Source: Acutalibacteraceae bacterium | GTDB lineage: Bacteria > Bacillota > Clostridia > Oscillospirales > Acutalibacteraceae | Assembly (NCBI GenBank): GCA_045592345.1 | Contig: JAZNUN010000083.1 | Span: forward strand, 7,987-71,986 | Direction of reading: 5' to 3' | DNA length: 64,000 bases | In this document: one piece after another, positions 1-64,000 of the stretch | How the letters are laid out: each line of letters begins with the position of its first letter | Numbering within the stretch: the first letter of the stretch is position 1 | The notes under the pieces: model-generated | Databases searched by the model: none | What the model was told of the DNA's origin: nothing | The model's input: only the letters and a program-made list of their open reading frames with translations | Translations under genes and position numbers: made by a program

Positions 1-572
1 GCCCCGTGGGATAGGATATAGGCTTTATCGTCGGTCTTCTCCACGTATTTCTGCAGCACCATCAGGAAGGTAGCGGCGTAAGAATCGGTGGAGTCGTAGG
101 ATTGTTTACCATCCAAGTAGAGGATCTCCTCTTTGACCACGGTGCCGTCTTCCACGGTAATGTTGTAGTCATAGATAGTGCCGTCCACCCCGTTATAGTC
201 GGTGTCGGCGGTATTGAGATGGGCAAAGTGCCAGTCCATATACGCCTTAACGTTGGCGGCATATTTGTCAGCCTGATTGAGCAGGGACAGCGCCGCAAAA
301 TCCGAAAAATAAGGGGTCACCTTGACCCTACCGTCGCTAATGGGGGTCATGGGCATAGCGCCGTTGGACAGCTGTATATCCGCCAGCCATTGGTTCTCGG
401 TATCCACGATGTTTTGGTATCGTGCCACTTCGCTCGCCTCCAATCGGACGGTAGGTTTGGTTGTGGTCGTAGTGGTTGTGGTGGCATCGCTACTGTTTCC
501 GTTGCCTGCGGCAGGGCCGCAGGAGGTCAGCAGCAGCACAGAGGCCAGACACACCGCCAGTGCGCGTTTCAT
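1..572 (-). CDS. Lipoprotein of unknown function; C-terminus runs off the left window edge (last visible gene of the uptake operon)
   Basis: Hand translation of the minus strand from ATG 572-570 is stop-free to position 1: MKRALAVCLASVLLLTSCGPAAGNGNSSDATTTTTTTTKPTVRLEASEV... It has a lipobox (LLTSC) and a Thr-rich linker. It is missing from the ORF track because it has no stop in the window. It starts 5 nt after the upstream permease stop. Confidence 0.75.
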   Translation of the reverse strand, partial: MKRALAVCLASVLLLTSCGPAAGNGNSSDATTTTTTTTKPTVRLEASEVARYQNIVDTENQWLADIQLSNGAMPMTPISDGRVKVTPYFSDFAALSLLNQADKYAANVKAYMDWHFAHLNTADTDYNGVDGTIYDYNITVEDGTVVKEEILYLDGKQSYDSTDSYAATFLMVLQKYVEKTDDKAYILSHG

Positions 573-577
573 AGCCA

Positions 578-1498
578 TCACCCCACGATACCGGTGCGCT
601 CGATACCCTCGGTAAAGTGCTTCTGCACCAGAATGTAGATGGCGGTGATGGGCAGCACCATGATCAGACAGGCAGCTGCCAAAATGGATCCCTTCAGCAG
701 TTTCAGGTCGGTGCTGATCGACTGACCGGTGAGGTACTGCAGACTGGTTTCCAGAGCGGCGCCTACCGAGGTGACCGCCACGGACAGGGGATAGTTGCCG
801 TTGAGCAGCATACCGATGGTAGAGGAATCGTTGTAATACCACACCAGCGACAGCACCGATACGGTGAGGATGGCAGGCTTGATATTGGGCACCATGATCC
901 GTATAAAGGTCTGGAAGGGGTTACATCCGTCGATAAAGGCGGCCTCCTCCAATTCTTTGGGCATAGTGCGGAAGAACTGTCGGATAATGAAGATGTACAG
1001 CGCAGAGCGGATGCCCACGCCCAACAGTGCTTGAATGTAGAACTGCCATACGGTGTTGACCAGTTTCAGTTTGCTCATCAGCACGTATACGGGGATGATG
1101 TAGCAGTCCGTAGGCACGATGATGTTGAACAGCAGGATGGCAAACAGAACCCCTAATCCGGGCACCTTGAATCGGGCAAAGCCGTAGGCGATAAACACGC
1201 AGGATACCACCTGTAGTGCCACGCAGGGCAATACGATGGTGATGGTGCTCTTCAGTGCCTCGCCGTATTTCATCAGTTCAAACGCCTTTTGGAAGTTGAA
1301 CCAGTTAAGCCCTGACGGGAGCCACACTACGGTGGCGTCCAGCGTGTCGGATACGGACATAAACGAGGACGAGATCATCAGCAGCATCGGGTATAGGGTC
1401 ACATAACCCACACCCAGCAGGAAGATGGTGCGGAGAAATCCGCCGCCTGCCTTATACAACCGTTTTTTTAGTAATACAGATCGTCTGGAACGGTCCAT
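578..1498 (-). CDS. Carbohydrate ABC transporter permease (MalG-like)
   Basis: 306-aa polytopic ORF with an EAA-type loop (ELEEAAFIDGCNPFQTFIRIMVPNIKPA). SD GGAGG lies upstream of ATG 1498. Confidence 0.9.
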   Translation of the reverse strand: MDRSRRSVLLKKRLYKAGGGFLRTIFLLGVGYVTLYPMLLMISSSFMSVSDTLDATVVWLPSGLNWFNFQKAFELMKYGEALKSTITIVLPCVALQVVSCVFIAYGFARFKVPGLGVLFAILLFNIIVPTDCYIIPVYVLMSKLKLVNTVWQFYIQALLGVGIRSALYIFIIRQFFRTMPKELEEAAFIDGCNPFQTFIRIMVPNIKPAILTVSVLSLVWYYNDSSTIGMLLNGNYPLSVAVTSVGAALETSLQYLTGQSISTDLKLLKGSILAAACLIMVLPITAIYILVQKHFTEGIERTGIVG

Positions 1499-1522
1499 GG
1501 GCCTTTCCTCCTTTCCGGATGT

Positions 1523-2425
1523 TTATTCAGCCGAGTAGAATGCAACACGGGACATAATCCAGCTGACCAGTCCCACCACTGCCAATACGCACACACAGTA
1601 GATAACACCCACCGTGGCGCTGTAGGAGTAGTTGTTGTTGGAATAGTAGTAGTTGATGGTGCGGATGATGACGTTGTCATAATCCGTAAAGCAATCGATG
1701 AGGGTATATATGATGACCACCACCAGAGTGGGGGACATGGTGGGCAGCGTGATCTTCCAGAATTTCTCCCAGCCGGTGGCACCCTCCATCATTGCCACCT
1801 CATAGAAGCTGGTGGGGATGCTGTTCAGGGCGGCCAGCAGTAGCAGAATCTGCACGCCGGACTTCCACATCAGGTCAAAGATCTCATTGATGATGGTGGT
1901 GATGCTCTCCAGCACCTTTGTCGGCACACCCAGATCGGCGAACACCAGGGTCAGATCGGGTGCCTGGAACATATAGGATGCGCCGGCCTCGGCAGCCGCC
2001 GTGGCACTGCCGCCCATCATCACCTGATCCTGCAGGATGCTGATAACAGGGCCGGAGGCGATGATAACAGGCAGGAAGAACACTGCACGGGCCAAGCCCC
2101 GCAGGGGGAACTCCTGCCGCAATAGCAGGGCGATCATGGTGCTGAAGGTGATGATCAGCAGGGTGCTAGGTATCGTCTCGATCATAGCGGTGGCCAGATC
2201 CTGCAGGAACAGAGCATCCTTAAAGAAATCCAGATAGTTGGCGGTGCCCACAAAGGTGGTCTCAAAGCCGCGTCCGCCCACCGTCAGTTTACTGAATGAG
2301 TAGATACCGGTTTGAATCATAGGCCACAGAAAGAAGATGGCGATGCCTACGATCCACGGGGCCAAAAAGACCCAACCCCAACGGGTGCGCTGTTTTTCCA
2401 GGGAGCGGAATCCTTGTTTTTTCAT
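1523..2425 (-). CDS. Sugar ABC transporter permease (MalF-like)
   Basis: 300-aa polytopic ORF with an EAA-type loop (YEVAMMEGATGWEKFWKITLPTMSP). SD AAAGGAGG lies upstream. Confidence 0.9.
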   Translation of the reverse strand: MKKQGFRSLEKQRTRWGWVFLAPWIVGIAIFFLWPMIQTGIYSFSKLTVGGRGFETTFVGTANYLDFFKDALFLQDLATAMIETIPSTLLIITFSTMIALLLRQEFPLRGLARAVFFLPVIIASGPVISILQDQVMMGGSATAAAEAGASYMFQAPDLTLVFADLGVPTKVLESITTIINEIFDLMWKSGVQILLLLAALNSIPTSFYEVAMMEGATGWEKFWKITLPTMSPTLVVVIIYTLIDCFTDYDNVIIRTINYYYSNNNYSYSATVGVIYCVCVLAVVGLVSWIMSRVAFYSAE

Positions 2426-2449
2426 GGAGTCGTCCTCCTTTCGTGTGGA

Positions 2450-4705
2450 TTAATAGCCGCCGGTGATATAATCGCTCGGCGATACGGTGATACCGTCCGC
2501 GGTGTACGGGGTGTCGGTATAGTTCACGATAGCCCAGGCGCCCCCCTCAAAATCGGTGCGGTAGACACCCTCGGCCAGTTGGGTATGGTTGGTGATAGCC
2601 TTGCCGCTGACCGCCGCCAAATAGGGGGCAATGGCGGTCTGCTGCTGGGCGGCCACGTCCAGCCAATCCGCGGCATTGATGTAGTTATACTGCTCGCCGG
2701 CGGTATTTTTCAGCCGGTCGGTGTTGCGCCATCCCAGCGTATAGGTCAGTCCGATACCGTTCTCCACCGCCTGCAATACGCGGATGTTACCCTCGGCGTC
2801 GTTGACGGGGGCCACGCTCATATCCACCAAACCGTGGAGGGCGATGGCATAGAAGGGTACGGCGCGCTCCTCGCACAGATAGCGGCTGTGCTCGGTGGGA
2901 ACACTCTGTACGGTAGAGGTATAGGGGAGTGCGTAAGCGTTAGCCGCGGTGAGTAGCAGACCGTCCTTACTCTGCGCGGCGACATCGGCGATGGTCTTCT
3001 CCCACAGTGCCTGAGCAGAGCCACGGTCAATAGGCTCGTCGCCGAAGTGGGAGTAGATCTCCTCGCCCATACTGCCCAGTGCCAGACCGCTCATACCGGC
3101 GGACTGCCACTTAGTATAGGCTTTGGTCCAGCGGCTGACCAGGTCGGTTAGCTTAGAGGGACTCAGCAGGAACACCTTATCCGCTTTGCCGTTGGCGCGG
3201 TAGGTGCTGATGTAGAAGTTCTGCCGCATCAGCGGCTCTTTTTTTACGTTCTGAGAGGTAGAATACAGGGTGGTATATCCCTTCTGATTCTGCATCAGAT
3301 CGGTAAAGTTCAGATTAAAATATACCTTGGTGCCGTCGGTCAGACCATCCAGCAGTTTTTTCAGTCCGGACTTACCGCCCAGGCGGCTCTCCGCCTTCAT
3401 ATCCGCGGTCAGACGGCTCTGGGTACCGAACTTATCCCAATAGAGATAGTCCAGGGACAGGCTCTGCACACCGCGGTCTTTCAGGGCGGCGATGAGGGAG
3501 AGGGTATCCTCATAGGAGGTAACGGGGAGCACTCGATTGACGGGAATACCCAGAATATTCTCTTCGTGCATCACGCCGCCCACCACCTGCACCTGCAGGG
3601 CAGAGGAGGAAGCGTCGGCGGTCATACCCTTTTCCTCCATCAGATACTGACGGTAGGTGTTGGCCATACCCACGTAGTCGGCGGTAGCCGGCATACGGTA
3701 TTCCACCGTGAATTTCTCCAGAGCGCAGTGCTCCGGCTCAAACATATTGGCCTGGGTGGAGTCAAAGGTCTGCTGGCTGATCTCCACCATCAGACGCTCA
3801 CGATAGATGAACTCTACGCCCACGGAGGTAAAGGGATTGCGGCTGTCCGGCATCAGGGCGGATACACGGGCGCGGGCGTCACCGGAGGTGATGATGCCCA
3901 GCACCGCCGCCTTGGTGTCGGTGACACCGAACACGGGCAACCGCGCGATCTGGGTGGGGGCGGAGCCGGTGGTCTTACCCACTGCGGCATCCTCGCCGTA
4001 GATGCGCTGGCTATAGTTGGATTGGCCGTAGGCGAAGGGGATGATAGCACCGCTGCCGTCGGGAACCAGCGCATAACCGCCGGTGCCTACCATACCTGCG
4101 CCGAAGTTGGGCAGGGGCAGGATCTCGGTCAGCTTACTGGATTTCGACGCCTCTTGAATATCCGCCAGCGGCACCGATGCGTTCAGGCCGTTGGGGGTCA
4201 GGGTCACCTCTAAGGGGATCAAAAAGCCCTCGTTGGCGAAATAGAAATCAAAGCGCACCCCGTTCTCGATTGCCTTGGCGGCAAAGTTCTTACGGGCCAC
4301 ACTACCGGTAGAACCGTACACCAAGGTGTTCAGTGAATCGCGGTTGGCGTAGCGGAAATTCAGCAGGGAGGACAGCTCCTGTCGCTCCTTGTTCTTGAGG
4401 TCGGTCATATCATCCATCCCCAAGGGGCGGCTGCTCACCACGGCGCCGTCGGCTTTACGCTCCAAACGGATTTCGGGGTCACACAGGTTGGCGTACAGAA
4501 TGTAGGTGTCGTTCTCCGCCATCTTCTGCAGTTGGTCTACGGTACCCACCTGTTGGGTAAAGGAGATCGGGGTCTTCTCTTCTTTTTGCACGGCATCCAG
4601 ATCCGCTGTATCTGAGGCGTGGGACAGCATCACCGCCACCAGAGCCACCGCCGCTAAACCGGCGCCGATACGAAGGGCGACAGGAAGCCATTTCAACTTT
4701 TTCAT
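2450..4705 (-). CDS. Membrane-anchored extracellular protein of unknown function (possibly DUF5696-like; candidate glycan-active protein)
   Basis: 751-aa ORF with SD AAGGAGG upstream and an N-terminal anchor helix (LPVALRIGAGLAAVALVAVML). I recognise no CAZyme motif. The DUF5696 idea comes from memory of similar loci and is unverified. Confidence 0.8.
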   Translation of the reverse strand: MKKLKWLPVALRIGAGLAAVALVAVMLSHASDTADLDAVQKEEKTPISFTQQVGTVDQLQKMAENDTYILYANLCDPEIRLERKADGAVVSSRPLGMDDMTDLKNKERQELSSLLNFRYANRDSLNTLVYGSTGSVARKNFAAKAIENGVRFDFYFANEGFLIPLEVTLTPNGLNASVPLADIQEASKSSKLTEILPLPNFGAGMVGTGGYALVPDGSGAIIPFAYGQSNYSQRIYGEDAAVGKTTGSAPTQIARLPVFGVTDTKAAVLGIITSGDARARVSALMPDSRNPFTSVGVEFIYRERLMVEISQQTFDSTQANMFEPEHCALEKFTVEYRMPATADYVGMANTYRQYLMEEKGMTADASSSALQVQVVGGVMHEENILGIPVNRVLPVTSYEDTLSLIAALKDRGVQSLSLDYLYWDKFGTQSRLTADMKAESRLGGKSGLKKLLDGLTDGTKVYFNLNFTDLMQNQKGYTTLYSTSQNVKKEPLMRQNFYISTYRANGKADKVFLLSPSKLTDLVSRWTKAYTKWQSAGMSGLALGSMGEEIYSHFGDEPIDRGSAQALWEKTIADVAAQSKDGLLLTAANAYALPYTSTVQSVPTEHSRYLCEERAVPFYAIALHGLVDMSVAPVNDAEGNIRVLQAVENGIGLTYTLGWRNTDRLKNTAGEQYNYINAADWLDVAAQQQTAIAPYLAAVSGKAITNHTQLAEGVYRTDFEGGAWAIVNYTDTPYTADGITVSPSDYITGGY

Positions 4706-4735
4706 ACCGATCCCCTCCTTTCATTATAAGGATAA

Positions 4736-6835
4736 TTAGTGTAGTCTGAATTCACTGTACAGGGTGCTGATAAAGGTCAGCAGTTGGGCGAACAGGCTGT
4801 AGCCGATGGTGATCAGCAACAACAGCAGATAAATGCCCAGCACCGAGCCGCCCAACAGCAACACGGTCTTGCCGGAGGTGTACTGGTGCACCTCACGGGT
4901 GGACATAAAGATGTGTATCGCGGTCCAAGCATAGGCCACCACCCACATCACACCGATAAAGGCGGCCTCTTCCAGGGCAAACATATGGGTCAGACCGGTG
5001 ATAACCAACGTGCAGATGGAATAGGGGATGAGGGCGTAGGAGGTAAAGACGAAGATCTCTTTCAGCTTACCCTCGCCGTCCGCCAGGGTGCTCACCGACC
5101 AGTTACACAGCACAAACAGCAGGAACAGTCCTAAGGTGGTACCTAAAGTGAGGAAAATATTGAAGTTTTCCTTTACACCGTTTATGAAATGGAAGGCGGT
5201 GAACTGCTCCTTTACCACACCGGAGAAGAAGAACAGGAATAGGCTGACACAGGCCAGCAGGATAGAACCCTTTTTCTCCACCTTCAGCTCATAATACGCC
5301 TTAAAGGGATGCATCAGGCAGTACAGGGGATACCGCCATTTGCTGACCTGGATGTTATACTCGTTTACCTGACGGCGCTCCGACCACTTGGTCAGCACCA
5401 CCGCGCCTAACAGAAGCAGTACCACGCCGCCCAGAATCCACGGGAAATTGGCGCGTACCGACTCGTCTCGCAACTCTGCGAAGCAGGCGGAGTAACTGGC
5501 CTTGTCGTTACCGATCTGGTAGTACCGCATAGCGGTCTCGCGGTCGCCCTCCGCCTCATAGGCGGCACCCAGACCCACGTTAGCCAGTTCGTAGTAGGTA
5601 TCGGTCTTCAGCACCTCCCGCCAGTAGGGACCGGCTTCGGTATACAGACCGTTGTTATACAGTACGGTGGCGGCACGGACGTTGCGGGCAAAGGCGGTGG
5701 GGGACATCACGGTGACAGAGCCGTTGTCCTGATCCAGCACCAGCAGATTGCCGTTGCAGGTCTCGATGGCTACGGGGGAGTTAAAGTTGCCGTAGCGGGT
5801 ACCGTTGCCGCCGAAGGCGTACAGCAGATTGGAGTTTTCGTCGTACTGGAGTAGACGCTTATAGGTGTGGTCCAGCACCGTGACGAAGCCGTCGTCCTCC
5901 GCCACCAGATCAATGAGCGCAGAGGTGACGGTGATATTGTTGGTGGAGTCAAACCAAGTGTCCAGATCGCCGAACTGAGCCAATTCCTTATTGGAGTTGA
6001 ACATAATGTTGGTACCCAGTGTATTCAGCTTACGCACCTGACCTACGCCGGCGTCGATCTCACTGCTTTTCAGGGTGAAGATGAAGTTTCCGGAATCGAT
6101 GTCCAGCCGCTTGATGGAGGTGGGCACGTTACGTTTCAGACCGGCGGTGGCCTCTTCGGATAGCAGTTTTTTCCACAATTCGTTAATCAGCACCTCAGCG
6201 GTGACAGTCACCTGCTCAGCGCCGAAATAGCCTAAGTACTCGTAGGTCTCGCTGTATTGGAGAGCACCGTTCTCCGAGCCGTCGGACACCACGTAGATGA
6301 TGCCGGCGGTATCCACCACCACGCTGATGGGGGTGTACTTAAAGGTTTCCTCCACCTTGTCGGCGGGGGGCGCCTGGATCTCGCCAAAGACAGCACCTTG
6401 GGCGTCGGCTACGTATACCACACCGCTGTCGTCAAAGGCTGATTTATCCGCAACATAGAGGTTGCCGTCGGCGGTGACGAACAGACCCTGTGCATCAGCG
6501 AATGCCAGGGGCTGACCGCCTTTGGTAAAGCGCACCTCACGGAGATAGACACCCTCTGCGTTCAGCACCGCCACGCGGTTGTTACCGGCATCCAGAATGT
6601 ATATCTCCTTGTTGTTCAGTACGAAAATATCGGTGGGATTTTTCAGTGCCGTACCGCCGTAGGTCTCGGCCCCTACCAGATAGTCGATGGCCGTGTATGG
6701 CTCGGATACGGACATGGCGTTATCCCAGGAATCGTACACATATGAGTTGGAGGTGCCCTCGGCGTACACCATCACGCCCGAGCCGATCAGAATCAAGCAC
6801 AGCAGCACGGACAGCAGTGTTTTCAGTTGTTTCAT
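4736..6835 (-). CDS. Signal peptide + NHL-type beta-propeller + TPR-like segment + C-terminal Yip1-type polytopic membrane domain
   Basis: Start placed at ATG 6835 (SD AAAGGAG about 9 nt upstream; signal MKQLKTLLSVLLCLILIGSGVMVYA); the longest ORF reaches 6880. NHL-like blades are present (IYILDAGNNRVAVL, LYVADK, IYVVSDG, VTVLDHTYKRLLQYD, LLVLDQDNGSVTVM). The last ~230 aa contain several hydrophobic helices. Confidence 0.8.
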   Translation of the reverse strand: MKQLKTLLSVLLCLILIGSGVMVYAEGTSNSYVYDSWDNAMSVSEPYTAIDYLVGAETYGGTALKNPTDIFVLNNKEIYILDAGNNRVAVLNAEGVYLREVRFTKGGQPLAFADAQGLFVTADGNLYVADKSAFDDSGVVYVADAQGAVFGEIQAPPADKVEETFKYTPISVVVDTAGIIYVVSDGSENGALQYSETYEYLGYFGAEQVTVTAEVLINELWKKLLSEEATAGLKRNVPTSIKRLDIDSGNFIFTLKSSEIDAGVGQVRKLNTLGTNIMFNSNKELAQFGDLDTWFDSTNNITVTSALIDLVAEDDGFVTVLDHTYKRLLQYDENSNLLYAFGGNGTRYGNFNSPVAIETCNGNLLVLDQDNGSVTVMSPTAFARNVRAATVLYNNGLYTEAGPYWREVLKTDTYYELANVGLGAAYEAEGDRETAMRYYQIGNDKASYSACFAELRDESVRANFPWILGGVVLLLLGAVVLTKWSERRQVNEYNIQVSKWRYPLYCLMHPFKAYYELKVEKKGSILLACVSLFLFFFSGVVKEQFTAFHFINGVKENFNIFLTLGTTLGLFLLFVLCNWSVSTLADGEGKLKEIFVFTSYALIPYSICTLVITGLTHMFALEEAAFIGVMWVVAYAWTAIHIFMSTREVHQYTSGKTVLLLGGSVLGIYLLLLLITIGYSLFAQLLTFISTLYSEFRLH

Positions 6836-6876
6836 TCCGATCCACTCCTTTCGGTATAGTTGTTTCATAGGAATTA

Positions 6877-7758
6877 TCAATCCTTCATACCGGAGGTGGA
6901 CATGGTCTCCACCACCTGATTCTGACAGCAGATAAACAGCACCAGCGGGGGAATCATCAGGATCAGACCCATGACGGAGCCCACACCGGAGCGGGCAGTA
7001 CCGCCGGCCACCACCTGAGACAGCAACGAGGAGATCATCTTGATCTTATCGTCGTAGATCAGGGTGGTGCTGATGGTGGCACCGCTGGAGTTCCACACTG
7101 TCTGGAAGGCAAAGATCATCACCGTCAGCCAGGCGGGCTTGATGTTGGGCATCACGATCTTGGAGTAGATGTTGAATTCGTTGGCACCGTCGATACGGGC
7201 GGCCTCCAGCATAGCCTCGGGCACCTGCATCATAAAGTTCTGCATCAGGTACAGACCTAACGCAGACTGTGCCTGGGGCAGGATAAACGCCCAGTAGGTG
7301 TCGATGATATGGATTTTGGACATAACGATATACTGGGGGATCAGCATCAGCGCCGTGGTGAACAGCAGGGACAGACGCACCACGCTGCTGATGATGCCAC
7401 GGCCGGTGAAATTCAGCCGCGCCAGCGGGTACGCCGCCAGGCTGGACAGCAACAGATGACCGAAGGTGACCACCGAGCAGATAAACACCGTGTTAAATAC
7501 GTATCGGGAGAAGGGAATCCAGAAATCCTCCAACAACAGACTGATCTGCAGGAAGTTTTCCAGGGTAGGACTGTGCGGGAAGAAGTGAGGCGGGAATACA
7601 TAAATTTCACTGATGGGCTTAAATGCGGTGCTGGTGGTATATACGATGGGCAACAGCATAAACGCCGACATCAGCGCCACCAGAATAAAGATAACGATGT
7701 TACCGCCCAAAGAACGGTTCAGTTTTTTGGCTTTGACCCGCAGTTTGACGTCACTCAT
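6877..7758 (-). CDS. Carbohydrate ABC transporter permease (MalG-like)
   Basis: 293-aa polytopic ORF with an EAA loop (MLEAARIDGANEFNIYSKIVMPNIKPA) and SD AAAGGAGGAGG upstream. Confidence 0.9.
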   Translation of the reverse strand: MSDVKLRVKAKKLNRSLGGNIVIFILVALMSAFMLLPIVYTTSTAFKPISEIYVFPPHFFPHSPTLENFLQISLLLEDFWIPFSRYVFNTVFICSVVTFGHLLLSSLAAYPLARLNFTGRGIISSVVRLSLLFTTALMLIPQYIVMSKIHIIDTYWAFILPQAQSALGLYLMQNFMMQVPEAMLEAARIDGANEFNIYSKIVMPNIKPAWLTVMIFAFQTVWNSSGATISTTLIYDDKIKMISSLLSQVVAGGTARSGVGSVMGLILMIPPLVLFICCQNQVVETMSTSGMKD

Positions 7759-7834
7759 TCCAAACCTCCTCCTTTCATATAGAATAGCGTTAATTTATAG
7801 GTTTGCGCCCCGATGGGGCGGTATCCGCCGCCCA

Positions 7835-8755
7835 TCAGCCTGCGCTGAAACGACGGAGCAGATGGGTGATGATGAAGTTGACAAACACCATCATCAGGAA
7901 CAGGAAGGTGGCGATGGCAGAGGCATAGCCCATCTCAAAGCGCACCGTACCCACGTCCAGCATATAGGTCAGCAGGGTATCCGCCGCATAGTTGGTGGTG
8001 GGGAAACCTGCCAGAGCCTGCACGATCTGACCCACAGAGAAACAGGCACCGATCTGCTGCACCGCACTGAATATCAGCTGGGGAGCCATAGAGGGCAGGG
8101 TGATATACCACAGCTCCTGCCAGCGGTTATGAACACCGTCGATGGCGCCGGCCTCGGACAGGCTGCGGTCCATATTCTGGAATCCGGCGATAAACGCCAA
8201 GAAGCTGACACCGAAGCTGGACCACAACTGGATGATGATCAGACACCCCATCATCGTCTTGGGGTCGCTCAGCCACTGCACCGGCGCATCCTCCAGACCC
8301 AGATTCAGCAGAATACTGTTCAGAATACCGTAACGGTCACCGGAGAACACGTAGGTCCAGGTGAAGTACAGGTTACCGGTCAGGGTGGGGGAATAGAACG
8401 CCAGCGTGAAGAAAGAACGGATGGCGGGGGGGAACTCGTTGATCAGCCACGCGCTGAGGAACGAGATACAATAGCTGACGGGACCGGTGATCAGAGCGAA
8501 CAGCAGGGTGTTTTTCAGCACCTTGGGAAAGACGTCGTCATCCAGGAACATCCGCGCATAGTTTTCCAAGCCGATAAACTTGGGTGCCTCCAGCATATTG
8601 AAGTAGGTAAAACTCAAGGCGATGGCGGTGATCACGGGGATGACCGTCAGGATGAGGAACAGGATCATATAGGGGGCCATCATGGCATAGGCAGTCTTAT
8701 TGATCGCCACTTGGGATGCCATCAATCGGCGGGGACGCCGTTGGATATTGGCCAT
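7835..8755 (-). CDS. Sugar ABC transporter permease (MalF-like)
   Basis: 306-aa polytopic ORF with an EAA loop (LSEAGAIDGVHNRWQELWYITLPSMAP) and SD AAAGGAG upstream. Confidence 0.9.
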   Translation of the reverse strand: MANIQRRPRRLMASQVAINKTAYAMMAPYMILFLILTVIPVITAIALSFTYFNMLEAPKFIGLENYARMFLDDDVFPKVLKNTLLFALITGPVSYCISFLSAWLINEFPPAIRSFFTLAFYSPTLTGNLYFTWTYVFSGDRYGILNSILLNLGLEDAPVQWLSDPKTMMGCLIIIQLWSSFGVSFLAFIAGFQNMDRSLSEAGAIDGVHNRWQELWYITLPSMAPQLIFSAVQQIGACFSVGQIVQALAGFPTTNYAADTLLTYMLDVGTVRFEMGYASAIATFLFLMMVFVNFIITHLLRRFSAG

Positions 8756-8781
8756 TATTCCTCACTCCTTTCTATGATTTC

Positions 8782-11676
8782 TCATTGTAATTCAAGCAGT
8801 TTGCGTTTGATCTCACTGTCAATGATCTTGACCTGCTTTTCAAACACCTTGCGGGGATTATCGCCGTCGTAGATGACGCTGCGGAAAGCGTTGTCCAAAC
8901 AACGGGAGGTGTAATAGCTTCCGGGGATCTCGGGGATCTCCTGCACCCATTCACGCTGGGCGCGGAGCACTGCTTTTTCCTGGCTGCTCCAGTTCAGCAG
9001 TTCTACTGCCGCCAGGTTGGCGGTGGCATAGCGGGCGGCCTCGCCCAACTGGTTTTCCAGACGGTTACCGTAGTCCGCTTGGGTGTCGGCCCGGGTGAAC
9101 CACTCTAAGAACCGCCAGCAGGATTCGGGGTCCTTAGCGTCGCGCAGGATCACCGCCGCGGAGCCGGAGGCACCGGCGCTGCGGTCGATGGAGCCATCCT
9201 CCTGCATCGTGCCGGGCAGGGTGGTCATTTCCCAACAGCCGCGGATCTCGGTGGCTACAGCCGCCAGAGTGCCGTACATGGGATAGGCGGTAATGCACAA
9301 GGGCATCTCACCGCTACGGAACAGGGTGGCAAAATCGTAGCTTAGGTCAAAACCGTAGTCGGTATAGAAACTGACCCAGGTTTCAAAAGCCTCCAACGCC
9401 TGTTGGCTGTTCAGGGCGGTGGCATCCAAGCCGTCGTTGTAGAAACTGCCCTTATTCTGTAACAGCAGGGAGGGATACAGGTCCTTGGCACCCACACCCA
9501 CCTCCACAGCGCCGGTGGCGGTGATGGCGGTATAGGGCAGACCCACCTTCATATTGTTACGTTGCAACACAGCGGCAACGTCCATAAAATCGTCCCAGGT
9601 TTGGGGGATCTCCAGACCCAGCTCCTTAAAAATATCGGTGCGGTAGAACATGGTCTGATAGGTCTGGGTCATGGGCAGGGCGTACACGCCCCCGTTGTAG
9701 GAATAGGGGACCAGCGCATCGTCGGTGAAGCGCTCCGCCACCGAGGAAAGTTCGGTGAAGCGGGTCAGGTCCATCAAGGCGCCACGGGATGCCAGGTTAA
9801 CGGGCTGTCCGCGGGCCACGTTGATAGCCACGTCGGGGGCGGTGCCCGCCAGAGTGGCCTCGATCAGACCGCCCTGCACCAGATTCACGTTGACCGCAAT
9901 GCCGGTCTCGGAGGTGAAGGTGTCGGCAATCATATCCTTCATAATGGTGGCTTGGTCGCGGCCGTCGCTGATCCAGACGGTGATCACTTTCTGCTCGCCG
10001 TCGGCGCTGAACTCCTCCAGAGAGGCATAATCCTTGGAGAAGGTGGCTAGGAACTGACGCAGTTTAAACATCAGATTCTTCCACCAGTTGCCGCGGGCGG
10101 AGGGAATCTTCGCATCGGCGGCGTGGACCACAAAATAATCCAGTTCCAGGGGCTGCTCCTTGTTGTTCAGCAGCCAGTCGGTCAGGGCGGTGATCTTCTC
10201 GCGGAAGGTGGCCAGTTCGTCCTCAATCTTCGCAGGTTTATCAGCAAAGATATACATCTGATCCGCTACGGTACGCAGTACCGCCGACTGCTGGGACACA
10301 CCGCCGTTGATGCGCTCGAACTCGTCGGCGCAGGCATTGGTGCGGTTGGCCAGATCGGCAAGAATATCGGTTAGGCCGCGAATCTCACCGGTGAGGAAGT
10401 AATCGCGGTAGGGGTCGGGGGAAGTACCGGTCACCATAATGATGCGGCGGTACAGATCGTTCATCTCCATGGCCAGAGCATCCACGTCCAGCAGGATGGG
10501 GGCCCAGGCACCGGTGGTGGTCTCCAGACGGATGGTGTTCTTGCCCTGTTTCAACTTGACATATAGGGGACTGCCGTCGGCGTTTTGCAGGGTCACGTTG
10601 TTCCATCGGAACGCAAAGGGGAATCCTACGTTTTTCAGTTCGGCATAGGGGATCTCGCCGTTTATGTAGATATCACGATATACCGTCATATCCATAGAGA
10701 TGTTCTGACGGTATTTAAATGTCAAACAATACAGACCGTCGGCGGGCACATCCACCTCGTATTCGATCCATTCGCCCGCTGCCTTCCAGTTGGTGCCGCC
10801 GATGACGTTACGCTTGGTGAGTCCGGGGGTGTTGGGTTCGGCGTTGGCAGTTTCGGTGGCGGCATTACCCAGATCATAGGTGGGATAGATGGTGCGATCG
10901 GATTTCAGCGCCGTGGTCTCGGCGGCGTATTTCAGATACACTGCGGCATCTGCGGGGGTCAGACCCTCCGCCTGCCAGCCTGCCAGCACGTTGGCATAGC
11001 TGTCCGGCTGCCGGGTGATACCCAGCGTCACCTCTGCCAGATACAGGGGATAGTCCCCTGCTGTCAGACGGATGACGTGGGTGCCGGCGGTCAGCACGAT
11101 TTGATAGTTGTTATTGGTATATCCGGTGGTATCGTTGAGGGGGGCGGTCTGCCAGGCAGATACCTCTACCTGCTCCGGTACCAGATCGTTACCCTTGGAA
11201 TCCTGCTGGATGGCGGTGGCATCCTTCCACAGCCGCTTCAGTTCCAAACCTGCGGCTTCGCGGAAGGGATAGGCACCGTCCACCGTCAGCATCAGCTCCA
11301 GCGTCTGGCCGATACCCTGTTCGGCCGCGTATTGGGGCACCACGATATAGGTGGCGTCGGCGGGCACGGTGACCGTCCACTCGGCATAGCCGCCGGAGGC
11401 CAGACGGATGGCCGCCTTATCCAGATAGGTGAGTTTTTGGGCATTCTCCGCAGAGATTGCGGCGCTATCCGCATTCAGCAGGATGGGGGTGGTGGCCTGT
11501 GCCGCGGTGACCGATTTTTGGTACTCATAGTACGAGGGGAGGGACAACGTATCCACGGAGGTGGCGGGGGCCAAATCCGTTGCCGTTTCGGCGGTGACCG
11601 CCGCAGGAATGCAGGTGCACAGCAACGCCGCCGCTAAGGACAGCGATAACAATTTCCGTTTACAGATACGCATCAT
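8782..11676 (-). CDS. Very large extracellular solute-binding protein: signal peptide + two CBM-like beta-sandwich modules + family-1 SBP domain
   Basis: Start placed at ATG 11676 (SD AAGGAG 5 nt upstream, inside the araC 3' end); the track start at 11682 is a GTG with no spacing to the SD. Two related modules are present (GGYAEWTVTVPADATYIVV... and AGEWIEYEVDVPADGLYCLTF...KQGKNTIRLE). The C-terminal ~430 aa look like an SBP (ITVWISDGRDQATIMKDMIADTFTSETGIAVNVNLVQGG...). Confidence 0.85.
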   Translation of the reverse strand: MMRICKRKLLSLSLAAALLCTCIPAAVTAETATDLAPATSVDTLSLPSYYEYQKSVTAAQATTPILLNADSAAISAENAQKLTYLDKAAIRLASGGYAEWTVTVPADATYIVVPQYAAEQGIGQTLELMLTVDGAYPFREAAGLELKRLWKDATAIQQDSKGNDLVPEQVEVSAWQTAPLNDTTGYTNNNYQIVLTAGTHVIRLTAGDYPLYLAEVTLGITRQPDSYANVLAGWQAEGLTPADAAVYLKYAAETTALKSDRTIYPTYDLGNAATETANAEPNTPGLTKRNVIGGTNWKAAGEWIEYEVDVPADGLYCLTFKYRQNISMDMTVYRDIYINGEIPYAELKNVGFPFAFRWNNVTLQNADGSPLYVKLKQGKNTIRLETTTGAWAPILLDVDALAMEMNDLYRRIIMVTGTSPDPYRDYFLTGEIRGLTDILADLANRTNACADEFERINGGVSQQSAVLRTVADQMYIFADKPAKIEDELATFREKITALTDWLLNNKEQPLELDYFVVHAADAKIPSARGNWWKNLMFKLRQFLATFSKDYASLEEFSADGEQKVITVWISDGRDQATIMKDMIADTFTSETGIAVNVNLVQGGLIEATLAGTAPDVAINVARGQPVNLASRGALMDLTRFTELSSVAERFTDDALVPYSYNGGVYALPMTQTYQTMFYRTDIFKELGLEIPQTWDDFMDVAAVLQRNNMKVGLPYTAITATGAVEVGVGAKDLYPSLLLQNKGSFYNDGLDATALNSQQALEAFETWVSFYTDYGFDLSYDFATLFRSGEMPLCITAYPMYGTLAAVATEIRGCWEMTTLPGTMQEDGSIDRSAGASGSAAVILRDAKDPESCWRFLEWFTRADTQADYGNRLENQLGEAARYATANLAAVELLNWSSQEKAVLRAQREWVQEIPEIPGSYYTSRCLDNAFRSVIYDGDNPRKVFEKQVKIIDSEIKRKLLELQ

Positions 11677-11678
11677 TC

Positions 11679-12644
11679 TCACTCCTTTATCTCAGGTTCG
11701 GTATCGCATTCTTCCAATCCCTCAGGCATAATGGGTCCGTTGGGAGCCTTCCCCTCGGCCTTTTGGCGCAGGAACGCGGTGGGAGAGCATCCCATAGTGC
11801 GTTTGAATGCCTTGCTGAAGGATTGTACGGTGGCGTATTGCAGGCGGTTGGACACCTGCACCACAGACAGCTTGCCGCAGCACATCAGTTCAATGGCCTT
11901 TTGGATCTTTCGGTTACTGATATACCGGCGGATGGTGATGCCGTTACAGCGGCAGAAGGCATCCGACAGGTAGGAATAGTTATAGCCGATCTCTTGGGCC
12001 AATTTTTGCACGTTGATGTTCTCGAAGATATGCTTATCAATGTATTTGGCCACGGCGTACATAGACTGACTGACGTTTTTCTCCGACACGGGCGGGAAAT
12101 ACTCCCGCCTGGGCTGGGCGTTGAAGCAACGGTACACCAGCACCAGCATCTGCAGCAGATAGGACTCCACCATCACGTTGTGGAACTCCTCGTGGCCGTA
12201 CATTTCGTCCAGGTTGCGGAACAGCGGCACCACCAGATTGTGGGCGTCCGCTACCTTGTAATAAGCTAACTGCTCGTAGTAATCCTTGAGCTTTTTCAGT
12301 TCCTCGTTCTCATCGGCCTTTTCGTTGAAGGAAAAGCCGATGTAGGCGTAACGCAGATCCGATCCGTTAGCGGTACGGATGGCGTGGGTCTTGCCGGCGG
12401 GGCAGAAATGAATATCCCCTTCCACCAGCAGATCGGTCTCATTATCGGTGGTGAAGTATCCCTCGCCGCTGATAACGTAACTGATCTCGTGACACCACTG
12501 GGTGTGTGAGGGAATATCGTACCCCCGCACGCAGGACAGGTCACCTGCCTGATACAGATCAATGGCACCGAGACGGCGGACCTCGCCGCTCTCCTTGCCA
12601 TGGTACAGCATATCAAATTGGAATCGTTTTCCGTTGGTGGGCAC
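11679..12644 (-). CDS. AraC family transcriptional regulator (cupin sensor + dual HTH)
   Basis: GTG start with SD AAGGAGGTGA. The C-terminal region QKLAQEIGYNYSYLSDAFCRCNGITIRRYISNRKIQKAIELM...SNRLQYATVQSFSKAFKRTMGCSPTAF is an AraC-type HTH pair. Confidence 0.9.
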   Translation of the reverse strand: MPTNGKRFQFDMLYHGKESGEVRRLGAIDLYQAGDLSCVRGYDIPSHTQWCHEISYVISGEGYFTTDNETDLLVEGDIHFCPAGKTHAIRTANGSDLRYAYIGFSFNEKADENEELKKLKDYYEQLAYYKVADAHNLVVPLFRNLDEMYGHEEFHNVMVESYLLQMLVLVYRCFNAQPRREYFPPVSEKNVSQSMYAVAKYIDKHIFENINVQKLAQEIGYNYSYLSDAFCRCNGITIRRYISNRKIQKAIELMCCGKLSVVQVSNRLQYATVQSFSKAFKRTMGCSPTAFLRQKAEGKAPNGPIMPEGLEECDTEPEIKE

Positions 12645-12726
12645 GGTATCACCTCCTTTAGACTGAATGGCTCTCCCAAGCCGCTCATAGCGGACGGCTT
12701 GGGAGAAAAATCAAAAGATAACGAAA

Positions 12727-13887
12727 TTAGCCCTGCTTCTTGCGAATCAGGATGAAGGCTGCGGCCACACCGGCCAGCACCACAACACCGCCGCCGATGA
12801 TCCAGGGCAGTGCATTGCCCTTCTTGACGGGGTCGGCGGCAGTGCCGTTGGAAGCATTATCGTTGCCGTCCACGGCACCGTCGGCGTTGGTGGGATCGGT
12901 GATCACCTCACCGTTCTCGTTGGTGGCGGTGGTGGTGGGATCGGTGATCACCTCGCCGTTCTCGTTGGTAGCGGTGGTGGTGGGGTTGGTGATTACCTCG
13001 CCCTGAGCATTGGTGGCGGTGGTGGTATTCTTACCACCTGCCTGGGTGGTGGTGTTCTTGCCACCGGCTTGGGTGGTGGTGTTCTTGCCGCCAGCGGTGG
13101 TGTTCTTGCCGCCGGCGGTGGTGTTATTGTTGCCGGTGGTGGTCTTGGTGGCGTCGCGCTCGGCATTGATCTCGTCCCAGGTTTGGGTCAGCTTCTTGCC
13201 GGCAGGGATCTCGGTTACGGGCACATTGGAACCCATAATGATCTTCACAGAGTCCACGGCGATGTTCCACGGCACGTCGCCCTGCGCGTTACAGGGGTTG
13301 AACTGGATCTTCAGATACTTGTAGCCGGCGGGGATGACATCCGCGTTGGTCACGGTGGACATAAACCAGTAGGCCTTATCCCACTTCAGGTAGATGTTGG
13401 GGTCAAACTCATAATAGGTGGCCTGGGTCTCTACCTGTGCCCAGCTGTTTGCGGCACCGGTCTTGGAGATAAAGACGGAGATATCTTCGCGGGGGTCGCC
13501 GATACCGGCGCAGCACTGGGTCAGCAGCTCAAAGCCACCAATGTTTTTCGTCATTTTGTAGGTGATATACTCGGTGTGGTTGGGATTGCGGTCGTTATCC
13601 TGCTTGAGCAGCAGGGTGTTCTCCAGTTCCATATTGTACTCATAGCAGATCCGGTGTCCTTCGGTACCCTCGTCAGTGGAGCCGAAGGTGGAGAAATCCA
13701 CGATCTCACCGTTCTTTTCCATTTTGACCTTTTCTTCGACTTGTTTCTTGATATCCGCTTCGGTACCCACCAGCCCCTTGATCTCCAGAGTGGGGTCGGT
13801 CCACTCGCCGGTGACGGCGGCGGAGGCGGGGGCAACAACGGTCAGCATCATAGCGATAGCAAGTAATAGGGTAAACCATTTTTTCAT
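12727..13887 (-). CDS. Surface protein: signal peptide, unrecognised head module, Thr/Gly/Asn tandem repeats, C-terminal TM anchor
   Basis: Start placed at ATG 13887 (SD AAGGAGG; signal MKKWFTLLLAIAMMLTVVAPASA). The C-terminus is LPWIIGGGVVVLAGVAAAFILIRKKQG. The head module is paralogous to that of 30952-32448. Confidence 0.85.
   Translation of the reverse strand: MKKWFTLLLAIAMMLTVVAPASAAVTGEWTDPTLEIKGLVGTEADIKKQVEEKVKMEKNGEIVDFSTFGSTDEGTEGHRICYEYNMELENTLLLKQDNDRNPNHTEYITYKMTKNIGGFELLTQCCAGIGDPREDISVFISKTGAANSWAQVETQATYYEFDPNIYLKWDKAYWFMSTVTNADVIPAGYKYLKIQFNPCNAQGDVPWNIAVDSVKIIMGSNVPVTEIPAGKKLTQTWDEINAERDATKTTTGNNNTTAGGKNTTAGGKNTTTQAGGKNTTTQAGGKNTTTATNAQGEVITNPTTTATNENGEVITDPTTTATNENGEVITDPTNADGAVDGNDNASNGTAADPVKKGNALPWIIGGGVVVLAGVAAAFILIRKKQG
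12893..13143 (-). repeat. In-frame coding tandem repeats: 45 bp x3 (TTTATNENGEVITDP), then 27/27/21/21/21 bp units (GGKNTT[TQA])
   Basis: Read directly: GGATCGGTGATCACCTC(A/G)CCGTTCTCGTTGGT(G/A)GCGGTGGTGGTG recurs with a 45-nt period from 12893. GTTCTTGCC(A/G)CC...GGTGGT units follow to about 13143. Confidence 0.9.
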
Positions 13888-14149
13888 AGTGATTTCCTCC
13901 TTGATTTGGGTGGCGGACAGGCCAACCACCAATACTACAGATACATTATACTATAGGTATGGTAGTTTTTGCAAGGTCTATCATTTGGTTGGTTGTTATC
14001 CCAATTTTGTATTCTTATTTAAAACCGACAACTTTTTTGGCTTCTTGCACCAATTTTTACGCAAAAAGTGGGATTTTTATATGGATTTATAGCCAATTTG
14101 CCGGGGGGACGACCCGATTTTGGAACAAGCCGCGGGCGTCACCATATTT

Positions 14150-14194
14150 CGACAAAAAAGAAACCCGCCCGACGGTTTCCGTCGTCGGGCGGGC
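14150..14194 (-). terminator. Rho-independent terminator of the 14207-17551 gene
   Basis: The stem CCCGCCCGACG/CGTCGGGCGGG is followed on the minus strand by TTTCTTTTTTG. Confidence 0.8.
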
Positions 14195-14206
14195 AGGGAA
14201 TACGAT

Positions 14207-17200
14207 TTAGTTGTCGATACGCTTTTTGGAGGTGACGAAAGCCACCGCAGCAGATACCAGCATCAGGATGGCAGCCACAGTAACGGGGGTCATATCCTCA
14301 CCCAGTTTATCGGTGTTGCCGGGCTTGTCGTCGCCGATGCCGGGCTTGGTACCGCCCTCGGGGTTAGCATTGTTGCCACCGCCGTTGTTGCCGCCACCAT
14401 TGTTGCCACCATTGTTGCCGCCGTTATCGCCGCCATTGTTGATGGCGGGCACGCCGGCATCCTCGTGCCAGATACGCAGACCGTCCATAACGGTGGTCCA
14501 GTTCACGCGGTCCACCACCTCGCCGGTCTCGGCAATGGCGGTGCCGAACTTGTTGATCTGCACCTTCACGTAGGTGTACTCGCCGCTGACGTCGGCAGAC
14601 AGGGTGCTGTTGGCCCAGTAGGCGGACAGAGCATCCACGGTAGGCTCGGTAGCGGTGTACTTCACCTCGGTCCAGTTCTTACCGTCCTTGGACACGAAGA
14701 AGACGATGTCCTCGTTGATATAGAACTTATCGTACACGGTGATGCCCAGAGCGTCCAGCTCAATGCGCTTGACGTTGGCGGGCAGCTTATAGATCAAACT
14801 GTAGACGTCTTCGTTGTTCTGCTTGGAAATCAGGGTCTTCTTAATCTCGGTGTTGTTCTCCCACTGCAGACCATTATAGGCGGAACTCTCCCAAACTTTG
14901 GTAAAGTCGTCGAACTTATCCTCGAACAGGATCAGAGCGTTCTGCTTGTTGTAGGAAGCCAGAGCCTGCAGCAGATCGTAGGCCTTCTGAGAGCAGGCAT
15001 TGGCGGCTGCCACGGTCAGGTCGGCGCTGTTCAGCAGCTCCTCAGCCTCGGCGATCAGCGCCTCGATGGCGGCAACGTCCTCGGCCTTCATACCGGTGGT
15101 GTCCAGCTCCTGCAGAGCCAGGTATTTCTGATACAGATAGTTGTAGGCATTGTCGTTCTTGTAGGCGCTGTAGGCGGCCTTCATAGCGGCCTCGTCCATC
15201 ACCTTGGTGTAGATGCGGGCCAGAGCCACAGAACCGGCGTACGCACGGGCGCCGGTGCCGTTCTTGCTGACGTCGCCGCCGATGGTGATGTGGGAGATGG
15301 TGTTGTCGTAGGTGATAGCGCCGGGAGCCTCCAGCTCACCCACCTTGGCGCCGTCCAGATACAGCACCAGTTTATTGCCGTCAAAAGTGAGGACCGCATA
15401 ATACCAGGTGTTGGCTTTTAAAGCACCGGCGGAGATGATCTTCTCCTCGCCGTTAATGAAGACGGAGGCCTGGAAGGCGTCGTCCTTGTTGAACTCCAGT
15501 GCAAAACCGCCGTTTTCGCGGTTACCGAAGATGGTCTGACCCTCTTTTTCGCCGGGGGTGCCGTCTTCCTTGGGCTGAGGATCGAAATTAGCGGGGGTCT
15601 TGAAAGCGACCTCGATAGATAAGGCGTCGGTAATCTCTTTCAGGCTACCCAGGGAGGTGGCGTAGTTGACCCAACCGTTCATAGAAGCCACCTGACGACC
15701 CAGCTCCCCGTCGACCAGCAGTTTGATGGGGTGGGATTTGACGTACAGGTTGAACTGACGGCGGTAGGGAGAGTTATCCGCAAAGCCTGCGGCGATGTTC
15801 ACGTCCATGAAATCGGCGCGGTTCAGTGCCGCGCTGGGATCGGTGATGGGGGCGGTGGTGAACTCGCCGATAATAGCCTCGCTCACCTTACCGAAGGACT
15901 CTACAGCGGTGACGTTGACCACACACTTGGTGTTGCAGAACAGACCGTCCAGCTCCACGGTGTACTCGGTCTGCTTACCCTCCAGCTTGTAGAAGTCGGA
16001 AACGATATACTTGCTCACCAAAACCTCGCCGGCGGTGTCGGTCACGGTGACGTTGTAGGCGTGTACGTAGTCGTCGTGGCTGGCAGCGGGGAACTTCACG
16101 GTGGCGGAGTTGTAGGTCACGTTATCCACGGTGACGGCGGCACCCGCGGCAAAGGTGGGGGCTACACGATCCTCAGCGCGGTCCGCGGTATAGGTGAAGT
16201 TTTTCTTGGTGATGGGCAGGTTCAGTACCCAGGAATCCTTGACCTGCACACTCTCGTAGGCGTGGGTGGCGGACTCCGTCTCATAGGACTTCATACGCTT
16301 CACTTCCATAGTCTTGGAGGTGCCGTTGATGTCCAGAATCAGATAGTTCTGATAGTCGTAGCAGGCGGCAGAGGAACCACCGTTGCCGTCCTCGGCGGCG
16401 GTGTACTGCATAGAGGGAACGTCAATGCAGGTAAAGTTCTTCTGCATAATGGACTTCTCATTGGTGAAGTCGAAGTGGGAGTGACCTGCCAGATACACCA
16501 CCTGGGGATAGTAACGCAGCACGTCATACAGGGAACCGGTACCGCTGGAGCCCCACTCGGAGCCGTAGGTGGTGTTCGCCAGGGTCTGGTGACACATCAC
16601 GATGATGGGGGCATAGGGATCGGCGGCGGCCGCCTCGGCCAACTGCTCCTCCAGATAGCTCATGGTCTTCAGGGTGTAGGTGCCGTCCACAATGTGGTTC
16701 TCGGAGTTCAGACCGATGATGTGGATGCCGTTAACGACCTCGTGGAAGTTGGCCTGGGTCTTGCCGAAGGCATTCAGATAGGTCTGCAGCAGATCGTCGT
16801 ATTTCTCGTTGCGGAAATATACGCCCTCGAACTCGTGGTTGCCGGTGATGGTCAGCATCTTGATGTCGGTGCCGCCCATGACCTCGTTCCAAATGGCATT
16901 AAACTTGGCGTACTCCTCAGCGATGCCGGTATTAACCAGATCACCGGTGAACAGCACGGCGGAAACGCCCTGCGCCTTCAGCTCGGTCAGAGCCGCCTTC
17001 AGAGCATAGTCGCCGGCGGTGGCACCCACCTGCAGGTGGATATCGGACATAACGCCGATCTTCTGACTCTGATACACGGCCAGAGCGGGATCCAACTCGG
17101 TGGGTACGTAGTTGTCGGGGTTGCTGGGCAGGGAGGCGGCGGGGATGGACTCGCCGTCCAACTCAAAGGTATCCTCGTCGGCGTTTTTGGCGACGATGGT

Positions 17201-17551
17201 GACGTAGTCGTAGCGACCGTCGTCATCCTCTACGTCCACGTAATAGGTACCCTTGGCGGTGACGGTCATCATACCGCCGCCGATGAGCACCTCGGCATCG
17301 CTTTGATACCAGTAGACGGTATTACCGGGGACGGTAACGCCCTCTGCATCAATATCAGCGCCGCTCAGGAAGACGGAGATATCGCTCAGTTTAATATCCT
17401 GATCAACGTTGACGAATAGGTTGCGGTTGTCCTCGGTAATGGTGAAGTATTCGCCATCTGCCACAGCATGCAGAGCCGTGGTAGCAATAGCGGATACACA
17501 CATAGCCAGGCAACAAACCAGTGCCAGAATTTTTTTAGCTGTGTTTTTCAC
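14207..17551 (-). CDS. Giant surface metallophosphoesterase: signal peptide, calcineurin-like phosphoesterase, Ig/FN3-like region, LamG/ConA-like lectin domain, distant copy of the head module, NGG low-complexity, C-terminal TM anchor
   Basis: Phosphoesterase motifs are present (IGVMSDIHLQ, FTGDLVNTG, ITGNHEF, LAGHSHF), as is a LamG-like segment (YYAVLTFDGNKLVLYLDGAKVGE). The C-terminus is VTVAAILMLVSAAVAFVTSKKRIDN. GTG 17551 is preferred (SD GAAAGGTG upstream); the longest ORF reaches 17602. Confidence 0.85.
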   Translation of the reverse strand: MKNTAKKILALVCCLAMCVSAIATTALHAVADGEYFTITEDNRNLFVNVDQDIKLSDISVFLSGADIDAEGVTVPGNTVYWYQSDAEVLIGGGMMTVTAKGTYYVDVEDDDGRYDYVTIVAKNADEDTFELDGESIPAASLPSNPDNYVPTELDPALAVYQSQKIGVMSDIHLQVGATAGDYALKAALTELKAQGVSAVLFTGDLVNTGIAEEYAKFNAIWNEVMGGTDIKMLTITGNHEFEGVYFRNEKYDDLLQTYLNAFGKTQANFHEVVNGIHIIGLNSENHIVDGTYTLKTMSYLEEQLAEAAAADPYAPIIVMCHQTLANTTYGSEWGSSGTGSLYDVLRYYPQVVYLAGHSHFDFTNEKSIMQKNFTCIDVPSMQYTAAEDGNGGSSAACYDYQNYLILDINGTSKTMEVKRMKSYETESATHAYESVQVKDSWVLNLPITKKNFTYTADRAEDRVAPTFAAGAAVTVDNVTYNSATVKFPAASHDDYVHAYNVTVTDTAGEVLVSKYIVSDFYKLEGKQTEYTVELDGLFCNTKCVVNVTAVESFGKVSEAIIGEFTTAPITDPSAALNRADFMDVNIAAGFADNSPYRRQFNLYVKSHPIKLLVDGELGRQVASMNGWVNYATSLGSLKEITDALSIEVAFKTPANFDPQPKEDGTPGEKEGQTIFGNRENGGFALEFNKDDAFQASVFINGEEKIISAGALKANTWYYAVLTFDGNKLVLYLDGAKVGELEAPGAITYDNTISHITIGGDVSKNGTGARAYAGSVALARIYTKVMDEAAMKAAYSAYKNDNAYNYLYQKYLALQELDTTGMKAEDVAAIEALIAEAEELLNSADLTVAAANACSQKAYDLLQALASYNKQNALILFEDKFDDFTKVWESSAYNGLQWENNTEIKKTLISKQNNEDVYSLIYKLPANVKRIELDALGITVYDKFYINEDIVFFVSKDGKNWTEVKYTATEPTVDALSAYWANSTLSADVSGEYTYVKVQINKFGTAIAETGEVVDRVNWTTVMDGLRIWHEDAGVPAINNGGDNGGNNGGNNGGGNNGGGNNANPEGGTKPGIGDDKPGNTDKLGEDMTPVTVAAILMLVSAAVAFVTSKKRIDN

Positions 17552-17879
17552 GCTGTTCACACCTTTCTGAATAGTGTACATAATCCTATGCGATGGTTTC
17601 ACACGGCATTATTACATTTCAATTATATAGCAAAGACGCATAATTGAAAAGGTCGCATTTTTGGATACGTGTTACCTCAAATTTGGGTTTTTCGTCAAAT
17701 ATGCATTAATCGTAGAAAAAATAGAAATATTTTCGTTAAAAATGACGAATAAAAAATGACAATTTCCAATTTCACCCAAAAGCAGGACCACCTCCGCAAA
17801 GGAATATGAACCGTTGGTTTCCGGAACAAAAAACAGGTAATTCCCCTTATGCCTGTGCGTTGTTTTCAGAAAACCACCC

Positions 17880-17907
17880 TTGACAATCTGAAAAACAATG
17901 CTATAAT
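17880..17907 (+). promoter_or_regulatory. SigA-type promoter for greA-lysS
   Basis: TTGACA (17880-85), a 16-nt spacer, then TGcTATAAT (extended -10; TATAAT at 17902-07). Confidence 0.7.
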
Positions 17908-17973
17908 GTATTAGTTATGTTATAAGGGTATATGCGCCCTAAAAACAAATACTCCGAAAGGTGAGTGACAAGA

Positions 17974-18444
17974 ATGAAAGAAGTTATTATGACCAGCGAA
18001 GGTTTTAAGAAAATGCAGGAGGAGCTGGAATATCTCAAGACGACGGGCCGTGACGAGGCCGCTGAGAAGATCCGCGTAGCCCGTGGTTTCGGTGACCTGT
18101 CCGAGAACAGCGAGTACGATGAGGCCAAGAACGACCAGGCCGCTCTGGAGGCACGCATTGCCGAGCTGGAGGCTCAGCTCAAGCATGTCCGCATCCTGGA
18201 TGAGTCCGAGATGAGCAGCGAGCACGTGCACATCGGTTCCAAGGTGCGTATTGCCGACCCCAACGGTAAGGAGTACACCTACACCATCTCCGGCGCCACT
18301 GAGTCCGACCCCTTCAACGGCAAGATCTCCGATGAGTCCCCCGTAGGTCACGCCATCGTGGGCCTGAAGGTGGGCGAAAAGGGCGAGGCCATCCTGCCCA
18401 ACGGCAGCACCGTGATCTACACCGTGCTGGAGATCAGTAAGTAA
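17974..18444 (+). CDS. greA: Transcription elongation factor GreA
   Basis: MKEVIMTSEGFKKMQEELEYLKTTGRDEAAEKIRVARGFGDLSENSEYDEAKNDQA... is a classic GreA N-terminal coiled coil. SD GAAAGGTGAG precedes ATG 17974. Confidence 0.95.
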   Translation: MKEVIMTSEGFKKMQEELEYLKTTGRDEAAEKIRVARGFGDLSENSEYDEAKNDQAALEARIAELEAQLKHVRILDESEMSSEHVHIGSKVRIADPNGKEYTYTISGATESDPFNGKISDESPVGHAIVGLKVGEKGEAILPNGSTVIYTVLEISK

Positions 18445-18471
18445 GACGACCCCTGAAAGGAAGTGCCCTCT

Positions 18472-20040
18472 ATGAGCAATCAGAATATGACCCCCGACGC
18501 CCCTATGACCGAGCAGCAGGTAAACGAGCTGGTTCGGGTGCGTATGGATAAGCTGGCCGCCCTGCAGGAGGCCGGCAAGGATCCTTTTGTTATCACCAAG
18601 TACAACGTCACCGATCACAATGCGGACATCCGTGCCCGCTTTGAGGAGATCGAGGCGGCGTATATTGCCGAGCACGGCCCTATTGAGGAGGGTCAGGGCT
18701 TCGAGCCTGCCGAGCCTATCACCGTATCGGTGGCGGGACGTATGATGAACCGCCGCATTATGGGTAAGGCCAGTTTTGTGGACTTCCACGACGCCACCGG
18801 CCGTATGCAGGTGTACGTCAGCCGCAACGACGTGGGCGAGGAGGATTATGCCGCTTTTAAGAAGTGGGATATCGGCGATATTGTCGGTCTCACCGGCTGG
18901 GTGTTCCGTACCAAGATGGGCGAGATCTCCATTCACGCCACCGGCATCACCCTGTTGAGCAAGTCTCTGCGTCCTCTGCCGGAAAAGTATCACGGTCTGA
19001 AGGATACCGATACCCGTTTCCGTCAGCGGTACGTGGACCTCATCGTCAACCCCGAGGTTAAGCGGAATTTCATCATCCGCTCCAAGTTCATCAAGTATAT
19101 GCGTGAGTATCTGGACAACCGCAACTACATTGAGGTAGAGACCCCTGTGCTGAACACCATCGCCGGCGGTGCCGCGGCCCGTCCTTTTATCACCCATCAT
19201 AACACCCTTGATCTGGATATGTATATGCGTATCGCCACCGAGCTGCCGCTGAAGCGTCTGATCGTGGGCGGTATGGATCGCGTGTACGAGATCGGCCGTA
19301 TCTTCCGTAATGAGGGTATGGATCCCAAGCACAACCCCGAGTTCACCACCGTTGAGCTGTACGAGGCTTATGCGGATTTCCACGATATGATGGACATCGC
19401 TGAGGGCATCATTTCCGGTGCCGCTAAGGAGATTCTGGGCACCTACGAGGTGGAGTGGCTGGGCGAGAAGAGCGATCTGACCCCCGGCTGGCGCCGCCTG
19501 TCTATGGTGGAGGCGGTTAAGGAGTATGTTGGTATCGACTTCGGTGCCATCACCGACGATGCCGAGGCCGTGGCCGCTGCCGCCGCCATCGGCGTGGAGC
19601 TGGCGGATGCCGCCGAGAAGACCTGGGGTAACGCTCTGTATGCCTGCTTTGATCAGCGTGTGGAGGAGAAGCTGATCCAGCCCACCTTCATCACCATGTA
19701 TCCCGTAGAGGTCAGCCCCTTGACCAAAAAGTCCCCTGTGGATCCCCGTCTGACCGAGCGCTTCGAGCTGTTCGTGTGCCACAGCGAGTTGGCCAACGCC
19801 TATTCCGAGCTGAACGACCCCCTGGATCAGCGTGAGCGTTTTATGAAGCAGGTGGAGCAGCGTGAGCGTGGCGACGATGAGACCGAGATGCTGGACGAGG
19901 ATTTCCTCACCGCTCTGGAGTACGGTATGCCCCCCACGGGCGGCATGGGTATGGGTATCGACCGTTGTGTGATGCTGCTCACCGGTGCCGACACCATCCG
20001 CGAGGTCATCCTGTTCCCCACGATGAAACCCTTGGATTAA
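18472..20040 (+). CDS. lysS: Lysine--tRNA ligase (class II)
   Basis: Class II LysRS sequences are present (GRMMNRRIMGKASFVDFHDATGRMQVY, FRNEGMDPKHNPEFTTVELYEAYADFHD, GMGMGIDRCVMLLT). ATG 18472 follows SD GAAAGGAAG. Confidence 0.95.
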   Translation: MSNQNMTPDAPMTEQQVNELVRVRMDKLAALQEAGKDPFVITKYNVTDHNADIRARFEEIEAAYIAEHGPIEEGQGFEPAEPITVSVAGRMMNRRIMGKASFVDFHDATGRMQVYVSRNDVGEEDYAAFKKWDIGDIVGLTGWVFRTKMGEISIHATGITLLSKSLRPLPEKYHGLKDTDTRFRQRYVDLIVNPEVKRNFIIRSKFIKYMREYLDNRNYIEVETPVLNTIAGGAAARPFITHHNTLDLDMYMRIATELPLKRLIVGGMDRVYEIGRIFRNEGMDPKHNPEFTTVELYEAYADFHDMMDIAEGIISGAAKEILGTYEVEWLGEKSDLTPGWRRLSMVEAVKEYVGIDFGAITDDAEAVAAAAAIGVELADAAEKTWGNALYACFDQRVEEKLIQPTFITMYPVEVSPLTKKSPVDPRLTERFELFVCHSELANAYSELNDPLDQRERFMKQVEQRERGDDETEMLDEDFLTALEYGMPPTGGMGMGIDRCVMLLTGADTIREVILFPTMKPLD

Positions 20041-20063
20041 TCCAATAGAAGAGGTGTGTAATA

Positions 20064-20252
20064 ATGGAGAAAAAACTGTACAAATCCAGCACCGATAAGA
20101 AACTGGCGGGTGTCTGCGGCGGCATTGCCGAGTATCTGGGTATAGACTCCACCATCATCCGTTTGGCGTTGGCATTGGCCGTCTTGTGTGCCGGTGTGGG
20201 CGTGTTAGCCTACATCGTTGCGGCCTTTGTGATGCCCGATAAACCCAATTGA
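20064..20252 (+). CDS. PspC domain-containing small membrane protein
   Basis: [36 protein letters not shown] followed by one TM helix. SD AGAGGTG upstream. Confidence 0.8.
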
Positions 20253-20257
20253 TACCC

Positions 20258-20294
20258 AAACACCCTATGCCATAGGACATAGGGTGTTTTGTTG
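20258..20294 (+). terminator. Rho-independent terminator
   Basis: Stem AACACCCTATG/CATAGGGTGTT followed by TTGTTG. Confidence 0.7.
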
Positions 20295-20327
20295 CCATCC
20301 CCTGTGTAAAAGGAAGGAATGAACCTA

Positions 20328-21509
20328 ATGTCTACTGAAAAGACCGGCTTTGCCGCCCTGGGGCTCAGCGAGCCCACCCTGCGGGCGGTACAGGCCATGG
20401 GCTTTGACGACCCCACCCCCATTCAGCAGGAGACCATCCCGCTGGTGATGGAGGGCCGCGACGTCATTGCCAAGGCGCCTACCGGCACCGGCAAGACCTG
20501 TGCCTTCGGCATCCCGCTGATCGAGTGCCTCAACCCCGATATGAAGGATCTGCAGGCGTTGGTGTTGTGCCCTACCCGTGAATTGTGCGAGCAGATCACC
20601 GCCGACCTGCGGGCGCTGGTGAAGTATAACCCCATCATCCGCATCGCCTCCATCTACGGCGGCGCCTCTATGGGCCGCCAGATCGACGCCCTGAAGAAGC
20701 ATCCCCACATTGTGGTGGCCACCCCCGGCCGTCTGCTGGACCTGATGGGTCGCGGTCACGCCGATCTGGGTAACCTGTACACCGCCGTCTTGGACGAGGC
20801 GGACGAGATGCTGAAGATGGGCTTCATCCGCGACGTGCGCCGCATCCTCAACGCCACCCCCACCGATACCCAGGTGGTGATGTTCTCCGCCACTATGTCC
20901 CGCGAGGTGATGGACGTGGCGTGGGAATACCAGCACGACGCCATTGAGATCCAGGTGGCCGCCCACGGCGACAGCCGTCCCAAGATCGATCAATACCTTA
21001 TCCGTTCCTCCGGCTCACAGCGTATGGAGGATATGCTGAATATCATCAAGCAGGAGGATTACCACCGCGTGATGGTGTTCGCCAATATGAAGGTATCGGT
21101 CAAACAGCTGACCGAGCGCATCCAGCGCCGCCGCGGGTCGGTGGATTGTCTCCACGGCGATATGCCCCAGTCCCAGCGGAATAAGGTGATGCAGAAGTTC
21201 AGAGATAACAAGCTGGAGATGCTCATCGCCACCGACGTAGCCGCCCGCGGCATTGACGTGGAGGATGTGGAGGCGGTGTTTAACTACGACATCCCCGACG
21301 AGAATGAGTACTACCTGCACCGCATCGGTCGTACCGGTCGCGCCAAGCGGCAGGGTGCCGCCTACACCTTTATAACCGACGCGGATAAATACCGTATCCG
21401 CGATATTCTCAAGTACACCAAGTCGGAGGCCACCGAGATGGCTTTTGACGATGAGAGCCGCCTACGCCCAGCCGCCGAACTGGCTGCCGAGGCGGAGCAA
21501 GAGGCATAA
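20328..21509 (+). CDS. DEAD-box ATP-dependent RNA helicase
   Basis: Helicase motifs are present: AKAPTGTGKT, VLDEADEM (DEAD), SAT, HRIGRTGRA. ATG 20328 sits about 9 nt after SD AGGAAGGA; the track start is 20319. Confidence 0.95.
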   Translation: MSTEKTGFAALGLSEPTLRAVQAMGFDDPTPIQQETIPLVMEGRDVIAKAPTGTGKTCAFGIPLIECLNPDMKDLQALVLCPTRELCEQITADLRALVKYNPIIRIASIYGGASMGRQIDALKKHPHIVVATPGRLLDLMGRGHADLGNLYTAVLDEADEMLKMGFIRDVRRILNATPTDTQVVMFSATMSREVMDVAWEYQHDAIEIQVAAHGDSRPKIDQYLIRSSGSQRMEDMLNIIKQEDYHRVMVFANMKVSVKQLTERIQRRRGSVDCLHGDMPQSQRNKVMQKFRDNKLEMLIATDVAARGIDVEDVEAVFNYDIPDENEYYLHRIGRTGRAKRQGAAYTFITDADKYRIRDILKYTKSEATEMAFDDESRLRPAAELAAEAEQEA

Positions 21510-21544
21510 CTTTATATTACATTATAATATATATAGGTCATACG

Positions 21545-21588
21545 ACGGGAGTCGTCTGCAGATGTGCGGACGACTCCCGTTTTGTTTG
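21545..21588 (+). terminator. Rho-independent terminator of the helicase gene
   Basis: Stem ACGGGAGTCGTC/GACGACTCCCGT followed by TTTTGTTTG. Confidence 0.85.
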
Positions 21589-22167
21589 TCATTTCCCACT
21601 TGCTACGCATCGCACCCATCCCAAAATCGCTCTCAAAAGGGGTGGATTTCGTTGTAGACAAAAGGAGGAAGGAGATTGTGCCGTGTCCCGCCATACTCCC
21701 GCTGCCCCTTCGCGGTACCCCCTTGTCAATAGATTTCCGGCAATTTCTCTCCTTTGCCTAAAATGGTATTTTTCACGTTTTCGTATATTCATACGAAAAA
21801 AAGCATATTTTTACTCGCAAAAATGCGAAAAAGCTCGATTTTCGTTCCCGAAACGGTCCAAAATCCGCGTTTTCGGCCCTTTTTGGATGCCCTGTTTCGG
21901 ATGGTTGCACAAAATTTTGGCCCAAACGCAAAATCTGCAAAAAAATTACCAAAAATGCAAATAAATGGTAATTATGTACCCAAAACGCCCCGTTTTTTCG
22001 AAAAAAGCCGCTTTTTTCTTTACAAAATTCATAAAAAAGTCACTTTTTTGCCACTTTGGTTAGGACAAGCAGGTGCGTCGTTTGGAAGGGATGGACAACC
22101 CCGCTTATGAGCATAGAAACCGCTTTCTTTTGTGCAAAACCACCAAAGCAGACCCCCTTTACTTTGG

Positions 22168-22196
22168 TTGACAGCGTCAATTTGTGCGGGTATAAT
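22168..22196 (+). promoter_or_regulatory. Consensus SigA promoter
   Basis: TTGACA (22168-73), a 17-nt spacer, then TATAAT (22191-96). Both hexamers match consensus perfectly. Confidence 0.8.
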
Positions 22197-22397
22197 AGGC
22201 CCAGTACCAGATTTGACCCAATTTCGTCCCGATGGGCGGTATCATTTGATACCCCTCGGAAGCACGGATTCGGTTTGACCTCGGAGTTGCCGAGGGGGTG
22301 GCTGTATAAGTTTACGGACGATACGCCACACTAAGATAGGTCAATCCAACTTGCCGACCTGTCCTGTACAAACCGTCCCGACAGAAAGGAAGACAAT
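22197..22397 (+). promoter_or_regulatory. About 200-nt structured 5' leader of the G5/3D-domain gene (riboswitch candidate, class unresolved)
   Basis: Nested helices are visible: TTGACC (22275-80)/GGTCAA (22339-44) encloses CCTCGG/CCGAGG (22279-95) and GTGGC/GCCAC (22298-22329). GGTATC/GATACC (22239-54) lies upstream. Confidence 0.35.
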
Positions 22398-23441
22398 ATG
22401 GAACGATTTAAGAATACTGTGAGCACCGTTTGGTCCGGCGTTTGTCGCGTGGTGTCCCGCCGCGTATTTGCCGCGGTGGTGATGTGCGCGGTCACCGTAT
22501 CTATGGTGCTGGGTATTTCGGTGAATTCCCACGTGGTCACTGTCAACGACGGCGATGAGAGCCGTGTCGTGGTCACCGTTCACCAGGACCCCTATCGGGT
22601 GCTGAACACCGCCGGTGTACAGTTAGAGGAGCACGATGCCATTTCGGTGGATACCGACAGTGCGGTCATCGACGTGGACCGCGCTATGGCGGTGGAGGTG
22701 CAGGCGGACGGCCTGTCCACGCTGGTGCACCTGACCGAGGGCACCGTTAAGGAAGCCATTAGCAAAGCGGGTATCTCCGTGGGCGCCCAGGACACCGTCA
22801 GCCAGAAGCTGACCGCCGACGTGGCGGAGGGTATGTTGATCGTGGTGGACCGTGTGGCCTACGAAGAGTACACCGTCACCGAGATCATCCCCCACGGCAC
22901 TAAGTACCGCTATAGCGCGGTGCTGAAACCCGGTAAAACCCGCACCGAGAAGGCGGGCACCGACGGCGAAAAGGTGATCACCTACCGCAAGACCATCGTC
23001 AACGGCAAGGCCACCACCACCGAAAAGGTGGGGGAGAAGATCGTCAAGCAGGCGGTGGATACCGTGGTGCTGAAAGGCTCCAGCTACGGCACCCCCATTT
23101 CTCCCGCCCCCTTTGATATCGAGCTGGATGAAAAGGGACAGCCTGTTAAGTACACCAAGAAGTTCTCCGGCAGTTGCACCGCCTATGCCACCGGCAAGCG
23201 CGGCGCCAGCGGTATGAAGCTGGGCGTGGGCACTGTGGCGGTGAATCCCAAGCAGATTCCCTACGGCACTAAGCTGTGGATCACATCGGCAGACGGCAAG
23301 TTCGTATACGGCTACGCCATCGCGGCGGACACCGGCGGCTTTGTCAACAGCGGCAAGACCATTGCCGACCTGTATATGGGCTCTTACAAAGAGGCGTGCA
23401 ATTTCGGCCGCCGCAATCTGAATATCTACGTTATCGGTTAA
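22398..23441 (+). CDS. Cell-wall-associated protein with N-terminal TM anchor, DUF348-like repeats, G5 domain and C-terminal 3D domain (YabE/RpfB-like architecture)
   Basis: G5-like segment TEIIPHGTKYRYSAVLKPGKTRTEKAGTDGEKVITYRKTIVNGK. 3D-like tail GVGTVAVNPKQIPYGTKLWITSADGKFVYGYAIAADTGG. SD GAAAGGAAG upstream. Confidence 0.85.
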   Translation: MERFKNTVSTVWSGVCRVVSRRVFAAVVMCAVTVSMVLGISVNSHVVTVNDGDESRVVVTVHQDPYRVLNTAGVQLEEHDAISVDTDSAVIDVDRAMAVEVQADGLSTLVHLTEGTVKEAISKAGISVGAQDTVSQKLTADVAEGMLIVVDRVAYEEYTVTEIIPHGTKYRYSAVLKPGKTRTEKAGTDGEKVITYRKTIVNGKATTTEKVGEKIVKQAVDTVVLKGSSYGTPISPAPFDIELDEKGQPVKYTKKFSGSCTAYATGKRGASGMKLGVGTVAVNPKQIPYGTKLWITSADGKFVYGYAIAADTGGFVNSGKTIADLYMGSYKEACNFGRRNLNIYVIG

Positions 23442-23444
23442 TGT

Positions 23445-23475
23445 AAAAAGCACCCCCGCGGGGGTGCTTTTTTTA
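23445..23475 (+). terminator. Rho-independent terminator
   Basis: AAAAAGCACCCCCGCGGGGGTGCTTTTTTT. Confidence 0.9.
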
Positions 23476-23570
23476 CGGTGTGACTTAAAAAGGTTACAAA
23501 ATTGTAACTGGTTATTCTACAAAAAGGATGCTATACTGTCGGTGTCATTGGCGAAAAAGGGGGAAATACC

Positions 23571-24380
23571 GTGTTTTGGCAACGTGTGTTGGAGATTTTA
23601 GATGCCCAGATGACCCGACCCACCTCCTATGGGTGGTTCCATCTGCTGTTTTTCGCATTATCCATCGCCGGCGGTGTGCTACTGTGCGTGTACTGTAAGG
23701 ATACCAAGAAATACGCGCCGCGGGTGGTGTTTATCACCGCTGTCGTGGTGTTTGTGTTGGAAATCTATAAGATGATCAATTTCGGATTCTCCTATGAGAA
23801 TGGGATTTCCTATTCTTTTCCGTGGAGCTCCTTCCCGTTCCAGTTCTGCTCCACGCCGATGTACGTGGGCCTGCTGGTGGGTCTTTTCCGCCGCGGACGG
23901 GTGCACCACAGCCTGTGCGCTTACTTAGCTACTTACGCGCTGTTTGCAGGGTTGTGCGTGATGATCTACCCCAACGACGTATTTATCGAGACCATCGGCA
24001 TCAATATTCAGACTATGATCTGCCACGGTTCGATGTTGTCTATCGGCATCTATCTGCTGGGCAGCGGCTATGTGAAGGCCGAGCACAAAACGATTCTCCG
24101 CGCCCTGCCGGTGTTCTGTGCGGCGGTGGTTATCGCTATGGTGCTCAATGAGTGGGCGTTCCGCACGGGTATGCTGGAGGATCACTTCTTCAATATGTTC
24201 TATTTCAGCCCCCACGCCGATCCCCATCTGCCGTTGTACTCAGACGTACAGAACGCTCTGGGTGTGGCCAACCCCCTCAGCTTTATCATCTATGTAGCCG
24301 GCTTTACACTGGCGGCCTATTTGGTGCTGTTGGGTGCTATGGGCATCCGCGCTCTGGCGGCCCGCAAGGCTAAAGTATAA
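23571..24380 (+). CDS. Polytopic membrane protein (YwaF/TMEM164-like, tentative)
   Basis: 269 aa with about 7 hydrophobic helices. GTG start after SD AAAAGGGGGA. The FPFQFCSTPMYV motif resembles the YwaF family (from memory). Confidence 0.75.
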   Translation: MFWQRVLEILDAQMTRPTSYGWFHLLFFALSIAGGVLLCVYCKDTKKYAPRVVFITAVVVFVLEIYKMINFGFSYENGISYSFPWSSFPFQFCSTPMYVGLLVGLFRRGRVHHSLCAYLATYALFAGLCVMIYPNDVFIETIGINIQTMICHGSMLSIGIYLLGSGYVKAEHKTILRALPVFCAAVVIAMVLNEWAFRTGMLEDHFFNMFYFSPHADPHLPLYSDVQNALGVANPLSFIIYVAGFTLAAYLVLLGAMGIRALAARKAKV

Positions 24381-24384
24381 AAGT

Positions 24385-24420
24385 ATAACCGTCCCCGCTT
24401 GTCGGGGGCGGTTATTTTAT
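24385..24420 (+). terminator. Rho-independent terminator
   Basis: ATAACCGTCCCCGCTTGTCGGGGGCGGTTATTTTAT. Confidence 0.8.
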
Positions 24421-24520
24421 GTCTGTTTGTTTGCTTGTGTCCTTGACGGGAAAGGGGAGCATAGTGTATACTTTATGTCATAGAGGATGTTTATTGCGTT
24501 TCGAGAGGAAGATGTCTGTT

Positions 24521-26974
24521 ATGAAAAGATGGTTGACAATGGTATGCTCCGTAGCGCTGATATTGGCGCTGTTGCCGATGGGTGCATTTGCTGCCCCCGT
24601 GCGGGCACAGGAGGACACCGTCATTGTTAATGTAAAGGATTTCGGCGCCGTCGGCGACGGCAAAACGGACGACCGTACCGCCATTATGGAGGCATTTTAC
24701 TTTGCTCTCACCGAATATATGGTGGATGCCATTCCGGTTACCGTATATTTCCCGGAGGGTCAGTACGGCCTGCTGAATGGAGGTATGTATATCTATCTGC
24801 CCCGCGGCTATGGCAACCTGACGGTCAAGGGTGACGGCGCGGATAAGTCTACCATCGTCTATCTGGACGAGTGGACCAACAACGGCTCTTGGGTGGCGTT
24901 GCGTATTCTGCCCAAAATCACGCCCGAATCCGAGGACCAGTACCTCCACGACATCACGGTGCAGGATTTGGGTATATACGATACCGCCCCCGAGAAACAC
25001 GCTTGGAATAAAAACAATGGCGATCCCGCCACCGAGGAGACTCACGGTTTTAACATCCAATACTGCAAGCGTGCCACCATTAAGAACTGTAAGGTTTCCA
25101 ATGTTGGTGACGAAGCCATTGATATGTCCCACTGTATTGATTCTGTTATGACCGACAACGTGGTGGAGAACAGTCCCGGTGCAGGTGGTGCAGGCGGCTC
25201 CATTTCGGTGGGTGACGGCTCCAAAAACGTCAGGATCACCAATAACACGGTGACCGGTAGTATTGCCGGCAAGATCAACTGGGCCATTGCGGTGGAAGCA
25301 CTGACGGAAACGGTAGAAGACATTACCATCACCGGCAACATCATCGCCGATATGAAAGGATATGGTATCAACCTCGGTGCGCCCAACGGCATCATTGCTG
25401 ACGTGACGATTGATGACAATAGCATCACCAACTGCAACGAAGGCGGCATTCGTTTTATGGGTACCGGGCAGACCACGAATGTCAGCATTACCAATACCCA
25501 AATCTCAAGAACATCCACCGCCATCCTCGTGGATGGTGCCAATAAGCATCTTACGCTGATTGACAACTGCACCATGGATACGCTTTCCTCTTGCGGTGTC
25601 AATATTATTTCTCCCAGTTGCACCGATACGATCATCCGGAATTCCACCATCAGTAATTCGCAGAACCGTGCTGTATACAATGCCGGTACGGGTACAAGAA
25701 TTGACCGCGTACGGATTGTGGGCACGGGCTTGGCCGGCGGAATCACTTCGGGTGCCATCACCCAGTATACTTCGGGCGGCAGTTGTGAGGTGACCAACAC
25801 CGTGCTGTTGGATTGCCGGAATAAACGCGGCCTTCAGATGGTACAGACAGTTAAGAATACCTTGATTCAGCAGCCCGAGACTTCCGGTTATACCAGCATC
25901 CAGAGCGCCACTCTGATTGAAAACTGTAAAGTCAATCGCGTTATCGGTGCGGTCAGCGACTGTACCATTGACGGGTTGGTGCTGTATACCGAAGCGGATT
26001 TGGGTACCCATGCGGTCACTTTGTCGGATCGGACGAATTGCATCGTGACCAATTGTAAGATCACTGTTCCCTCCCGCTATGCGATATGTGAGATACGTGC
26101 TACGGATCATAATGTGATCACCAATAACATTGCCGTGGGTGGCAGCGGTTTTCAAATCATCGGCGCCAATACGGTGGCATCGGGCAACATCAGGGCAACC
26201 GAAAGCACTACCGAGCAGTTCCGTTATCGCGTGGTGGACGGTCAAGCCACCATTACTGCGTGGCTGGATGTGAGTGCGGTTCAGGCAATGATCCCCTCCG
26301 CGGTGGAGGGCTATCCTGTCACCGCCATCGACCCTTGGGCGTTTGCCCTTAACGAGAGTCTGACCTCCATTCTCATTCCTGACAGCATCACCGCCATCGG
26401 TGCCAATGCGTTCTTTGGATGTGACGGCTTGACCGAGGTGCATTACCCCGGCAGTGTGGCTCAGTGGGAGACCATTGACATCGGTGTGAACAACGACGCT
26501 CTTCTGGATGCAGAGTGGCATTGTCCCACCAATCGCTATTCCGATGAGGTTGCTCACAGCGTGATGGACACCGCGGCCGGCAACGGCTTGGCGTTCCGCT
26601 TTACGATGTACGCCTCCGGCGTGACCGTGGACGGCGACAAGCAAGTGGATATGACTGGGGCCACCGTAAGCTATCTGGGCGTGGAATGCAGGCTGGTGGG
26701 CTTTGGTGCCATTGTGACCAATAATGCCGCCGTGGGCACAGGCGATTTCACGTTGGCCGCCGTTAACGGCACCGATGTGCGGAATGTCCCCACCGTCTAT
26801 TTGCAGGAAGTCGCCGCGGATCACTGTGCTTTTGCGGTGCGTGTCGTCGACATTCCCGACGAGATGAAAAGAATAGATGTTTACACACGCCCCTACTACA
26901 TTGTTGAAGTAGGCGGCGAGCAGGTCACCGTCTACAGCGATGTAGACGTGGCATCCTGTAATGATTTTTCGTAA
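24521..26974 (+). CDS. Secreted right-handed beta-helix (pectate-lyase-fold) protein with BspA-type leucine-rich repeats and a C-terminal unknown domain
   Basis: Signal MKRWLTMVCSVALILALLPMGAFA. VNVKDFGAVGDGKTDDRTAI is the typical N-cap of Pectate_lyase_3-type beta-helices. LRR segment IPDSITAIGANAFFGCDGLTEVHYPGS. ATG 24521 is preferred (GAGGAAG about 9 nt upstream); the track start is 24419. Confidence 0.85.
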   Translation: MKRWLTMVCSVALILALLPMGAFAAPVRAQEDTVIVNVKDFGAVGDGKTDDRTAIMEAFYFALTEYMVDAIPVTVYFPEGQYGLLNGGMYIYLPRGYGNLTVKGDGADKSTIVYLDEWTNNGSWVALRILPKITPESEDQYLHDITVQDLGIYDTAPEKHAWNKNNGDPATEETHGFNIQYCKRATIKNCKVSNVGDEAIDMSHCIDSVMTDNVVENSPGAGGAGGSISVGDGSKNVRITNNTVTGSIAGKINWAIAVEALTETVEDITITGNIIADMKGYGINLGAPNGIIADVTIDDNSITNCNEGGIRFMGTGQTTNVSITNTQISRTSTAILVDGANKHLTLIDNCTMDTLSSCGVNIISPSCTDTIIRNSTISNSQNRAVYNAGTGTRIDRVRIVGTGLAGGITSGAITQYTSGGSCEVTNTVLLDCRNKRGLQMVQTVKNTLIQQPETSGYTSIQSATLIENCKVNRVIGAVSDCTIDGLVLYTEADLGTHAVTLSDRTNCIVTNCKITVPSRYAICEIRATDHNVITNNIAVGGSGFQIIGANTVASGNIRATESTTEQFRYRVVDGQATITAWLDVSAVQAMIPSAVEGYPVTAIDPWAFALNESLTSILIPDSITAIGANAFFGCDGLTEVHYPGSVAQWETIDIGVNNDALLDAEWHCPTNRYSDEVAHSVMDTAAGNGLAFRFTMYASGVTVDGDKQVDMTGATVSYLGVECRLVGFGAIVTNNAAVGTGDFTLAAVNGTDVRNVPTVYLQEVAADHCAFAVRVVDIPDEMKRIDVYTRPYYIVEVGGEQVTVYSDVDVASCNDFS

Positions 26975-26994
26975 GCGTCTCTTGCCATAACACA

Positions 26995-27030
26995 CAACCG
27001 CCCCCATTCACAGGGGGCGGTTTTTGTTAT
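26995..27030 (+). terminator. Rho-independent terminator
   Basis: AACCGCCCCCATTCACAGGGGGCGGTTTTTGTT. Confidence 0.9.
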
Positions 27031-27064
27031 ATATATAGAAAAAAAGCCGTCACAAAAAAATAAC

Positions 27065-27093
27065 TTTACATTTGAAAGCAACTGTGGTATAGT
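27065..27093 (+). promoter_or_regulatory. SigA-type promoter for rpsO
   Basis: TTTACA (27065-70), a 17-nt spacer, then TGgTATAGT (27085-93). Confidence 0.65.
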
Positions 27094-27209
27094 ATATTCT
27101 GCCTGTGAATGGCATTCGGTTTCTCGGATCGCGGAGGACGCCCCATTGGGGAGACACCCTTTCCCGACACTGAGATTCACGGAAATATTTTAGAAGAGGT
27201 GTATGTATT

Positions 27210-27476
27210 ATGATGTTACCCGAAGAGAAAACTGCTATTATGCAGCAGTACGCTACCCACGAGGGCGATACCGGTTCCCCTGAGGTTCAGATTGCTGTCC
27301 TGACCAAGCGTATCAACGACCTGACCCAGCACCTGAAGGACCATCCGAAGGATCACCACAGCCGCCGCGGTCTGCTGAAGATGGTTGGTCATCGCCGTAA
27401 CCTGCTGAACTACCTGACCAAGAAGGACATCAACCGCTATCGTGCTATCATCGAGAAGCTGGGTCTGCGTAAATAA
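27210..27476 (+). CDS. rpsO: 30S ribosomal protein S15
   Basis: [53 protein letters not shown] is the S15 signature region. Confidence 0.97.
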
Positions 27477-27556
27477 TTTTGCTCACTTGAGGCAGGCGGG
27501 GTTTTACCCCTCCTGCCTCGTGTTGCGAAATTAACACCCTTTATTCCCGCACCACA

Positions 27557-27648
27557 ACGGAGAGAACGGCCTTTTTTAGCAGCGAAATGAGTCCCGAAAA
27601 GGCGTTTTCGAGACTGATTTCATTGCTAAAACCGGTTACCTCTCCGTT
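27557..27648 (+). promoter_or_regulatory. Long imperfect stem-loop in the pnp 5' leader (candidate RNase III/autoregulatory hairpin)
   Basis: AACGGAGAG (27557-65) pairs with CTCTCCGTT (27640-48). TAGCAGCGAAATGAGTC pairs with GACTGATTTCATTGCTA. The apical hairpin is CGAAAA-GGC-GTTTTCG. Confidence 0.55.
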
Positions 27649-27682
27649 TGGAATATGCTAAAAATTTTAGGAGGTAAACACT

Positions 27683-29875
27683 ATGTTCGAGACTTTCCGT
27701 AAGTTTGAAACCACCCTGGCCGGCCGTCCCCTGGTCATCGAGACCGGCAAGATGGCTCAGTTGGCCAGCGGTTCCTGCCTGGTGCGCTATGGCGAGACCG
27801 TCATCCTGTGCACCGTCACCGCTTCCGCCAAGCCCCGTGAGGGCGTGGATTTCTTCCCCATGTCCGTGGACTACGAGGAGAAGATGTACTCCGTGGGTAA
27901 GATTCCCGGCTCCTTCCAGCGCCGCGAGTCCCGCCCCAGCGAGAAGGCTATCCTGACCTCTCGTGTGATCGACCGTCCCATCCGCCCCTTGTTCCCCAAG
28001 GATATGCGTAATGATGTGACTTTGGTCTGCACCGTGATGAGCGTCGACCCCGATTGCCAGCCCGAGACCACCGCTATGATCGGTGCCTCCACCGCCATCG
28101 CCATCTCCGACATTCCGTGGGACGGCCCCATCTCCGGCGTTGTGGTGGGTATGGTTGACGGCCAGTTTGTCATCAACCCCACCGCCGAGGAGGAGAAGCG
28201 CTCCGAGATGCACGTCACTGTGGCCTCTACCGCCGATCTGGTGGCTATGATCGAGGCCGGCGCCAACGAGATCGACAACGATACCATGTTTGACGCCATT
28301 ATGAAGGGTCACGAGGCCAACCAGCAGGTTGTCGCCTTCATCAACGAGATCGTTAAGGAGATCGGCAAGCCCAAGTTCGACTTCGTGTCCAACGATCCCG
28401 ATCCCGCTATGTTCGAGGCTATCAAGGAGTTCGCCATTGACGATGTCAAGGCCGCTCTGGACACCGATGACAAGCGTATCCGTGACGAGCGTCTGCTGCC
28501 CGTGTACGATGCCGTACACGCCAAGTTTGACGAGCAGTACCCCGAGCAGATCGAGAAGATCGACGAGTGCCTGTACAAGCTACAGAAGTTCGTGGTTCGT
28601 CGCTGGCTGCTGGACGAGGGCAAGCGCGTAGACGGCCGCGGCATCAACGATATGCGTCCTCTGGATGCTCAGGTTGATCTGCTGCCCCGTACCCACGGTA
28701 GCGGTATGTTCACCCGCGGCCAGACCCAGGTGCTGACCACCTGTACTCTGGGCGGTGCTAAGGACGCCCAGCTGCTGGACGGTCTGGATGACGAGCGTGA
28801 GAAGCGCTATATGCATCACTACAACTTCCCCTCCTACTCCGTAGGCGAGACCAAGCCCTCCCGTGGCCCCGGCCGTCGTGAGATCGGTCACGGCGCTCTG
28901 GCCGAGCGTGCTTTGGTGCCCGTTCTGCCTTCTATCGAGGAGTTCCCCTATACCATCCGTCTGGTGTCTGAGGTGCTGTCCTCCAACGGCTCCACCTCCC
29001 AGGCTTCCATCTGCGGCTCTACTCTGGCCTTGATGGCCGCCGGTGTGCCCATCAAGGCTCCCGTTGCCGGTATTTCCTGCGGTCTGTTCACCGAGGGCGA
29101 TCGCTTTATGACCATGGTTGATATCCAGGGTCTGGAGGACTTCTTTGGCGATATGGACTTTAAGGTGGGCGGTACTAAGAAGGGTATCACCGCCATTCAG
29201 ATGGATCTGAAGGTGCACGGTCTGACTCCCGCCATCATCCGCGAGGCTCTGGACAAGACCTACACCGCTCGTTGCCACATTCTGGACGAGGTGATGCTCA
29301 AGGCCATCCCCGAGGTGCGTCCCGAGCTGTCCAAGTACGCTCCCAAGATGCTGTCCACCAAGATCGACACCGACAAGATCGGCGGCGTGATCGGTAAGGG
29401 CGGCAAGGTGATCCAGCAGATCCAGGCTGACTGCAACTGCGTGGTCAACGTGGAGGAGGACGGCACCGTGACCATCCTGTCCACCGATCTGGCCGACGCC
29501 AACCGCGCTCTGCAGATCATCGAGACCATCGCTAAGGATCCCGAGATCGGCGCTATCTACAAGGGTAAGGTTACCCGTCTGATGACCTTCGGTGCTTTCG
29601 TGGAGATCGCCCCCGGTAAGGAGGGCCTGGTCCACGTGTCCAAGTTGGATCTGAACCGCGTTGAGCGGGTGGAGGATGCCGTGGCTGTGGGCGACACCAT
29701 CGCCGTTATGGTCACCGAGATCGACGAGCAGGGCCGTATCAACCTGTCCCGCAAGGACGCCATCATTAAGATGGAGGGTCTGAACCCCGATGATTATGCC
29801 TCTGCTCCCGCTCCCCGCCGCGAGGGTGGCCCCCGCCGTGACGGCGGCCGCGGTCCCCGCAGAGATCGTCGCTGA
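27683..29875 (+). CDS. pnp: Polyribonucleotide nucleotidyltransferase (PNPase)
   Basis: 730 aa with two RNase PH-like halves, a KH segment (IGGVIGKGGKVIQQI) and an S1 segment (YKGKVTRLMTFGAFVEIAPGKEGLVHVS). SD AGGAGG upstream. Confidence 0.97.
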   Translation: MFETFRKFETTLAGRPLVIETGKMAQLASGSCLVRYGETVILCTVTASAKPREGVDFFPMSVDYEEKMYSVGKIPGSFQRRESRPSEKAILTSRVIDRPIRPLFPKDMRNDVTLVCTVMSVDPDCQPETTAMIGASTAIAISDIPWDGPISGVVVGMVDGQFVINPTAEEEKRSEMHVTVASTADLVAMIEAGANEIDNDTMFDAIMKGHEANQQVVAFINEIVKEIGKPKFDFVSNDPDPAMFEAIKEFAIDDVKAALDTDDKRIRDERLLPVYDAVHAKFDEQYPEQIEKIDECLYKLQKFVVRRWLLDEGKRVDGRGINDMRPLDAQVDLLPRTHGSGMFTRGQTQVLTTCTLGGAKDAQLLDGLDDEREKRYMHHYNFPSYSVGETKPSRGPGRREIGHGALAERALVPVLPSIEEFPYTIRLVSEVLSSNGSTSQASICGSTLALMAAGVPIKAPVAGISCGLFTEGDRFMTMVDIQGLEDFFGDMDFKVGGTKKGITAIQMDLKVHGLTPAIIREALDKTYTARCHILDEVMLKAIPEVRPELSKYAPKMLSTKIDTDKIGGVIGKGGKVIQQIQADCNCVVNVEEDGTVTILSTDLADANRALQIIETIAKDPEIGAIYKGKVTRLMTFGAFVEIAPGKEGLVHVSKLDLNRVERVEDAVAVGDTIAVMVTEIDEQGRINLSRKDAIIKMEGLNPDDYASAPAPRREGGPRRDGGRGPRRDRR

Positions 29876-29895
29876 TCGGTAGTATAAATCTAATC

Positions 29896-29930
29896 AAAAA
29901 AGCCGCTATCCTACGGGATAGCGGCTTTTG
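29896..29930 (+). terminator. Rho-independent terminator of pnp
   Basis: AAAAAGCCGCTATCCTACGGGATAGCGGCTTTTG. Confidence 0.9.
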
Positions 29931-30013
29931 CCTTTCCCGATTTTGGGGGTTGGCAAACGGCAAAAAGTATGATATGATATAAGAGTAAACTTATGTAATA
30001 GGAGGATATCTGT

Positions 30014-30826
30014 ATGAATCAATACGATCCTACCATTGATAATACCGAAGAAGTGGCCGCCGTGGTCACCGAGGAGGAGACCCCCGCGGTGACCGAAAAG
30101 CCTACCCCCGCGGCATCCCCCCGTCCTGTCACCCGCCGCTATAATAAGAGAGGCCGCCGCGTTGGCAAATATGCCTACGCCGCCCCGCTGGGTATGCTCA
30201 TTTCCTTGCTTAGCATTATCGGCGTGGTCGCCATCGTGGTGTCCGGCATCGGCGCGGTGCGTAATGCCACCGACACCACCCAACTGGGCGAGGACGTGTA
30301 CTACTTCCTGGAGCCGCTGCTGATGTATTCTCCCGCCCCCTTCGAGGGAGTGGCTGAGGAGCAGGACGCTTTTCTGAATGCCGCCGCCTATCGGGTTATG
30401 CAGGCAGAGCAGATCCGTATGCTTAAGGAGAAGGACGAGACCTGTGCTTATCCCGTGGATGACAGTGGGCGTATCGCCGTGCCGGTGGAGGAGGTTGTCA
30501 CCGCCTATCAGATTATGTTCGGCGCCGACGCCATGCCTACCCACCGCTCCATCGAGGAGAGTAGCCTGACCTACAGTGAGGCGGACGCTTGCTACTACGT
30601 CCCCTTCGAGACGCTGAATAATGTGTCCCGTCCCGTGATCGACTACGTCAAGCGGAGTATGTCCTCCTGCGAGATCCGTATCGGCTTCGTCCCGCTGAAT
30701 GACATCGGCTTGGACGACCGTGGTAACGAGGTGGAGCCCACCCCCGAGATGGCCACCCATTTCCAGACCTATACGCTGAAGATGCAGAACGGTGTGTATT
30801 ACATTTATTCCTGCCGTAACGAGTAA
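30014..30826 (+). CDS. Single-pass membrane protein of unknown function
   Basis: 270 aa: acidic/Pro-rich N-terminus, a basic patch, one TM helix (LGMLISLLSIIGVVAIVVSGIG), then an extracytoplasmic domain. Confidence 0.75.
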   Translation: MNQYDPTIDNTEEVAAVVTEEETPAVTEKPTPAASPRPVTRRYNKRGRRVGKYAYAAPLGMLISLLSIIGVVAIVVSGIGAVRNATDTTQLGEDVYYFLEPLLMYSPAPFEGVAEEQDAFLNAAAYRVMQAEQIRMLKEKDETCAYPVDDSGRIAVPVEEVVTAYQIMFGADAMPTHRSIEESSLTYSEADACYYVPFETLNNVSRPVIDYVKRSMSSCEIRIGFVPLNDIGLDDRGNEVEPTPEMATHFQTYTLKMQNGVYYIYSCRNE

Positions 30827-30839
30827 TTTTGCCCCCGGG

Positions 30840-30869
30840 AGCCGAGGTACACACCTCGGCTCTTTTTCT
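30840..30869 (+). terminator. Rho-independent terminator
   Basis: GAGCCGAGGT-ACAC-ACCTCGGCTC followed by TTTTTC. Confidence 0.85.
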
Positions 30870-30879
30870 GTAGAATGGT

Positions 30880-30908
30880 TGACACGGAACTGCGTTTTTG
30901 GTATACTT
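30880..30908 (+). promoter_or_regulatory. SigA-type promoter
   Basis: TTGACA (30880-85), a 17-nt spacer, then TGgTATACT (30900-08). Confidence 0.7.
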
Positions 30909-30951
30909 ATCGTGACATTTTAGCACTCTAGACGATTAGGAGGAAATAAAT

Positions 30952-32448
30952 ATGAAAAAGATTTGGGCATTGATACTGGCGGTTTTGTTGCTGGTATCCG
31001 TTCTGTGCTTGGGCGCATTCTCTGCCAGCGCCGCCGTTACAGGCACCTTTGTGGATGAGATCGTAGCAGAGTTTGCCGTTCCCGAGATCGTGGATTATTC
31101 CAGCTACGGCTCTACTGAGCTGGGCACCCCCGGCCATCGCGTAGCTTATGAGTACAATGCCGAACTGGGCGCTACGTTGTTGCTCAAGCAGGATAATGAC
31201 CGCGATCCCTCCCACACCGAGTACGTTACCTACAAGATGGCCAAGAACATCGCCGGCTTTGAGTTTTCCGTGATGTGCTGTGCCGGTCTGGGCGACCCGC
31301 TGGAGGACATCACTGTCTTCATTTCCAAGACCGGCGTCGAGGGTAGCTGGGCTCAGGTACAGACTCAGGCTACCAAGTATGTTTTTGACGAGAATATTTA
31401 CCCCGGTTGGCATCAGGCTTATTGGTTCAATTCCACCTTGATGAACGCCCAGAAGATTCCCACCGGCTATAAGTATCTGAAGATCCAGTTCAACCCCTGC
31501 AACGACCAGGGCGACTGCACTTGGAACGTGGCTATCGACACCGTGACCATCTATATGGGCTCCAACGTGGCGGTTCCCACCATTGCCGAGGAGGATAAGT
31601 TCCTCACTTGGGAGGAGATCAATGAGCAGGAGAACAACTCCACCACTCAGCCTACCACTCCTCCCACTGACCCCACTGACCCCACCCAGCCCTCTGTTCC
31701 CGGCGACTACATCCCCGGCGATGTGAACAACGACGGCAAGGTCAACGTGAAGGACCTGGGTCTGCTCCAGCAGCACCTGAACGGCTGGGAGGTCGAGATC
31801 ACCCAGGCCGCCGCGGATGTCAACGGCGACGATAAGATCAATGTGAAGGATCTGGGTCTGCTTCAGCAGCATCTCAACGGCTGGGATGTAGAGCTGGAGC
31901 CCGGCGGCCCCTCTTTCGGCGGCTCTACTGAGCCTACTGAGCCCGAGGAGCCTACCACTCCTTCCACCGAGCCCACCACGGTTCCCACCACTGAGCCCAC
32001 CACGGTTCCCACCACTGAGCCTACCACGGTTCCTACCACCGAGCCCACCACGGTTCCCACCACTGAGCCTACCACGGTTCCTACCACTGAGCCTACCACT
32101 CCCGCTGAGCCGGAGGTGGATATGCCCGGTGCCGGCTACGATATCGACGGCAGAAACCGTATTGTGGTGTATTCCTCTGATGCTTTCTATGAGAACGCCA
32201 CCGTCAAGGTCGACTTTACCTTCAAGAACATCAGTAAAGATAACGGCAAAGAGTGGGTGATCCCCGAGTATAGCCAGATCACCTATGCGTGCTATGATGA
32301 GGACGGCACTCAGCTGGGCACCGGCACCATGGTTTTGGGTGCGTTGGAATACAGAGACACCGTCACCTGCACCATCACCCTGCCCGAGGGCACTGCCCGC
32401 ATCGCCTTCACCGGTCACAACCTGGAGTACTGGACCCCCTGGATGTAA
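30952..32448 (+). CDS. Secreted dockerin protein: signal peptide, head module paralogous to 12727-13887, dockerin (two Ca-binding segments), TEPTTVPT linker, C-terminal unknown domain
   Basis: Dockerin at 31717-31896 (GDVNNDGKVNVKDLGLLQQHLNGW...DVNGDDKINVKDLGLLQQHLNGW). The head module aligns along its length with the 12727 gene product (e.g. LLLKQDNDRDPSHTEYVTYKM, GYKYLKIQFNPCN). Confidence 0.9.
   Translation: MKKIWALILAVLLLVSVLCLGAFSASAAVTGTFVDEIVAEFAVPEIVDYSSYGSTELGTPGHRVAYEYNAELGATLLLKQDNDRDPSHTEYVTYKMAKNIAGFEFSVMCCAGLGDPLEDITVFISKTGVEGSWAQVQTQATKYVFDENIYPGWHQAYWFNSTLMNAQKIPTGYKYLKIQFNPCNDQGDCTWNVAIDTVTIYMGSNVAVPTIAEEDKFLTWEEINEQENNSTTQPTTPPTDPTDPTQPSVPGDYIPGDVNNDGKVNVKDLGLLQQHLNGWEVEITQAAADVNGDDKINVKDLGLLQQHLNGWDVELEPGGPSFGGSTEPTEPEEPTTPSTEPTTVPTTEPTTVPTTEPTTVPTTEPTTVPTTEPTTVPTTEPTTPAEPEVDMPGAGYDIDGRNRIVVYSSDAFYENATVKVDFTFKNISKDNGKEWVIPEYSQITYACYDEDGTQLGTGTMVLGALEYRDTVTCTITLPEGTARIAFTGHNLEYWTPWM
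31966..32100 (+). repeat. In-frame 24-bp tandem repeat, about 5.5 copies (TEPTTVPT linker)
   Basis: AC(C/T)GAGCC(C/T)ACCACGGTTCC(C/T)ACC repeats with a 24-nt period. Confidence 0.95.
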
Positions 32449-32456
32449 CGATTGAT

Positions 32457-32495
32457 AAATACCCAAGTGTTCGTTAGAGCACTTGGGTATTTTTG
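32457..32495 (+). terminator. Rho-independent terminator
   Basis: AATACCCAAGTG...CACTTGGGTATTTTTGG. Confidence 0.85.
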
Positions 32496-32504
32496 GTGGT
32501 TTTC

Positions 32505-32533
32505 TTGACTTTGGTTGGCGGGTGTGCTATATT
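32505..32533 (+). promoter_or_regulatory. SigA-type promoter
   Basis: TTGACT (32505-10), a 17-nt spacer, then TGcTATATT (32525-33). Confidence 0.65.
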
Positions 32534-32567
32534 TTAGTCAGTATATGCTCTGCGAGGAGGAATTCAG

Positions 32568-34595
32568 ATGAAAAAACTGTTACCTTTATTGCTGTCTGCG
32601 GTGCTGCTGGTATCTATGCTGTGCGTTGGCACGGTGGGTATGACGCTTCGTGCCGACGCGGCCTCTGTGGTATCCACCGGACGCGGCGGTGACGCCCCCG
32701 CTGTTGTTGCGGACAGTGTATCCGCTCCGGCGGGTCAGACGGTGCAGGTGGCTCTGCGGGTGCAGAACAACCCCGGCATCGTGGCCCTGCGCGCCACCTT
32801 GGCATACGATAGCTCCGTGCTGACTTTGATGAATATCGAGGGCGTGGACTTTGCCGATGCGGCTTTCAGCCCCTTGGAGAGTAATCCCATTATCGTCAAT
32901 TGGGTGGATTCCATTAATCCTAATGTTACCGATGACGGCGTTTTGGCTCTGTTGACCTTTGCGGTGGCAGAGGACGCCCGCGCGGGGTCCTACCCCTTGA
33001 CCGTCAGCATTCCCGATCCCGACGATGTGTTCAACTACGCTATGGACACCGTGTCTATGGATGCTGTCAGCGGCGGTGTATCGGTGGTGACCTACACCCC
33101 CGGCGACGTCAACGGAGACAAAAAGGTGAATATCAAGGATCTTGGTCTGCTCCAACAGCATCTGAACGGATGGGATGTGCAGGTCATTGAGGCCGCCGCT
33201 GACGTCAACGGCGATAATAAGATTAACATTAAGGACTTAGGTCTGTTACAGCAGTACCTCAACGGCTGGGACGTAGAGCTGAAGCACGGCGGCGCGGATA
33301 TGAATACCGGTATCGACGACGCCTACGAAGTGCCGGAGGGCGGCTTCAATATGAATGAGCCGGTGGAGATTACCTTTGCTCATACGATGGGAAGAAACCT
33401 GCAAGACATATTGAATAAGCACATTGCTGAGTTCAATAAAATTTATCCTAATATCACCGTTAAGCATTCCATGTATGGCGGATGGTACGATTTGCCGGAG
33501 GAAATCAGCCATGAGATCACCGATGGCAATCCGCCCAATCTGGCCTATTGCCACCCTGAGCATGTGGCAGATTACAACGCCGCCGATGTCACGGTGGTGC
33601 TGGATAACCTGGTCGCCCACAATACGCTGGGACTGACCGAGGAGCAACAAAACGATTTTGTGGACAGCTTGTATGCCTCCGGCAAGGTCTACGGCGACGA
33701 CCGTATGTACAGCCTGCCCCTTAGCCGGTCTACTGAGGTGCTGTACTACAACAAAACCTTTTTTGATGAACACAATCTGACCGTACCTACCACGTGGGCA
33801 GAAATGTGGGAGGTATGTGCCCAAATCAAAGCCATTGATAAAAACTGCACTCCTTTGGGCGCTGACTCCGAAAGCAACTGGTTCATCACCCTGTGTGAAC
33901 AGATGGGGAGCGGTTATATTTCTGTGGAAAACGGCGGGGAGTATCTGTTCAATAACGACCAAAACAAAGCCGCTATGAAGGAATTGCGCGAATATTACAA
34001 AAAAGGGTATTTCACGACTCAACAATTGTATGGCGGCTATACATCCGGGCTGTTCACCGAACAGGGATGTTATATGAGCATCGGTTCCACCGGAGGCGCT
34101 TTATATAATAGTTTTTGGGATGATAAAACCGAGGTAGGCATAGCTCCCATCCCCCAGTATAATGCGGACCAGCCCAAAACTATCTCTCAAGGTCCCAATC
34201 TGTGCATCTTGCGGGGCGAAAACACCACCGATCAGCAGGTGCTGGCCTCCTGGCTGTTTATGAAATTCCTGTGCACCAACGCAGATTTTCAAGCAGAATT
34301 TAGTATGATGGTAGGCTATATGCCGGCAATTCATTCGGCGTTGGAACATCCCTCTTTTGTTGAATGGCTGAATACCGCTGACGGTTATAATAACTTGTCC
34401 GCTTATGCGACACAGGTGAGCATATACAATTTGGATAGTTATTATACCTCGCCCGCTTTTGTCGGCTCCTCGGTTGCCAGAGACGAAGTGGGGGATTTGC
34501 TGGTAAGGTGTCTTGCTTACGGTGAAACGGATGACATGATAGACCAACTGTTTGAAGAAGCCATCGCCACCTGCGAGGCGGCACGGAAAAACTAA
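32568..34595 (+). CDS. Cohesin + dockerin + family-1 extracellular solute-binding protein fusion
   Basis: Signal MKKLLPLLLSAVLLVSMLCVGTVGMTLRADA. Cohesin-like segment at ~32694-33090 (SAPAGQTVQVALRVQNNPGIVALRATLAYDSSVLTLMNIEG...DGVLALLTFAV). Dockerin at 33102-33281 (GDVNGDKKVNIKDLGLLQQHLNGW...DVNGDNKINIKDLGLLQQYLNGW). The remaining ~430 aa are SBP-like (ITFAHTMGRNLQDILNKHIAEFNKIYPNITV...). Confidence 0.85.
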   Translation: MKKLLPLLLSAVLLVSMLCVGTVGMTLRADAASVVSTGRGGDAPAVVADSVSAPAGQTVQVALRVQNNPGIVALRATLAYDSSVLTLMNIEGVDFADAAFSPLESNPIIVNWVDSINPNVTDDGVLALLTFAVAEDARAGSYPLTVSIPDPDDVFNYAMDTVSMDAVSGGVSVVTYTPGDVNGDKKVNIKDLGLLQQHLNGWDVQVIEAAADVNGDNKINIKDLGLLQQYLNGWDVELKHGGADMNTGIDDAYEVPEGGFNMNEPVEITFAHTMGRNLQDILNKHIAEFNKIYPNITVKHSMYGGWYDLPEEISHEITDGNPPNLAYCHPEHVADYNAADVTVVLDNLVAHNTLGLTEEQQNDFVDSLYASGKVYGDDRMYSLPLSRSTEVLYYNKTFFDEHNLTVPTTWAEMWEVCAQIKAIDKNCTPLGADSESNWFITLCEQMGSGYISVENGGEYLFNNDQNKAAMKELREYYKKGYFTTQQLYGGYTSGLFTEQGCYMSIGSTGGALYNSFWDDKTEVGIAPIPQYNADQPKTISQGPNLCILRGENTTDQQVLASWLFMKFLCTNADFQAEFSMMVGYMPAIHSALEHPSFVEWLNTADGYNNLSAYATQVSIYNLDSYYTSPAFVGSSVARDEVGDLLVRCLAYGETDDMIDQLFEEAIATCEAARKN

Positions 34596-34611
34596 AACTC
34601 TATAAAAGAAC

Positions 34612-34644
34612 AAAGAGCCTGTGGCATGCGCCACAGGCTCTTTT
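34612..34644. terminator. Bidirectional terminator between convergent genes
   Basis: AAA-GAGCCTGTGGC-ATGC-GCCACAGGCTC-TTTT. Confidence 0.85.
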
Positions 34645-34646
34645 GC

Positions 34647-35906
34647 TCATTCTTCCACAATATACGGTTCAACCTCCGCCAGCAGGCGGGCACCTAGGGT
34701 GACGGTCATCGCCAATCCCTCGGGCACGTATTCCTCATACTCCACCTGTCCGTCCTTGCGGCATTGCTCTGCCAGTGCTCCTTTGGAAAAGGGGAGTAGC
34801 AGCCGCACCTTTTTGCGGTCGGGGGGCAGAGCCTCTGCCACCGCCTCCAGCAGGGCGTCGATGCCCTCACCCGACAGGGCGCTGATGCGGATAAAGCGGG
34901 GATTATCCCCCAGTTCGGGGGCAAGGTCGCACTTGTTCATCACCTGCAGTACGGGGGTCTCGCCGCACCCCAGTTCCGCCAGCAGATCACCCGTCACCTG
35001 CAGATGCTCCGCTGCGTGGGGGCTGGATGCGTCGCAGATGTTGAGTATCACGTCTGCCTCCACCGCCTCCTCCAGCGTGGAGTGGAAGGCTCTGACTAAC
35101 TGGTGGGGGAGCCGCCGCACGAAGCCGACAGTGTCCACCAGCATCACCTCTCTGCCGTCCGGCAGACGCAGGGCGCGGGCAGTGGGGTCCAGGGTGGCAA
35201 ACAGCTTATCCTCCGCCAGCACCCCGGCGTCGGTAAGATGATTCAGCAGGGTGGATTTGCCCGCGTTGGTGTAACCCACCAACGCCACGGTAGGTATGCC
35301 GTCCTTGCGACGGCGGTCACGGCGGAGTTTTCGTTGGCTCTCCACCTTTTCCAATGATTCACGGATGGCGCTCAGACGGCGGCGGATGTGCCGCTTGTCG
35401 CTCTCTAATTTAGTTTCGCCGGGTCCGCGGGTGCCGATGCCGCCGCCCTGACGGGACAGTGCCGCGCCCTGACCGGTTAGGCGGGGGAGCATATACTGCA
35501 GCTGGGCCAGTTCCACCTGCAGACGGCCCTCGGCGGATCGCGCCCGTCCCGCGAAAATATCTAATATCAGCATAGTTCTATCAATTAGACGGCAGGGGAA
35601 AATATCCTCTAAATTCCGCAACTGGGTGGGGGAGAGTTCCCGATCCATCACCACCAGATCAATGTCCTCCGCCTCGCATTGCAGAGCAATTTCCTCCGCA
35701 CGCCCGCTGCCCAGACAGGTGGCCTTGTCGGGGGATTCTTTCTTTTGGGTGGCGGTGCCCACTACCTCGCCGCCGGCGGTGGCTACCAGCTCCGCCAACT
35801 CCTGCAGGGATACGTCGCAGTCAAATTCGCCGGTGTCTACCGACACCAGCAGTACCCGCTCCGGCACGTCTTGCTGTATTTCGTGCAGTTCCATGGGTGT
35901 TGGCAC
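34647..35906 (-). CDS. hflX: GTPase HflX
   Basis: G motifs are present (GYTNAGKSTLLN, DTVGF, NKCD), preceded by an HflX-type N-terminal domain (GPGETKLESDKRHIRRR). Confidence 0.95.
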   Translation of the reverse strand: MPTPMELHEIQQDVPERVLLVSVDTGEFDCDVSLQELAELVATAGGEVVGTATQKKESPDKATCLGSGRAEEIALQCEAEDIDLVVMDRELSPTQLRNLEDIFPCRLIDRTMLILDIFAGRARSAEGRLQVELAQLQYMLPRLTGQGAALSRQGGGIGTRGPGETKLESDKRHIRRRLSAIRESLEKVESQRKLRRDRRRKDGIPTVALVGYTNAGKSTLLNHLTDAGVLAEDKLFATLDPTARALRLPDGREVMLVDTVGFVRRLPHQLVRAFHSTLEEAVEADVILNICDASSPHAAEHLQVTGDLLAELGCGETPVLQVMNKCDLAPELGDNPRFIRISALSGEGIDALLEAVAEALPPDRKKVRLLLPFSKGALAEQCRKDGQVEYEEYVPEGLAMTVTLGARLLAEVEPYIVEE

Positions 35907-36119
35907 CTCCTTTGTTGTATTTTCCTTAGTCTATCACATTTTTCGGCATTCAGCAAGAGAAATTACGGCAGTTGTGCAACCTTTCCAGTATTGGGGAAAT
36001 TTTTCTATTAAAAATTTGTCACGAAAATGGTGGTACGGTGTAGCATTATGCAAAAATGTGTGTTATAATGAACCAAAAGCGGCGTGAAGTCGTAAAATAC
36101 GGGAGAGGGGATAGCAAAA

Positions 36120-37268
36120 ATGGAAAAAATCACCAGCGCTAACGTCTTTAATCTGGAGGCCAACGTGGCTCCCCTGCGCATCATTTCGATGAACGGCGCA
36201 CAGGAATTGGGCAAGAAGATCGAGGATCATCTGCTGCGGTGGGCCCACCGTTGCGGCAAAGAGGACGAGAGCTTCTCTATCGAGGTGGATTGTCCCCGCT
36301 TCTCCTCCGGTGACGGTAAGGGTCTGATCAAGTCCTCTATCCGCGGCACCGACCTGTACATTCTGGTGGACGTAGGCAACTATAGCTGCAAGTACAATAT
36401 GTACGGCTTTGAAAATGCTATGTCCCCCGACGACCATTATCAGGACCTGCGCCGTATCATCCAGGCCACCAGCGGCAAGGCTCATCGCATCAACGTGATC
36501 ATGCCCAACCTCTACGGCGGCCGTCAGCACCGCCGCAGCTACCGCGAGAGTCTGGACTGCGCCGTGGCTCTGCAGGAGCTGCAGGCTATGGGCGTGGACA
36601 ACATCGTTACCTTTGACGCCCACGATCCCCGTGTGTGCAACGCGGTGCCCATGATGGGCTTTGATAACTTGATGCCCTCTTATCAGGTGATGAAGGCTAT
36701 GTTCCGCAGCATCCCCGACCTCTCCGTAGACCGCGACCATCTGATGGTCATCAGCCCCGATGAGGGCGCCCTCAACCGCAATATGTACTACGCGGCCAAT
36801 ATGGAGGTTGAGATGGGTATGTTCTACAAGCGCCGCGACTACTCCCGTATTGTCAATGGCCGCAACCCCATCGTGGCCCATGAGTATCTGGGCGCCTCTG
36901 TTGAGGGCAAGGACGTGTTTATCGCCGACGACATCATTGCCTCCGGCGAGTCTATGCTGGATCTGGCCTATGAGCTGAAAAAGCGTAAGGCCAACCGCAT
37001 CTTCGCTTATGCCACCTACGCCATCTTCACCGCCGGTCTGGACAAGTTTGACCAGGCCTATGCCGACGGCATCATCGACGGGGTGTTCGGCACCAATCTG
37101 ACCTACCGCACCCCCGAATTATTGCAGCGCGAGTGGTTCCACGAGGTGGATTGCTCCAAGTACGTGGCCTATTACATCGCCGCTCTGAACCACAACATTT
37201 CCATCAGCGAGCTCATCGACTCCCACGATAAGATCCAGGCCCTGTTGCAGAAACACCGCGGCAAATAA
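36120..37268 (+). CDS. Ribose-phosphate diphosphokinase family protein (long, divergent PRPP synthetase)
   Basis: PRPP-binding loop VFIADDIIASGESML. NLYGGRQHRRSYRES sits where the RQDRK flexible loop would be. TFDAHD is present. At 382 aa it is longer than classical Prs. Confidence 0.8.
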   Translation: MEKITSANVFNLEANVAPLRIISMNGAQELGKKIEDHLLRWAHRCGKEDESFSIEVDCPRFSSGDGKGLIKSSIRGTDLYILVDVGNYSCKYNMYGFENAMSPDDHYQDLRRIIQATSGKAHRINVIMPNLYGGRQHRRSYRESLDCAVALQELQAMGVDNIVTFDAHDPRVCNAVPMMGFDNLMPSYQVMKAMFRSIPDLSVDRDHLMVISPDEGALNRNMYYAANMEVEMGMFYKRRDYSRIVNGRNPIVAHEYLGASVEGKDVFIADDIIASGESMLDLAYELKKRKANRIFAYATYAIFTAGLDKFDQAYADGIIDGVFGTNLTYRTPELLQREWFHEVDCSKYVAYYIAALNHNISISELIDSHDKIQALLQKHRGK

Positions 37269-37277
37269 GATACTCCC

Positions 37278-37308
37278 AAACGACCACCCTGCGGGGTGGT
37301 CGTTTTTG
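37278..37308 (+). terminator. Rho-independent terminator
   Basis: AAACGACCACCC-TGCG-GGGTGGTCGTTTTTG. Confidence 0.9.
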
Positions 37309-37328
37309 TGTGGCGGATGCATATATAT

Positions 37329-37357
37329 TTGACAAACCTGCCGGAAGGCTGTATACT
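37329..37357 (+). promoter_or_regulatory. SigA-type promoter
   Basis: TTGACA (37329-34), a 17-nt spacer, then TATACT (37352-57). Confidence 0.65.
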
Positions 37358-37392
37358 AAAAGACGGAAAACTATTCCAAAGGAGTGAGGATA

Positions 37393-38961
37393 ATGAAACG
37401 TATTTTGGCTGTTATTCTATCCGTTGTATTGTTGCTTGCCGCCCTGCCCTTGGGGATGGTGTCGGTGTCTGCCGCTGACCAAGAGGTGGACCTAGAAGAG
37501 GTGTTTCAGAGTAATCTGAATTTCCTGGACCAGTACTATACCCTGGGGCCGGAGTTTATGGCTCAAAAGCTGTGCGGTATGTTGTATGACTGGGAGTTGG
37601 CAGAGGCTAATGACTTTGCCGACCAGCCTATGCCCGCCGCAGAGTTTGAGGAGATTCTATACCGCTATTTTGCCCCTGCTGTGGATCTGCTGGCGGATCT
37701 CCGCAGTTATCAGCTGTATGATTGGAAAACCAACAGCTATTATCCTTTCTATAATTCCGAGACGGGAATGTATAATATCTTCTTTGTCGGCGGTTTCGGT
37801 GGCGATCTGCCCCAGCGTCAGTATCAGCGGTATTTGACTACCGAGAATGGATACACCGTGTTTTATCAGCATATCACCTACGACTTTTTGCCGATGACTC
37901 CCGAGATGCAGGCAGAGCTGGAGGCACTGCATTGGCCTATGACTTACACCTATGACGGTAAAGTGTATGAAAACGGCCCCGAGGGATATTATCGCATAGC
38001 ATCCTTGGACGATTACGGAAACAAATACGAGGTGGAGTATAACGACGGCATCCTGCGTATTCTGAGCCAGACCCCTTATACTGCCGCATCGGAGAATGAT
38101 TTTAAATACACCATCACCGACGGCGAGGTAACCATCACCAAGTATGTGGGAGCCGGCGGCGATGTCATTATTCCTTCTAAATTGGGCGGCTACCCCGTCA
38201 CGGTGATAGGAAAGGATGCTTTTAAATATCGTGACTTTCTAACATCGGTGATGATTCCGGAAGGTGTCACTACTATTCAAGAGAGCAGTTTCAACATGTG
38301 TAAAGACTTAAAATATATTGGCATATCGAAAAGTGTGCTGACTATTGAAAAATTTGCATTTAAGTACTGTGGATTATTAAGGGTAGATGTGCCGACAAGT
38401 GTTATTTCTATAGGAGAAGAAGCGTTTAAAGGATGCGGAAGTTTGACTTTAGTAAATATTGAAGGCAATACAGCGATTGGAGCGTGGGCATTCTATGGTG
38501 GTAGTATGACGCAAGTTATTATTGGTGATGGTGCTGAAACTATTGGTGAAAATGCATTTGGCTCTTGCCAAAGTTTGATTTCTGTAGTTTTGCCAAAGAG
38601 TATTGTAAAGATTTATCAAGGAGCCTTTTATGATTGCCGTAGTTTGGAAGAGGTATATTATGCTGGAAGTGAAGAGGAACGAAAATTAATAGACATTGGT
38701 TATAGTAACAATAAACTGAGCAATGCTACGTGGCATTATAACTGGGATGTTTCTCCCGTAATCCCCGGTGATTCCAGCGGAGACGGCGAGGTGAGCATAC
38801 AGGATGTTGCTCTGTTTCAGCGCTATCTCAACGGCTGGGATGAGGAACTGGATGCAGTTGTCTGCGACGTAAACGCCGACGGCGCCTGTGACAACAAGGA
38901 TTTGGTTCTGCTTATCCGCTATCTCAATGGTTGGGATGTGGAATTGGTTCTGCCTAATTAA
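37393..38961 (+). CDS. Secreted protein: unknown N-domain + BspA-type leucine-rich repeats + C-terminal dockerin
   Basis: ATG 37393 follows SD AAAGGAGTGAGGA. Signal MKRILAVILSVVLLLAALPLGMVSVSA. LRR units (IPEGVTTIQESSFNMCKDLKYIGISKSVLTIEKFAFKYCGLL...). Dockerin at 38767-38946 (GDSSGDGEVSIQDVALFQRYLNGW...DVNADGACDNKDLVLLIRYLNGW). Confidence 0.9.
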   Translation: MKRILAVILSVVLLLAALPLGMVSVSAADQEVDLEEVFQSNLNFLDQYYTLGPEFMAQKLCGMLYDWELAEANDFADQPMPAAEFEEILYRYFAPAVDLLADLRSYQLYDWKTNSYYPFYNSETGMYNIFFVGGFGGDLPQRQYQRYLTTENGYTVFYQHITYDFLPMTPEMQAELEALHWPMTYTYDGKVYENGPEGYYRIASLDDYGNKYEVEYNDGILRILSQTPYTAASENDFKYTITDGEVTITKYVGAGGDVIIPSKLGGYPVTVIGKDAFKYRDFLTSVMIPEGVTTIQESSFNMCKDLKYIGISKSVLTIEKFAFKYCGLLRVDVPTSVISIGEEAFKGCGSLTLVNIEGNTAIGAWAFYGGSMTQVIIGDGAETIGENAFGSCQSLISVVLPKSIVKIYQGAFYDCRSLEEVYYAGSEEERKLIDIGYSNNKLSNATWHYNWDVSPVIPGDSSGDGEVSIQDVALFQRYLNGWDEELDAVVCDVNADGACDNKDLVLLIRYLNGWDVELVLPN

Positions 38962-38967
38962 TTTGGT

Positions 38968-38996
38968 AAAAGGCACCCCTGCAGGGGTGCCTTTTT
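38968..38996 (+). terminator. Rho-independent terminator
   Basis: AAAAGGCACCCCTGCAGGGGTGCCTTTTT. Confidence 0.9.
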
Positions 38997-39050
38997 GAAT
39001 GCAAACGGCAGGGTGTTGTTCTTACAATTCGCACCGACTCCGATAGACAC

Positions 39051-39153
39051 TGTAGGGGCGCATTACGATGCGCCCGCGGGCGATTCTTGAATCGCCCCTA
39101 CACCCGCACCAACCTCGGATAGAGCCCGTGGGGACGATGCCCACATCGTCCCA
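39051..39153. repeat. Cluster of three GC-rich palindromic (REP-like) hairpins
   Basis: GGGCGCAT-TACG-ATGCGCCC, GGGCGATTC-TT-GAATCGCCC (with outer TGTAGGGG...CCCCTACA) and GGGACGATG-CCCA-CATCGTCCC, all intergenic. Confidence 0.7.
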
Positions 39154-39256
39154 CCCGTCCTCCCACATTTTACTTTTTCGTGAACTTTTAACGGAAAATA
39201 TTGTATTTTTACCATCGCCGCGGTATACTATACTGTAATGTAAAGGAGGTGTCGCT

Positions 39257-40141
39257 ATGGAAAAACGACTGTTACTGATTCTCAACCCGATTTCCGGCAA
39301 GATGACCGGTAAGCGGCATCTGGCGGACGTGCTGGAGCGGTTCTGCCGCGGCGGATATATTCCCACCGTGTTTGTCACCACTGCCCGCGGTGACGCCTGT
39401 CGGCTGGCCGCCGCCCACGGCGGCGAGGCGGACCTGGTGGTGTGCTTGGGGGGCGACGGTACTTTTAACGAGGTGGTCACCGGTCTTCTGAACGCGGGAC
39501 ACACCACCCCGATTGGCTACATCCCCTGTGGCAGCACCAATGATTTTGCCGCCGGCATCGGTCTGCAAAAGACTATTCCGGAGGCCACCGCCGCCATTTT
39601 GGAGGGCACCCCTCACACCTACGACGTGGGCGTGTTCGAGGACCGTTATTTCTCCTATGTGGCTTCCTTCGGCATCTTCACCCGCACCTCCTACACTACA
39701 CCCCAAAACGTGAAAAACGCCTTGGGTCATCTGGCTTATCTGCTGGAGGGTATCAAAGAACTCTCCAATATCCGTCCGTGGCACCTGCGGTTCGAGGTGG
39801 ACGGTCAGACGGTGGAGGGGGATTACCTCTTCGGTGCGGTGAGCAATGCCACTTCTCTTGGCGGGGTGCTGAAGATGGACCCCGCCGCGGTGGATATGAA
39901 CGACGGGCGACTGGAATTGTTGTTGGTCAAGATGCCTCGCAACGCCACCGAACTCAGCGAGTGCGTCCGCGCCTTGGCAGAACAGCGGTATGACACCGAC
40001 GCGATCACGTTTATGAGCGGCTCGGAATTTGTCGTTACCGCCGACCCCGCTATGGATTGGACGCTGGACGGCGAGTGGGGGAGCGGCGGCGACACCCTTT
40101 GCATCCGCAATCGGCGGGATGCCATTACATTGATTCATTGA
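39257..40141 (+). CDS. Diacylglycerol kinase family lipid kinase (YegS/DagK-like)
   Basis: LLLILNPISGK, VVCLGGDGTFNEVVTGL, IGYIPCGSTNDFA. SD AAAGGAGGTG upstream. Confidence 0.9.
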   Translation: MEKRLLLILNPISGKMTGKRHLADVLERFCRGGYIPTVFVTTARGDACRLAAAHGGEADLVVCLGGDGTFNEVVTGLLNAGHTTPIGYIPCGSTNDFAAGIGLQKTIPEATAAILEGTPHTYDVGVFEDRYFSYVASFGIFTRTSYTTPQNVKNALGHLAYLLEGIKELSNIRPWHLRFEVDGQTVEGDYLFGAVSNATSLGGVLKMDPAAVDMNDGRLELLLVKMPRNATELSECVRALAEQRYDTDAITFMSGSEFVVTADPAMDWTLDGEWGSGGDTLCIRNRRDAITLIH

Positions 40142-40155
40142 AAGGTGAGTGTACG

Positions 40156-40941
40156 ATGAGAGAGAGCCATCCTAAACAGAGATGGTGGAAAAAGAGTGAG
40201 GAAGAAATGCGGGCCCATCCCGTATTAACGGCGGTGTACTTTATTTTGCGGCTGATCGTTGCGGCTATACTGGTGATCAATGTGGTTCAGGGGAGTTATG
40301 AAAGCGCTTTCATTTGTGGGTTGTCACTGGTTCTGTTCCTGTTGCCCTCCTTTTTGGAGCACAAACTGCGTGTTGACATCCCTTCTGTGACAGAGATCAT
40401 TATTCTGCTGTTTATTTTTGCAGCGGAGATACTGGGGGAGTTGTCCAATTATTACGCCCAGTACGAATATTGGGATACCATGTTGCACACGGTCAACGGC
40501 TTTTTGTGTGCCGCCTTTGGTTTTTCTATGGTGGATATTCTCACCCGCAATAAGCAGGAGAAGTTCCGCCTGTCCCCGTTGTACGTGGCTTTGGTAGCCT
40601 TCTGTTTTTCTATGACGGTGGGGGTGCTGTGGGAGTTCTTTGAGTACGGTATGGATGTGATATTCCATACCAATATGCAGAAGGATACCGTTATGCAGGT
40701 TATCCCCGTGGGCGCTCTGGGTACCCATTCCCCCGAGGAGGGGTATTTGGACATCGGTCTGCACGATACCATGGCGGATCTGTTTGTGAATTTTCTCGGC
40801 GCGGTGGTGTTCAGTATTCTCGGCTATGTTTACATCCGTCGACGGGGTGAGGGACGCAGCGGTCGTTTGCTGCGGCATTTCCTGCCGGAATTAACCGATC
40901 CCGCCCTGCCGGATTCTGAGAAAATATCCCCTGCGGAATAA
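40156..40941 (+). CDS. Polytopic membrane protein of unknown function
   Basis: ATG 40156 follows SD AAAGGTGAG; the track ORF from 40057 overlaps the lipid kinase gene. About 6 hydrophobic helices. Confidence 0.75.
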   Translation: MRESHPKQRWWKKSEEEMRAHPVLTAVYFILRLIVAAILVINVVQGSYESAFICGLSLVLFLLPSFLEHKLRVDIPSVTEIIILLFIFAAEILGELSNYYAQYEYWDTMLHTVNGFLCAAFGFSMVDILTRNKQEKFRLSPLYVALVAFCFSMTVGVLWEFFEYGMDVIFHTNMQKDTVMQVIPVGALGTHSPEEGYLDIGLHDTMADLFVNFLGAVVFSILGYVYIRRRGEGRSGRLLRHFLPELTDPALPDSEKISPAE

Positions 40942-40950
40942 GAAATAATC

Positions 40951-40990
40951 ACGCCGCATCATCCTAACGGGATGATGCGGCGTCCTTTAT
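40951..40990 (+). terminator. Hairpin terminator (weak T-tract)
   Basis: ACGCCGCATCATCC-TAAC-GGGATGATGCGGCGT followed by CCTTTAT. Confidence 0.6.
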
Positions 40991-41166
40991 GCTTTAAAAA
41001 CCGCCTTTTCTTGTGCAATACGCACAAAAAGAAACGAGATTTTAGCCATTTTTAGAAAAAGATTTAGTCATTTTTAATTAACTATTGCAATATTTTGCGT
41101 TGCGGTATATACTATGTATTGTAGGAGTAGCGTATACTCCATTTATCAACAGGAGGGGATCTCCCT

Positions 41167-43677
41167 ATGAGTCAAGAAAAAACTACCGCGGCAAAGAAGC
41201 CTGCCGCCAAAACCACCACTAAGTCCACCGCTAAAAAGACTGCGGCGAAGAAGCCTGCCGCACCCAAGTTGGACGTCCGTGGTCAGCTGAAGAAGGACCT
41301 GGAGGAAAAGCTGCAGCAGCAGTTCTCCGTGGGCGGTAAGGACGCCACCGACGCCAACCTGTACAACGCACTGGTGCTGGTGCTCCGCGACCGTATGCGC
41401 CGCGAGCGTGTGAAATATATCCATAACGCTCATAAGCAGGATGCCAAGCAGGTCTACTATATGAGTATGGAGTTCCTGATGGGTCGCTCCCTGAAGAATA
41501 CCCTGTATAACTTGAATTTGACCGAGGATGCCGCCGCCGTGCTGAAGGGCTACGGTGCTAAGCTGGACAACCTCTTCGAGCTGGAGCCGGATGCAGGTCT
41601 GGGCAACGGCGGCTTGGGTCGTCTGGCCGCCTGCTTCCTGGACGGTCTGGCCGCCAATGGCATCCCCGCCATCGGCTATTCTCTGCTGTACGAGCTGGGC
41701 ATTTTCCGCCAGAAGCTGGACAATGGCTGGCAAACCGAGATGCCCGATTTCTGGCTGCCCGGCGGCGAGTGCTGGTTGCTGCCCCGCCCCGAGTTGGCTA
41801 AGGAAGTATATTTCGACGGCCATATTGACGAGTGGTGGGACAACAACGGCTTCCATCACGTAGAGCACAACGGCGCTACCAAGGTGATTGCCCAGCCCTA
41901 CGACCTGATGGTGGCGGGTAAAAACGGCAACGGCGTGTCCACCCTGCGTCTGTGGAAATCCACCGCCCCCGGTATGGATATGACCCTGTTCAATCAGGGC
42001 GAGTATATGCGGGCTATGGAGCAGAAGGCTATGGCCGAGGTCATCACCCAGGTGTTGTACCCCGCCGATAACCACCGCGAGGGTAAGAGCCTACGTCTGA
42101 GCCAGCAGTATTTCCTGGTATCCGCCTCGGTGCAGGATATCGTTCAGCGCCATTTGGAGAAATACGGCACTATGGATAACCTGCCTGAAATGGCCGCCGT
42201 GCATATCAACGATACCCATCCCACCCTGGCGATCCCCGAGCTGATGCGTATTCTGTTAGACGAGTGCGGCTACGGCTGGGAGGCGGCTTGGGATATCGTC
42301 CACCGCACCTTTGCCTACACAAACCACACGGTGATGGCGGAGGCTCTGGAGTGCTGGCCCGAGGACCTGTTCGCCCAGCGCCTGCCCCGTATCTACCAGA
42401 TCGTGCAGGAGACCAACAGACGTTACAGCGACGAGATGATGGCCGCCACTATGGGCAACCGCGATATGGTCAGCCGTATGGCGATCATCAGCTACGGCGT
42501 TATTAAGATGGCCAATCTGTGCGTGGCCGCCTGCCACTCCATCAACGGTGTGTCCCAGCTGCACAGCGAGATCGTTAAGGAGACGGTGTTCCCCGAGGCC
42601 TACAGTGTTTTCCCCGAGAAGTTCACGAACGTCACCAACGGTATCGCCCACCGCCGCTGGCTGTGCCAGGCCAACCCCGACCTGACCAAGTTTATCTCCG
42701 ACCGTATCGGCGACGGTTTCGTGCTGGATGCCGCCGAGCTGTCCAAGCTGGAGGCCTACGTGGACGATAAAGAGGCGTTGGCCGAGTTTATGGCTATCAA
42801 GCGTAAGAACAAGGAGCGTCTGGCCGCCTATGTGAAGAAGCAGACCGGCGTGGAGCTGAACGTGGATTCTCTGTTCGACGTACAGGTGAAGCGTCTGCAC
42901 GAGTATAAGCGTCAGCACCTGAACGCTCTGCACATCCTCATCACTTATCTCAAGCTGAAAGAGAACCCCCATATGGAGTTCACCCCCCGCACCTACATCT
43001 TCGGTGCCAAGGCGGCCCCCGGCTATCGTTTGGCTAAGGAGATCATCCAGTTTATCTGCAACCTATCCAAGCTCATTGACAGCGACCCCGCCGTCCGTGA
43101 CAAGCTGAAGGTAGTCTACATCGAGGATTACCGCGTCACTCTGGCTGAATTGCTGATGCCCGCCGCCGACATCTCCGAGCAGATCTCGCTGGCCGGCACC
43201 GAGGCCTCCGGCACCGGTAATATGAAGCTGATGATGAACGGCGCCCTGACTTTGGGCACTCTGGACGGCGCTAACGTGGAGATCTGCCAGTCTGTGGGCG
43301 AGGAGAATATGTTCCTGTTCGGTATGCGTACCCCCGAGGTGGAGCAGCGCAAGCCCCACTACAACCCCCGTTGGCACTATGAGAACAATGGGGACATCCG
43401 CCGCGCCATCGACTTTATGTATCAGGGCTTCGAGGGCCGCAACTACAGCGAGATTGCCAACTCTCTGCTGAATAAGGATCCCTATATGGTGCTGGCCGAT
43501 TACGAGGATTATGCCCGCGCTCAGGAGGAGTCCGGCCGTCTGTATCTGGATACCGAGGCTTGGGCCCGCAAGGCGTTGCTCAACACCGCCGGCAGCGGCA
43601 TTTTTGCCTCCGACCGCTCCATCCGCGATTATAACGACCGTATTTGGCACGCCAAGTGCGTCAAGAACGGCAAATAA
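41167..43677 (+). CDS. glgP: Glycogen/starch/alpha-glucan phosphorylase (GT35) with a Lys/Ala/Thr-rich N-terminal tail
   Basis: PLP-site region EASGTGNMKLMMNGALTLGTLDGANVE. YYMSMEFLMGRSL and GLGNGGLGRLAACFLD are also present. N-terminal residues 2-35 read SQEKTTAAKKPAAKTTTKSTAKKTAAKKPAAPKL. Confidence 0.95.
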   Translation: MSQEKTTAAKKPAAKTTTKSTAKKTAAKKPAAPKLDVRGQLKKDLEEKLQQQFSVGGKDATDANLYNALVLVLRDRMRRERVKYIHNAHKQDAKQVYYMSMEFLMGRSLKNTLYNLNLTEDAAAVLKGYGAKLDNLFELEPDAGLGNGGLGRLAACFLDGLAANGIPAIGYSLLYELGIFRQKLDNGWQTEMPDFWLPGGECWLLPRPELAKEVYFDGHIDEWWDNNGFHHVEHNGATKVIAQPYDLMVAGKNGNGVSTLRLWKSTAPGMDMTLFNQGEYMRAMEQKAMAEVITQVLYPADNHREGKSLRLSQQYFLVSASVQDIVQRHLEKYGTMDNLPEMAAVHINDTHPTLAIPELMRILLDECGYGWEAAWDIVHRTFAYTNHTVMAEALECWPEDLFAQRLPRIYQIVQETNRRYSDEMMAATMGNRDMVSRMAIISYGVIKMANLCVAACHSINGVSQLHSEIVKETVFPEAYSVFPEKFTNVTNGIAHRRWLCQANPDLTKFISDRIGDGFVLDAAELSKLEAYVDDKEALAEFMAIKRKNKERLAAYVKKQTGVELNVDSLFDVQVKRLHEYKRQHLNALHILITYLKLKENPHMEFTPRTYIFGAKAAPGYRLAKEIIQFICNLSKLIDSDPAVRDKLKVVYIEDYRVTLAELLMPAADISEQISLAGTEASGTGNMKLMMNGALTLGTLDGANVEICQSVGEENMFLFGMRTPEVEQRKPHYNPRWHYENNGDIRRAIDFMYQGFEGRNYSEIANSLLNKDPYMVLADYEDYARAQEESGRLYLDTEAWARKALLNTAGSGIFASDRSIRDYNDRIWHAKCVKNGK

Positions 43678-43684
43678 GACATTC

Positions 43685-43718
43685 AAAAGAGCCGATGTGT
43701 GAACATCGGCTCTTTTCA
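43685..43718 (+). terminator. Rho-independent terminator of glgP
   Basis: AAAGAGCCGATGT-GTGA-ACATCGGCTCTTTT. Confidence 0.9.
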
Positions 43719-43787
43719 CTTGCACCGCGGTAATAATTGTGATATAATACCTGTGTTAGAGTGTTGCGGAAGAAAGGACGTTTCTTT

Positions 43788-44486
43788 ATGGCACGAGAAT
43801 GGTTGCTGCGGGGCGTGGACCCCGAGGAGCTGAAACCCGATGAAAAGATTGCCGCCCCCGTTACCCCTAAGGGCTGGCTGGAGAACTTTTGGTATCACCA
43901 CAAATGGGCCTTTTTGGGTGGCTTGTTTGCGGTGGTGGTGGCCACCGTTCTGGTGGTCCAGCTGGTCACCCGTGACCTGCCGGATTATCACGTCCTGCTG
44001 ATGACCAAGCAGGCCTATCTGGACCCGGACATCGAGGCGATGGAAAATCTTTTGGCCCAATACGGACAGGATCTGGACGAGGATGGCAAGGTGGAGGTAG
44101 CCATCCAGAATTGCCGCATTGATAAGGACACCGGCCTACAGCAAAACAGCGGCTTCCAGATCGTACAGGCCCACCTAATGGCGGGGGACGTGCTGTTCTT
44201 CGTGTGGGATGAGGGCGCCTACGAGCTGGTTATGGACGGCATTGATAACGCGATGGAGGAGGGGGATACCTTCCTGACTCCGCTGCCCGCCGTAGCCGGC
44301 GTAGAGGGAGAGGGACTGCTGTATAACTGGTCCGGTGATCCCCGTGCCGAGGCGCTGAAGGCCTTCCCTGACACCCTGCTGTTCGGCGTGCGTGACACCC
44401 ACGGCACCGCCGGCGAAGCACAGCAACTCCACAAGGACTGTATGGCACTGCTGGAGGCCTTTATACAGGGCCGTCATGCTGAATAA
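43788..44486 (+). CDS. Single-pass membrane protein of unknown function
   Basis: ATG 43788 follows AAAGGA. A promoter lies upstream (TTGCAC-17-TGaTATAAT, 43720-48). TM helix WAFLGGLFAVVVATVLVVQLV. Confidence 0.7.
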   Translation: MAREWLLRGVDPEELKPDEKIAAPVTPKGWLENFWYHHKWAFLGGLFAVVVATVLVVQLVTRDLPDYHVLLMTKQAYLDPDIEAMENLLAQYGQDLDEDGKVEVAIQNCRIDKDTGLQQNSGFQIVQAHLMAGDVLFFVWDEGAYELVMDGIDNAMEEGDTFLTPLPAVAGVEGEGLLYNWSGDPRAEALKAFPDTLLFGVRDTHGTAGEAQQLHKDCMALLEAFIQGRHAE

Positions 44487-44494
44487 CAATGTTA

Positions 44495-44524
44495 AAAAAG
44501 GACTGCCTACGGGCAGTCCTTTTC
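44495..44524. terminator. Bidirectional terminator between convergent genes
   Basis: AAAAAAGGACTGCC-TAC-GGGCAGTCCTTTTC. Confidence 0.85.
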
Positions 44525-44533
44525 GCATGTTCA

Positions 44534-44803
44534 TCAGCCTATGATCTGTTGTATTACCCACATCACCGCGGCGCCTCCGGCGGCACAGGCGGCGGCACCT
44601 CCCCACAGTCGCAGGCGGCACAGCCATCGTTGCCGCCGCAGTCCCGCATAGGTTCCGGCCTGCTCCACCACCTTTTGCGCCAGCGTATGCAGTTTGCCCT
44701 CCTCCGGCATTTCACCGCCCCGCACCACCAAAAAAGCCCTCTCAAAATAGGGGCTGCCGGTGTGGGTCACCTCGATCATCTGCCGATGTACGCCCTTGAT
44801 CAT
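44534..44803 (-). CDS. Small protein of unknown function with a C-terminal hydrophobic segment
   Basis: 89 aa. SD GGAAAGGAAG lies upstream of ATG 44803. It has its own terminator downstream. The N-terminal MIKGVHRQMIEVTHTGSPYFERAFLVVR resembles small conserved clostridial proteins (from memory, unverified). Confidence 0.5.
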   Translation of the reverse strand: MIKGVHRQMIEVTHTGSPYFERAFLVVRGGEMPEEGKLHTLAQKVVEQAGTYAGLRRQRWLCRLRLWGGAAACAAGGAAVMWVIQQIIG

Positions 44804-45104
44804 CCATCATCTTCCTTTCCCGTTTCATCACCGGATAGTATCTCCGTCCCCACCCCCGCTATGCAAATATTACAATTTGTAAATGTTGGACTTGTGGAAA
44901 TCTCACACGAACTTCCCCAAAAATGGGGGAAAACTCGGTGGAAAATGTGAAAAACCATTGATTTATACGGAGATTTCCAAAATTTGGACTGTGAAAGTTA
45001 TCGGTTTCGGTCGGTAAATGTCGCAAAAAAAGAATACAAAAAGTTATACCCCCCTTACGACTTTTGCGGGCGGAAAAAATATATGGGCAAGTTGGTAATA
45101 AAGG

Positions 45105-45133
45105 TTGAAAAATCCGTAATAGTAATGTATAAT
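45105..45133 (+). promoter_or_regulatory. SigA-type promoter for proS
   Basis: TTGAAA (45105-10), a 17-nt spacer, then TATAAT (45128-33). Confidence 0.7.
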
Positions 45134-45187
45134 ATATTCTGTATTTTTGTGTGGTTTTCTAAACCGCGGAAAGTGAGGTCTTTTAAT

Positions 45188-46627
45188 ATGGCAGACAATA
45201 AGAAAATGGTAGAAGCCATCACCTCTATGGACGAGGATTTTGCCAAATGGTACACCGACATTGTAAAAAAAGCGGAGCTGATCGAGTACACCAGCGTTAA
45301 GGGTTGTATGGTTATTCGCCCCTATGGCTACGCTATTTGGGAGCACATTCAGAGCATTCTGGACGGTATGTTCAAGGCTACCGGCCACGAGAACGTGAAT
45401 ATGCCTATGTTCATCCCCGAGAGCTTATTGCAGAAGGAGAAGGATCACGTAGAGGGCTTCGCCCCTGAAGTGGCGTGGGTCACCTACGGCGGCAGTGAGC
45501 AGTTGGAGGAGCGCCTGTGTGTGCGCCCCACCTCCGAGACCCTGTTCTGCGAGCACTTTGCTAATATTGTTCACTCCTACCGCGACCTGCCCAAACTGTA
45601 CAATCAGTGGGTCAGCGTGGTGCGCTGGGAGAAGACTACCCGTCCTTTCTTGCGCTCACGCGAGTTTTTGTGGCAGGAGGGTCACACCATCCACGCCACC
45701 GCCGAGGAGGCTATCATCGAGACCGAGCAGATGCTGAACATCTACACCAAGTTCTGTCAGGAGTATTTGGCTATGCCGGTGGTGCAGGGCCGTAAGACCG
45801 ACAGCGATAAGTTTGCCGGTGCCGAGGCCACCTATTGCATCGAGGCGCTGATGCACGACGGTAAGGCGCTGCAGGCGGGTACCAGCCACTATTTCGGCGA
45901 TGGCTTCGCCAAGGCCTTCGATATCCAGTATACCGACAAGAACAATAAACAGCAGTACGTCCACGAGACCTCTTGGGGCGTCACCACCCGTCTCATCGGC
46001 GCCATCATTATGACCCACGGCGACGACAACGGCCTGGTACTGCCCCCCGCCGTGGCCCCCATTCAGGTGGTGGTGCTGCCCATCGCCGCCCATAAGCCCG
46101 GCGTGCTGGAAAAGGCGGCTGAGATCAAGGATAAGATCGCCAAGGTGGCCCGTGTCAAGCTGGACGACAGCGATCAGTCCCCCGGCTGGAAGTTTGCCGA
46201 GTATGAGATGAAGGGTGTGCCCCTGCGTTTGGAGATCGGTCCCCGCGACATCGAGCAGAACCAGTGTGTCATCGTCCGCCGCGATACCCGTGAGAAGATC
46301 GTGGTGTCCTTGGACGAGCTGGAGACGAAGATTCCCGAGCTGCTGACCGCTGTCCGCGACGGCATCTACCATAAGGCTTTGGAGAACCGCGAGAAGAAGA
46401 CCTACGCCTGCAAGACCATGGATGAGATCATCACCGCTCTGGAGCAGAACGGCGACGGCTTTATCAAGGGTATGTGGTGCGGTGACGAGGCTTGCGAGGA
46501 CGAGGTTAAGGAGAAGACCGGCGTGGGCTCCCGTTGCATTCCCCTGGAGCAGGAGCAGATCTCCGACACCTGCATCTGCTGTGGCAAACCTGCCAAGCAC
46601 CTCATCTACTGGGGCAAAGCGTACTAA
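45188..46627 (+). CDS. proS: Proline--tRNA ligase (archaeal/eukaryote-like short form)
   Basis: [52 protein letters not shown]... and the C-terminal Zn-type [21 protein letters not shown] 45188 follows SD AAGTGAGG; the track ORF from 44984 runs through the promoter. Confidence 0.95.
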
Positions 46628-46640
46628 TATAGGGCAAAGG

Positions 46641-46698
46641 CCCCCTTTTGTAAAGGGGGTAGTCACGGCACAGCCGTGACTGAGGGAGTTAACTCCTA
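46641..46698. repeat. Three consecutive palindromes downstream of proS, related to the element at 53130-53296
   Basis: CCCCCTTT-TGT-AAAGGGGG, GTCACGGC-ACA-GCCGTGAC, GGAGTT/AACTCC. It shares the GACTGAGGG motif with 53226-53242 (reverse strand). Confidence 0.65.
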
Positions 46699-46723
46699 AC
46701 TTTAACAAAGCGAGGTAACAACT

Positions 46724-47323
46724 ATGAACCAGTTAGCACTTCCAACCGCCGGTGATCCGGTGGCGATTATGCACACCAATATGGGCGATATTTCTATTCG
46801 TATGTTCCCCGACCACGCCCCCAAGGCTGTGGAGAACTTTACCACCCACGCGAAGAATGGCTACTATAACGGCATCGTGTTCCATCGCGTTATCAAGGGC
46901 TTTATGATCCAGGGCGGTGACCCCACCGCCACCGGTTGCGGCGGCGAGAGCATCTGGGGCCACAACTTTAAGGACGAGTTCACCCCCGAGCTCCACAATC
47001 TCCGCGGTGCCCTGTCTATGGCCAACGCGGGCCCCGGCACCAACGGCAGCCAGTTTTTCATCGTCCAGGCGGACAGCGTCCATCCCTCTCTGCTGGAGCA
47101 GATGAAGGATCCCCGTTTGGCAGAGGCGTATCCCCCCGAGTGTGCCGAGGCCTATGCCAAGGTAGGCGGCACCCCCCATCTGGACTACCGTCACACCGTC
47201 TTCGGTCAGGTGTATGCGGGCATGGACGTGGTGGATGCCATCGCCAACGTGGCCACCAACGGCGCCGACAAGCCCCTGGAGGACGTAACCATCCTGTCCA
47301 TTGATGTCTGCGACTATGAATAA
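46724..47323 (+). CDS. Peptidyl-prolyl cis-trans isomerase, cyclophilin type (cytoplasmic)
   Basis: [52 protein letters not shown]. Confidence 0.95.
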
Positions 47324-47834
47324 TTGCTTAGAGCGGGCGTATGCTCTGTTAGAGGAACTGACGCCGCTGACAACCGATTGCGGCGCGGTATGTGACGGGC
47401 GTTGCTGTCAGGAATCTGCCGACAGCGAAGGAATGCTGTTGTTCCCCGGTGAGGAGACCCTGCTGGCGGAGGACGGCTATACCATTCGTCCTGCCGACGG
47501 TGGTTATCTGCTGACCTGCGGTGGCAGATGCGACCGCACCCGCCGCCCCTTATCCTGCCGTATCTTCCCGCTGTTCCCTTACCTTACTGAGGAGGGTCGG
47601 ATCAAAGCGGTGTACGACCCCCGTGGGTACCGTATGTGCCCCTTGGTGCGGGAGTGTGCCCACGTACCGCTGGACAGAGACTTCGTCCGTGCCGTGCGTA
47701 TGGCAGGTCGGATATTGATGGAGGACCCTGTCTGCGCCGCGTTTTTGCGGCAGAACAGCCGCGAGATCGACGAATTAAATCGTTTGGTAGGTTTGGACAA
47801 GGAACGTCCGCCTATTGCCAGAAGAAAACCGTAA
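47301..47834 (+). CDS. YkgJ/UPF0153-type cysteine-cluster protein
   Basis: [13 protein letters not shown] plus downstream Cys residues. The start is ambiguous (TTG 47301, ATG 47304 or ATG 47316) and overlaps the upstream stop. Confidence 0.7.
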
Positions 47835-47848
47835 AGGAGTATAAACCT

Positions 47849-48781
47849 ATGAAACTGATTAAGAAACTGGCCCTGCTGATGGCCATCCTGATGACCCTGT
47901 GTCTGTGCGCCGCCTGCGGCGACGACGTGGAACCCACCACCGGCGACGGCGCGAACAACGGTTACAGCGAACCCAAGCCCAACACCGCGGTCACCGACAA
48001 GTATGCCGATAAGGCCTACGGCTTTCAGCAGGAGATGCCTGCGGTGGGCGACACCGTAGCCATTATGCACACCACCATGGGTGATATTTATATCCGTTTC
48101 TTCCCTGAGGCGGCCCCCAAGGCGGTGGAGAACTTCACCACCCACGCCAAGAACGGTTATTACAACGGCCTGACCTTCCACCGCGTGATGGGGGACTTTA
48201 TGATCCAGGGCGGTGACCCCAAGGGTGGCGGCACCGGCGGAGAGAACATCTGGAAAACCGAGGGCTTTGAGGATGAGTTTGACAAGAAGCTGATGAACAT
48301 CCGCGGCTCTCTGGCTATGGCCAACAGCGGCCCCAAGACCAACGGCAGCCAGTTCTTCATCAATCAGGCGAAGCCTGCCGGCACTGCTGAAGAAATGAAA
48401 AAGCAGTTCGACTACGAAACTCAAATAAAGCAGTATGAGGGCTACTATCAGCAGTTCGTTACTATGTATGGTGAGCAATTTACTGCTACTTTCCCCGATG
48501 TAACCTCTTTTATTGACGGTTACGTAGGCGGCATTTCCCCCGACAGCCGTCTGGTGCCCGACGAGGTATGGGATCTGTACGCCAAGGTGGGCGGCAACAT
48601 CCATCTGGACGGTGCCTGGCGCTCTACCGGCGGTCATACTGTCTTCGGCCACGTGTATAAGGGTATGGACGTGGTGGATGCCATCGCCGCCGTGGAGGTG
48701 GTGGACCCCGCTAACTCGAACTATAAACCTAAGACCGACGTGAAGATTACCTCTATTGAGATTACCACTTATCAGGGTTAA
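47849..48781 (+). CDS. Lipoprotein cyclophilin-type peptidyl-prolyl isomerase (extracytoplasmic)
   Basis: ATG 47849 follows SD AAAGGAG. Lipobox in [45 protein letters not shown] and [15 protein letters not shown] flank a long insertion before HLDG...HTVFGHV. Confidence 0.9.
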   Translation: MKLIKKLALLMAILMTLCLCAACGDDVEPTTGDGANNGYSEPKPNTAVTDKYADKAYGFQQEMPAVGDTVAIMHTTMGDIYIRFFPEAAPKAVENFTTHAKNGYYNGLTFHRVMGDFMIQGGDPKGGGTGGENIWKTEGFEDEFDKKLMNIRGSLAMANSGPKTNGSQFFINQAKPAGTAEEMKKQFDYETQIKQYEGYYQQFVTMYGEQFTATFPDVTSFIDGYVGGISPDSRLVPDEVWDLYAKVGGNIHLDGAWRSTGGHTVFGHVYKGMDVVDAIAAVEVVDPANSNYKPKTDVKITSIEITTYQG

Positions 48782-48814
48782 TTCATAACAAAAACACAGA
48801 AAGGAGGAGCGGCG

Positions 48815-49573
48815 ATGACCATCGAGGTACAGGGGCGCACCGTGTCCTATATTGATACCGACCCTCAAAATGAGCGAAATCTCCCCGCGGCGCTGTTCCT
48901 CCACGGTTGGGGCGCCCCTGCCGAGACCTATCGGCTGATGCTGGACCACTTGGCACAGTATTGCCGCGTGGTGGCCCCCGATCTGCCCGGCTTCGGCGGC
49001 TCCGCCGAGCCGAGTGAGCCTTGGTGCGTGGACGATTACGTGGACTGGACGGTGGCTTTTGCCGCTGCGCTGGGTCTCACCGAGGTGATTCTGATGAACC
49101 ACTCCTTCGGCGGTCGTATCAGCATTAAGTTGTTGGCACAGCGTCCCTTGCCCTTTGGGGTGCGTAAGGCGGTGTTTATGGATGCCGCGGGCATCCTGCC
49201 CAAGCGGGGATTATCCTACTACGCCAAGGTGTATAGCTATAAAGCGATGAAAAAGCTGTTTCCCAAACTGGCCGCCAAACGGCAGGGCAAGGCGGGGTCG
49301 GCTGACTACCGCAACGCCTCGCCGCTGATGCGGCAGACTATGGTGCGGTGCATCAACGAGGACCTGACCCATCTGCTCAAAGACAATCCCGTATCCACCC
49401 TGCTGATCTGGGGTTCGGCGGATACCGCCACCCCTTTGTCTGATGGACAGAAGATGGAGCAACTCATTCCCGACGCGGGTCTGGTGGTGCTGGAGGGGGC
49501 GGGGCACTTCGCCTTTGCCCAGCAGTGGGGTCTGTGCAGCCGCGTACTGGATTCCTTTTTGAAAGGGGTGTAA
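48815..49573 (+). CDS. Alpha/beta hydrolase
   Basis: LFLHGWGAPAETY, nucleophile elbow NHSFGG, C-terminal GAGHFAF. Confidence 0.85.
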   Translation: MTIEVQGRTVSYIDTDPQNERNLPAALFLHGWGAPAETYRLMLDHLAQYCRVVAPDLPGFGGSAEPSEPWCVDDYVDWTVAFAAALGLTEVILMNHSFGGRISIKLLAQRPLPFGVRKAVFMDAAGILPKRGLSYYAKVYSYKAMKKLFPKLAAKRQGKAGSADYRNASPLMRQTMVRCINEDLTHLLKDNPVSTLLIWGSADTATPLSDGQKMEQLIPDAGLVVLEGAGHFAFAQQWGLCSRVLDSFLKGV

Positions 49574-49577
49574 TAGG

Positions 49578-51131
49578 ATGGAACTGTGGTTCAAAATTGC
49601 TTTTTTAGCCGCCGCCACGCTGAATTTTGCGGTGCAGGCGGTGTATTTTACCCATATGCTCCAGCTCAATTCCTACCGCCCCGAGCGATACAAGAAATGG
49701 TGCACCGACAACGATAAAAAACTGGTCACCGTCCCCCGTGTGCTTCCTTTTTTGTGTGTGCTCAGCCTGTGGCTGGCGGGTAAGGTGGAGGCGTGGATCC
49801 TCTACGCTGTATGCGCCGCGGTGCTGTCGTTGACCGCCATCTTAAATTGGCCCCGAAAGGCCAAAAAGCCGCTGGTGGTCACCGCCCGTGTGCGGCGGCT
49901 GTTCTTCACTCAAGGGGTGCTGTGCGCCGCCTTGCTGTGCACCGTCCTGCTCCCCGCCTATCGGGGCGTGGCGCTGATCGGGGTAGCCAACATCGTGGTG
50001 TGGCTGTTTACCGGCGTTGCCAATCTCATCAATATCCCCTTTGAAAACGCCATTGCCAAGGGTTTTGTCAAGGACGCCGCCAAGCGGCTGGAGGCAATGC
50101 CCCACCTGACGGTGGTGGGCATCACCGGCAGCTACGGCAAGACCAGTGTGAAGAACTATCTGAACGCACTGCTGTCGGCTAAGTACAACGTACTGATGAC
50201 CCCCGGCAGCTACAATACCACCATGGGTGTGGTACGCACCATCCGTGAGATGTTGCGCCCCTCCCACGAGATATTTATTGCCGAGATGGGCGCCAAACAG
50301 ACGGGAGATATCAAAGAAATCTGTGACTTAGTTCACCCTAAGTACGGTATCATCACGTCCATAGGTGAACAGCATTTAGAGACCTTTGGGTCGATAGACA
50401 ACATTATCTCGACTAAGTTTGAGCTGGCAGACGCCATCCCCGAGGACGGATTTGCCATCCTCAATTACGATAATGAGTACATCCGTTCCCGCACCGTGAC
50501 CGTCCCCACCGTCACCTATGGTGACGCGGACAGCGGCGCCGGCTATCGCTACAGCGATATGGCGGTGGACACCCACGGCTGTCAGTTCACCCTGACCGCC
50601 CCCGATGGGGAGTCCTGCCGCTACACCACCCATCTGTTGGGTGCTCATAACATTCAGAACTTAGCAGGCTGTATGGCACTGGCCCACACGTTGGGCATTT
50701 CTCTGAAAGAGATGGTGTATCCCGTGCGGCTCATTAAGACGGTGGAGCACCGTCTGCAGTTACTGCCCAACGGCTACATCGACGACGCCTACAACTCCAA
50801 CCCCGCAGGCTTCCGCAGTGCGTTGGATACGCTGGCGGCCTTTGATGCCCAGCGGGTGCTGGTCACCCCCGGTATGGTGGAGCTGGGCGACCGTCAGGAC
50901 GCCCTCAACCGCGAACTGGGCGAATATGCCGCCACCCGCTGTGACTGGGCGGTGTTGGTGGGGCTTAAGCAGGCCCCCCCGCTGAAAGAGGGTCTGCTGG
51001 CGGGCGGCTTCCCCGAGGAGCGGATCTTCGTAGCCGCCACCCTGCAGGAGGGACTTCAATTTGTGAATAACCTGCCCCGCGAGGGGGAGCGGATCGTTCT
51101 GCTTGAAAATGATTTGCCCGATAATTTCTAA
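49578..51131 (+). CDS. murF: UDP-N-acetylmuramoyl-tripeptide--D-alanyl-D-alanine ligase (MurF-like) with a hydrophobic N-terminal extension
   Basis: P-loop VGITGSYGKTS, GAHNIQNLAGCMALA, IDDAYNSNP, TPGMVELG. The first ~165 aa carry about 4 hydrophobic helices. Confidence 0.85.
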   Translation: MELWFKIAFLAAATLNFAVQAVYFTHMLQLNSYRPERYKKWCTDNDKKLVTVPRVLPFLCVLSLWLAGKVEAWILYAVCAAVLSLTAILNWPRKAKKPLVVTARVRRLFFTQGVLCAALLCTVLLPAYRGVALIGVANIVVWLFTGVANLINIPFENAIAKGFVKDAAKRLEAMPHLTVVGITGSYGKTSVKNYLNALLSAKYNVLMTPGSYNTTMGVVRTIREMLRPSHEIFIAEMGAKQTGDIKEICDLVHPKYGIITSIGEQHLETFGSIDNIISTKFELADAIPEDGFAILNYDNEYIRSRTVTVPTVTYGDADSGAGYRYSDMAVDTHGCQFTLTAPDGESCRYTTHLLGAHNIQNLAGCMALAHTLGISLKEMVYPVRLIKTVEHRLQLLPNGYIDDAYNSNPAGFRSALDTLAAFDAQRVLVTPGMVELGDRQDALNRELGEYAATRCDWAVLVGLKQAPPLKEGLLAGGFPEERIFVAATLQEGLQFVNNLPREGERIVLLENDLPDNF

Positions 51132-51144
51132 GGAGGCATAGATT

Positions 51145-52338
51145 ATGAAGACAAGAGTTGCGGTAATTTTCGGTGGTCACAGTGTGGAGCACGAGGTGTC
51201 CATCATCTCGGGTCTGCAGGCGCTGAACGCACTGAATACCGATAAATACGAGACTTTCCCTCTGTACATTTCCAAGGATAATTGCCTCTACGTAGGCGAG
51301 AACCTGCGGCAGATCGCCTCCTATCGGGATATGAAGGCCTGTCTGGCACAGGCCACCCGCGTGCTGCCCGTCCCCGGCGAGCAGGGCATCGAGCTGGTGC
51401 GCTATCCTATGAAAAAGTTTGGTAATAACACCTTGGCTACCTTTGACGTGGCCATCCCCGTGGTGCACGGCACCAACGTGGAGGACGGTACCCTGATGGG
51501 TTACTTAGAGATGCTGGGCGTGCCTTACGCCGCCTGTGACGTGACCTCCTCTGCCTTGGGTATGGATAAGTTTGCGATGAAGGGTGTGCTGGCTCAGGCG
51601 GGTATCCCCGTGCTACCCGCACGGCAGTACACCGGCAAGCAGTATGCCGTGGACAGCGACACCGTATTGGCTGAGATCGAGTCTGAGATCGGCTATCCCG
51701 TTATTGTGAAGCCCGTTAACTTAGGCTCTTCCGTGGGTATCTCCAAGGCGAAGAACCACGCCGAGTTGGTGGACGCTATGGACCTGGCGGTATCCTTCTC
51801 CGCCCGTGTGCTGGTGGAGCGGGCTGTGCCCAATCTGCGTGAGATCAACTGCGCGGTGCTGGGCGACTATGAGGACGCCCGTCCCTCTGCCTGTGAGGAG
51901 CCGCTGAACGCGGAGGATATCCTCACCTTTGGCGATAAGTATCTGTCCGGCGGCGGCGGTAAAAACGGCGGCTCCAAGGGTATGACCGACCTCAAGCGCC
52001 GCTGTCCCGCGGAGCTGCCCGAGGGTATGACCGAGCAGGTGCAGGAGTTGGCTGTCGCCACCTTTAAGGCGCTGGGTTGTTTGGGCGTGGCCCGCATCGA
52101 CTTCCTCAACGATAAGGAGACCGGCGAACTGTGGGTCAACGAGATCAACACCATCCCCGGGTCCCTGTCCTTCTACCTGTGGCAGGAGGTGGGTCTGTCC
52201 TTCGGCGGCCTGATGGATGAGCTGGTGCGCCTGGCCTTTAAGCGCCAGCGTGAGCGGGAGGCCCTGACCTTCACCTACGAGAGCAATATCCTCTCCGGCA
52301 CCACCTTCGGTGCTAAGGGTAGCAAAGGCAAGGCGTAA
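51145..52338 (+). CDS. ddl: D-alanine--D-alanine ligase
   Basis: VAVIFGGHSVEHEVSIISG, YPVIVKPVNLGSSVGISKA, ARIDFLNDKETGELWVNEINTIPG. Confidence 0.95.
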   Translation: MKTRVAVIFGGHSVEHEVSIISGLQALNALNTDKYETFPLYISKDNCLYVGENLRQIASYRDMKACLAQATRVLPVPGEQGIELVRYPMKKFGNNTLATFDVAIPVVHGTNVEDGTLMGYLEMLGVPYAACDVTSSALGMDKFAMKGVLAQAGIPVLPARQYTGKQYAVDSDTVLAEIESEIGYPVIVKPVNLGSSVGISKAKNHAELVDAMDLAVSFSARVLVERAVPNLREINCAVLGDYEDARPSACEEPLNAEDILTFGDKYLSGGGGKNGGSKGMTDLKRRCPAELPEGMTEQVQELAVATFKALGCLGVARIDFLNDKETGELWVNEINTIPGSLSFYLWQEVGLSFGGLMDELVRLAFKRQREREALTFTYESNILSGTTFGAKGSKGKA

Positions 52339-52357
52339 ATAAGAATGAAAAAAGGAG

Positions 52358-52373
52358 CAACCCGTATGGGTTG
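52358..52373 (+). repeat. Left copy of the 16-bp direct repeat CAACCCGTATGGGTTG flanking the low-GC cassette
   Basis: Identical 16-mer at 53105-53120. Confidence 0.9.
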
Positions 52374-52389
52374 TACTTTTAATGACAGT

Positions 52390-52425
52390 AAAAATGCTGT
52401 GTAGAAACTTTCTACACAGCATTTT
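52390..52425. terminator. Near-perfect palindromic bidirectional terminator inside the cassette
   Basis: AAAATGCTGTGTAGAAA-C-TTTCTACACAGCATTTT. Confidence 0.8.
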
Positions 52426-52546
52426 AATTTTGTCTAATACCGTAAACAAGCAGGACAACTGGGTGCCCAAATACCCCTTGTTAGGAGCACCCAAAATCCG
52501 TTTTTGCCAGATCAATTATTCGACAGAATAGATTTTTGCTTGATTA

Positions 52547-52960
52547 TCAATGACCGAACATCCATATTTTCAACTGTTTTTCTACGGGAAAATACATTAT
52601 GAAAGTGTTTTCTTTGCCAGTTATGTAAGTGTATTCTTGTTCGAAATCAGGATGATACTCTTCAGGTATATTGTAAGTTTCAAAATAATCCAGCATACCT
52701 TCAATATCAGCTTCTGTAATAGGTGAAGATGCTTTAACATCGGAAAAGCACGGAGGTTCTGCGTCAAGTGAATATACAGAATATTGACCTGCACAACCTA
52801 CAAAAGTGTCATCCTGAAAATGATATAATTCTTTCATATCATTCGGCAAATCATATCCAGTAATTCTTTCAACACGTTCAATGCTTGTTATGGTTTTATT
52901 GCAACCTAATAAAGATAAAATCGCAAGAATTATCATTGTAAGCATGAACAACTTTTTCAT
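52547..52960 (-). CDS. Small lipoprotein of unknown function (cassette cargo)
   Basis: 137 aa. Lipobox in MKKLFMLTMIILAILSLLGCNK. A/T-ending codons contrast with neighbouring genes. It has its own promoter (TTTACT-17-TGcTATAAT on the minus strand, about 52990-53020) and SD GAAGGGGTGA. Confidence 0.8.
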   Translation of the reverse strand: MKKLFMLTMIILAILSLLGCNKTITSIERVERITGYDLPNDMKELYHFQDDTFVGCAGQYSVYSLDAEPPCFSDVKASSPITEADIEGMLDYFETYNIPEEYHPDFEQEYTYITGKENTFIMYFPVEKQLKIWMFGH

Positions 52961-53031
52961 TGACCGTCACCCCTTCAAAACGAAATTTACCGATTAGTGT
53001 TATTATAGCATAATTTAGGTCAATAGTAAAG

Positions 53032-53071
53032 GTATATAAAAAATACCCGTGATGTTTCGGCATCACGGGTA
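53032..53071 (-). terminator. Minus-strand terminator at the right end of the cassette, upstream of the lipoprotein gene
   Basis: Stem TACCCGTGATG/CATCACGGGTA is followed on the minus strand by TTTTTTATATACC. Confidence 0.65.
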
Positions 53072-53104
53072 CAATGAGTTTATAGAAAACTGTCCTTTAG
53101 AGTA

Positions 53105-53120
53105 CAACCCGTATGGGTTG
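53105..53120 (+). repeat. Right copy of the 16-bp direct repeat CAACCCGTATGGGTTG
   Basis: Identical to 52358-52373. It is followed by CTCCTTTTT, which completes the ancestral terminator. Confidence 0.9.
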
Positions 53121-53129
53121 CTCCTTTTT

Positions 53130-53296
53130 GTTACGCACAGTCTGGTCTTGCCTCCCCTTGTCAGGGGAGGTGGCTTTTGCCGTAGGCAAAAGTCGGAGGG
53201 GTAGTTTGGCTTTGTACAGATTTTGACTACCCCTCAGTCCTCGCGTTGCTCGGACAGCTCCCCTGACAAGGGGAGCCGAGGGGGATTGTGCGTAAC
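53130..53296. repeat. Composite palindromic element (~167 bp): two inverted ~75-bp units, each with internal hairpins
   Basis: Outer arms GTTACGCACA (53130-39)/TGTGCGTAAC (53287-96). TCCCCTTGTCAGGGGA (53153-68) pairs with TCCCCTGACAAGGGGA (53259-74). GAGGGGTAGT (53196-205) pairs with ACTACCCCTC (53226-35). The sequence between these blocks differs in the two halves. Confidence 0.8.
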
Positions 53297-53299
53297 ATA

Positions 53300-53338
53300 A
53301 GAAACAGACCTCTGCTTGTTGCAGAGGTCTGTTTTTGC
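53300..53338. terminator. Terminator of the ABC exporter operon (palindromic, usable from both strands)
   Basis: AAACAGACCTCTGC-TTGTT-GCAGAGGTCTGTTTTTG. Confidence 0.85.
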
Positions 53339-53341
53339 ATC

Positions 53342-55282
53342 TTATTCCAATTCGAATGCGCCGGTGTAGAGCTGGTAGTAGGTACCTTTCTGCGCCAGCA
53401 GGGTTTCGTGGTTGCCCCGCTCGATGATGCGGCCGTGCTCCAGTACCATAATCACGTCGGCGTCCATAATGGTGGACAGACGGTGGGCGATGACGAACAC
53501 GGTGCGTCCCTCCATCAGCTTATCCATACCGCGGCTCACAATGGCCTCGGTGCGGGTGTCAATGGAGGAGGTGGCCTCGTCCAGGATCAAGCAGGGCGGG
53601 TCGGCTACCGCCGCGCGGGCGATGGCGATCATCTGCCGCTGACCCTGAGACAGGTTGGCGCCGTTGTTCGTCAGCAGGGTATCGTACCCCTGGGGCAGAC
53701 GGCGGATGAAGTCATCCGCACCCACCAGTTTAGCGGCCTCGCGGCACTGCTGGTCGGTGGCCTCTAAGTTGCCGTAGCGGATATTATCCATCACGGTGCC
53801 GGTGAATAGATTGGTCTCCTGCAACACGATGCCCAGAGAGCGACGCAGGTCGGATTTTTTGATTTTGTTGATATTGATACCGTCATACCGTACCTTACCG
53901 TCTGCGATGTCGTAGAAGCGGTTGATAAGGTTGGTGATGGTGGTCTTTCCCGCACCGGTGGAGCCTACGAAGGCCACCTTCTGACCCGGTTCGGCGTAGA
54001 CGGACACGTCGTGGAGGACGGGCTTGCCCTCCTCATAGGCGAAGTCCACCTCGGTGAGCCGTACATCGCCCTGCAAGGGGGTGTAGGTGACGGTGCCGTC
54101 ACCGTGGGGATGCTTCCACGCCCAGCGACCGGTGCGCTTAGCACTCTCGGTGATGGTGCCATCTTCTGCGACATTGGCACGGACCAGAGTTACGTAGCCG
54201 TCATCCACCTCCGGTTCGGTATCCATCAGCTCAAACAGACGCTCAGCGCCCGCCAGACCCATAGCAATGTGGTTGATCTGCTGGGAGACCTGGTTGACGT
54301 TGCCGGTGAACTGCTTGGTCATATTCAGGAAGGGGACCACTACGGAGATGGTCAAGGGCAGACCGGACAGACTGAAGTTGTTGACCCCCAGCACTAAGAA
54401 CAGACCGCCGATCATAGCGCAGGCCACGTATAAGACGTTGCCGATGTTCATAATGATGGGGCCTAAGCTGTTGGCAAAGGCGTGGGCGCGGAAACTGTCC
54501 TCGTACAAGGCATCGTTGAGGGCGTCAAAGTCCTGCTGTGCCTCGTCCTCGTGGCAGAATACCTTGACCACACGCTGACCGTTCATCATCTCTTGGATAA
54601 AGCCCTCGGTGCGGCCCACGGCCTGCTGCTGGCGGACGAAGTACTTGGCGGAGCCGCCGCCGATCTTCTTGGATACAAAGAACATAACAATCACGCCCAA
54701 CAGCACTACCAGTGTCATCAAGGCGCTGTAATACAGCATAATGAACAGCACCGTGACCACCACGATGCCCGCCTGCATCAGACTGGGGATGGACTGGGAG
54801 ATCAGCTGACGCAGGGTGTCGATATCGTTGGTGTAATGGCTCATAATATCGCCGTGCTTGTGGGTGTCAAAGTACTTGATGGGCAGATTCTGCATCCCGT
54901 CAAACATCTTACACCGCATCTTGCTGAGGAAGCCCTGGGTGATATAGGCCATCAGCTGAGACTGCAGTACCGTCAGGATGATGGACACCAGATACAGACC
55001 GATCAGGGCGCCGATCAGCGGCATAATCTGGGGCAGTGCCGCCTCCCAAGAAACGCGGTTTGTCAAGCTCTGCTCGATCACATCCAGAATGTTCTTGGTA
55101 AAGATAGCGGGGATGGAGTTAACGATGGCGGCGAAGATGATGCAGAATACCACGAGGGGAATCAGCTTGGGATAGAAGTGATACAGTAGTTTCAGAGTGC
55201 GGGGGAGGGTCTCTTTCTTCACTTTGGGGCGGGGACCCATGGGACCGCGACCGCCGGGACCCTTCATAGGAGGTTTACTCAT
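53342..55282 (-). CDS. ABC transporter ATP-binding/permease protein (exporter half-transporter)
   Basis: 646 aa with an N-terminal 6-TM domain. Walker A GSTGAGKTT, signature LSQGQRQ, Walker B LILDEATS. The start overlaps the upstream stop (ATGA). Confidence 0.95.
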   Translation of the reverse strand: MSKPPMKGPGGRGPMGPRPKVKKETLPRTLKLLYHFYPKLIPLVVFCIIFAAIVNSIPAIFTKNILDVIEQSLTNRVSWEAALPQIMPLIGALIGLYLVSIILTVLQSQLMAYITQGFLSKMRCKMFDGMQNLPIKYFDTHKHGDIMSHYTNDIDTLRQLISQSIPSLMQAGIVVVTVLFIMLYYSALMTLVVLLGVIVMFFVSKKIGGGSAKYFVRQQQAVGRTEGFIQEMMNGQRVVKVFCHEDEAQQDFDALNDALYEDSFRAHAFANSLGPIIMNIGNVLYVACAMIGGLFLVLGVNNFSLSGLPLTISVVVPFLNMTKQFTGNVNQVSQQINHIAMGLAGAERLFELMDTEPEVDDGYVTLVRANVAEDGTITESAKRTGRWAWKHPHGDGTVTYTPLQGDVRLTEVDFAYEEGKPVLHDVSVYAEPGQKVAFVGSTGAGKTTITNLINRFYDIADGKVRYDGININKIKKSDLRRSLGIVLQETNLFTGTVMDNIRYGNLEATDQQCREAAKLVGADDFIRRLPQGYDTLLTNNGANLSQGQRQMIAIARAAVADPPCLILDEATSSIDTRTEAIVSRGMDKLMEGRTVFVIAHRLSTIMDADVIMVLEHGRIIERGNHETLLAQKGTYYQLYTGAFELE

Positions 55283-57018
55283 GCCTCATCGCCTCCTCTC
55301 GTTTGCTGGTTGTAAATCTCTTGATACATCTCGCAGGAGGCCAGTAGCTCGTTATGGTTGCCGGCGGCGACGATGCGGCCGCCGTCCAGCATCAGGATCA
55401 GATCGGCATCCATCACAGACGCTACACGCTGTGCAATGATAATCTTGGTGGTTTCGGGGATATAGCTCTTGAATCCGCCGCGGATGAGGGCATCCGTGCG
55501 GGTGTCCACCGCGCTGGTGGAGTCGTCCAAAATGAGGATCTTCGGCTTTTTCAGCAGGGCGCGGGCGATACACAGGCGCTGTTTCTGACCGCCGGACACG
55601 TTGGTGCCGCCCTGCTCGATGTGGGTGTCGTATCCATCGGGGAAGGAGGACACGAAATCGTGGGCCTGTGCCAGTTTACAGGCCTCCACCAGTTCCTCGT
55701 CGGTGGCGTCGGGGTTGCCCCAGCGCAGGTTATCCTTAATGGTGCCGGCGAACAGCAGATTCTTCTGCAACACCATCGCCACCGCGCCGCGCAGGGTGTC
55801 CATATCGTACTGCCGCACGTCCACGCCGCCCACCTCGACGGCACCCTCGGTGACGTCGTACAGACGGGGGATGAGCTGGACCAGGGTGGATTTGCCCGAG
55901 CCGGTACCGCCCAGGACACCTACCGTCATACCGCTGCGGATGGTCAGGTCGATGTCGGACAGGGCGTAGTTCTCCGCCTTAGCGGAATACTTAAAGTTCA
56001 CGTTGCGGAAGGTGACAGAGCCGTCCTTGACCTCGTACACAGGCTCGGCGGGGTTGTGCAGGGTGGATTCCTCGCCCAGCACCTCGGCAATGCGCTTGAT
56101 GGCCTCGGCGGAGATGGTGAGGGTGACGTAGATCATAGACAGCATCATCAGCTGCATCAGCACCTGCATGCCGTAGGTAAGCATAGCGGAGATCTCGCCC
56201 ACGCCGATGGCAGTGCCGTCGGTGGTGATAATGAGGAACGCGCCCATCACCAGCACGAACACCATATTGAAGTAACTGCAGAAACGCATCAGCGGCTCGT
56301 TGAGCACCACCAGACGCTCCGCCTTGGTGAAATCCTTGCAGATGTCGTCGGAGGCGGCGTGGAATTTCTCGCGCTCGTAGTTCTCGCGGGAGAAACCCTT
56401 GACCACGCGGATGCCGCGGACGTTCTCCTCAATGGACTCGTTGAGACGGTCGTATTTCTTGAATACACGGCGGAAGGCGGGCATGGCAAACCGTGCCACC
56501 GTCAGCAGACCACCCGCCAACAGGGGGATGATGACCACAAAGGCAAAGGCCAGGTTGCCGCCCATTACAAAGGCCATAATGGTGGAGAAGATCAGCAGCA
56601 GAGGGGCCCGCACCGCGATGCGGATGAGCATCATATAGGACATCTGGGCATTGTTGATGTCGGTGGTCATACGGGTGACCAGCGATGCGGAGGAGAACTT
56701 ATCCATATTCTCAAAGGAGAAGGTTTGGATCCGCTCGAAAATGTCGTGGCGCAGATTTTTGGCAAAGCCGCAGGAGGCTTTGGCACAGGTAAAGCCGGCG
56801 ATACCGCCGCAACACAACGACGCTATCGCCATAGCGATCAGAATCAGACCACTACGTAGGATGTCGTTCAGGTCCGCGCCGTTTTCCACGCTGTTGATAA
56901 GCTGGGCGGCGATGAAGGGGATGAAGCATTCGATCACCGCCTCTAAAGCGATAAACAGCAGGGTGAGAATGGAGGGGAGTTTGTATTCCCGCACGCATCT
57001 CAATAGTCGCTTGTACAT
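55279..57018 (-). CDS. ABC transporter ATP-binding/permease protein (partner half-transporter)
   Basis: Walker A GGTGSGKST, signature VSGGQKQR, Walker B LILDDSTS. The start is moved to ATG 57018 (SD GAAGGAA) because the longest-ORF ATG at 57063 lies inside the -10 box of the promoter. Confidence 0.9.
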   Translation of the reverse strand: MYKRLLRCVREYKLPSILTLLFIALEAVIECFIPFIAAQLINSVENGADLNDILRSGLILIAMAIASLCCGGIAGFTCAKASCGFAKNLRHDIFERIQTFSFENMDKFSSASLVTRMTTDINNAQMSYMMLIRIAVRAPLLLIFSTIMAFVMGGNLAFAFVVIIPLLAGGLLTVARFAMPAFRRVFKKYDRLNESIEENVRGIRVVKGFSRENYEREKFHAASDDICKDFTKAERLVVLNEPLMRFCSYFNMVFVLVMGAFLIITTDGTAIGVGEISAMLTYGMQVLMQLMMLSMIYVTLTISAEAIKRIAEVLGEESTLHNPAEPVYEVKDGSVTFRNVNFKYSAKAENYALSDIDLTIRSGMTVGVLGGTGSGKSTLVQLIPRLYDVTEGAVEVGGVDVRQYDMDTLRGAVAMVLQKNLLFAGTIKDNLRWGNPDATDEELVEACKLAQAHDFVSSFPDGYDTHIEQGGTNVSGGQKQRLCIARALLKKPKILILDDSTSAVDTRTDALIRGGFKSYIPETTKIIIAQRVASVMDADLILMLDGGRIVAAGNHNELLASCEMYQEIYNQQTRGGDEA

Positions 57019-57061
57019 AGGATTCCTTCTTTCGTGTGTATGCTTAAAAACTAACGTTTCC

Positions 57062-57090
57062 ATTATAAACCTTATGCATTTTTAAGTCAA
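57062..57090 (-). promoter_or_regulatory. Near-consensus SigA promoter for the ABC exporter operon
   Basis: On the minus strand: TTGACT (57090-85), a 17-nt spacer, then TATAAT (57067-62). Confidence 0.75.
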
Positions 57091-57122
57091 TAAAACAGGG
57101 GCGAATGTTCAAAAATTGTTTA

Positions 57123-57155
57123 TAAAAAGCCGCCGTTCGGTGTGAACGGCGGCAA
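57123..57155 (-). terminator. Rho-independent terminator of the LacI-family gene
   Basis: Stem GCCGCCGTTC/GAACGGCGGC is followed on the minus strand by TTTTTATA. Confidence 0.85.
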
Positions 57156-57159
57156 AGGA

Positions 57160-58170
57160 TCAGTTATTACGGAAAGTATCCCGCTCCACCAGATGGGTGG
57201 GCAGAACGATGTGGGGTTCTGCCGTATTACCTGTGGCAAGGGCGTCCAGTACGCCGAGGGCACGGGCGCACATCTCGGCAGGGGTGCAGTCCACGCTGGT
57301 CAGTTCGGGGTTAGCGCAACGGGCGGTGAGAGAGTTGTTAAAGCCGATGACAGGCATATTCAGGCCGGTGCGCTGTAATGCTTTTTGGGCACCCAACGCC
57401 AGTATATCCTCGGCGCCGATGACGGCGTCGAAGGTGACCCGCTTGATCAGCAGGTTCTTAATACAAGCGTTGACGTCCTCGGGGCGGGTACCCACCTGCA
57501 GCAGCAGGGCGGGGTCAAAGGGAATGCCTGCTGTCTCCAGAGCGGCCTTGTAGCCCTCGATCTTCTCCTGACAGCTGTGGCTGTGCCGTCCGTACAGAAA
57601 CAGCACCCGCCGCCGCTGACGCCGCATCAGCAGCTCCACCAGCTCGGCTACCGCGGCACGGTGGTCGCAGGTGACGCAGTACACGCCGGGGGCGTCCACG
57701 TAGCCTTCTAACAGAATTATCGGCACCTGCTTGGCGGCCTCGGCAATGGGGGAGGAGGTCAGATCTTCAAATTGCATAGGACCCACACACAGAATGGCGG
57801 TGACACCGCTTTTAAGCATATCTTCTAAACTCTGCTGTTCCTCGGTGGGGGTATTGCCGATGCTCCGCAGGATCATAGGCAACTGTCGCTGACGTAGTTG
57901 TTCCTCTAAACAGGCGATCATATCCGCGTAATAGGGATCACGGATATCGGCGCACAGAACACCCACCCCCTGCAGGGAGACGGCGGGGGCGGAGGGCTCG
58001 GCGCCGCTGCCCAGACTCCGTGCCAGAGCGCTGGGGGTATAGTTGGCCTCCTCCATCACCGCCAGGATCTTGGCGCGGGTGGCGGCGCTGACGTTGGGAT
58101 TGTTATTCAGTACGCGGGACACGGTGGCGATGGATACACCGCATTTATCGGCAATATCATAAATATTCAT
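57160..58170 (-). CDS. LacI family transcriptional regulator
   Basis: HTH MNIYDIADKCGVSIATVSRVLNNNPNVSAATRAKI followed by a periplasmic-binding-fold sugar-sensor domain. Confidence 0.95.
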   Translation of the reverse strand: MNIYDIADKCGVSIATVSRVLNNNPNVSAATRAKILAVMEEANYTPSALARSLGSGAEPSAPAVSLQGVGVLCADIRDPYYADMIACLEEQLRQRQLPMILRSIGNTPTEEQQSLEDMLKSGVTAILCVGPMQFEDLTSSPIAEAAKQVPIILLEGYVDAPGVYCVTCDHRAAVAELVELLMRRQRRRVLFLYGRHSHSCQEKIEGYKAALETAGIPFDPALLLQVGTRPEDVNACIKNLLIKRVTFDAVIGAEDILALGAQKALQRTGLNMPVIGFNNSLTARCANPELTSVDCTPAEMCARALGVLDALATGNTAEPHIVLPTHLVERDTFRNN

Positions 58171-58186
58171 ACCGTGTTCTCCTTTC

Positions 58187-58200
58187 TGTAAGCACTTACA
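58187..58200. promoter_or_regulatory. 14-bp palindrome TGTAAGCACTTACA (LacI-family operator or cre-like site)
   Basis: Half-sites TGTAAG/CTTACA are perfect inverted repeats. The site lies immediately upstream of the lacI-family SD on the minus strand and is one base off the idealised TGTAAGCGCTTACA. Confidence 0.55.
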
Positions 58201-58317
58201 TAGCCCAGTATACCCGTACTTTTGATAAAATGCAAGAAAAATTTTGTTTTCCTGTCATTTCCGCCGTTGATACCTTGCATTTTGCGGCGGGTGGGTTTAT
58301 AATAAACTGAAACTTAT

Positions 58318-59244
58318 GTGAAATGGGGTGCCGCTGTGTCCGGTGTCGGTATGTCCCGCCGTATGCGGGGCAACCTATTGTTGTTGCTCACCGCCTTTAT
58401 CTGGGGTGTGGCCTTTGTGGCACAGAAAGAGGGCGGTGCTACGGTGGGCAGTCTGACCTTTAACGGGGTGCGTTCTCTGCTGGGCGGCGGATTGCTGCTC
58501 ACGCTGTTGCCCCTTCTGGATCGGATAGGCTTATCCCGCCGACCCCAAACCGCGGAGGAGAGAAAATCCCTGTGGTTGGGAGGCGTGCTGTGCGGTCTGG
58601 CATTGTTCACCGCCACCAACCTGCAACAGCTGGGTCTGGCCACCACCACGGCGGGTAAGGGCGGATTTATCACCGCCCTGTATATCGTGCTGGTGCCTGT
58701 GTTCGGTCTGTTTATCGGGCGACGCACCACCCTGTATACTTGGTTGGGTGTGGTGCTGGCGGTGGCGGGTCTGTATCTGCTGTGTATGCAGGGGGAGAGC
58801 GGCATCGGCGGCGGCGACCTACTGGTGATGGCCTGTGCCCCCGTGTTCGCGGTGCAGATTCTGCTGGTGGACCGTTTTGCCCCCCGCACCGATTGCATCC
58901 GTCTGTCCTGTATCCAGTTTTTCACGGTGGGTATTCTGAATCTGCCGCTGATGTTCCTTTTTGAGTCCCCCTCGCTTACCGCCCTGGCGGATTGCTGGGT
59001 GTCGGTGCTGTATGCGGGCCTGCTGTCCAGCGGCGTGGCCTATACCCTGCAGATCGTGGCCCAAAAGGACGCCCACCCCACCACCGCATCGGTACTGATG
59101 AGCTTTGAGTCGGTGTTTGCGGTGCTGGCGGGGGTGGCACTGCTGGGGGATCGGATGACGGCGTGGGAATGGACCGGCTGTGCCGTGATGTTCGCGGCGG
59201 TGATTCTGGCCCAGTTGCCTACGCGAAAGAAGAAAGGTGCTTAG
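58318..59244 (+). CDS. DMT (EamA) family transporter
   Basis: 10-TM protein with two EamA-like halves (LLLLLTAFIWGVAFVAQK...). The start is uncertain (GTG 58318, ATG 58351 or ATG 58363). A promoter lies upstream (TTGCAT-17-TATAAT, 58275-58303). Confidence 0.85.
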   Translation: MKWGAAVSGVGMSRRMRGNLLLLLTAFIWGVAFVAQKEGGATVGSLTFNGVRSLLGGGLLLTLLPLLDRIGLSRRPQTAEERKSLWLGGVLCGLALFTATNLQQLGLATTTAGKGGFITALYIVLVPVFGLFIGRRTTLYTWLGVVLAVAGLYLLCMQGESGIGGGDLLVMACAPVFAVQILLVDRFAPRTDCIRLSCIQFFTVGILNLPLMFLFESPSLTALADCWVSVLYAGLLSSGVAYTLQIVAQKDAHPTTASVLMSFESVFAVLAGVALLGDRMTAWEWTGCAVMFAAVILAQLPTRKKKGA

Positions 59245-59246
59245 AT

Positions 59247-59927
59247 ATGGATTTTAAAGGTATTTCCGCCGAGAGTCTGTTCCTGCTGGCGGAGAATCGC
59301 TTTCAGGACAGCAAGGCATTCTATGAAGAAAATAAACCCGCCATTAATAAGGGGGTGGTACACCCCCTCAAGCAGTTGGTGGCGGATATGACCCCCGCTA
59401 TGCTGGCGGTGGACCCCCGCCTGGGCGGTCACGTCAGCCGTGTGCGGCGGGATAACCGCTTTACCCACGATAAGCGTATGTACCGCGAGAATATGTGGAT
59501 CGTGTTTATGCGGGATAAGCGGGCGTATGATTGGTGCCTGCCCGCGTTCTATTTGGATTTTTCCATTGCCCGTGCCGAGTGGGGTCTGGGCTTTTACTCC
59601 GCCACACCTGCGGTGATGCGGGCGCTCCGCCGCCGTGTAGAGGCGGACATTCCTCGCGCCGAAGCGGCGGTAAAGACTGCCCGTAAGGGTGGCTTTGAAT
59701 TGGGTGGACGCCCCTACGCCAAGCCACGCAGCACCGAGGAAACGCCGGAATTACTGCGCCCCTTCTACGATTGCCGCAGTGTGGATCTGTCCCGCTGTGA
59801 GGGGGCGGATTTCGTGGCGGATGCCGACCTGCCCAACCGCCTGTTGGCGGGGTTTGCGGCGCTGGCTCCTATGTATGAACTGCTGATGGAGGCCGTGGAG
59901 GAAGCCATCGGTATACGAGAGGTGTGA
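59247..59927 (+). CDS. DUF2461 (TIGR02453) family protein
   Basis: FLLAENRFQDSKAFYEENKPAINKGVVHPLKQLVADM...RVRRDNRFTHDKRMYRENMW. ATG 59247 follows SD GAAAGGTG. Confidence 0.8.
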   Translation: MDFKGISAESLFLLAENRFQDSKAFYEENKPAINKGVVHPLKQLVADMTPAMLAVDPRLGGHVSRVRRDNRFTHDKRMYRENMWIVFMRDKRAYDWCLPAFYLDFSIARAEWGLGFYSATPAVMRALRRRVEADIPRAEAAVKTARKGGFELGGRPYAKPRSTEETPELLRPFYDCRSVDLSRCEGADFVADADLPNRLLAGFAALAPMYELLMEAVEEAIGIREV

Positions 59928-59931
59928 TAGT

Positions 59932-60483
59932 ATGTTAGACAAGATCAAAAATGACGCTGTTGCCGCCGTCAGTGAACTGCTGGAGGTGTCCCATCTCAAG
60001 GCGGGGGACATCCTCGTTATCGGTTGTTCCTCCAGCGAGATGGTGGGGGAGAAGATCGGCACCCACTCCAGTGTGGACGCCGCCGCCGCCCTGGCGGATG
60101 CGGTGCTGCCGCTGCTGAAAGAGGCGGGGGTGTACGTGGCGGTGCAGTGCTGTGAGCACCTCAACCGCGCCTTGATACTGGAGTCCGCCGCGGCGGAGAA
60201 GTATAGCTACGATCCCGTTAACGTGGTGCCCCAACCCAAGGCGGGCGGTTCCTTCGCCACCGCCGTGTGGGGGCGGATGGATACCCCTGTGGCGGTGGAG
60301 CATATCCGTGCCCACGCGGGTTTGGACATCGGCGGTACCCTTATCGGTATGCACCTGCGTGAGGTGGCAGTTCCGGTACGGCTGAGCGTCAAAGCCATCG
60401 GTGAAGCACCGATCCTGTGCGCCCGCACCCGCCCCAAATTTATCGGCGGCGTCCGCGCGACCTATGACGAGAGTAAACTGTAA
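59932..60483 (+). CDS. UPF0340/TIGR01440 family protein (YwlG-like)
   Basis: GDILVIGCSSSEMVGEKIGT, VAVQCCEHLNRALILE, VVPQPKAGGSFATAVW and AGLDIGGTLIGMHL follow the YwlG pattern closely. Confidence 0.85.
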   Translation: MLDKIKNDAVAAVSELLEVSHLKAGDILVIGCSSSEMVGEKIGTHSSVDAAAALADAVLPLLKEAGVYVAVQCCEHLNRALILESAAAEKYSYDPVNVVPQPKAGGSFATAVWGRMDTPVAVEHIRAHAGLDIGGTLIGMHLREVAVPVRLSVKAIGEAPILCARTRPKFIGGVRATYDESKL

Positions 60484-60509
60484 ACTATTTCCATAAGGAG
60501 TGTATGAAT

Positions 60510-61331
60510 ATGGCAGATTGTAATCACGATTGCAGTTCCTGCAGCCAGAAATGCAGTGAGCAGGACCTGCGTAAGCCGCTGAACCAGTACAGCACCATCA
60601 AAAAGGTGGTGGCGGTGTCCAGCGGTAAGGGTGGCGTGGGTAAATCCTCCGTCACCGCGATGCTGGCGGTGATGATGGCCCGCCGCGGCTATAAGGTGGG
60701 CGTGCTGGACGCGGATATCACCGGCCCCTCCATCCCCAAGGCCTTCGGAATTACCCGTCACGCCATGGCCAACGAGTTGGGTATCCTCCCCGAGGAGACC
60801 CATATGAACATCAAGGTGATGTCCATTAACCTCCTGCTGGAGGACACCAACGCCCCCGTGGTGTGGCGCGGTCCCGTGGTGGCCGGCGCGGTGACCCAGT
60901 TCTGGACCGACGTGGTGTGGGGCGACCTGGACGTGCTGTTTATTGATATGCCCCCCGGTACCGGCGACGTGCCGCTGACCGTGTATCAGAGCATCCCGCT
61001 GGACGGCAACGTTATTGTCACCACCCCCCAGTCCTTGGTGCAGATGGTGGTGGGCAAAGCTCACCGTATGGCGGATATGCTTAGTGTACCCGTATTGGGC
61101 TTTGTGGAGAATATGAGCAGTGTCAAGTGCCCTGATTGCGGCAAGGTGATCCCCCTGTTCGGTGACGGACAGGGTCTGGAGAAGGCTGCCGCCGAGATGG
61201 GTCTGCCTGTGCTGGCAAAGCTGCCTATGGACGCGAACATTGCCGCCCTGTGCGACAGCGGCGAGATCGAGCGGGTGGTGTGCGATGAGATCGCCCCCGC
61301 CGTGGACGCGGTGGAAGCACTGCTGAAATGA
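60510..61331 (+). CDS. Mrp/NBP35 family ATP-binding protein (Fe-S cluster carrier) with an N-terminal Cys motif
   Basis: Deviant Walker A VSSGKGGVGKSS, CPDCGK motif, N-terminal CNHDCSSCSQKC. ATG 60510 sits about 9 nt after TAAGGAG. Confidence 0.9.
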   Translation: MADCNHDCSSCSQKCSEQDLRKPLNQYSTIKKVVAVSSGKGGVGKSSVTAMLAVMMARRGYKVGVLDADITGPSIPKAFGITRHAMANELGILPEETHMNIKVMSINLLLEDTNAPVVWRGPVVAGAVTQFWTDVVWGDLDVLFIDMPPGTGDVPLTVYQSIPLDGNVIVTTPQSLVQMVVGKAHRMADMLSVPVLGFVENMSSVKCPDCGKVIPLFGDGQGLEKAAAEMGLPVLAKLPMDANIAALCDSGEIERVVCDEIAPAVDAVEALLK

Positions 61332-61338
61332 GGATAGA

Positions 61339-61371
61339 AAAAAGCCGAGGCTCACGCCTCGGCTTTTTGTT
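61339..61371. terminator. Bidirectional terminator between convergent genes
   Basis: AAAAAAGCCGAGGC-TCAC-GCCTCGGCTTTTTG. Confidence 0.85.
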
Positions 61372-62113
61372 ACCATAGTTTGAAATTGTGTTCTTTGACA
61401 AAATCCTTGAGGAATACCACGTAAAATACCACCAACCCAATGGCCAACAGGGTCAGCACAGCCAGCAGGATATAGTGGCGTATCTTCAGCTTCAGATCCG
61501 GCTTCTCCGGCAGCATACGCAGGCGGTACAGGGCGGGGGACAGCGCCCCCAGCACCACCGCGATGAGGATGGCCTCAATGGGGAACATCACCAGGTTCTT
61601 CACGATACGGGTGAGGTTGATAAGACTGTAGGCCTCGGCTTTTTCCACGCCGTAAAACACCAGATAGTACCATTTCATGATCGCCGAGGTCAGTATCACA
61701 TTGCTGATCATATTCACCGTGAACTTGGCGGTCATAGCACGGGATACGGTGAGCCGACGGCGCCAGAAGAACAGACCGAAGATCAAGGAACTGCTCATAT
61801 CCGTCAGCATAAAGGGCAGGAAATAGGGGCCATCGGGGTGCAAGAGGTATCCCAGCGGGTCGCTGACAATGGCGCCCACTACACCCACCACGGGGCCGTA
61901 CACCATAGCGCCCACTGAATTAAACAGGGCGGCCACGTTGATGTTTAAGCCCGGGGCGATGGGAATCTCCAGCATCTTACACAGGGCGCGCAGAGCCACG
62001 ATCATGGCCGCCAATGCCACCATACGGACATCCTTGAGGTTGGCGGCGGCGTCCCGCCAATAGGCGACGGAAAGGATGGGCGGACGGGTAAGGGGGGATT
62101 GGTTTTGTTGCAT
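61370..62113 (-). CDS. folT: Folate-family ECF transporter S component
   Basis: 247-aa, 6-TM protein directly downstream of a THF riboswitch. LFNSVGAMVYGPVVGVVGAIVSDPLGYLLHPDGPYFLPFMLT matches the ECF S-component pattern. SD AAAAGGAGG upstream. Confidence 0.8.
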   Translation of the reverse strand: MQQNQSPLTRPPILSVAYWRDAAANLKDVRMVALAAMIVALRALCKMLEIPIAPGLNINVAALFNSVGAMVYGPVVGVVGAIVSDPLGYLLHPDGPYFLPFMLTDMSSSLIFGLFFWRRRLTVSRAMTAKFTVNMISNVILTSAIMKWYYLVFYGVEKAEAYSLINLTRIVKNLVMFPIEAILIAVVLGALSPALYRLRMLPEKPDLKLKIRHYILLAVLTLLAIGLVVFYVVFLKDFVKEHNFKLW

Positions 62114-62183
62114 AAAAATAGCCTCCTTTTCTGTACAGAATAGCCCGAGGCTGTATACAGAAAAAAGAGGTCTTTTCTCGGTA

Positions 62184-62294
62184 TCTCACAGCGGGATGCA
62201 ACCCACAAACCGCAAGGGGTATCCCTTTTCGTCCGACGGACAACTCCCCGTTCCGCCGACACTTTACGCTTGTGGATTTACTCTGTATCTGTGG
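62184..62294 (-). promoter_or_regulatory. THF (tetrahydrofolate) riboswitch
   Basis: The minus-strand RNA reads CACAGAUACAGAGUAAAUCCACAAGCGUAAAGUGUCGGCGGAACGGGGAGUUGUCCGUCGGACGAAAAGGGAUACCCCUUGCGGUUUGUGGGUUGCAUCCCGCUGUG. It matches the remembered THF aptamer blocks AGAGUA, GCGU(U/A)AAGUG, GGAAyGGGrnGUyG, ACGAA and UUGCAUCCgCU, and P1 is CACAG/CUGUG. Confidence 0.75.
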
Positions 62295-62297
62295 GGT

Positions 62298-62326
62298 ATT
62301 GTAGCACAGGTGGAAGGAAATGTAAA
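62298..62326 (-). promoter_or_regulatory. SigA-type promoter driving the riboswitch-folT unit
   Basis: On the minus strand: TTTACA (62326-21), a 17-nt spacer, then TGcTACAAT (-10 at 62303-298). Confidence 0.7.
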
Positions 62327-62356
62327 GAAAAAAGACGGCAGTCTGCCGTCTTTTTT
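62326..62356. terminator. Terminator of the 62364-63215 gene (palindromic)
   Basis: AAAAAAGACGGCAGTCTGCCGTCTTTTTT. Confidence 0.9.
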
Positions 62357-62363
62357 CGGTATA

Positions 62364-63215
62364 TTATGCTTTTTCCCTTTTGAAGAGGTGGTGTAAGTCC
62401 TCTTTAAATCGCTTATGATCCCAGATGAGGGTAATGAGAAATGCCAGAGGGGTCAGCAGAATAAAGGCGGCGGGGAACAGCCAGAACCAGGGCCAATACT
62501 TGGCCTGCCCCGCAAACTCGCCCACGGGGATGGTGCGGAGGAACTTAGGGCAGAACAGCGCCAAGAACTCGCCGATGGCGTCGTTTTCGCCGGGGCCCCA
62601 GATGTAAGAGGAGTTTTTGTAACCGATGGCGAAAATATCGTTTCCGCGCAGGGGGATGAAGCCTAATTCGCTCTGGAAGATCTGGTTGAGGATAATGAAT
62701 AGCATCAGCAAGAGCAGACCTACCGGTGCCACCCATATCCGTTTATAGGAGAGAGTATGCTGCTTCCACAGCACCATCAGCAGCGGCACGGTCATAATCA
62801 TCCAATGGTGGAAATAGAAACGGACAATATCCCAGAACTCCGCCAGCTGGTCCACCTTAGCAAGGGGCTCCTGCGGATAGAATAGCACGATCAGACCGGA
62901 GATGACCCCTATGTAGAACATATAGTCCTTTATGTACTTATTCTTGCAGAAGAAAAAGAAGGGGAACAGGGCGATGTTGGCACCGCAGATGTTGACAAAC
63001 CAGGAATCCCGCAGCATACGGGCCTCGTCGGTGGAATAGGGCGGAATGTACGCTTTGAGGAAGTGGAGCAGGAGTCCCACCGCCAGCAGAGCAAACAGCA
63101 CACCTTTCTGTACCTTTTCGTCCGCTTTTCGCAGGGCGAAATACAACCCTACCGTAGCGGCAATCTGCAAGAAAAACCAGAAGAAATACCAACCGTTGAA
63201 CATTTGAATAATCAA
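62364..63215 (-). CDS. Polytopic membrane protein (YwaF/TMEM164-like, tentative)
   Basis: 283 aa with about 8 hydrophobic helices. TTG 63215 is preceded by AGGTGA; the alternative start is ATG 63203. Confidence 0.75.
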   Translation of the reverse strand: MIIQMFNGWYFFWFFLQIAATVGLYFALRKADEKVQKGVLFALLAVGLLLHFLKAYIPPYSTDEARMLRDSWFVNICGANIALFPFFFFCKNKYIKDYMFYIGVISGLIVLFYPQEPLAKVDQLAEFWDIVRFYFHHWMIMTVPLLMVLWKQHTLSYKRIWVAPVGLLLLMLFIILNQIFQSELGFIPLRGNDIFAIGYKNSSYIWGPGENDAIGEFLALFCPKFLRTIPVGEFAGQAKYWPWFWLFPAAFILLTPLAFLITLIWDHKRFKEDLHHLFKREKA

Positions 63216-63267
63216 AATGAGTCACCTGAATTCCGTGTTATTAATGTTATCGTAGCATTTTTTACAA

Positions 63268-63310
63268 AAAGAACAAGAAAACCCGAGCACCTTGACGAGC
63301 ACTCGGGTTA
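63268..63310 (-). terminator. Terminator of the DD-carboxypeptidase gene
   Basis: On the minus strand, the hairpin AACCCGAG...CTCGGGTT is followed by TTCTTGTTCTTTTT. Confidence 0.65.
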
Positions 63311-63316
63311 TCCGTG

Positions 63317-64000
63317 TTACTGAAAACTGATGTCCAGCAGGCCGCGGGTGTCGTCCCAGCGTCCGTGCTCGTCCTCGGCACCCATTACGATGGTGATGGT
63401 GGTGCGTCCGTTTCGCTCGGCACAGGCCGCCAAACAATACCCTGCCTCATCGGTGGAGCCGGTCTTAAGACCAAAGGCGCCCTCGTAGGTGTAGGCGGTG
63501 TCCGGCTGTAGCAGGAAATTGGAATTTTTCCAATCCACCCGCTGTCCGCTGATCAGATTGGTCTGCACCCGTGGGGTGGCCACGATCTCGCGGATGAGGG
63601 GATTGTCAATGGCGGCCAGGGCCACCTTCAGCATATCGTTGGCGGTGGTATAGTGGCCGTCCTCATGGTAGCCGTCGGGGTTAACGAACTTGGTGCCGGT
63701 GCAGCCCAGGGCGGCGGCTTTTTGGTTCATCGCCTCACAGAATTTGCTCACCGCCGCGTAGCGATCCAAATCGGGGTTACCCGCGATGGAGCGGCCCACC
63801 TGCACCGCGATGACATAGGCGGCGTCGTTGCCGGAGGGGAGCAGCAGGGCCTGGAGCAGCTGTGTCATAGTCAGGCGGGTGCCGGTGGTAAGATAGGCGC
63901 GGCTGGAGCCGGCGGAGATCATACTCACCTCGCTGCCTACGGTGATGACCTCCTCAGCCTGAACGTGGTCCAGTGCTACCAGCGCGGTGACCAGCTTGGT
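63317..64000 (-). CDS. D-alanyl-D-alanine carboxypeptidase (S11, PBP5-like); N-terminus lies beyond the right window edge
   Basis: The frame stays open upstream of the track start to position 64000 (TKLVTALVALDHVQAEEVITVGSEVSMISAG...), giving the xK part of the SxxK motif. SGN is present (LLPSGNDAA), as is KTG (GLKTGSTDEAG). Confidence 0.85.
   Translation of the reverse strand, partial: TKLVTALVALDHVQAEEVITVGSEVSMISAGSSRAYLTTGTRLTMTQLLQALLLPSGNDAAYVIAVQVGRSIAGNPDLDRYAAVSKFCEAMNQKAAALGCTGTKFVNPDGYHEDGHYTTANDMLKVALAAIDNPLIREIVATPRVQTNLISGQRVDWKNSNFLLQPDTAYTYEGAFGLKTGSTDEAGYCLAACAERNGRTTITIVMGAEDEHGRWDDTRGLLDISFQ

Follow-up and report, generated by a model that had tools for sequence, protein, structure and literature searches.

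The leftmost region of the window (the whole 64-kb stretch of DNA analysed here) probably makes up the larger part of a Gram-positive polysaccharide-utilisation operon of ~16-17 kb, which would extend ~3.9 kb past the left window edge. It contains a core of eight genes, in the order giant solute-binding protein (SBP), permease pair 1, NHL, Yip1, DUF5696 and permease pair 2, which we followed through a sample of 80 Firmicute genomes. As in other Gram-positive polysaccharide-utilisation loci, a regulator (AraC) and transporters (two of them) are found together with carbohydrate-active candidates, namely a GH129-like DUF5696 protein in the window and a DUF4434 protein off it; the catalytic glycoside hydrolase (GH) is putative here. 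Literature searches for DUF5696, for Yip1 with NHL, SBP and GH, and for CBM35 with SBP in Ruminococcus found the module nowhere described.

Gene organization and operon limits

A check of open reading frames and translations returned the nine genes of the original prediction on the minus strand, with unchanged coordinates. They are given below with two features to their right.

1..572, minus strand: lipoprotein, first 190 codons of 398 aa, cut by the window edge; lipobox LTSC
578..1498, minus strand: permease pair 2, MalG/UgpE-type, 306 aa; BPD_transp_1 2.2e-13, MalG 1.9e-16, EAA loop
1523..2425, minus strand: permease pair 2, MalF/UgpA-type, 300 aa; BPD_transp_1 5.6e-6 (at the cutoff), UgpA 1.8e-15, EAA-like loop
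2450..4705, minus strand: DUF5696 protein, 751 aa; PF18952, E 2.5e-150
4736..6835, minus strand: NHL-Yip1 fusion, 699 aa; Yip1 8.4e-12, NHL 1.4e-8, SD AAAGGAGT before ATG 6835
6877..7758, minus strand: permease pair 1, MalG/UgpE-type, 293 aa; BPD_transp_1 1.2e-10, UgpE 1.8e-22, EAA loop
7835..8755, minus strand: permease pair 1, MalF/UgpA-type, 306 aa; BPD_transp_1 4.7e-12, weak GlcT and UgpA, EAA-type loop
8782..11676, minus strand: giant SBP, 964 aa; signal/anchor helix 2-20, SBP fold 564-963
11679..12644, minus strand: AraC-family regulator, 321 aa; N-terminal cupin/AraC_binding sensor, C-terminal HTH_18
12727..13887, minus strand: surface protein, 386 aa, open reading frame with SD AAGGAGG before ATG 13887; may begin the transcription unit
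13945..13974, minus strand: promoter-like site upstream of the surface-protein gene, TTGCAA, 18 nt spacer, TATAAT (consensus scan, 10/12 matches)

From left to right, the gaps between the nine genes are 5, 24, 24, 30, 41, 76, 26 and 2 nt, within the range of 2-76 nt that had been predicted. The accompanying claim of a GGAGG-type SD at each start held for eight of the nine, which are preceded by AAAGGAGG or AAAGGAGT (AAGGAG-type RBS); the lipoprotein start has a weak GGGGTGA only. The tight junction described between the regulator and the binding protein was confirmed in the sequence, where the binding-protein ATG lies 2 nt from the araC stop and its AAGGAG lies inside araC. Pfam and NCBIfam agreed with the identities given to AraC, the four permeases and NHL plus Yip1, and the Pfam matches of the regulator were HTH_18 (6.9e-16), Cupin_2 (1.6e-7) and AraC_binding (4.4e-7).

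The operon had been described as AraC-led and 12.6 kb long; it does not end at position 1. Its continuation to the left, which the original prediction had proposed to look for, was found in near-identical contigs, where the rest of the 398-aa lipoprotein, an SBP_bac_1 protein of 439 aa and a DUF4434 protein of 427 aa are encoded before the genes turn to the opposite strand. On the other side, a strong terminator of the preceding gene (14194-14163) stands before the promoter-like site, and all that stands between the surface-protein gene and araC is a hairpin lacking a T-run; the two genes are likewise neighbours in the near-identical contigs. Because the promoter-like site and the surface-protein gene precede araC, the latter may not be the first gene, and we infer that the surface-protein gene belongs to the operon. 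In the surface protein, which had no Pfam match, a signal peptide is followed by ~230 aa of globular domain, a linker of Thr-rich repeats and, at the C-terminus, a membrane anchor. For the 401-aa surface protein of the window, an apparent homologue in loci L001 and L003 was rejected as a low-complexity match confined to the Thr-rich linker and anchor (E ~1e-6 to 1e-7).

The 398-aa lipoprotein was matched by nothing in Pfam, NCBIfam or PDB sequences and had no homologue in the 80 related loci; it is a lineage-specific accessory gene outside the conserved core. An (alpha/alpha)6 enzyme was suspected from its helix-rich and aromatic-rich sequence, and nothing supported this. The DUF4434 protein is without an evident signal peptide and had no PDB sequence match, and a literature search on DUF4434 gave only unrelated work.

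A conserved core in Firmicutes

The 80 loci compared came from Oscillospiraceae, Ruminococcus, Paenibacillus, Cohnella, Mahella and Lachnospiraceae. Gene order and strand were kept in 62 of the 63 testable loci for the upstream half of the core and in 70/72 for the downstream permease pair, a stronger co-conservation than the original prediction had guessed. Positional orthologues in the related loci numbered 71 (MalF-type) and 73 (MalG-type) for pair 1, and 78 and 75 for pair 2. NHL and Yip1 were encoded by two neighbouring genes in 57 loci and by one fused gene in 20, with the Yip1 gene always between the two permease pairs. We consider it fairly likely that the eight-gene module is ancient. 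Sugar ABC operons are numerous and often stand side by side in Clostridia and Paenibacillus, so that two of them might have met unrelated membrane-protein genes by chance; such a juxtaposition is scarcely credible, however, because the order and strand are shared across Bacillota families and classes, positional orthology is strict, and the gaps here are 2-76 nt. The neighbourhood analysis already refutes it. The AraC-type gene falls outside the core, since it precedes the giant SBP in no more than 17 of 62 related loci; flanking regulators differ in type between loci.

Known Gram-positive polysaccharide-utilisation loci (gpPULs) comprise a regulator, a sugar ABC importer, GHs and an orphan MsmK/MsmX ATPase. 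The present locus is like them in its regulator, SBPs, MalF/MalG-type permeases and downstream GHs, and in having no ATPase in cis. It is unlike them in its two permease pairs in fixed order, in the CBM-like SBP of ~960 aa and in the obligatory presence of NHL, Yip1 and DUF5696. Also unlike in gpPULs, a single core occurs with GHs of many families: the lineage-specific enzymes downstream in related loci included GH32, GH30, GH95, GH26, GH2, GH38 and others, the Paenibacillus versions being linked to GH32 genes.

Probable glycan binding and import

The AF2 model of the giant SBP (pLDDT 86.3, pTM 0.81) consists of two CBM6/35-like beta-sandwiches (65-219 and 247-387), which correspond to the two modules originally proposed, a four-helix bundle (389-547) and a sugar-type SBP fold (564-963). 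Foldseek matched the SBP part only, to oligosaccharide-binding SBPs (E 1e-17 to 1e-19, TM 0.68-0.79), and PDB sequence matches were limited to residues 562-870 (5ysb, 2.1e-16). Pfam found Golvesin_C in 14 of 30 homologues, CBM_35 in 9/30 and CBM_6 in 4/30. The C-terminal 400 residues share the fold of the sugar SBPs 5ysb-5ysf (sophoro-oligosaccharide), 9xf5 (cycloisomaltooligosaccharide) and CpMnBP1 (4r9f), whereas ~550 extra N-terminal residues, with the two sandwiches and the helix bundle, set the giant protein apart from every solved SBP matched.

EAA-x3-G loops were read from all four permeases (EEAAFIDG, YEVAMMEG, LEAARIDG and SEAGAIDG), whose best NCBIfam matches were UgpA/GlcT/MalF and UgpE/MalG/GlcU. 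Between the pairs, the MalF-type proteins are 31% identical over 64 residues and the MalG-type proteins 28%. MalF and MalG subunits with EAA loops, accompanied by an SBP_bac_1/8-type binding protein, are the parts of a type I sugar importer, and the MalF/MalG-type permeases with a sugar-type SBP uphold the earlier view of a carbohydrate ABC-import operon. The lack of an ATPase subunit was also borne out. No ABC ATPase (Walker A plus LSGGQ) was found in any open reading frame of the 64-kb window, nor was one adjacent to the core in the 80 related loci when 10-kb flanks were checked, which held only three non-adjacent candidates. Sugar importers that rely on a common MsmK-type ATPase often lack an ATPase gene in cis.

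A single SBP had been assigned to both permease pairs. This fails here, where the 439-aa SBP lies past position 1, and is correct in roughly half of the related loci, where the giant SBP is the sole one. The lack of a second SBP to feed pair 2 in those loci is a point against the explanation that we favour.

The NHL-Yip1 protein is laid out as a signal/anchor, an NHL beta-propeller, TPR-like helices and a multi-pass Yip1 domain, the last at ~522-689 when numbered in the 714-aa open reading frame that starts at an upstream TTG (6880); in near-identical contigs the protein is called as 699 aa. PDB sequence matches fell on NHL (PknD among them) and TPR. YknW is a Yip1-family accessory subunit of the Bacillus YknWXYZ ABC transporter (PMC4887032), and the Yip1 domain in the window is likewise encoded among ABC permease genes. 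The two differ in their partners, which for YknW form a MacB-type exporter that includes a membrane-fusion protein and here are type I importer permeases, and in the large NHL propeller ectodomain that accompanies the Yip1 domain here, either fused to it or encoded next to it; a contact with the permeases is proposed by analogy.

These features might also be read as those of a sensing or signalling device, in which the giant SBP, pair 1 and NHL/Yip1 detect polymer and signal to, or gate, a true transporter made of pair 2 and the ordinary SBP. The two permease pairs are non-redundant and show strict positional orthology, NHL propellers serve as extracellular sensors (PknD, for example), and the types of flanking regulators vary. 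In addition, the best-conserved motif in the N-terminal half of the giant SBP (the invariant P420-D421..R424-D425-Y426) is in the helical bundle and not in the CBM-like modules. However, the EAA coupling loops are present in all four permeases, as in working transporters, and the conserved core has no kinase or signalling domain. Pair 2 cannot be the only real transporter in the loci that are without a second SBP. We regard a sensing device as improbable.

A glycosidase-like protein beside the permeases

The original prediction had recognised no hydrolase in the operon, and this has to be revised. The 751-aa protein is a DUF5696 protein that scores 502.4 bits against PF18952 (cutoff 25.6) over profile positions 5-612 of 612. 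Its AF2 model (pLDDT 89.8, pTM 0.89) has a membrane-anchor helix (6-31), an N-terminal beta-sandwich, a (beta/alpha)8 barrel and a C-terminal beta-sandwich; as modelled, the body is extracellular and GH129/GH101-like. The best Foldseek matches were GH129 (8rzk/5opq, 5e-30; NagBb, 2e-26) and GH101 (1e-17 to 1e-19), and alignments to the GH129 structures covered ~725-770 columns at 13-15% identity with TM 0.67-0.73 on the target. GH129, which includes the alpha-N-acetylgalactosaminidase NagBb of Bifidobacterium bifidum and the 3,6-anhydro-D-galactosidase ZgGH129/DagB of Zobellia, has the same three-domain architecture, as does GH101. Unlike GH129, DUF5696 is membrane-anchored and its gene stands between two ABC permease pairs.

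The DUF5696 profile also matched the NagBb chain (E 1.7e-6), and hhalign aligned DUF5696 with a NagBb-like sequence at a probability of 97.8% (E 7e-13). This close homologue of the GH129 founder was rebuilt from a frameshifted contig, with D435 on AYLDVF and E478 on SSEEV. It scored 57.8 bits on PF18952, above the threshold, versus 30.5 on PF11308, and hence the Pfam boundaries of DUF5696 and GH129 overlap. A protein database search with a 141-aa NagBb fragment returned nine short fragments only and no full-length GH129. For the window protein itself, neither PF11308 (Glyco_hydro_129) nor PF12905 (Glyco_hydro_101) matched, PF18952 being the only match at E <= 0.01. The tie between DUF5696 and GH129 is a remote relationship, not family membership. 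A confident match to a characterised GH, which the original prediction had named as a result that would refute it, was nearly obtained: the fold agreed, but family membership was lacking and the catalytic pair was unaligned. The unknown proteins are not the new families that had been suggested, because DUF5696, NHL and Yip1 are already Pfam families, though uncharacterised in this context. The original prediction was right that NHL/Yip1 and the 751-aa protein are without a functional description; no mention of DUF5696 was found in the literature searched.

A profile of the catalytic barrel half alone found no glycosidase among PDB sequences (one chance-level unrelated match, E 0.49), and the catalytic residues are therefore placed by hhalign only. 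In this sequence alignment, the NagBb nucleophile D435 would fall on A542 (S/N/A in the family), the nearest conserved acid being D553 of the YSDF motif, 11 residues downstream. The acid/base E478 falls in an insertion beside A588/N589 of the ANAY motif, where there is no conserved acid. The nucleophile of ZgGH129, D486, is the counterpart of NagBb D435 at the end of barrel strand 4. Because NagBb and ZgGH129 have one catalytic residue in common, E478 of NagBb not being conserved in ZgGH129 (PMC5698469), the unaligned pair is weak evidence of inactivity. An N-terminal residue, Asp202, is essential in ZgGH129 (PMC5698469).

Conserved DUF5696 residues follow the predicted barrel strands (Y420/W423, Y551-S552-D553, N589/Y591/Y595 and N635). 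D216, in the VPDGSG loop of the N-domain, was kept in all of 120 close relatives and in 138 of 143 diverse relatives, and D239 in 108/120 close relatives. The best-conserved barrel acid is D553, with Asp present in 92/120 and in 122/143 relatives, or about 85% of the family. In the window protein and its clade this position is His, and the window protein may for this reason be inactive or use different chemistry. In the model, the other invariant acid, E648, stands where helix 641-649 ends, shortly ahead of strand 652-658, and by secondary-structure order it would lie on the non-catalytic face of the barrel.

A serious alternative is that the import locus is the same, whereas DUF5696 is a non-catalytic pseudo-glycosidase, a tethered glycan-binding or receptor module beside which downstream enzymes do the cleaving. 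This would fit the GH129 nucleophile and acid/base that do not align to acids, the His at 553 in the window clade, the conserved pocket residues, which are mostly Y, W and N as is typical of binding sites, and the catalytic capacity already supplied by downstream GHs. Against it stand the wide conservation of D216, D239 and D553 and the Glu found at position 549 in 16 of the 22 sequences of the H553 clade. We give this alternative a clearly smaller chance than the reading of DUF5696 as glycosidase-like, with putative activity. Co-variation of E549 and H553 as a migration of the catalytic residue was not counted, because it concerns a single clade. The unaligned NagBb pair and the His at 553 are nonetheless points against the explanation that we favour. 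In a profile search of 1.84 billion representatives, the DUF5696 family comprised 4,035 clusters at 50% identity (E <= 1e-30), and in the 80 genomes sampled, from gut, rumen and soil fibre degraders, DUF5696 was almost always within the same module.

Proposed mechanism

The explanation that we favour, and hold to be rather probable, is that the locus is a Gram-positive polysaccharide-utilisation operon built on the conserved core and working as follows. The CBM6/35-like modules of the giant SBP would capture polymeric or long oligomeric glycan at the surface and pass fragments to the C-terminal domain. The membrane-tethered DUF5696 protein, whose fold is modelled, would bind and probably trim the glycan beside the transporters. 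Two MalFG-type permease dimers would import the products; judging from gene order, pair 1 would be served by the giant SBP and pair 2 here by the ordinary 439-aa SBP just off the window. From known sugar-importer biology, both dimers would be powered by a shared MsmK/MsmX-type ATPase encoded elsewhere. By analogy with YknW, NHL-TPR-Yip1 may serve in the membrane as a scaffold or accessory subunit, keeping the extracellular components at the permeases. Downstream lineage-specific enzymes, here perhaps the lipoprotein and DUF4434 and elsewhere GHs, would set the substrate, and the AraC regulator would sense the product through its cupin domain.

A bolder version, which we put forward only tentatively, is that the eight-gene core is one physical machine and a Sus-like Gram-positive counterpart. 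Two importers on a Yip1/NHL scaffold would be fed by the CBM-bearing giant SBP and coupled to DUF5696 as a new GH family with non-GH129 catalysis (perhaps through Asp216). Such a machine would have no fixed substrate and would be redirected by exchange of the enzymes encoded downstream.

Implications

The module is carried by gut, rumen and soil fibre degraders, including Ruminococcus flavefaciens, Oscillospiraceae, Lachnospiraceae and Paenibacillus. The GH32-linked versions in Paenibacillus make the idea of a generic front end for capture and import directly testable. If the core is such a front end, it would explain the uptake of large oligosaccharides in many Gram-positive fibre degraders, probably add a new GH family related to GH129 and GH101, and give a first function for bacterial NHL/Yip1 pairs beside importers. 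It would also allow polysaccharide-utilisation loci to be predicted better in Firmicute genomes and metagenomes.

Organization of the operon

Reading and translation of the ORFs recovered all nine predicted genes within their predicted boundaries, each on the minus strand, and the intergenic distances (5, 24, 24, 30, 41, 76, 26 and 2 nt) agreed with the predicted range of 2-76 nt. The assignments by Pfam and NCBIfam were as follows, in the order of transcription.

Minus strand, AraC-type regulator with cupin and HTH_18 domains
8782-11676, minus strand, giant solute-binding protein (SBP), 964 aa
7835-8755 and 6877-7758, minus strand, permease pair 1 (BPD_transp_1), one MalF/UgpA-like and one MalG/UgpE-like subunit
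Minus strand, NHL-Yip1 protein, 699 aa, with NHL and Yip1 domains
Minus strand, DUF5696 protein, 751 aa, matching PF18952 over its full length (Pfam, E 2.5e-150)
1523-2425 and 578-1498, minus strand, permease pair 2 (BPD_transp_1), again one MalF/UgpA-like and one MalG/UgpE-like subunit
Minus strand, lipoprotein, cut by position 1

Residue numbers in the NHL-Yip1 protein refer to a 714-aa ORF that begins at an upstream TTG at 6880. The original prediction had placed a Shine-Dalgarno site at every gene; eight of the nine starts follow AAAGGAGG or AAAGGAGT at a distance of 6-9 nt, and the site of the lipoprotein gene is weak. As predicted, 2 nt separate the stop codon of araC from the ATG of the giant SBP (11676), the ribosome-binding site of which falls within araC. 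The Pfam and NCBIfam searches agreed with the MalF/MalG-like nature of the four permeases, and an EAA-type coupling loop could be read from every one of their protein sequences. The expected lack of a nucleotide-binding subunit also held, as no ORF in the 64-kb window contains both a Walker A motif and LSGGQ.

A strong terminator (14194-14163) followed by a promoter-like site (13974-13945) lies upstream of the gene for a 386-aa surface protein, and between that gene and araC there is just one hairpin, without a T-run. Another gene may therefore precede araC in the transcription unit. The surface protein (12727-13887, minus strand), encoded directly upstream of araC, contains Thr-rich tandem repeats (units GGKNTTTQA and TTTATNENGEVITDP) and is anchored at its C terminus, and a Pfam search of it gave no match. 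Apparent homologues in two related loci (L001 and L003) were rejected because the similarity was of low complexity only.

Three metagenomic contigs carry a DUF5696 gene 97% identical to that of the window, with the same neighbours. Downstream of the second MalG-type permease they encode a complete lipoprotein of 398 aa without a Pfam match, an ordinary SBP_bac_1 protein of 439 aa and a DUF4434 protein of 427 aa (E 1.2e-39), the N-terminal sequence of which shows no evident signal peptide; the gene beyond is on the opposite strand. The earlier count of one SBP was an effect of the window edge, and this organism thus has two binding proteins for its two pairs.

Relationship of the DUF5696 protein to GH129 and GH101

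As a single sequence, the DUF5696 protein of the window had no match in the PDB, and the searchable literature made no mention of the family. An AlphaFold model built from a 37-sequence alignment (pLDDT 89.8, pTM 0.89) starts with a transmembrane helix, followed by a beta-sandwich, a (beta/alpha)8 barrel and, at the C terminus, a second beta-sandwich. Foldseek against the PDB placed GH129 glycosidases on top (ZgGH129, 8rzk/5opq, E 5e-30; NagBb, 5wzn, 2e-26), with TM scores of 0.67-0.73 on the target, followed by GH101 at 1e-17 to 1e-19 and then by GH36 and GH31. The family profile also matched the NagBb chain at the sequence level (E 1.7e-6). A NagBb-like sequence, rebuilt from a frameshifted contig and 84% identical to NagBb over a 141-aa fragment, was aligned with DUF5696 by hhalign over columns 340-747 (probability 97.8%, E 7e-13), and it scored 57.8 bits on the Pfam model of DUF5696 (threshold 25.6), 37.6 on Glyco_hydro_101 and 30.5 on Glyco_hydro_129. 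The metagenomic gene concerned (L081, 470-2400), which also served to place the catalytic residues, contains several frameshifts on a contig of 1.7x coverage, which are probably assembly errors rather than signs of a pseudogene. By the model and these sequence comparisons, GH129 and GH101 are distant sisters of DUF5696; the original statement that the operon has no recognisable hydrolase could not be maintained.

Membership in GH129 itself is not established, because the window protein falls below the GH129 and GH101 Pfam models, the catalytic half of its barrel matched no PDB glycosidase at the sequence level, and the catalytic residues of NagBb do not align to acids: D435 stands opposite A542, and E478 falls within an insertion adjoining the conserved ANAY motif. 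The protein might accordingly be a pseudo-enzyme or a binding module, a reading that we consider possible but unlikely. The failure of the catalytic pair to align is weak evidence against activity, since NagBb and ZgGH129 have the nucleophile alone in common and the N-terminal Asp202 of ZgGH129 is essential (PMC5698469). Among 120 close relatives and 143 diverse representatives, D216 (VPDGSG loop, N-domain) and E648 are each present in 120 and 138 sequences, respectively; D239 is Asp in 108 and 126, and D553 (YSDF, after strand 4) in 92 and 122. The window protein, like its clade, has His at position 553. DUF5696 is probably a new GH129-related family.

The giant binding protein

The model of the giant SBP (30-sequence alignment, pLDDT 86.3) comprises a helix (2-20), two beta-sandwiches (65-219 and 247-387), a four-helix bundle (389-547) and a binding-protein fold (564-963). 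Foldseek matched the binding-protein fold alone, to proteins that bind sophoro-, cycloisomalto- and manno-oligosaccharides. In the N-terminal half of 30 homologues, CBM_35 was found in 9, CBM_6 in 4 and Golvesin_C in 14. The best-conserved motif of this half in the alignment, the invariant T..PD..RDY at residues 416-428 (P420, D421, R424, D425, Y426), maps to the helical bundle, which separates the CBM-like modules from the binding-protein fold; a partner could dock here.

Neighbouring genes

Several other genes and sites in the window were recorded.

32568-34595, plus strand, 675-aa protein with cohesin (45-147), type I dockerin (178-232) and SBP_bac_8/SBP_bac_1 domain (277-599)
30952-32448, plus strand, 498-aa dockerin-bearing protein
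37384-38961, plus strand, dockerin-bearing protein with BspA-type LRR_5 repeats
24419-26974, plus strand, 851-aa beta-helix, pectate-lyase-like protein with LRR_5
14207-17602, minus strand, 1131-aa surface protein with calcineurin-like metallophosphoesterase (181-376) and Laminin_G_3/ConA-like (688-804) domains
17000-18000, AT-rich intergenic stretch, GC 0.46 vs about 0.56 elsewhere
17880-17907, plus strand, within that stretch, perfect TTGACA-16-TATAAT promoter with extended TG, upstream of the gene for a class II aminoacyl-tRNA synthetase (18463-20040)

The cohesin and dockerin proteins identify the host as a cohesin/dockerin-using member of the Clostridia, and the 675-aa protein would be an ABC binding protein able to dock on a cellulosome-type scaffold and to extend it. 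Beyond its two named domains, the 1131-aa protein has a C-terminal globular domain, then a linker rich in Gly and Asn, and a membrane anchor; its gene is followed by a strong terminator and is the same neighbour in the near-identical contigs.

Conservation of the core

A genome scan with the pattern GYx[LFV][VI]PDGSG found a relative in at least 580 species genomes, and the DUF5696 profile gathered 4,035 clusters at 50% identity (E <= 1e-30). We kept 80 loci and used the proteins of the window as queries against their ORFs.

Table. Gene content of the related loci
DUF5696 preceded by giant SBP, two permeases, NHL and Yip1: 62/63 testable loci (the one miss is an artefact of the range set in the script)
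Second permease pair downstream of DUF5696: 70/72
NHL and Yip1: encoded separately in 57 loci, as one fusion in 20
Upstream permeases: best match almost always pair 1 of the window (a single exception in about 300 permease ORFs)
Downstream permeases: best match almost always window pair 2
Identity of pair 1 to pair 2: 28-31%
SBP of the off-window family directly after pair 2: 24/68
Any SBP-like ORF, at least 6 kb downstream searched: 36/64 (about 30 strong same-strand matches)
AraC-type gene upstream: 17/62
ORFs with ABC ATPase motifs in 10-kb flanks: 3/80, none adjacent

That the genes stand together by chance is excluded by these data. A fixed core of eight genes (giant SBP, pair 1, NHL, Yip1, DUF5696, pair 2) is combined with variable catabolic enzymes. 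The genes that follow the core differ between loci: GH32 (in two or three copies), GH30, GH95, GH26, GH2, GH38, GH42-like/DUF4832, Melibiase_C, DUF5060, DUF4838 and GDPD. The second SBP is absent from Ruminococcus-type loci and many Paenibacillus loci, and the lipoprotein and DUF4434 of the window lineage had no counterpart in the 80 loci. In the seven closest genome loci (L001-L007), pair 2 is interrupted, between its MalF-type and MalG-type subunits, by two additional genes (354 and 525 aa; 13091-14155 and 14214-15791 in L004) that match no Pfam model; such a split permease pair is unusual.

Proposed function

The permeases of the locus are of importer type and have coupling loops, and no ATPase is encoded in cis. 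This lineage has two binding proteins, of which the giant one bears CBM-like modules, and a membrane-anchored ectoprotein of GH129/GH101 fold. We suggest that the giant SBP would capture a polymer or long oligomers, that DUF5696 would bind and probably trim the glycan at the membrane, and that both permease dimers would import the products, powered by a shared ATPase of the MsmK/MsmX type; such sharing is established in this class of sugar transporters. The NHL-Yip1 protein may be an accessory scaffold. That the first transporter and NHL/Yip1 form a sensor is quite improbable, and we favour import by both pairs.

In a broad sense, the locus is a Gram-positive polysaccharide-utilisation locus (gpPUL), a known kind, and nothing so far contradicts established principles. 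The searchable literature yielded no description of a fixed dual-permease core, of a binding protein of about 960 aa with CBM-like modules and a helical bundle, or of an obligatory trio of NHL, Yip1 and DUF5696. The core is probably generic, with the accessory genes setting the substrate, since it occurs unchanged beside GH families for fructans, mannans, fucosides, galactosides and others. The module, as yet uncharacterised, is widespread and testable.

What the first reader, a model, noticed from the sequence alone, without database searches (positions are those of the whole stretch)
32568..34595. An ABC-type solute-binding protein carrying both a cohesin and a dockerin, with no transporter next to it
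The N-terminal signal or anchor is followed by a cohesin-like module of about 130 aa, a canonical two-segment dockerin and a complete family-1 SBP fold. It has no lipobox, so surface retention would depend on the cohesin/dockerin modules. No permease or ATPase gene is adjacent: the dockerin protein lies upstream and hflX converges downstream. Having both modules in one chain allows head-to-tail self-assembly or an adaptor role. The cargo is a ligand-capture protein rather than an enzyme. That implies a cellulosome-like scaffold used to concentrate or hand over soluble sugars. I do not know of a described example of this arrangement.
Basis: partly seen in the sequence, partly recalled or inferred. 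Interest (0 to 1): 0.7.

Follow-up and report, generated by a model that had tools for sequence, protein, structure and literature searches.

The report
Scaffold-docked transporter binding protein, nucleotide-type
A gut bacterium has replaced the usual lipid anchor of a transporter's ligand-capture protein with the cohesin and dockerin connectors known from cellulosomes, and the captured ligand is probably a nucleic-acid breakdown product rather than a sugar.

Summary
ORF 32568-34595 (+, 675 aa) encodes a signal peptide, a type I-like cohesin, a two-segment dockerin and a complete ABC solute-binding protein (SBP). All modules pass Pfam cut-offs and fold-level tests. It has no lipobox and no permease or ATPase within about 24 kb.

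The interpretation needs correcting on three points.

1. The SBP is probably not a sugar binder. Its about 470-aa lipoprotein relatives sit in ABC operons surrounded by nucleases, nucleotidases and nanoRNase-like genes (4 of 4 contexts). Its best solved relative by sequence and fold is the Thermus dinucleotide-binding protein (7C0F). Seven of the eight residue positions mutated in that structure series are identical or conservatively replaced in the family.

2. Cohesin plus dockerin is a rigid, linker-less cassette used on many non-enzyme cargoes in this Oscillospirales lineage.

3. The architecture is not unique. A sister strain has an 88%-identical cassette on an unrelated SBP at the same locus, and that second type forms at least 17 clusters. 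All those examined are orphans next to dockerin-only genes, and one sits next to a lipoprotein cohesin.

I found no published description. I rate it a new variant of a known kind. Binding partners, ligand and cognate permease remain untested.

The parts
32460..32494 (+). Terminator-like hairpin after the upstream gene's stop: TACCCAAGTG, 10-nt loop, CACTTGGGTA, then TTTTT
   Evidence: Read directly from the sequence. The consensus scan missed it, probably because its loop is longer than 8 nt.
32505..32533 (+). Sigma-70-like promoter (TTGACT, 17 nt, TATATT, with extended TG) for the target gene
   Evidence: 10 of 12 matches. This is a consensus match only.
32555..32561 (+). Ribosome-binding site GAGGAGG, 6 nt before the ATG
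32568..34595 (+). Whole gene: signal peptide, cohesin, dockerin, SBP (675 aa plus stop)
32568..32663 (+). Sec signal peptide (aa 1-32). No lipobox; an ADA/AS cleavage-type site
   Evidence: Sequence. The AF2 model has a helix at aa 4-26.
32673..33095 (+). Type I-like cohesin (aa 36-176), a nine-strand beta-sandwich
   Evidence: Pfam; 5,223 relatives; profile versus PDB cohesins, 3ul4_A at 4e-13; model pLDDT 93 and Foldseek hits to cohesins; window HMM scan.
33096..33287 (+). Two-segment type I dockerin (aa 177-240), fused to the cohesin with no linker
   Evidence: Zero-gap junction in 110 of about 123 adjacent cohesin-dockerin pairs.
33288..33353 (+). Short linker (aa 241-262) and recombination junction between cassette and cargo
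   Evidence: Identity to the P0127 allele collapses after nt 720 of the gene. dS drops from 0.7-1.05 in the cassette to 0.17 downstream.
33354..34592 (+). Complete CUT1/cluster-D type solute-binding domain (aa 263-675) of the UgpB/U3GBP clade. Site-equivalent residues: W306, H329, E331, S388, Y491, S507, Y513, Q541
34612..34643 (.). 14-bp G+C-rich hairpin between the convergent target and hflX; likely a bidirectional terminator
   Evidence: Detected on the minus strand; the palindromic stem serves both directions.
30952..32448 (+). Conserved neighbour (498 aa): signal peptide, unknown N-terminal domain, dockerin (nt 31711-31902) of the same signature as the target's, a PT-rich repeat, and a C-terminal FxLYD-like domain. 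Candidate partner of the target's cohesin
   Evidence: Kept next to the gene in L001, L002, L093 and L094. Its dockerin plus C-terminal domain is homologous to the small dockerin proteins beside P0282 and P0310.
37384..38961 (+). LRR_5 (BspA-type) protein with a C-terminal, more divergent dockerin (nt 38761-38946). Possible further member of the assembly; absent in the sister strain L093

Best explanation
The gene encodes a secreted ligand-capture protein of an ABC importer family. Its usual N-terminal lipid anchor has been replaced by a rigid cohesin-dockerin cassette.

Shown: the module architecture, the folds, purifying selection, orphan status, and the modular exchange of cargo behind the cassette.

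Inferred:
(i) The dockerin plugs the protein into a cohesin on another protein. In one related species a lipoprotein single-cohesin gene lies directly upstream, which would keep the SBP at the membrane surface.
(ii) The protein's own cohesin stays free to recruit a further dockerin protein. The most likely candidate is the conserved neighbouring dockerin protein, or another cassette protein, which would give short chains.
(iii) The SBP binds phosphate-containing nucleic-acid breakdown products (dinucleotides, short oligonucleotides or nucleotides), not sugars.
(iv) The SBP hands these to an ABC permease encoded elsewhere in the genome. It would work beside OB-fold nucleic-acid-binding proteins that the same lineage has also moved onto this cassette.

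In short, this is a cohesin-dockerin-assembled surface module for scavenging nucleic-acid fragments. It is built from parts that other Clostridia anchor individually by lipid.
For: Architecture and folds: cohesin, dockerin; SBP.

Anchor replacement: 112 of 117 stand-alone relatives match a lipobox pattern. The target, P0001, P0002 and P0003 instead have a signal peptide plus dockerin.

Ligand class:
- Stand-alone relatives at 57-60% identity lie in ATPase, two-permease, SBP operons. These are followed by an SNase-like nuclease and OB-fold lipoproteins, and flanked by 5'-nucleotidase, NT5C-guanylate kinase, SurE and two DHH/DHHA1 genes, plus in some loci a nucleoside phosphorylase, cytidine deaminase and a phosphopentomutase-like gene. 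This holds in 4 of 4 loci.
- The best PDB match by sequence (E 8e-17) and by fold (top 25 hits, E about 1e-24) is 7C0x. This is the U3G dinucleotide-binding protein, placed in the UgpB phosphate-ligand clade by PMC12718374.
- The eight residue positions mutated in that series map to positions that are invariant in all 47 stand-alone relatives for seven positions and in 42 of 47 for the eighth. Four are identical to 7C0F and three conservative, against 25% identity overall.
- The dockerin-SBP relatives P0002 and P0003 are co-directional with a metallophosphoesterase gene 21 nt upstream.

Same lineage docks other parts of that locus: P0363 (cassette plus OB-fold repeats) is 43-45% identical, E 1e-76, to the OB-fold lipoproteins of the nuclease/ABC locus. 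It comes from the same two samples as the sister allele P0127.

Membrane-proximal anchor: the 170-aa protein beside P0282 has an LTAC/GK lipobox and a cohesin 42-44% identical to the target's.

Conserved partner gene: a dockerin-only protein with a related C-terminal domain is adjacent in the window, L001, L093, L096 and L097.

Functional constraint: dN/dS 0.09-0.18 in all modules.
Against: - No cohesin-dockerin interaction was tested, and the anchoring cohesin of this organism is unknown. None other lies in the 64-kb window.
- No cognate permease or ATPase was identified, and all five docked-SBP loci examined are orphans. This fits a non-transport role equally well.
- The ligand inference rests on relatives about 60% identical in other organisms (GC 46% versus 56%) and on a solved protein only about 20-25% identical.
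- TM-scores of sugar SBPs are nearly as high (0.78-0.83).
- From my own recollection, the U3G in 7C0F was bound endogenously during expression and that protein also binds glycerophosphocholine, so its physiological ligand is not settled.
- The window copy differs from the invariant family residues at two site positions, Y329H and D331E.
- No dockerin-bearing nuclease was found.
- The sister allele carries an unrelated SBP (best solved relative the cycloalternan binder Lmo0181) at the same locus. So the cassette locus is not specifically tied to nucleotides.
Confidence: 0.5

Rival explanations
1. One reading: the docked SBP captures soluble sugars or oligosaccharides and concentrates or hands them over within a cellulosome- or amylosome-like polysaccharide-degrading complex.
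For: SBP_bac_1/SBP_bac_8 (CUT1) proteins mostly bind sugars, and there are weak NCBIfam hits to carbohydrate SBPs. Many sugar SBPs are structural neighbours at TM 0.78-0.83. The sister allele P0127 has an SBP whose best solved relative is the cycloalternan binder Lmo0181. A glycogen phosphorylase gene lies 6.5 kb downstream.
Against: Family context is nuclease/nucleotidase/nanoRNase-like, with no glycoside hydrolase, in 4 of 4 loci. The best sequence and fold match is the dinucleotide binder, then UgpB. Site residues match that binder. No dockerin-bearing glycoside hydrolase is in the window or among 56 related cohesin+dockerin proteins.
Confidence: 0.15
2. The SBP domain no longer serves a transporter. 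It acts as a ligand-binding or targeting module (as a CBM does for enzymes) or as a sensor input within a cohesin-dockerin surface assembly, holding nucleic-acid fragments or tethering the cell to them.
For: Every docked SBP examined is an orphan. The same cassette carries pure binding modules: OB-fold repeats, LRR, lectins, Ig-like domains. Docked SBPs are only about 60% identical to a stand-alone group that averages 79% among its members, which is compatible with changed constraints.
Against: The cleft residues and the whole two-lobe fold remain under purifying selection. A lipoprotein cohesin next to one family member would place the SBP at the membrane, where permeases are. From general knowledge, orphan SBPs that share a permease are common in Gram-positive bacteria.
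Confidence: 0.25
3. The protein self-polymerises head-to-tail (its own dockerin into its own cohesin type, as in R. bromii Amy4), forming SBP arrays rather than acting as an adaptor for other proteins.
For: Precedent: the Amy4 dockerin binds its own cohesin (PMC4611034). All cassette and neighbour dockerins in this lineage share one signature, (K/R)DLGxLQQxLNGW, in both segments, which suggests one specificity group. The linker-less junction makes binding in cis unlikely (the topology argument is inference).
Against: No interaction data. Paralogous cohesins in the lineage are only 44-57% identical, which would fit several specificities. A dockerin-only partner gene is conserved next to the gene.
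Confidence: 0.3
4. Artefact: a chimeric assembly or a decaying fusion with no function.
For: Mosaic dS and cargo swapping could superficially look like mis-assembly.
Against: An identical or 91%-identical gene lies in the same synteny on at least 11 contigs from independent samples and in an NCBI assembly. The reading frame is intact with its own promoter-like site, RBS and terminator. dN/dS is 0.09-0.18 in all modules. The sister family has at least 17 clusters with the same architecture.
Confidence: 0.02

Closest known systems
Ruminococcus bromii Amy4 (Sca1) of the amylosome
   Same: A single polypeptide carries functional cargo plus both a cohesin and a dockerin. It can therefore be docked and also recruit other dockerin proteins or itself (PMC4611034; PMC12663171). 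Both come from Oscillospirales gut bacteria.
   Different: Amy4's cargo is a GH13 amylase with CBM26, not an ABC SBP. The rest of the system is carbohydrate-active. Here the cohesin and dockerin form a linker-less N-terminal cassette, and the related cargo is non-enzymatic.
Ruminococcus flavefaciens ScaC-type adaptor scaffoldin
   Same: A small secreted protein with one cohesin and one dockerin. The ScaC cohesin (5lxv) is among the structural matches. Cassette-only relatives such as P0159 (282 aa) look like such adaptors.
   Different: From my own knowledge, ScaC carries no cargo and serves a fibre-degrading cellulosome. The target adds a 425-aa SBP.
Thermus thermophilus dinucleotide (U3G)-binding protein, PDB 7C0F (Chandravanshi et al. 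2021), and the UgpB clade of CUT1 SBPs
   Same: Best sequence and fold match of the SBP domain. Four of eight mutated site residues are identical and three conservative. The clade binds phosphate-containing ligands (PMC12718374).
   Different: Only about 20-25% identity. The Thermus protein is a free periplasmic SBP with no cohesin or dockerin. The ligand of the target is untested.
Lipoprotein SBPs of the nuclease-linked ABC locus in Oscillospiraceae/Clostridia MAGs (for example MBE6539852.1 = P0059)
   Same: 57-60% identical over the whole SBP domain, with the same invariant cleft residues.
   Different: They have a lipobox, are about 470 aa, and are encoded inside an ATPase, two-permease, SBP operon. 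As far as I could find they are uncharacterised.
Non-cellulosomal cohesin-dockerin systems (Peer et al. 2009 survey; not readable here)
   Same: Cohesin and dockerin modules on proteins unrelated to plant-fibre degradation.
   Different: I could not check whether that survey lists an SBP. None of the papers I could read does.

Membership tests
Cohesin (Pfam PF00963; type I-like) | Sequence match above the curated threshold | tested here: met
   41.3 bits against a cut-off of 24.1. Profile matches full-length solved type I cohesins, 3ul4_A at 4e-13. 5,223 relatives.
Cohesin (Pfam PF00963; type I-like) | Nine-strand jelly-roll beta-sandwich fold | tested here: met
   Model pLDDT 93.4. The top 50 Foldseek PDB hits listed are all cohesins; type I entries have TM 0.77-0.83 and rmsd 2-2.5 A.
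Cohesin (Pfam PF00963; type I-like) | Binds a dockerin | not testable with these tools
   No multimer modelling or assay available.
Dockerin type I (PF00404) | Two ~22-residue segments, each a calcium loop (D-x-N/D-x-D-x6-D) followed by a helix | tested here: met
   DVNGDKKVNIKDLGLLQQHLNG and DVNGDNKINIKDLGLLQQYLNG. 49.5 bits. Helices at model residues 157-167 and 189-199, plus a short 4-residue helix at 176-179 between them.
Dockerin type I (PF00404) | Calcium-dependent binding to a cohesin | not testable with these tools
   Needs ELISA, ITC or complex modelling.
ABC importer solute-binding protein, CUT1 / SBP_bac_1-SBP_bac_8 | Two-lobe periplasmic-binding-protein fold with a hinge and cleft | tested here: met
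   122 and 72.6 bits. The SBP part is modelled at pLDDT mostly 80-97, and TM is 0.82 to solved SBPs. Cleft positions conserved.
ABC importer solute-binding protein, CUT1 / SBP_bac_1-SBP_bac_8 | In Gram-positives: N-terminal lipoprotein anchor (or fusion to the permease) | tested here: not met
   No lipobox in the target, P0001, P0002 or P0003; 112 of 117 stand-alone relatives match a lipobox pattern.
ABC importer solute-binding protein, CUT1 / SBP_bac_1-SBP_bac_8 | Encoded with, and delivering ligand to, a permease/ATPase | tested here: not met
   Gene adjacency is not met in the window or in the L005, L093, L096 and L097 contexts. Delivery itself is not testable here.
UgpB/U3GBP subclade (phosphate-ester ligands) | Closest solved relatives are U3GBP, UgpB and the GPC binder | tested here: met
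   Sequence: 7c0f 8e-17, 6x84 3e-9, 4aq4, 6r1b. Fold: top 25 hits are 7C0x, then 4mfi.
UgpB/U3GBP subclade (phosphate-ester ligands) | Conservation of ligand-site residues | tested here: inconclusive
   4 of 8 identical and 3 of 8 conservative at the positions mutated in the 7C0x series. The window copy has Y329H and D331E. That these positions contact the ligand is inferred from the entry titles and from memory of the paper.
UgpB/U3GBP subclade (phosphate-ester ligands) | Binds a nucleotide, dinucleotide or glycerophosphodiester | not testable with these tools
   Needs DSF, ITC or crystallography.
Cellulosome / amylosome | Dockerin-bearing carbohydrate-active enzymes assembled on cohesin scaffoldins | tested here: not met
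   The three dockerin proteins in the window carry an SBP, an unknown/FxLYD-like domain and LRR_5. There is no glycoside hydrolase among 56 related cohesin+dockerin proteins. The whole genome was not available.
Adaptor scaffoldin (ScaC-like) or self-assembling Amy4-like protein | One cohesin and one dockerin in the same chain | tested here: met
Adaptor scaffoldin (ScaC-like) or self-assembling Amy4-like protein | Cohesin specificity different from (adaptor) or the same as (self-assembly) its own dockerin | not testable with these tools
   Only indirect hints: one dockerin signature across the lineage, and diverged cohesins.

The most novel reading that the evidence does not exclude
Some Acutalibacteraceae-like gut Clostridia have rebuilt a nucleic-acid scavenging system as a cohesin-dockerin assembly. 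This would be a 'nucleic-acid cellulosome' without glycoside hydrolases. The ligand-capture SBP and the OB-fold nucleic-acid binders are lipoproteins elsewhere. Here they carry a rigid cohesin-dockerin cassette that daisy-chains them onto a membrane lipoprotein cohesin. Cargo would be exchanged between strains by recombination at the cassette/cargo junction, so that one chromosomal slot presents a nucleotide-type or a glycan-type SBP.
Probability: 0.3. Interest if true: 0.8.

Novelty: new variant of a known kind. Interest (0 to 1): 0.6.

Why it matters
Cohesin-dockerin systems are understood almost entirely as scaffolds for polysaccharide-degrading enzymes. What the many non-cellulosomal cohesins and dockerins in gut Firmicutes do is a long-standing open question.

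This gene gives a concrete, testable case in which the cargo is the ligand-capture subunit of an ABC importer. The connector replaces the lipid anchor that Gram-positive SBPs normally need. If the ligand is a nucleic-acid fragment, it would also point to an uncharacterised route for scavenging extracellular DNA or RNA in the gut and rumen. It would give a predicted function to a very large family of lipoprotein SBPs (more than 3,000 hits) now annotated only as 'extracellular solute-binding protein'.

The linker-less cassette with a clean recombination junction is also a natural plug-and-play module. It could be useful for designer surface display.

Tried and rejected
- A genome-collection scan with the target protein found nothing. 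The window's own genome is either not in that collection or is masked there. The second scan, with PNPase, gave taxonomy and synteny but no homologue at the syntenic slot in 80 species.
- A word-index search with the cohesin alone gave a single hit and wrongly suggested an orphan module. The exhaustive search corrected this.
- The full-length AF2 model had low confidence for the cohesin and dockerin because of a shallow alignment. I repeated it with a cassette alignment.
- A lipobox census among cohesin relatives produced mostly false positives (a Cys inside signal-peptide cores), so I dropped it.
- I considered that P0059's ABC locus belongs to the same organism as the target because both occur in the same samples. 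I rejected this on GC content: 46% against 56%.
- PADLOC (defence systems) gave no hits.
- PDB sequence search of the upstream protein matched only its dockerin.
- Context look-up of the stand-alone type-2 SBP P0281 failed.
- The original U3GBP paper and Peer et al. 2009 are not held in the library.
- Literature searches for a dockerin- or cohesin-fused SBP, and for a characterised nuclease-linked oligonucleotide ABC importer, found nothing relevant.
- Cis (intramolecular) cohesin-dockerin binding could not be assessed because model coordinates and PAE are not returned.
Full report

Yes. The window contains an intact ORF at 32568..34595 (+) of 675 aa. It has its own expression signals:
- a terminator-like hairpin at 32460-32494, just after the upstream gene's stop;
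- a promoter-like site at 32505-32533;
- a GAGGAGG ribosome-binding site 6 nt before the ATG;
- a 14-bp hairpin at 34612-34643 shared with the convergent hflX.

Pfam finds all the claimed domains above their curated thresholds: Cohesin at aa 45-147 (41.3 bits against 24.1), Dockerin_1 at aa 178-232 (49.5 bits), SBP_bac_8 at aa 286-599 (122 bits) and SBP_bac_1 (72.6 bits).

The gene is not an assembly artefact. The same or a 91%-identical protein lies in the same synteny (S15, pnp, a 270-aa gene, a dockerin protein, this gene, convergent hflX, PRPP synthetase, and so on) on at least 11 contigs from several metagenomes. The exact sequence is also in an NCBI assembly. dN/dS against the syntenic orthologue is 0.09-0.18 in each module and 0.25 in the short linker.

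**2.

*(a) Does the N-terminal module fold as a cohesin?* A word-index search found only one relative. An exhaustive HMMER search then found 5,223 relatives at E<=1e-3 and 1,523 at E<=1e-10, many with 2-7 cohesin repeats.

A profile of the cohesin-dockerin region matches solved type I cohesins over their full length: 3kcp_A at 6e-17, 3ul4_A at 4e-13, and also CipA, CipC and ScaB cohesins. It also matches type I dockerins.

With a 50-sequence alignment the region aa 33-245 is modelled at mean pLDDT 93.4 and pTM 0.78, as a nine-strand beta-sandwich followed by the dockerin helices. The top 50 Foldseek PDB matches listed are all cohesins, and the type I entries have TM 0.77-0.83 and rmsd 2-2.5 A.

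*(b) Is the SBP degenerate?* No. The SBP region, from about aa 250, is modelled at pLDDT mostly 80-97 and superposes on solved SBPs at TM 0.82. The cleft positions are conserved.

- There is no lipobox. Cys19 is preceded by S-M-L and an ADA/AS site follows, whereas 112 of 117 stand-alone relatives match a lipobox pattern.
- No transporter gene lies nearby. The nearest BPD_transp_1 genes are at least 24 kb away in unrelated clusters.

**3. Organism**

PNPase from the window is 85% and 83% identical to that of uncultured Acutalibacteraceae/'Ruminococcaceae' MAGs from animal and human guts. This is an uncultured Oscillospirales bacterium with about 55% G+C. None of the 80 related species representatives has a comparable gene downstream of pnp.

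**4. What does the SBP bind?**

The SBP part has more than 3,000 relatives. Apart from three docked forms, those listed are about 470-aa lipoproteins, 57-60% identical to the target.

I looked at four of these in independent contigs, and all sit in the same conserved locus:
- Upstream: a 5'-nucleotidase-type Metallophos protein in three of the four loci, an NT5C-guanylate kinase fusion in three of the four, and an RDD protein.
- The transporter: ABC ATPase, two permeases and the SBP.
- Directly after the SBP: an SNase-like nuclease of about 450 aa, and OB-fold (tRNA_anti-codon) lipoproteins.
- Downstream on the other strand: SurE and two DHH/DHHA1 (NrnA-like) proteins in three of the four loci, and in some loci a purine-nucleoside phosphorylase, cytidine deaminase, a phosphopentomutase-like enzyme or an HD hydrolase.

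This is a nucleic-acid scavenging locus, not a glycan one. The cytoplasmic nanoRNase-like and nucleotidase genes suggest that phosphorylated fragments, not only nucleosides, are imported. That last step is inference.

Comparison with solved structures points the same way:
- By sequence, the best match is the Thermus thermophilus 7C0F-7C1B series (E 8e-17), followed by UgpB and the mycobacterial glycerophosphocholine binder.
- By fold, the top 25 hits are all 7C0x, 'dinucleotide-binding protein ... bound to uridylyl-3'-5'-phospho-guanosine' (E about 1e-24). Mtb UgpB follows (4e-21), then sugar binders.
- PMC12718374 places this U3G-binding protein (PDB 7C0F) in the UgpB clade of phosphate-ligand binders.

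The PDB titles name eight mutated residues: Y56, F79, N81, S127, Y224, T240, Y246 and Q274. On the alignment these correspond to W306, H329, E331, S388, Y491, S507, Y513 and Q541 of the target. In the 47 stand-alone relatives, seven of these positions are invariant (W, Y, D, S, Y, S, Q) and the eighth is Y in 42 of 47. Four are identical to 7C0F and three are conservative, against 25% identity overall. The window copy alone has Y329H and D331E.

As a control, the unrelated SBP of the sister allele P0127 has a different best PDB match, the cycloalternan binder Lmo0181. So the method does discriminate between SBP types.

I conclude, with moderate confidence, that the ligand is a dinucleotide, short oligonucleotide or nucleotide-type phosphoester rather than a sugar.

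**5. The cohesin-dockerin part is a cassette**

The nearest cohesins (50-59% identity) are all followed immediately by a dockerin. They are attached to varied cargo:
- nothing (282 aa, ScaC-like);
- Peptidase_M23 with a PG-binding domain;
- a cadherin-like domain;
- LRR_5;
- several unknown regions.

The junction has zero gap relative to the profile in 110 of about 123 directly adjacent cohesin-dockerin pairs, and in 41 of 42 such pairs in single-cohesin proteins. So this is a rigid unit without a linker. From the known cohesin topology, the C-terminal strand lies in the sheet opposite the dockerin-binding face. A linker-less dockerin is therefore unlikely to bind its own cohesin in cis, which would leave both surfaces free. 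This is inference.

In a census of 56 related cohesin+dockerin proteins, the cargo is Flg_new, Big_2, LRR_5, SLH, lectins, M23/CHAP and one CBM. There is no glycoside hydrolase, and the only SBP is P0127. This is therefore a non-cellulosomal cohesin-dockerin system.

**6. Cargo is exchanged behind the cassette**

P0127 (660 aa) shares aa 1-247 with the target at 88% identity, but its C-terminal SBP is unrelated. It occupies exactly the same chromosomal slot. Nucleotide identity falls from 75-92% to random right after nt 720, which is the end of the dockerin.

Between the window and its orthologue L001, dS is 0.71 in the cohesin and 1.05 in the dockerin, but 0.17 in the SBP. That is a second sign of mosaicism.

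The nucleotide-type SBP also exists as signal peptide, dockerin, SBP. P0003 has two dockerin segments and P0002 only one. Both lie in a different conserved locus, directly after a cytoplasmic metallophosphoesterase gene and before an esterase gene. P0002 is 78-100% identical to P0001 over the first ~245 residues of the SBP but only 58-75% over the rest.

The likely history, which is inference:
1. A lipoprotein SBP lost its lipobox and gained a dockerin.
2. That SBP was later recombined behind the cohesin-dockerin cassette at the pnp-hflX slot, replacing another SBP.

**7. The architecture is not unique**

With P0127 as the query, at least 17 distinct clusters have Cohesin + Dockerin + SBP over 100% of the query, down to 40% identity. 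There are also dockerin-SBP forms, one LRR-dockerin-SBP form, and stand-alone relatives.

Two of these, P0282 and P0310, lie just after the dcw/ftsZ cluster, again with no permease or ATPase nearby. Each is followed by a dockerin-only protein of about 205 aa. The dockerin plus C-terminal domain of that protein is homologous to the C-terminal half of the window's upstream 498-aa protein.

P0282 is also preceded by a 170-aa protein with a true-looking lipobox (LTAC/GK) and a single cohesin 42-44% identical to the target's. That gene trio suggests a chain: a membrane lipoprotein cohesin holds the dockerin of the SBP protein, and the SBP protein's cohesin holds the neighbour's dockerin. This would keep the SBP close to the membrane, as a lipid anchor would.

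**8. Link to nucleic acids within the lineage**

P0363 carries the same cassette (61% identical to P0127's) fused to OB-fold repeats. These repeats are 43-45% identical (E 1e-76) to the OB-fold lipoproteins of the nuclease/ABC locus. It comes from the same two samples as P0127.

P0363 lies in a four-gene cohesin-dockerin island between ftsZ and clpB: a 442-aa dockerin protein, an 840-aa and a 1081-aa cohesin-dockerin protein, and P0363 itself. The 1081-aa protein also has weak OB-fold hits.

All dockerins of cassette proteins and of the neighbour in this lineage share one signature, (K/R)DLGxLQQxLNGW, in both segments. The cohesins are 44-57% identical.

So at least two components that are lipoproteins in the canonical nucleic-acid uptake locus have been put on this cassette.

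**9. Mechanism proposed, and its limits**

- Shown: the architecture, the folds, selective constraint, orphan status, cargo exchange, and the family context.
- Inferred: docking replaces lipid anchoring; the cohesin recruits the neighbour or other cassette proteins; the ligand is a nucleic-acid fragment; the ligand is delivered to a permease encoded elsewhere.
- Not tested: any cohesin-dockerin pairing, the ligand, and the permease.

The main rivals are a non-transport binding or sensor role (every docked SBP is an orphan), a sugar ligand, and Amy4-like self-polymerisation (PMC4611034).

**10. Comparison with what is known, and novelty**

The closest described systems are R. bromii Amy4 (an enzyme with both modules) and ScaC-type adaptors. 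The closest solved SBP is the Thermus U3G binder.

In the papers I could search and read, I found no dockerin- or cohesin-fused ABC SBP. I also found no characterisation of the nuclease-linked ABC locus. Public sources give these proteins no name.

I classify the finding as a new variant of a known kind: a cohesin-dockerin system with a transporter SBP as cargo. I give it an interest score of 0.6.

Noticed in passing
window 578-13932 (minus strand): Two pairs of ABC permease genes (578-2425 and 6877-8755) are interleaved with a DUF5696 protein (2450-4705), an NHL+Yip1 protein (4736-6880), a 966-aa secreted protein with no Pfam match (8782-11682), an AraC regulator and a 401-aa secreted protein. 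No classical SBP domain was detected, so the large unknown proteins may be atypical binding proteins.
   Followed up: no
window 14207-17602 (minus strand): A 1131-aa secreted protein combining a calcineurin-like metallophosphoesterase with a Laminin_G_3 (concanavalin-like) domain. It could be an extracellular phosphoesterase or nuclease relevant to the nucleotide theme, but it carries no dockerin.
   Followed up: no
window 24419-26974; L001 1-4150: An 851-aa pectate-lyase-like beta-helix + LRR_5 protein. The orthologous contig L001 has two tandem copies separated by a small HTH gene, so copy number varies.
   Followed up: no
window 37384-38961; L093 7311-7450: The LRR_5 + dockerin gene between PRPP synthetase and the diacylglycerol kinase-like gene is present in the window, L001 and L002. 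It is absent from the sister strain L093, so it is a presence/absence polymorphism.
   Followed up: partly
L096 9419-12767; L097 10001-12692; L098 2506-11776: The slot between ftsZ and clpB is a variable cohesin-dockerin island in related species. It holds lipoprotein cohesin + cohesin-dockerin-SBP + small dockerin protein in L096, a cohesin-dockerin-SBP + small dockerin protein in L097, and a four-gene set with two OB-fold cassette proteins in L098.
   Followed up: partly
L095 637-2139 (P0002): A relative of the target's SBP carries only one dockerin segment after its signal peptide (DGNGDGTVNIKDLGLLQQYLNG). This half-dockerin may be a decaying or a functionally distinct anchor.
   Followed up: no
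window 31903-32136 (within gene 30952-32448): A Pro/Thr-rich tandem repeat (TTEPTTVP, about 5 copies) lies between the dockerin and the C-terminal FxLYD-like domain of the upstream protein. Orthologues differ in length: 498, 526 and 492 aa.
   Followed up: no
window 30952-31700; L098 3963-4760: The unknown N-terminal domain of the upstream dockerin protein (starts AVTGTFVDEIV) recurs at the N-terminus of the 840-aa cohesin-dockerin protein of the ftsZ island. It has no Pfam or PDB sequence match.
   Followed up: partly
window 33552-33560 (codons 329 and 331 of the target): The window copy has His and Glu where all 47 stand-alone relatives, and P0001, have Tyr and Asp. These are two of the eight positions equivalent to mutated site residues of 7C0F, so the copy may have a shifted specificity.
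   Followed up: partly
L007 9431-15055; L090 9419-14336: In the canonical locus the SNase-like nuclease and the OB-fold repeat proteins appear to be lipoproteins themselves (Cys-containing lipobox-like N-termini). This suggests a membrane-surface nucleic-acid degradation and uptake module that seems uncharacterised.
   Followed up: partly
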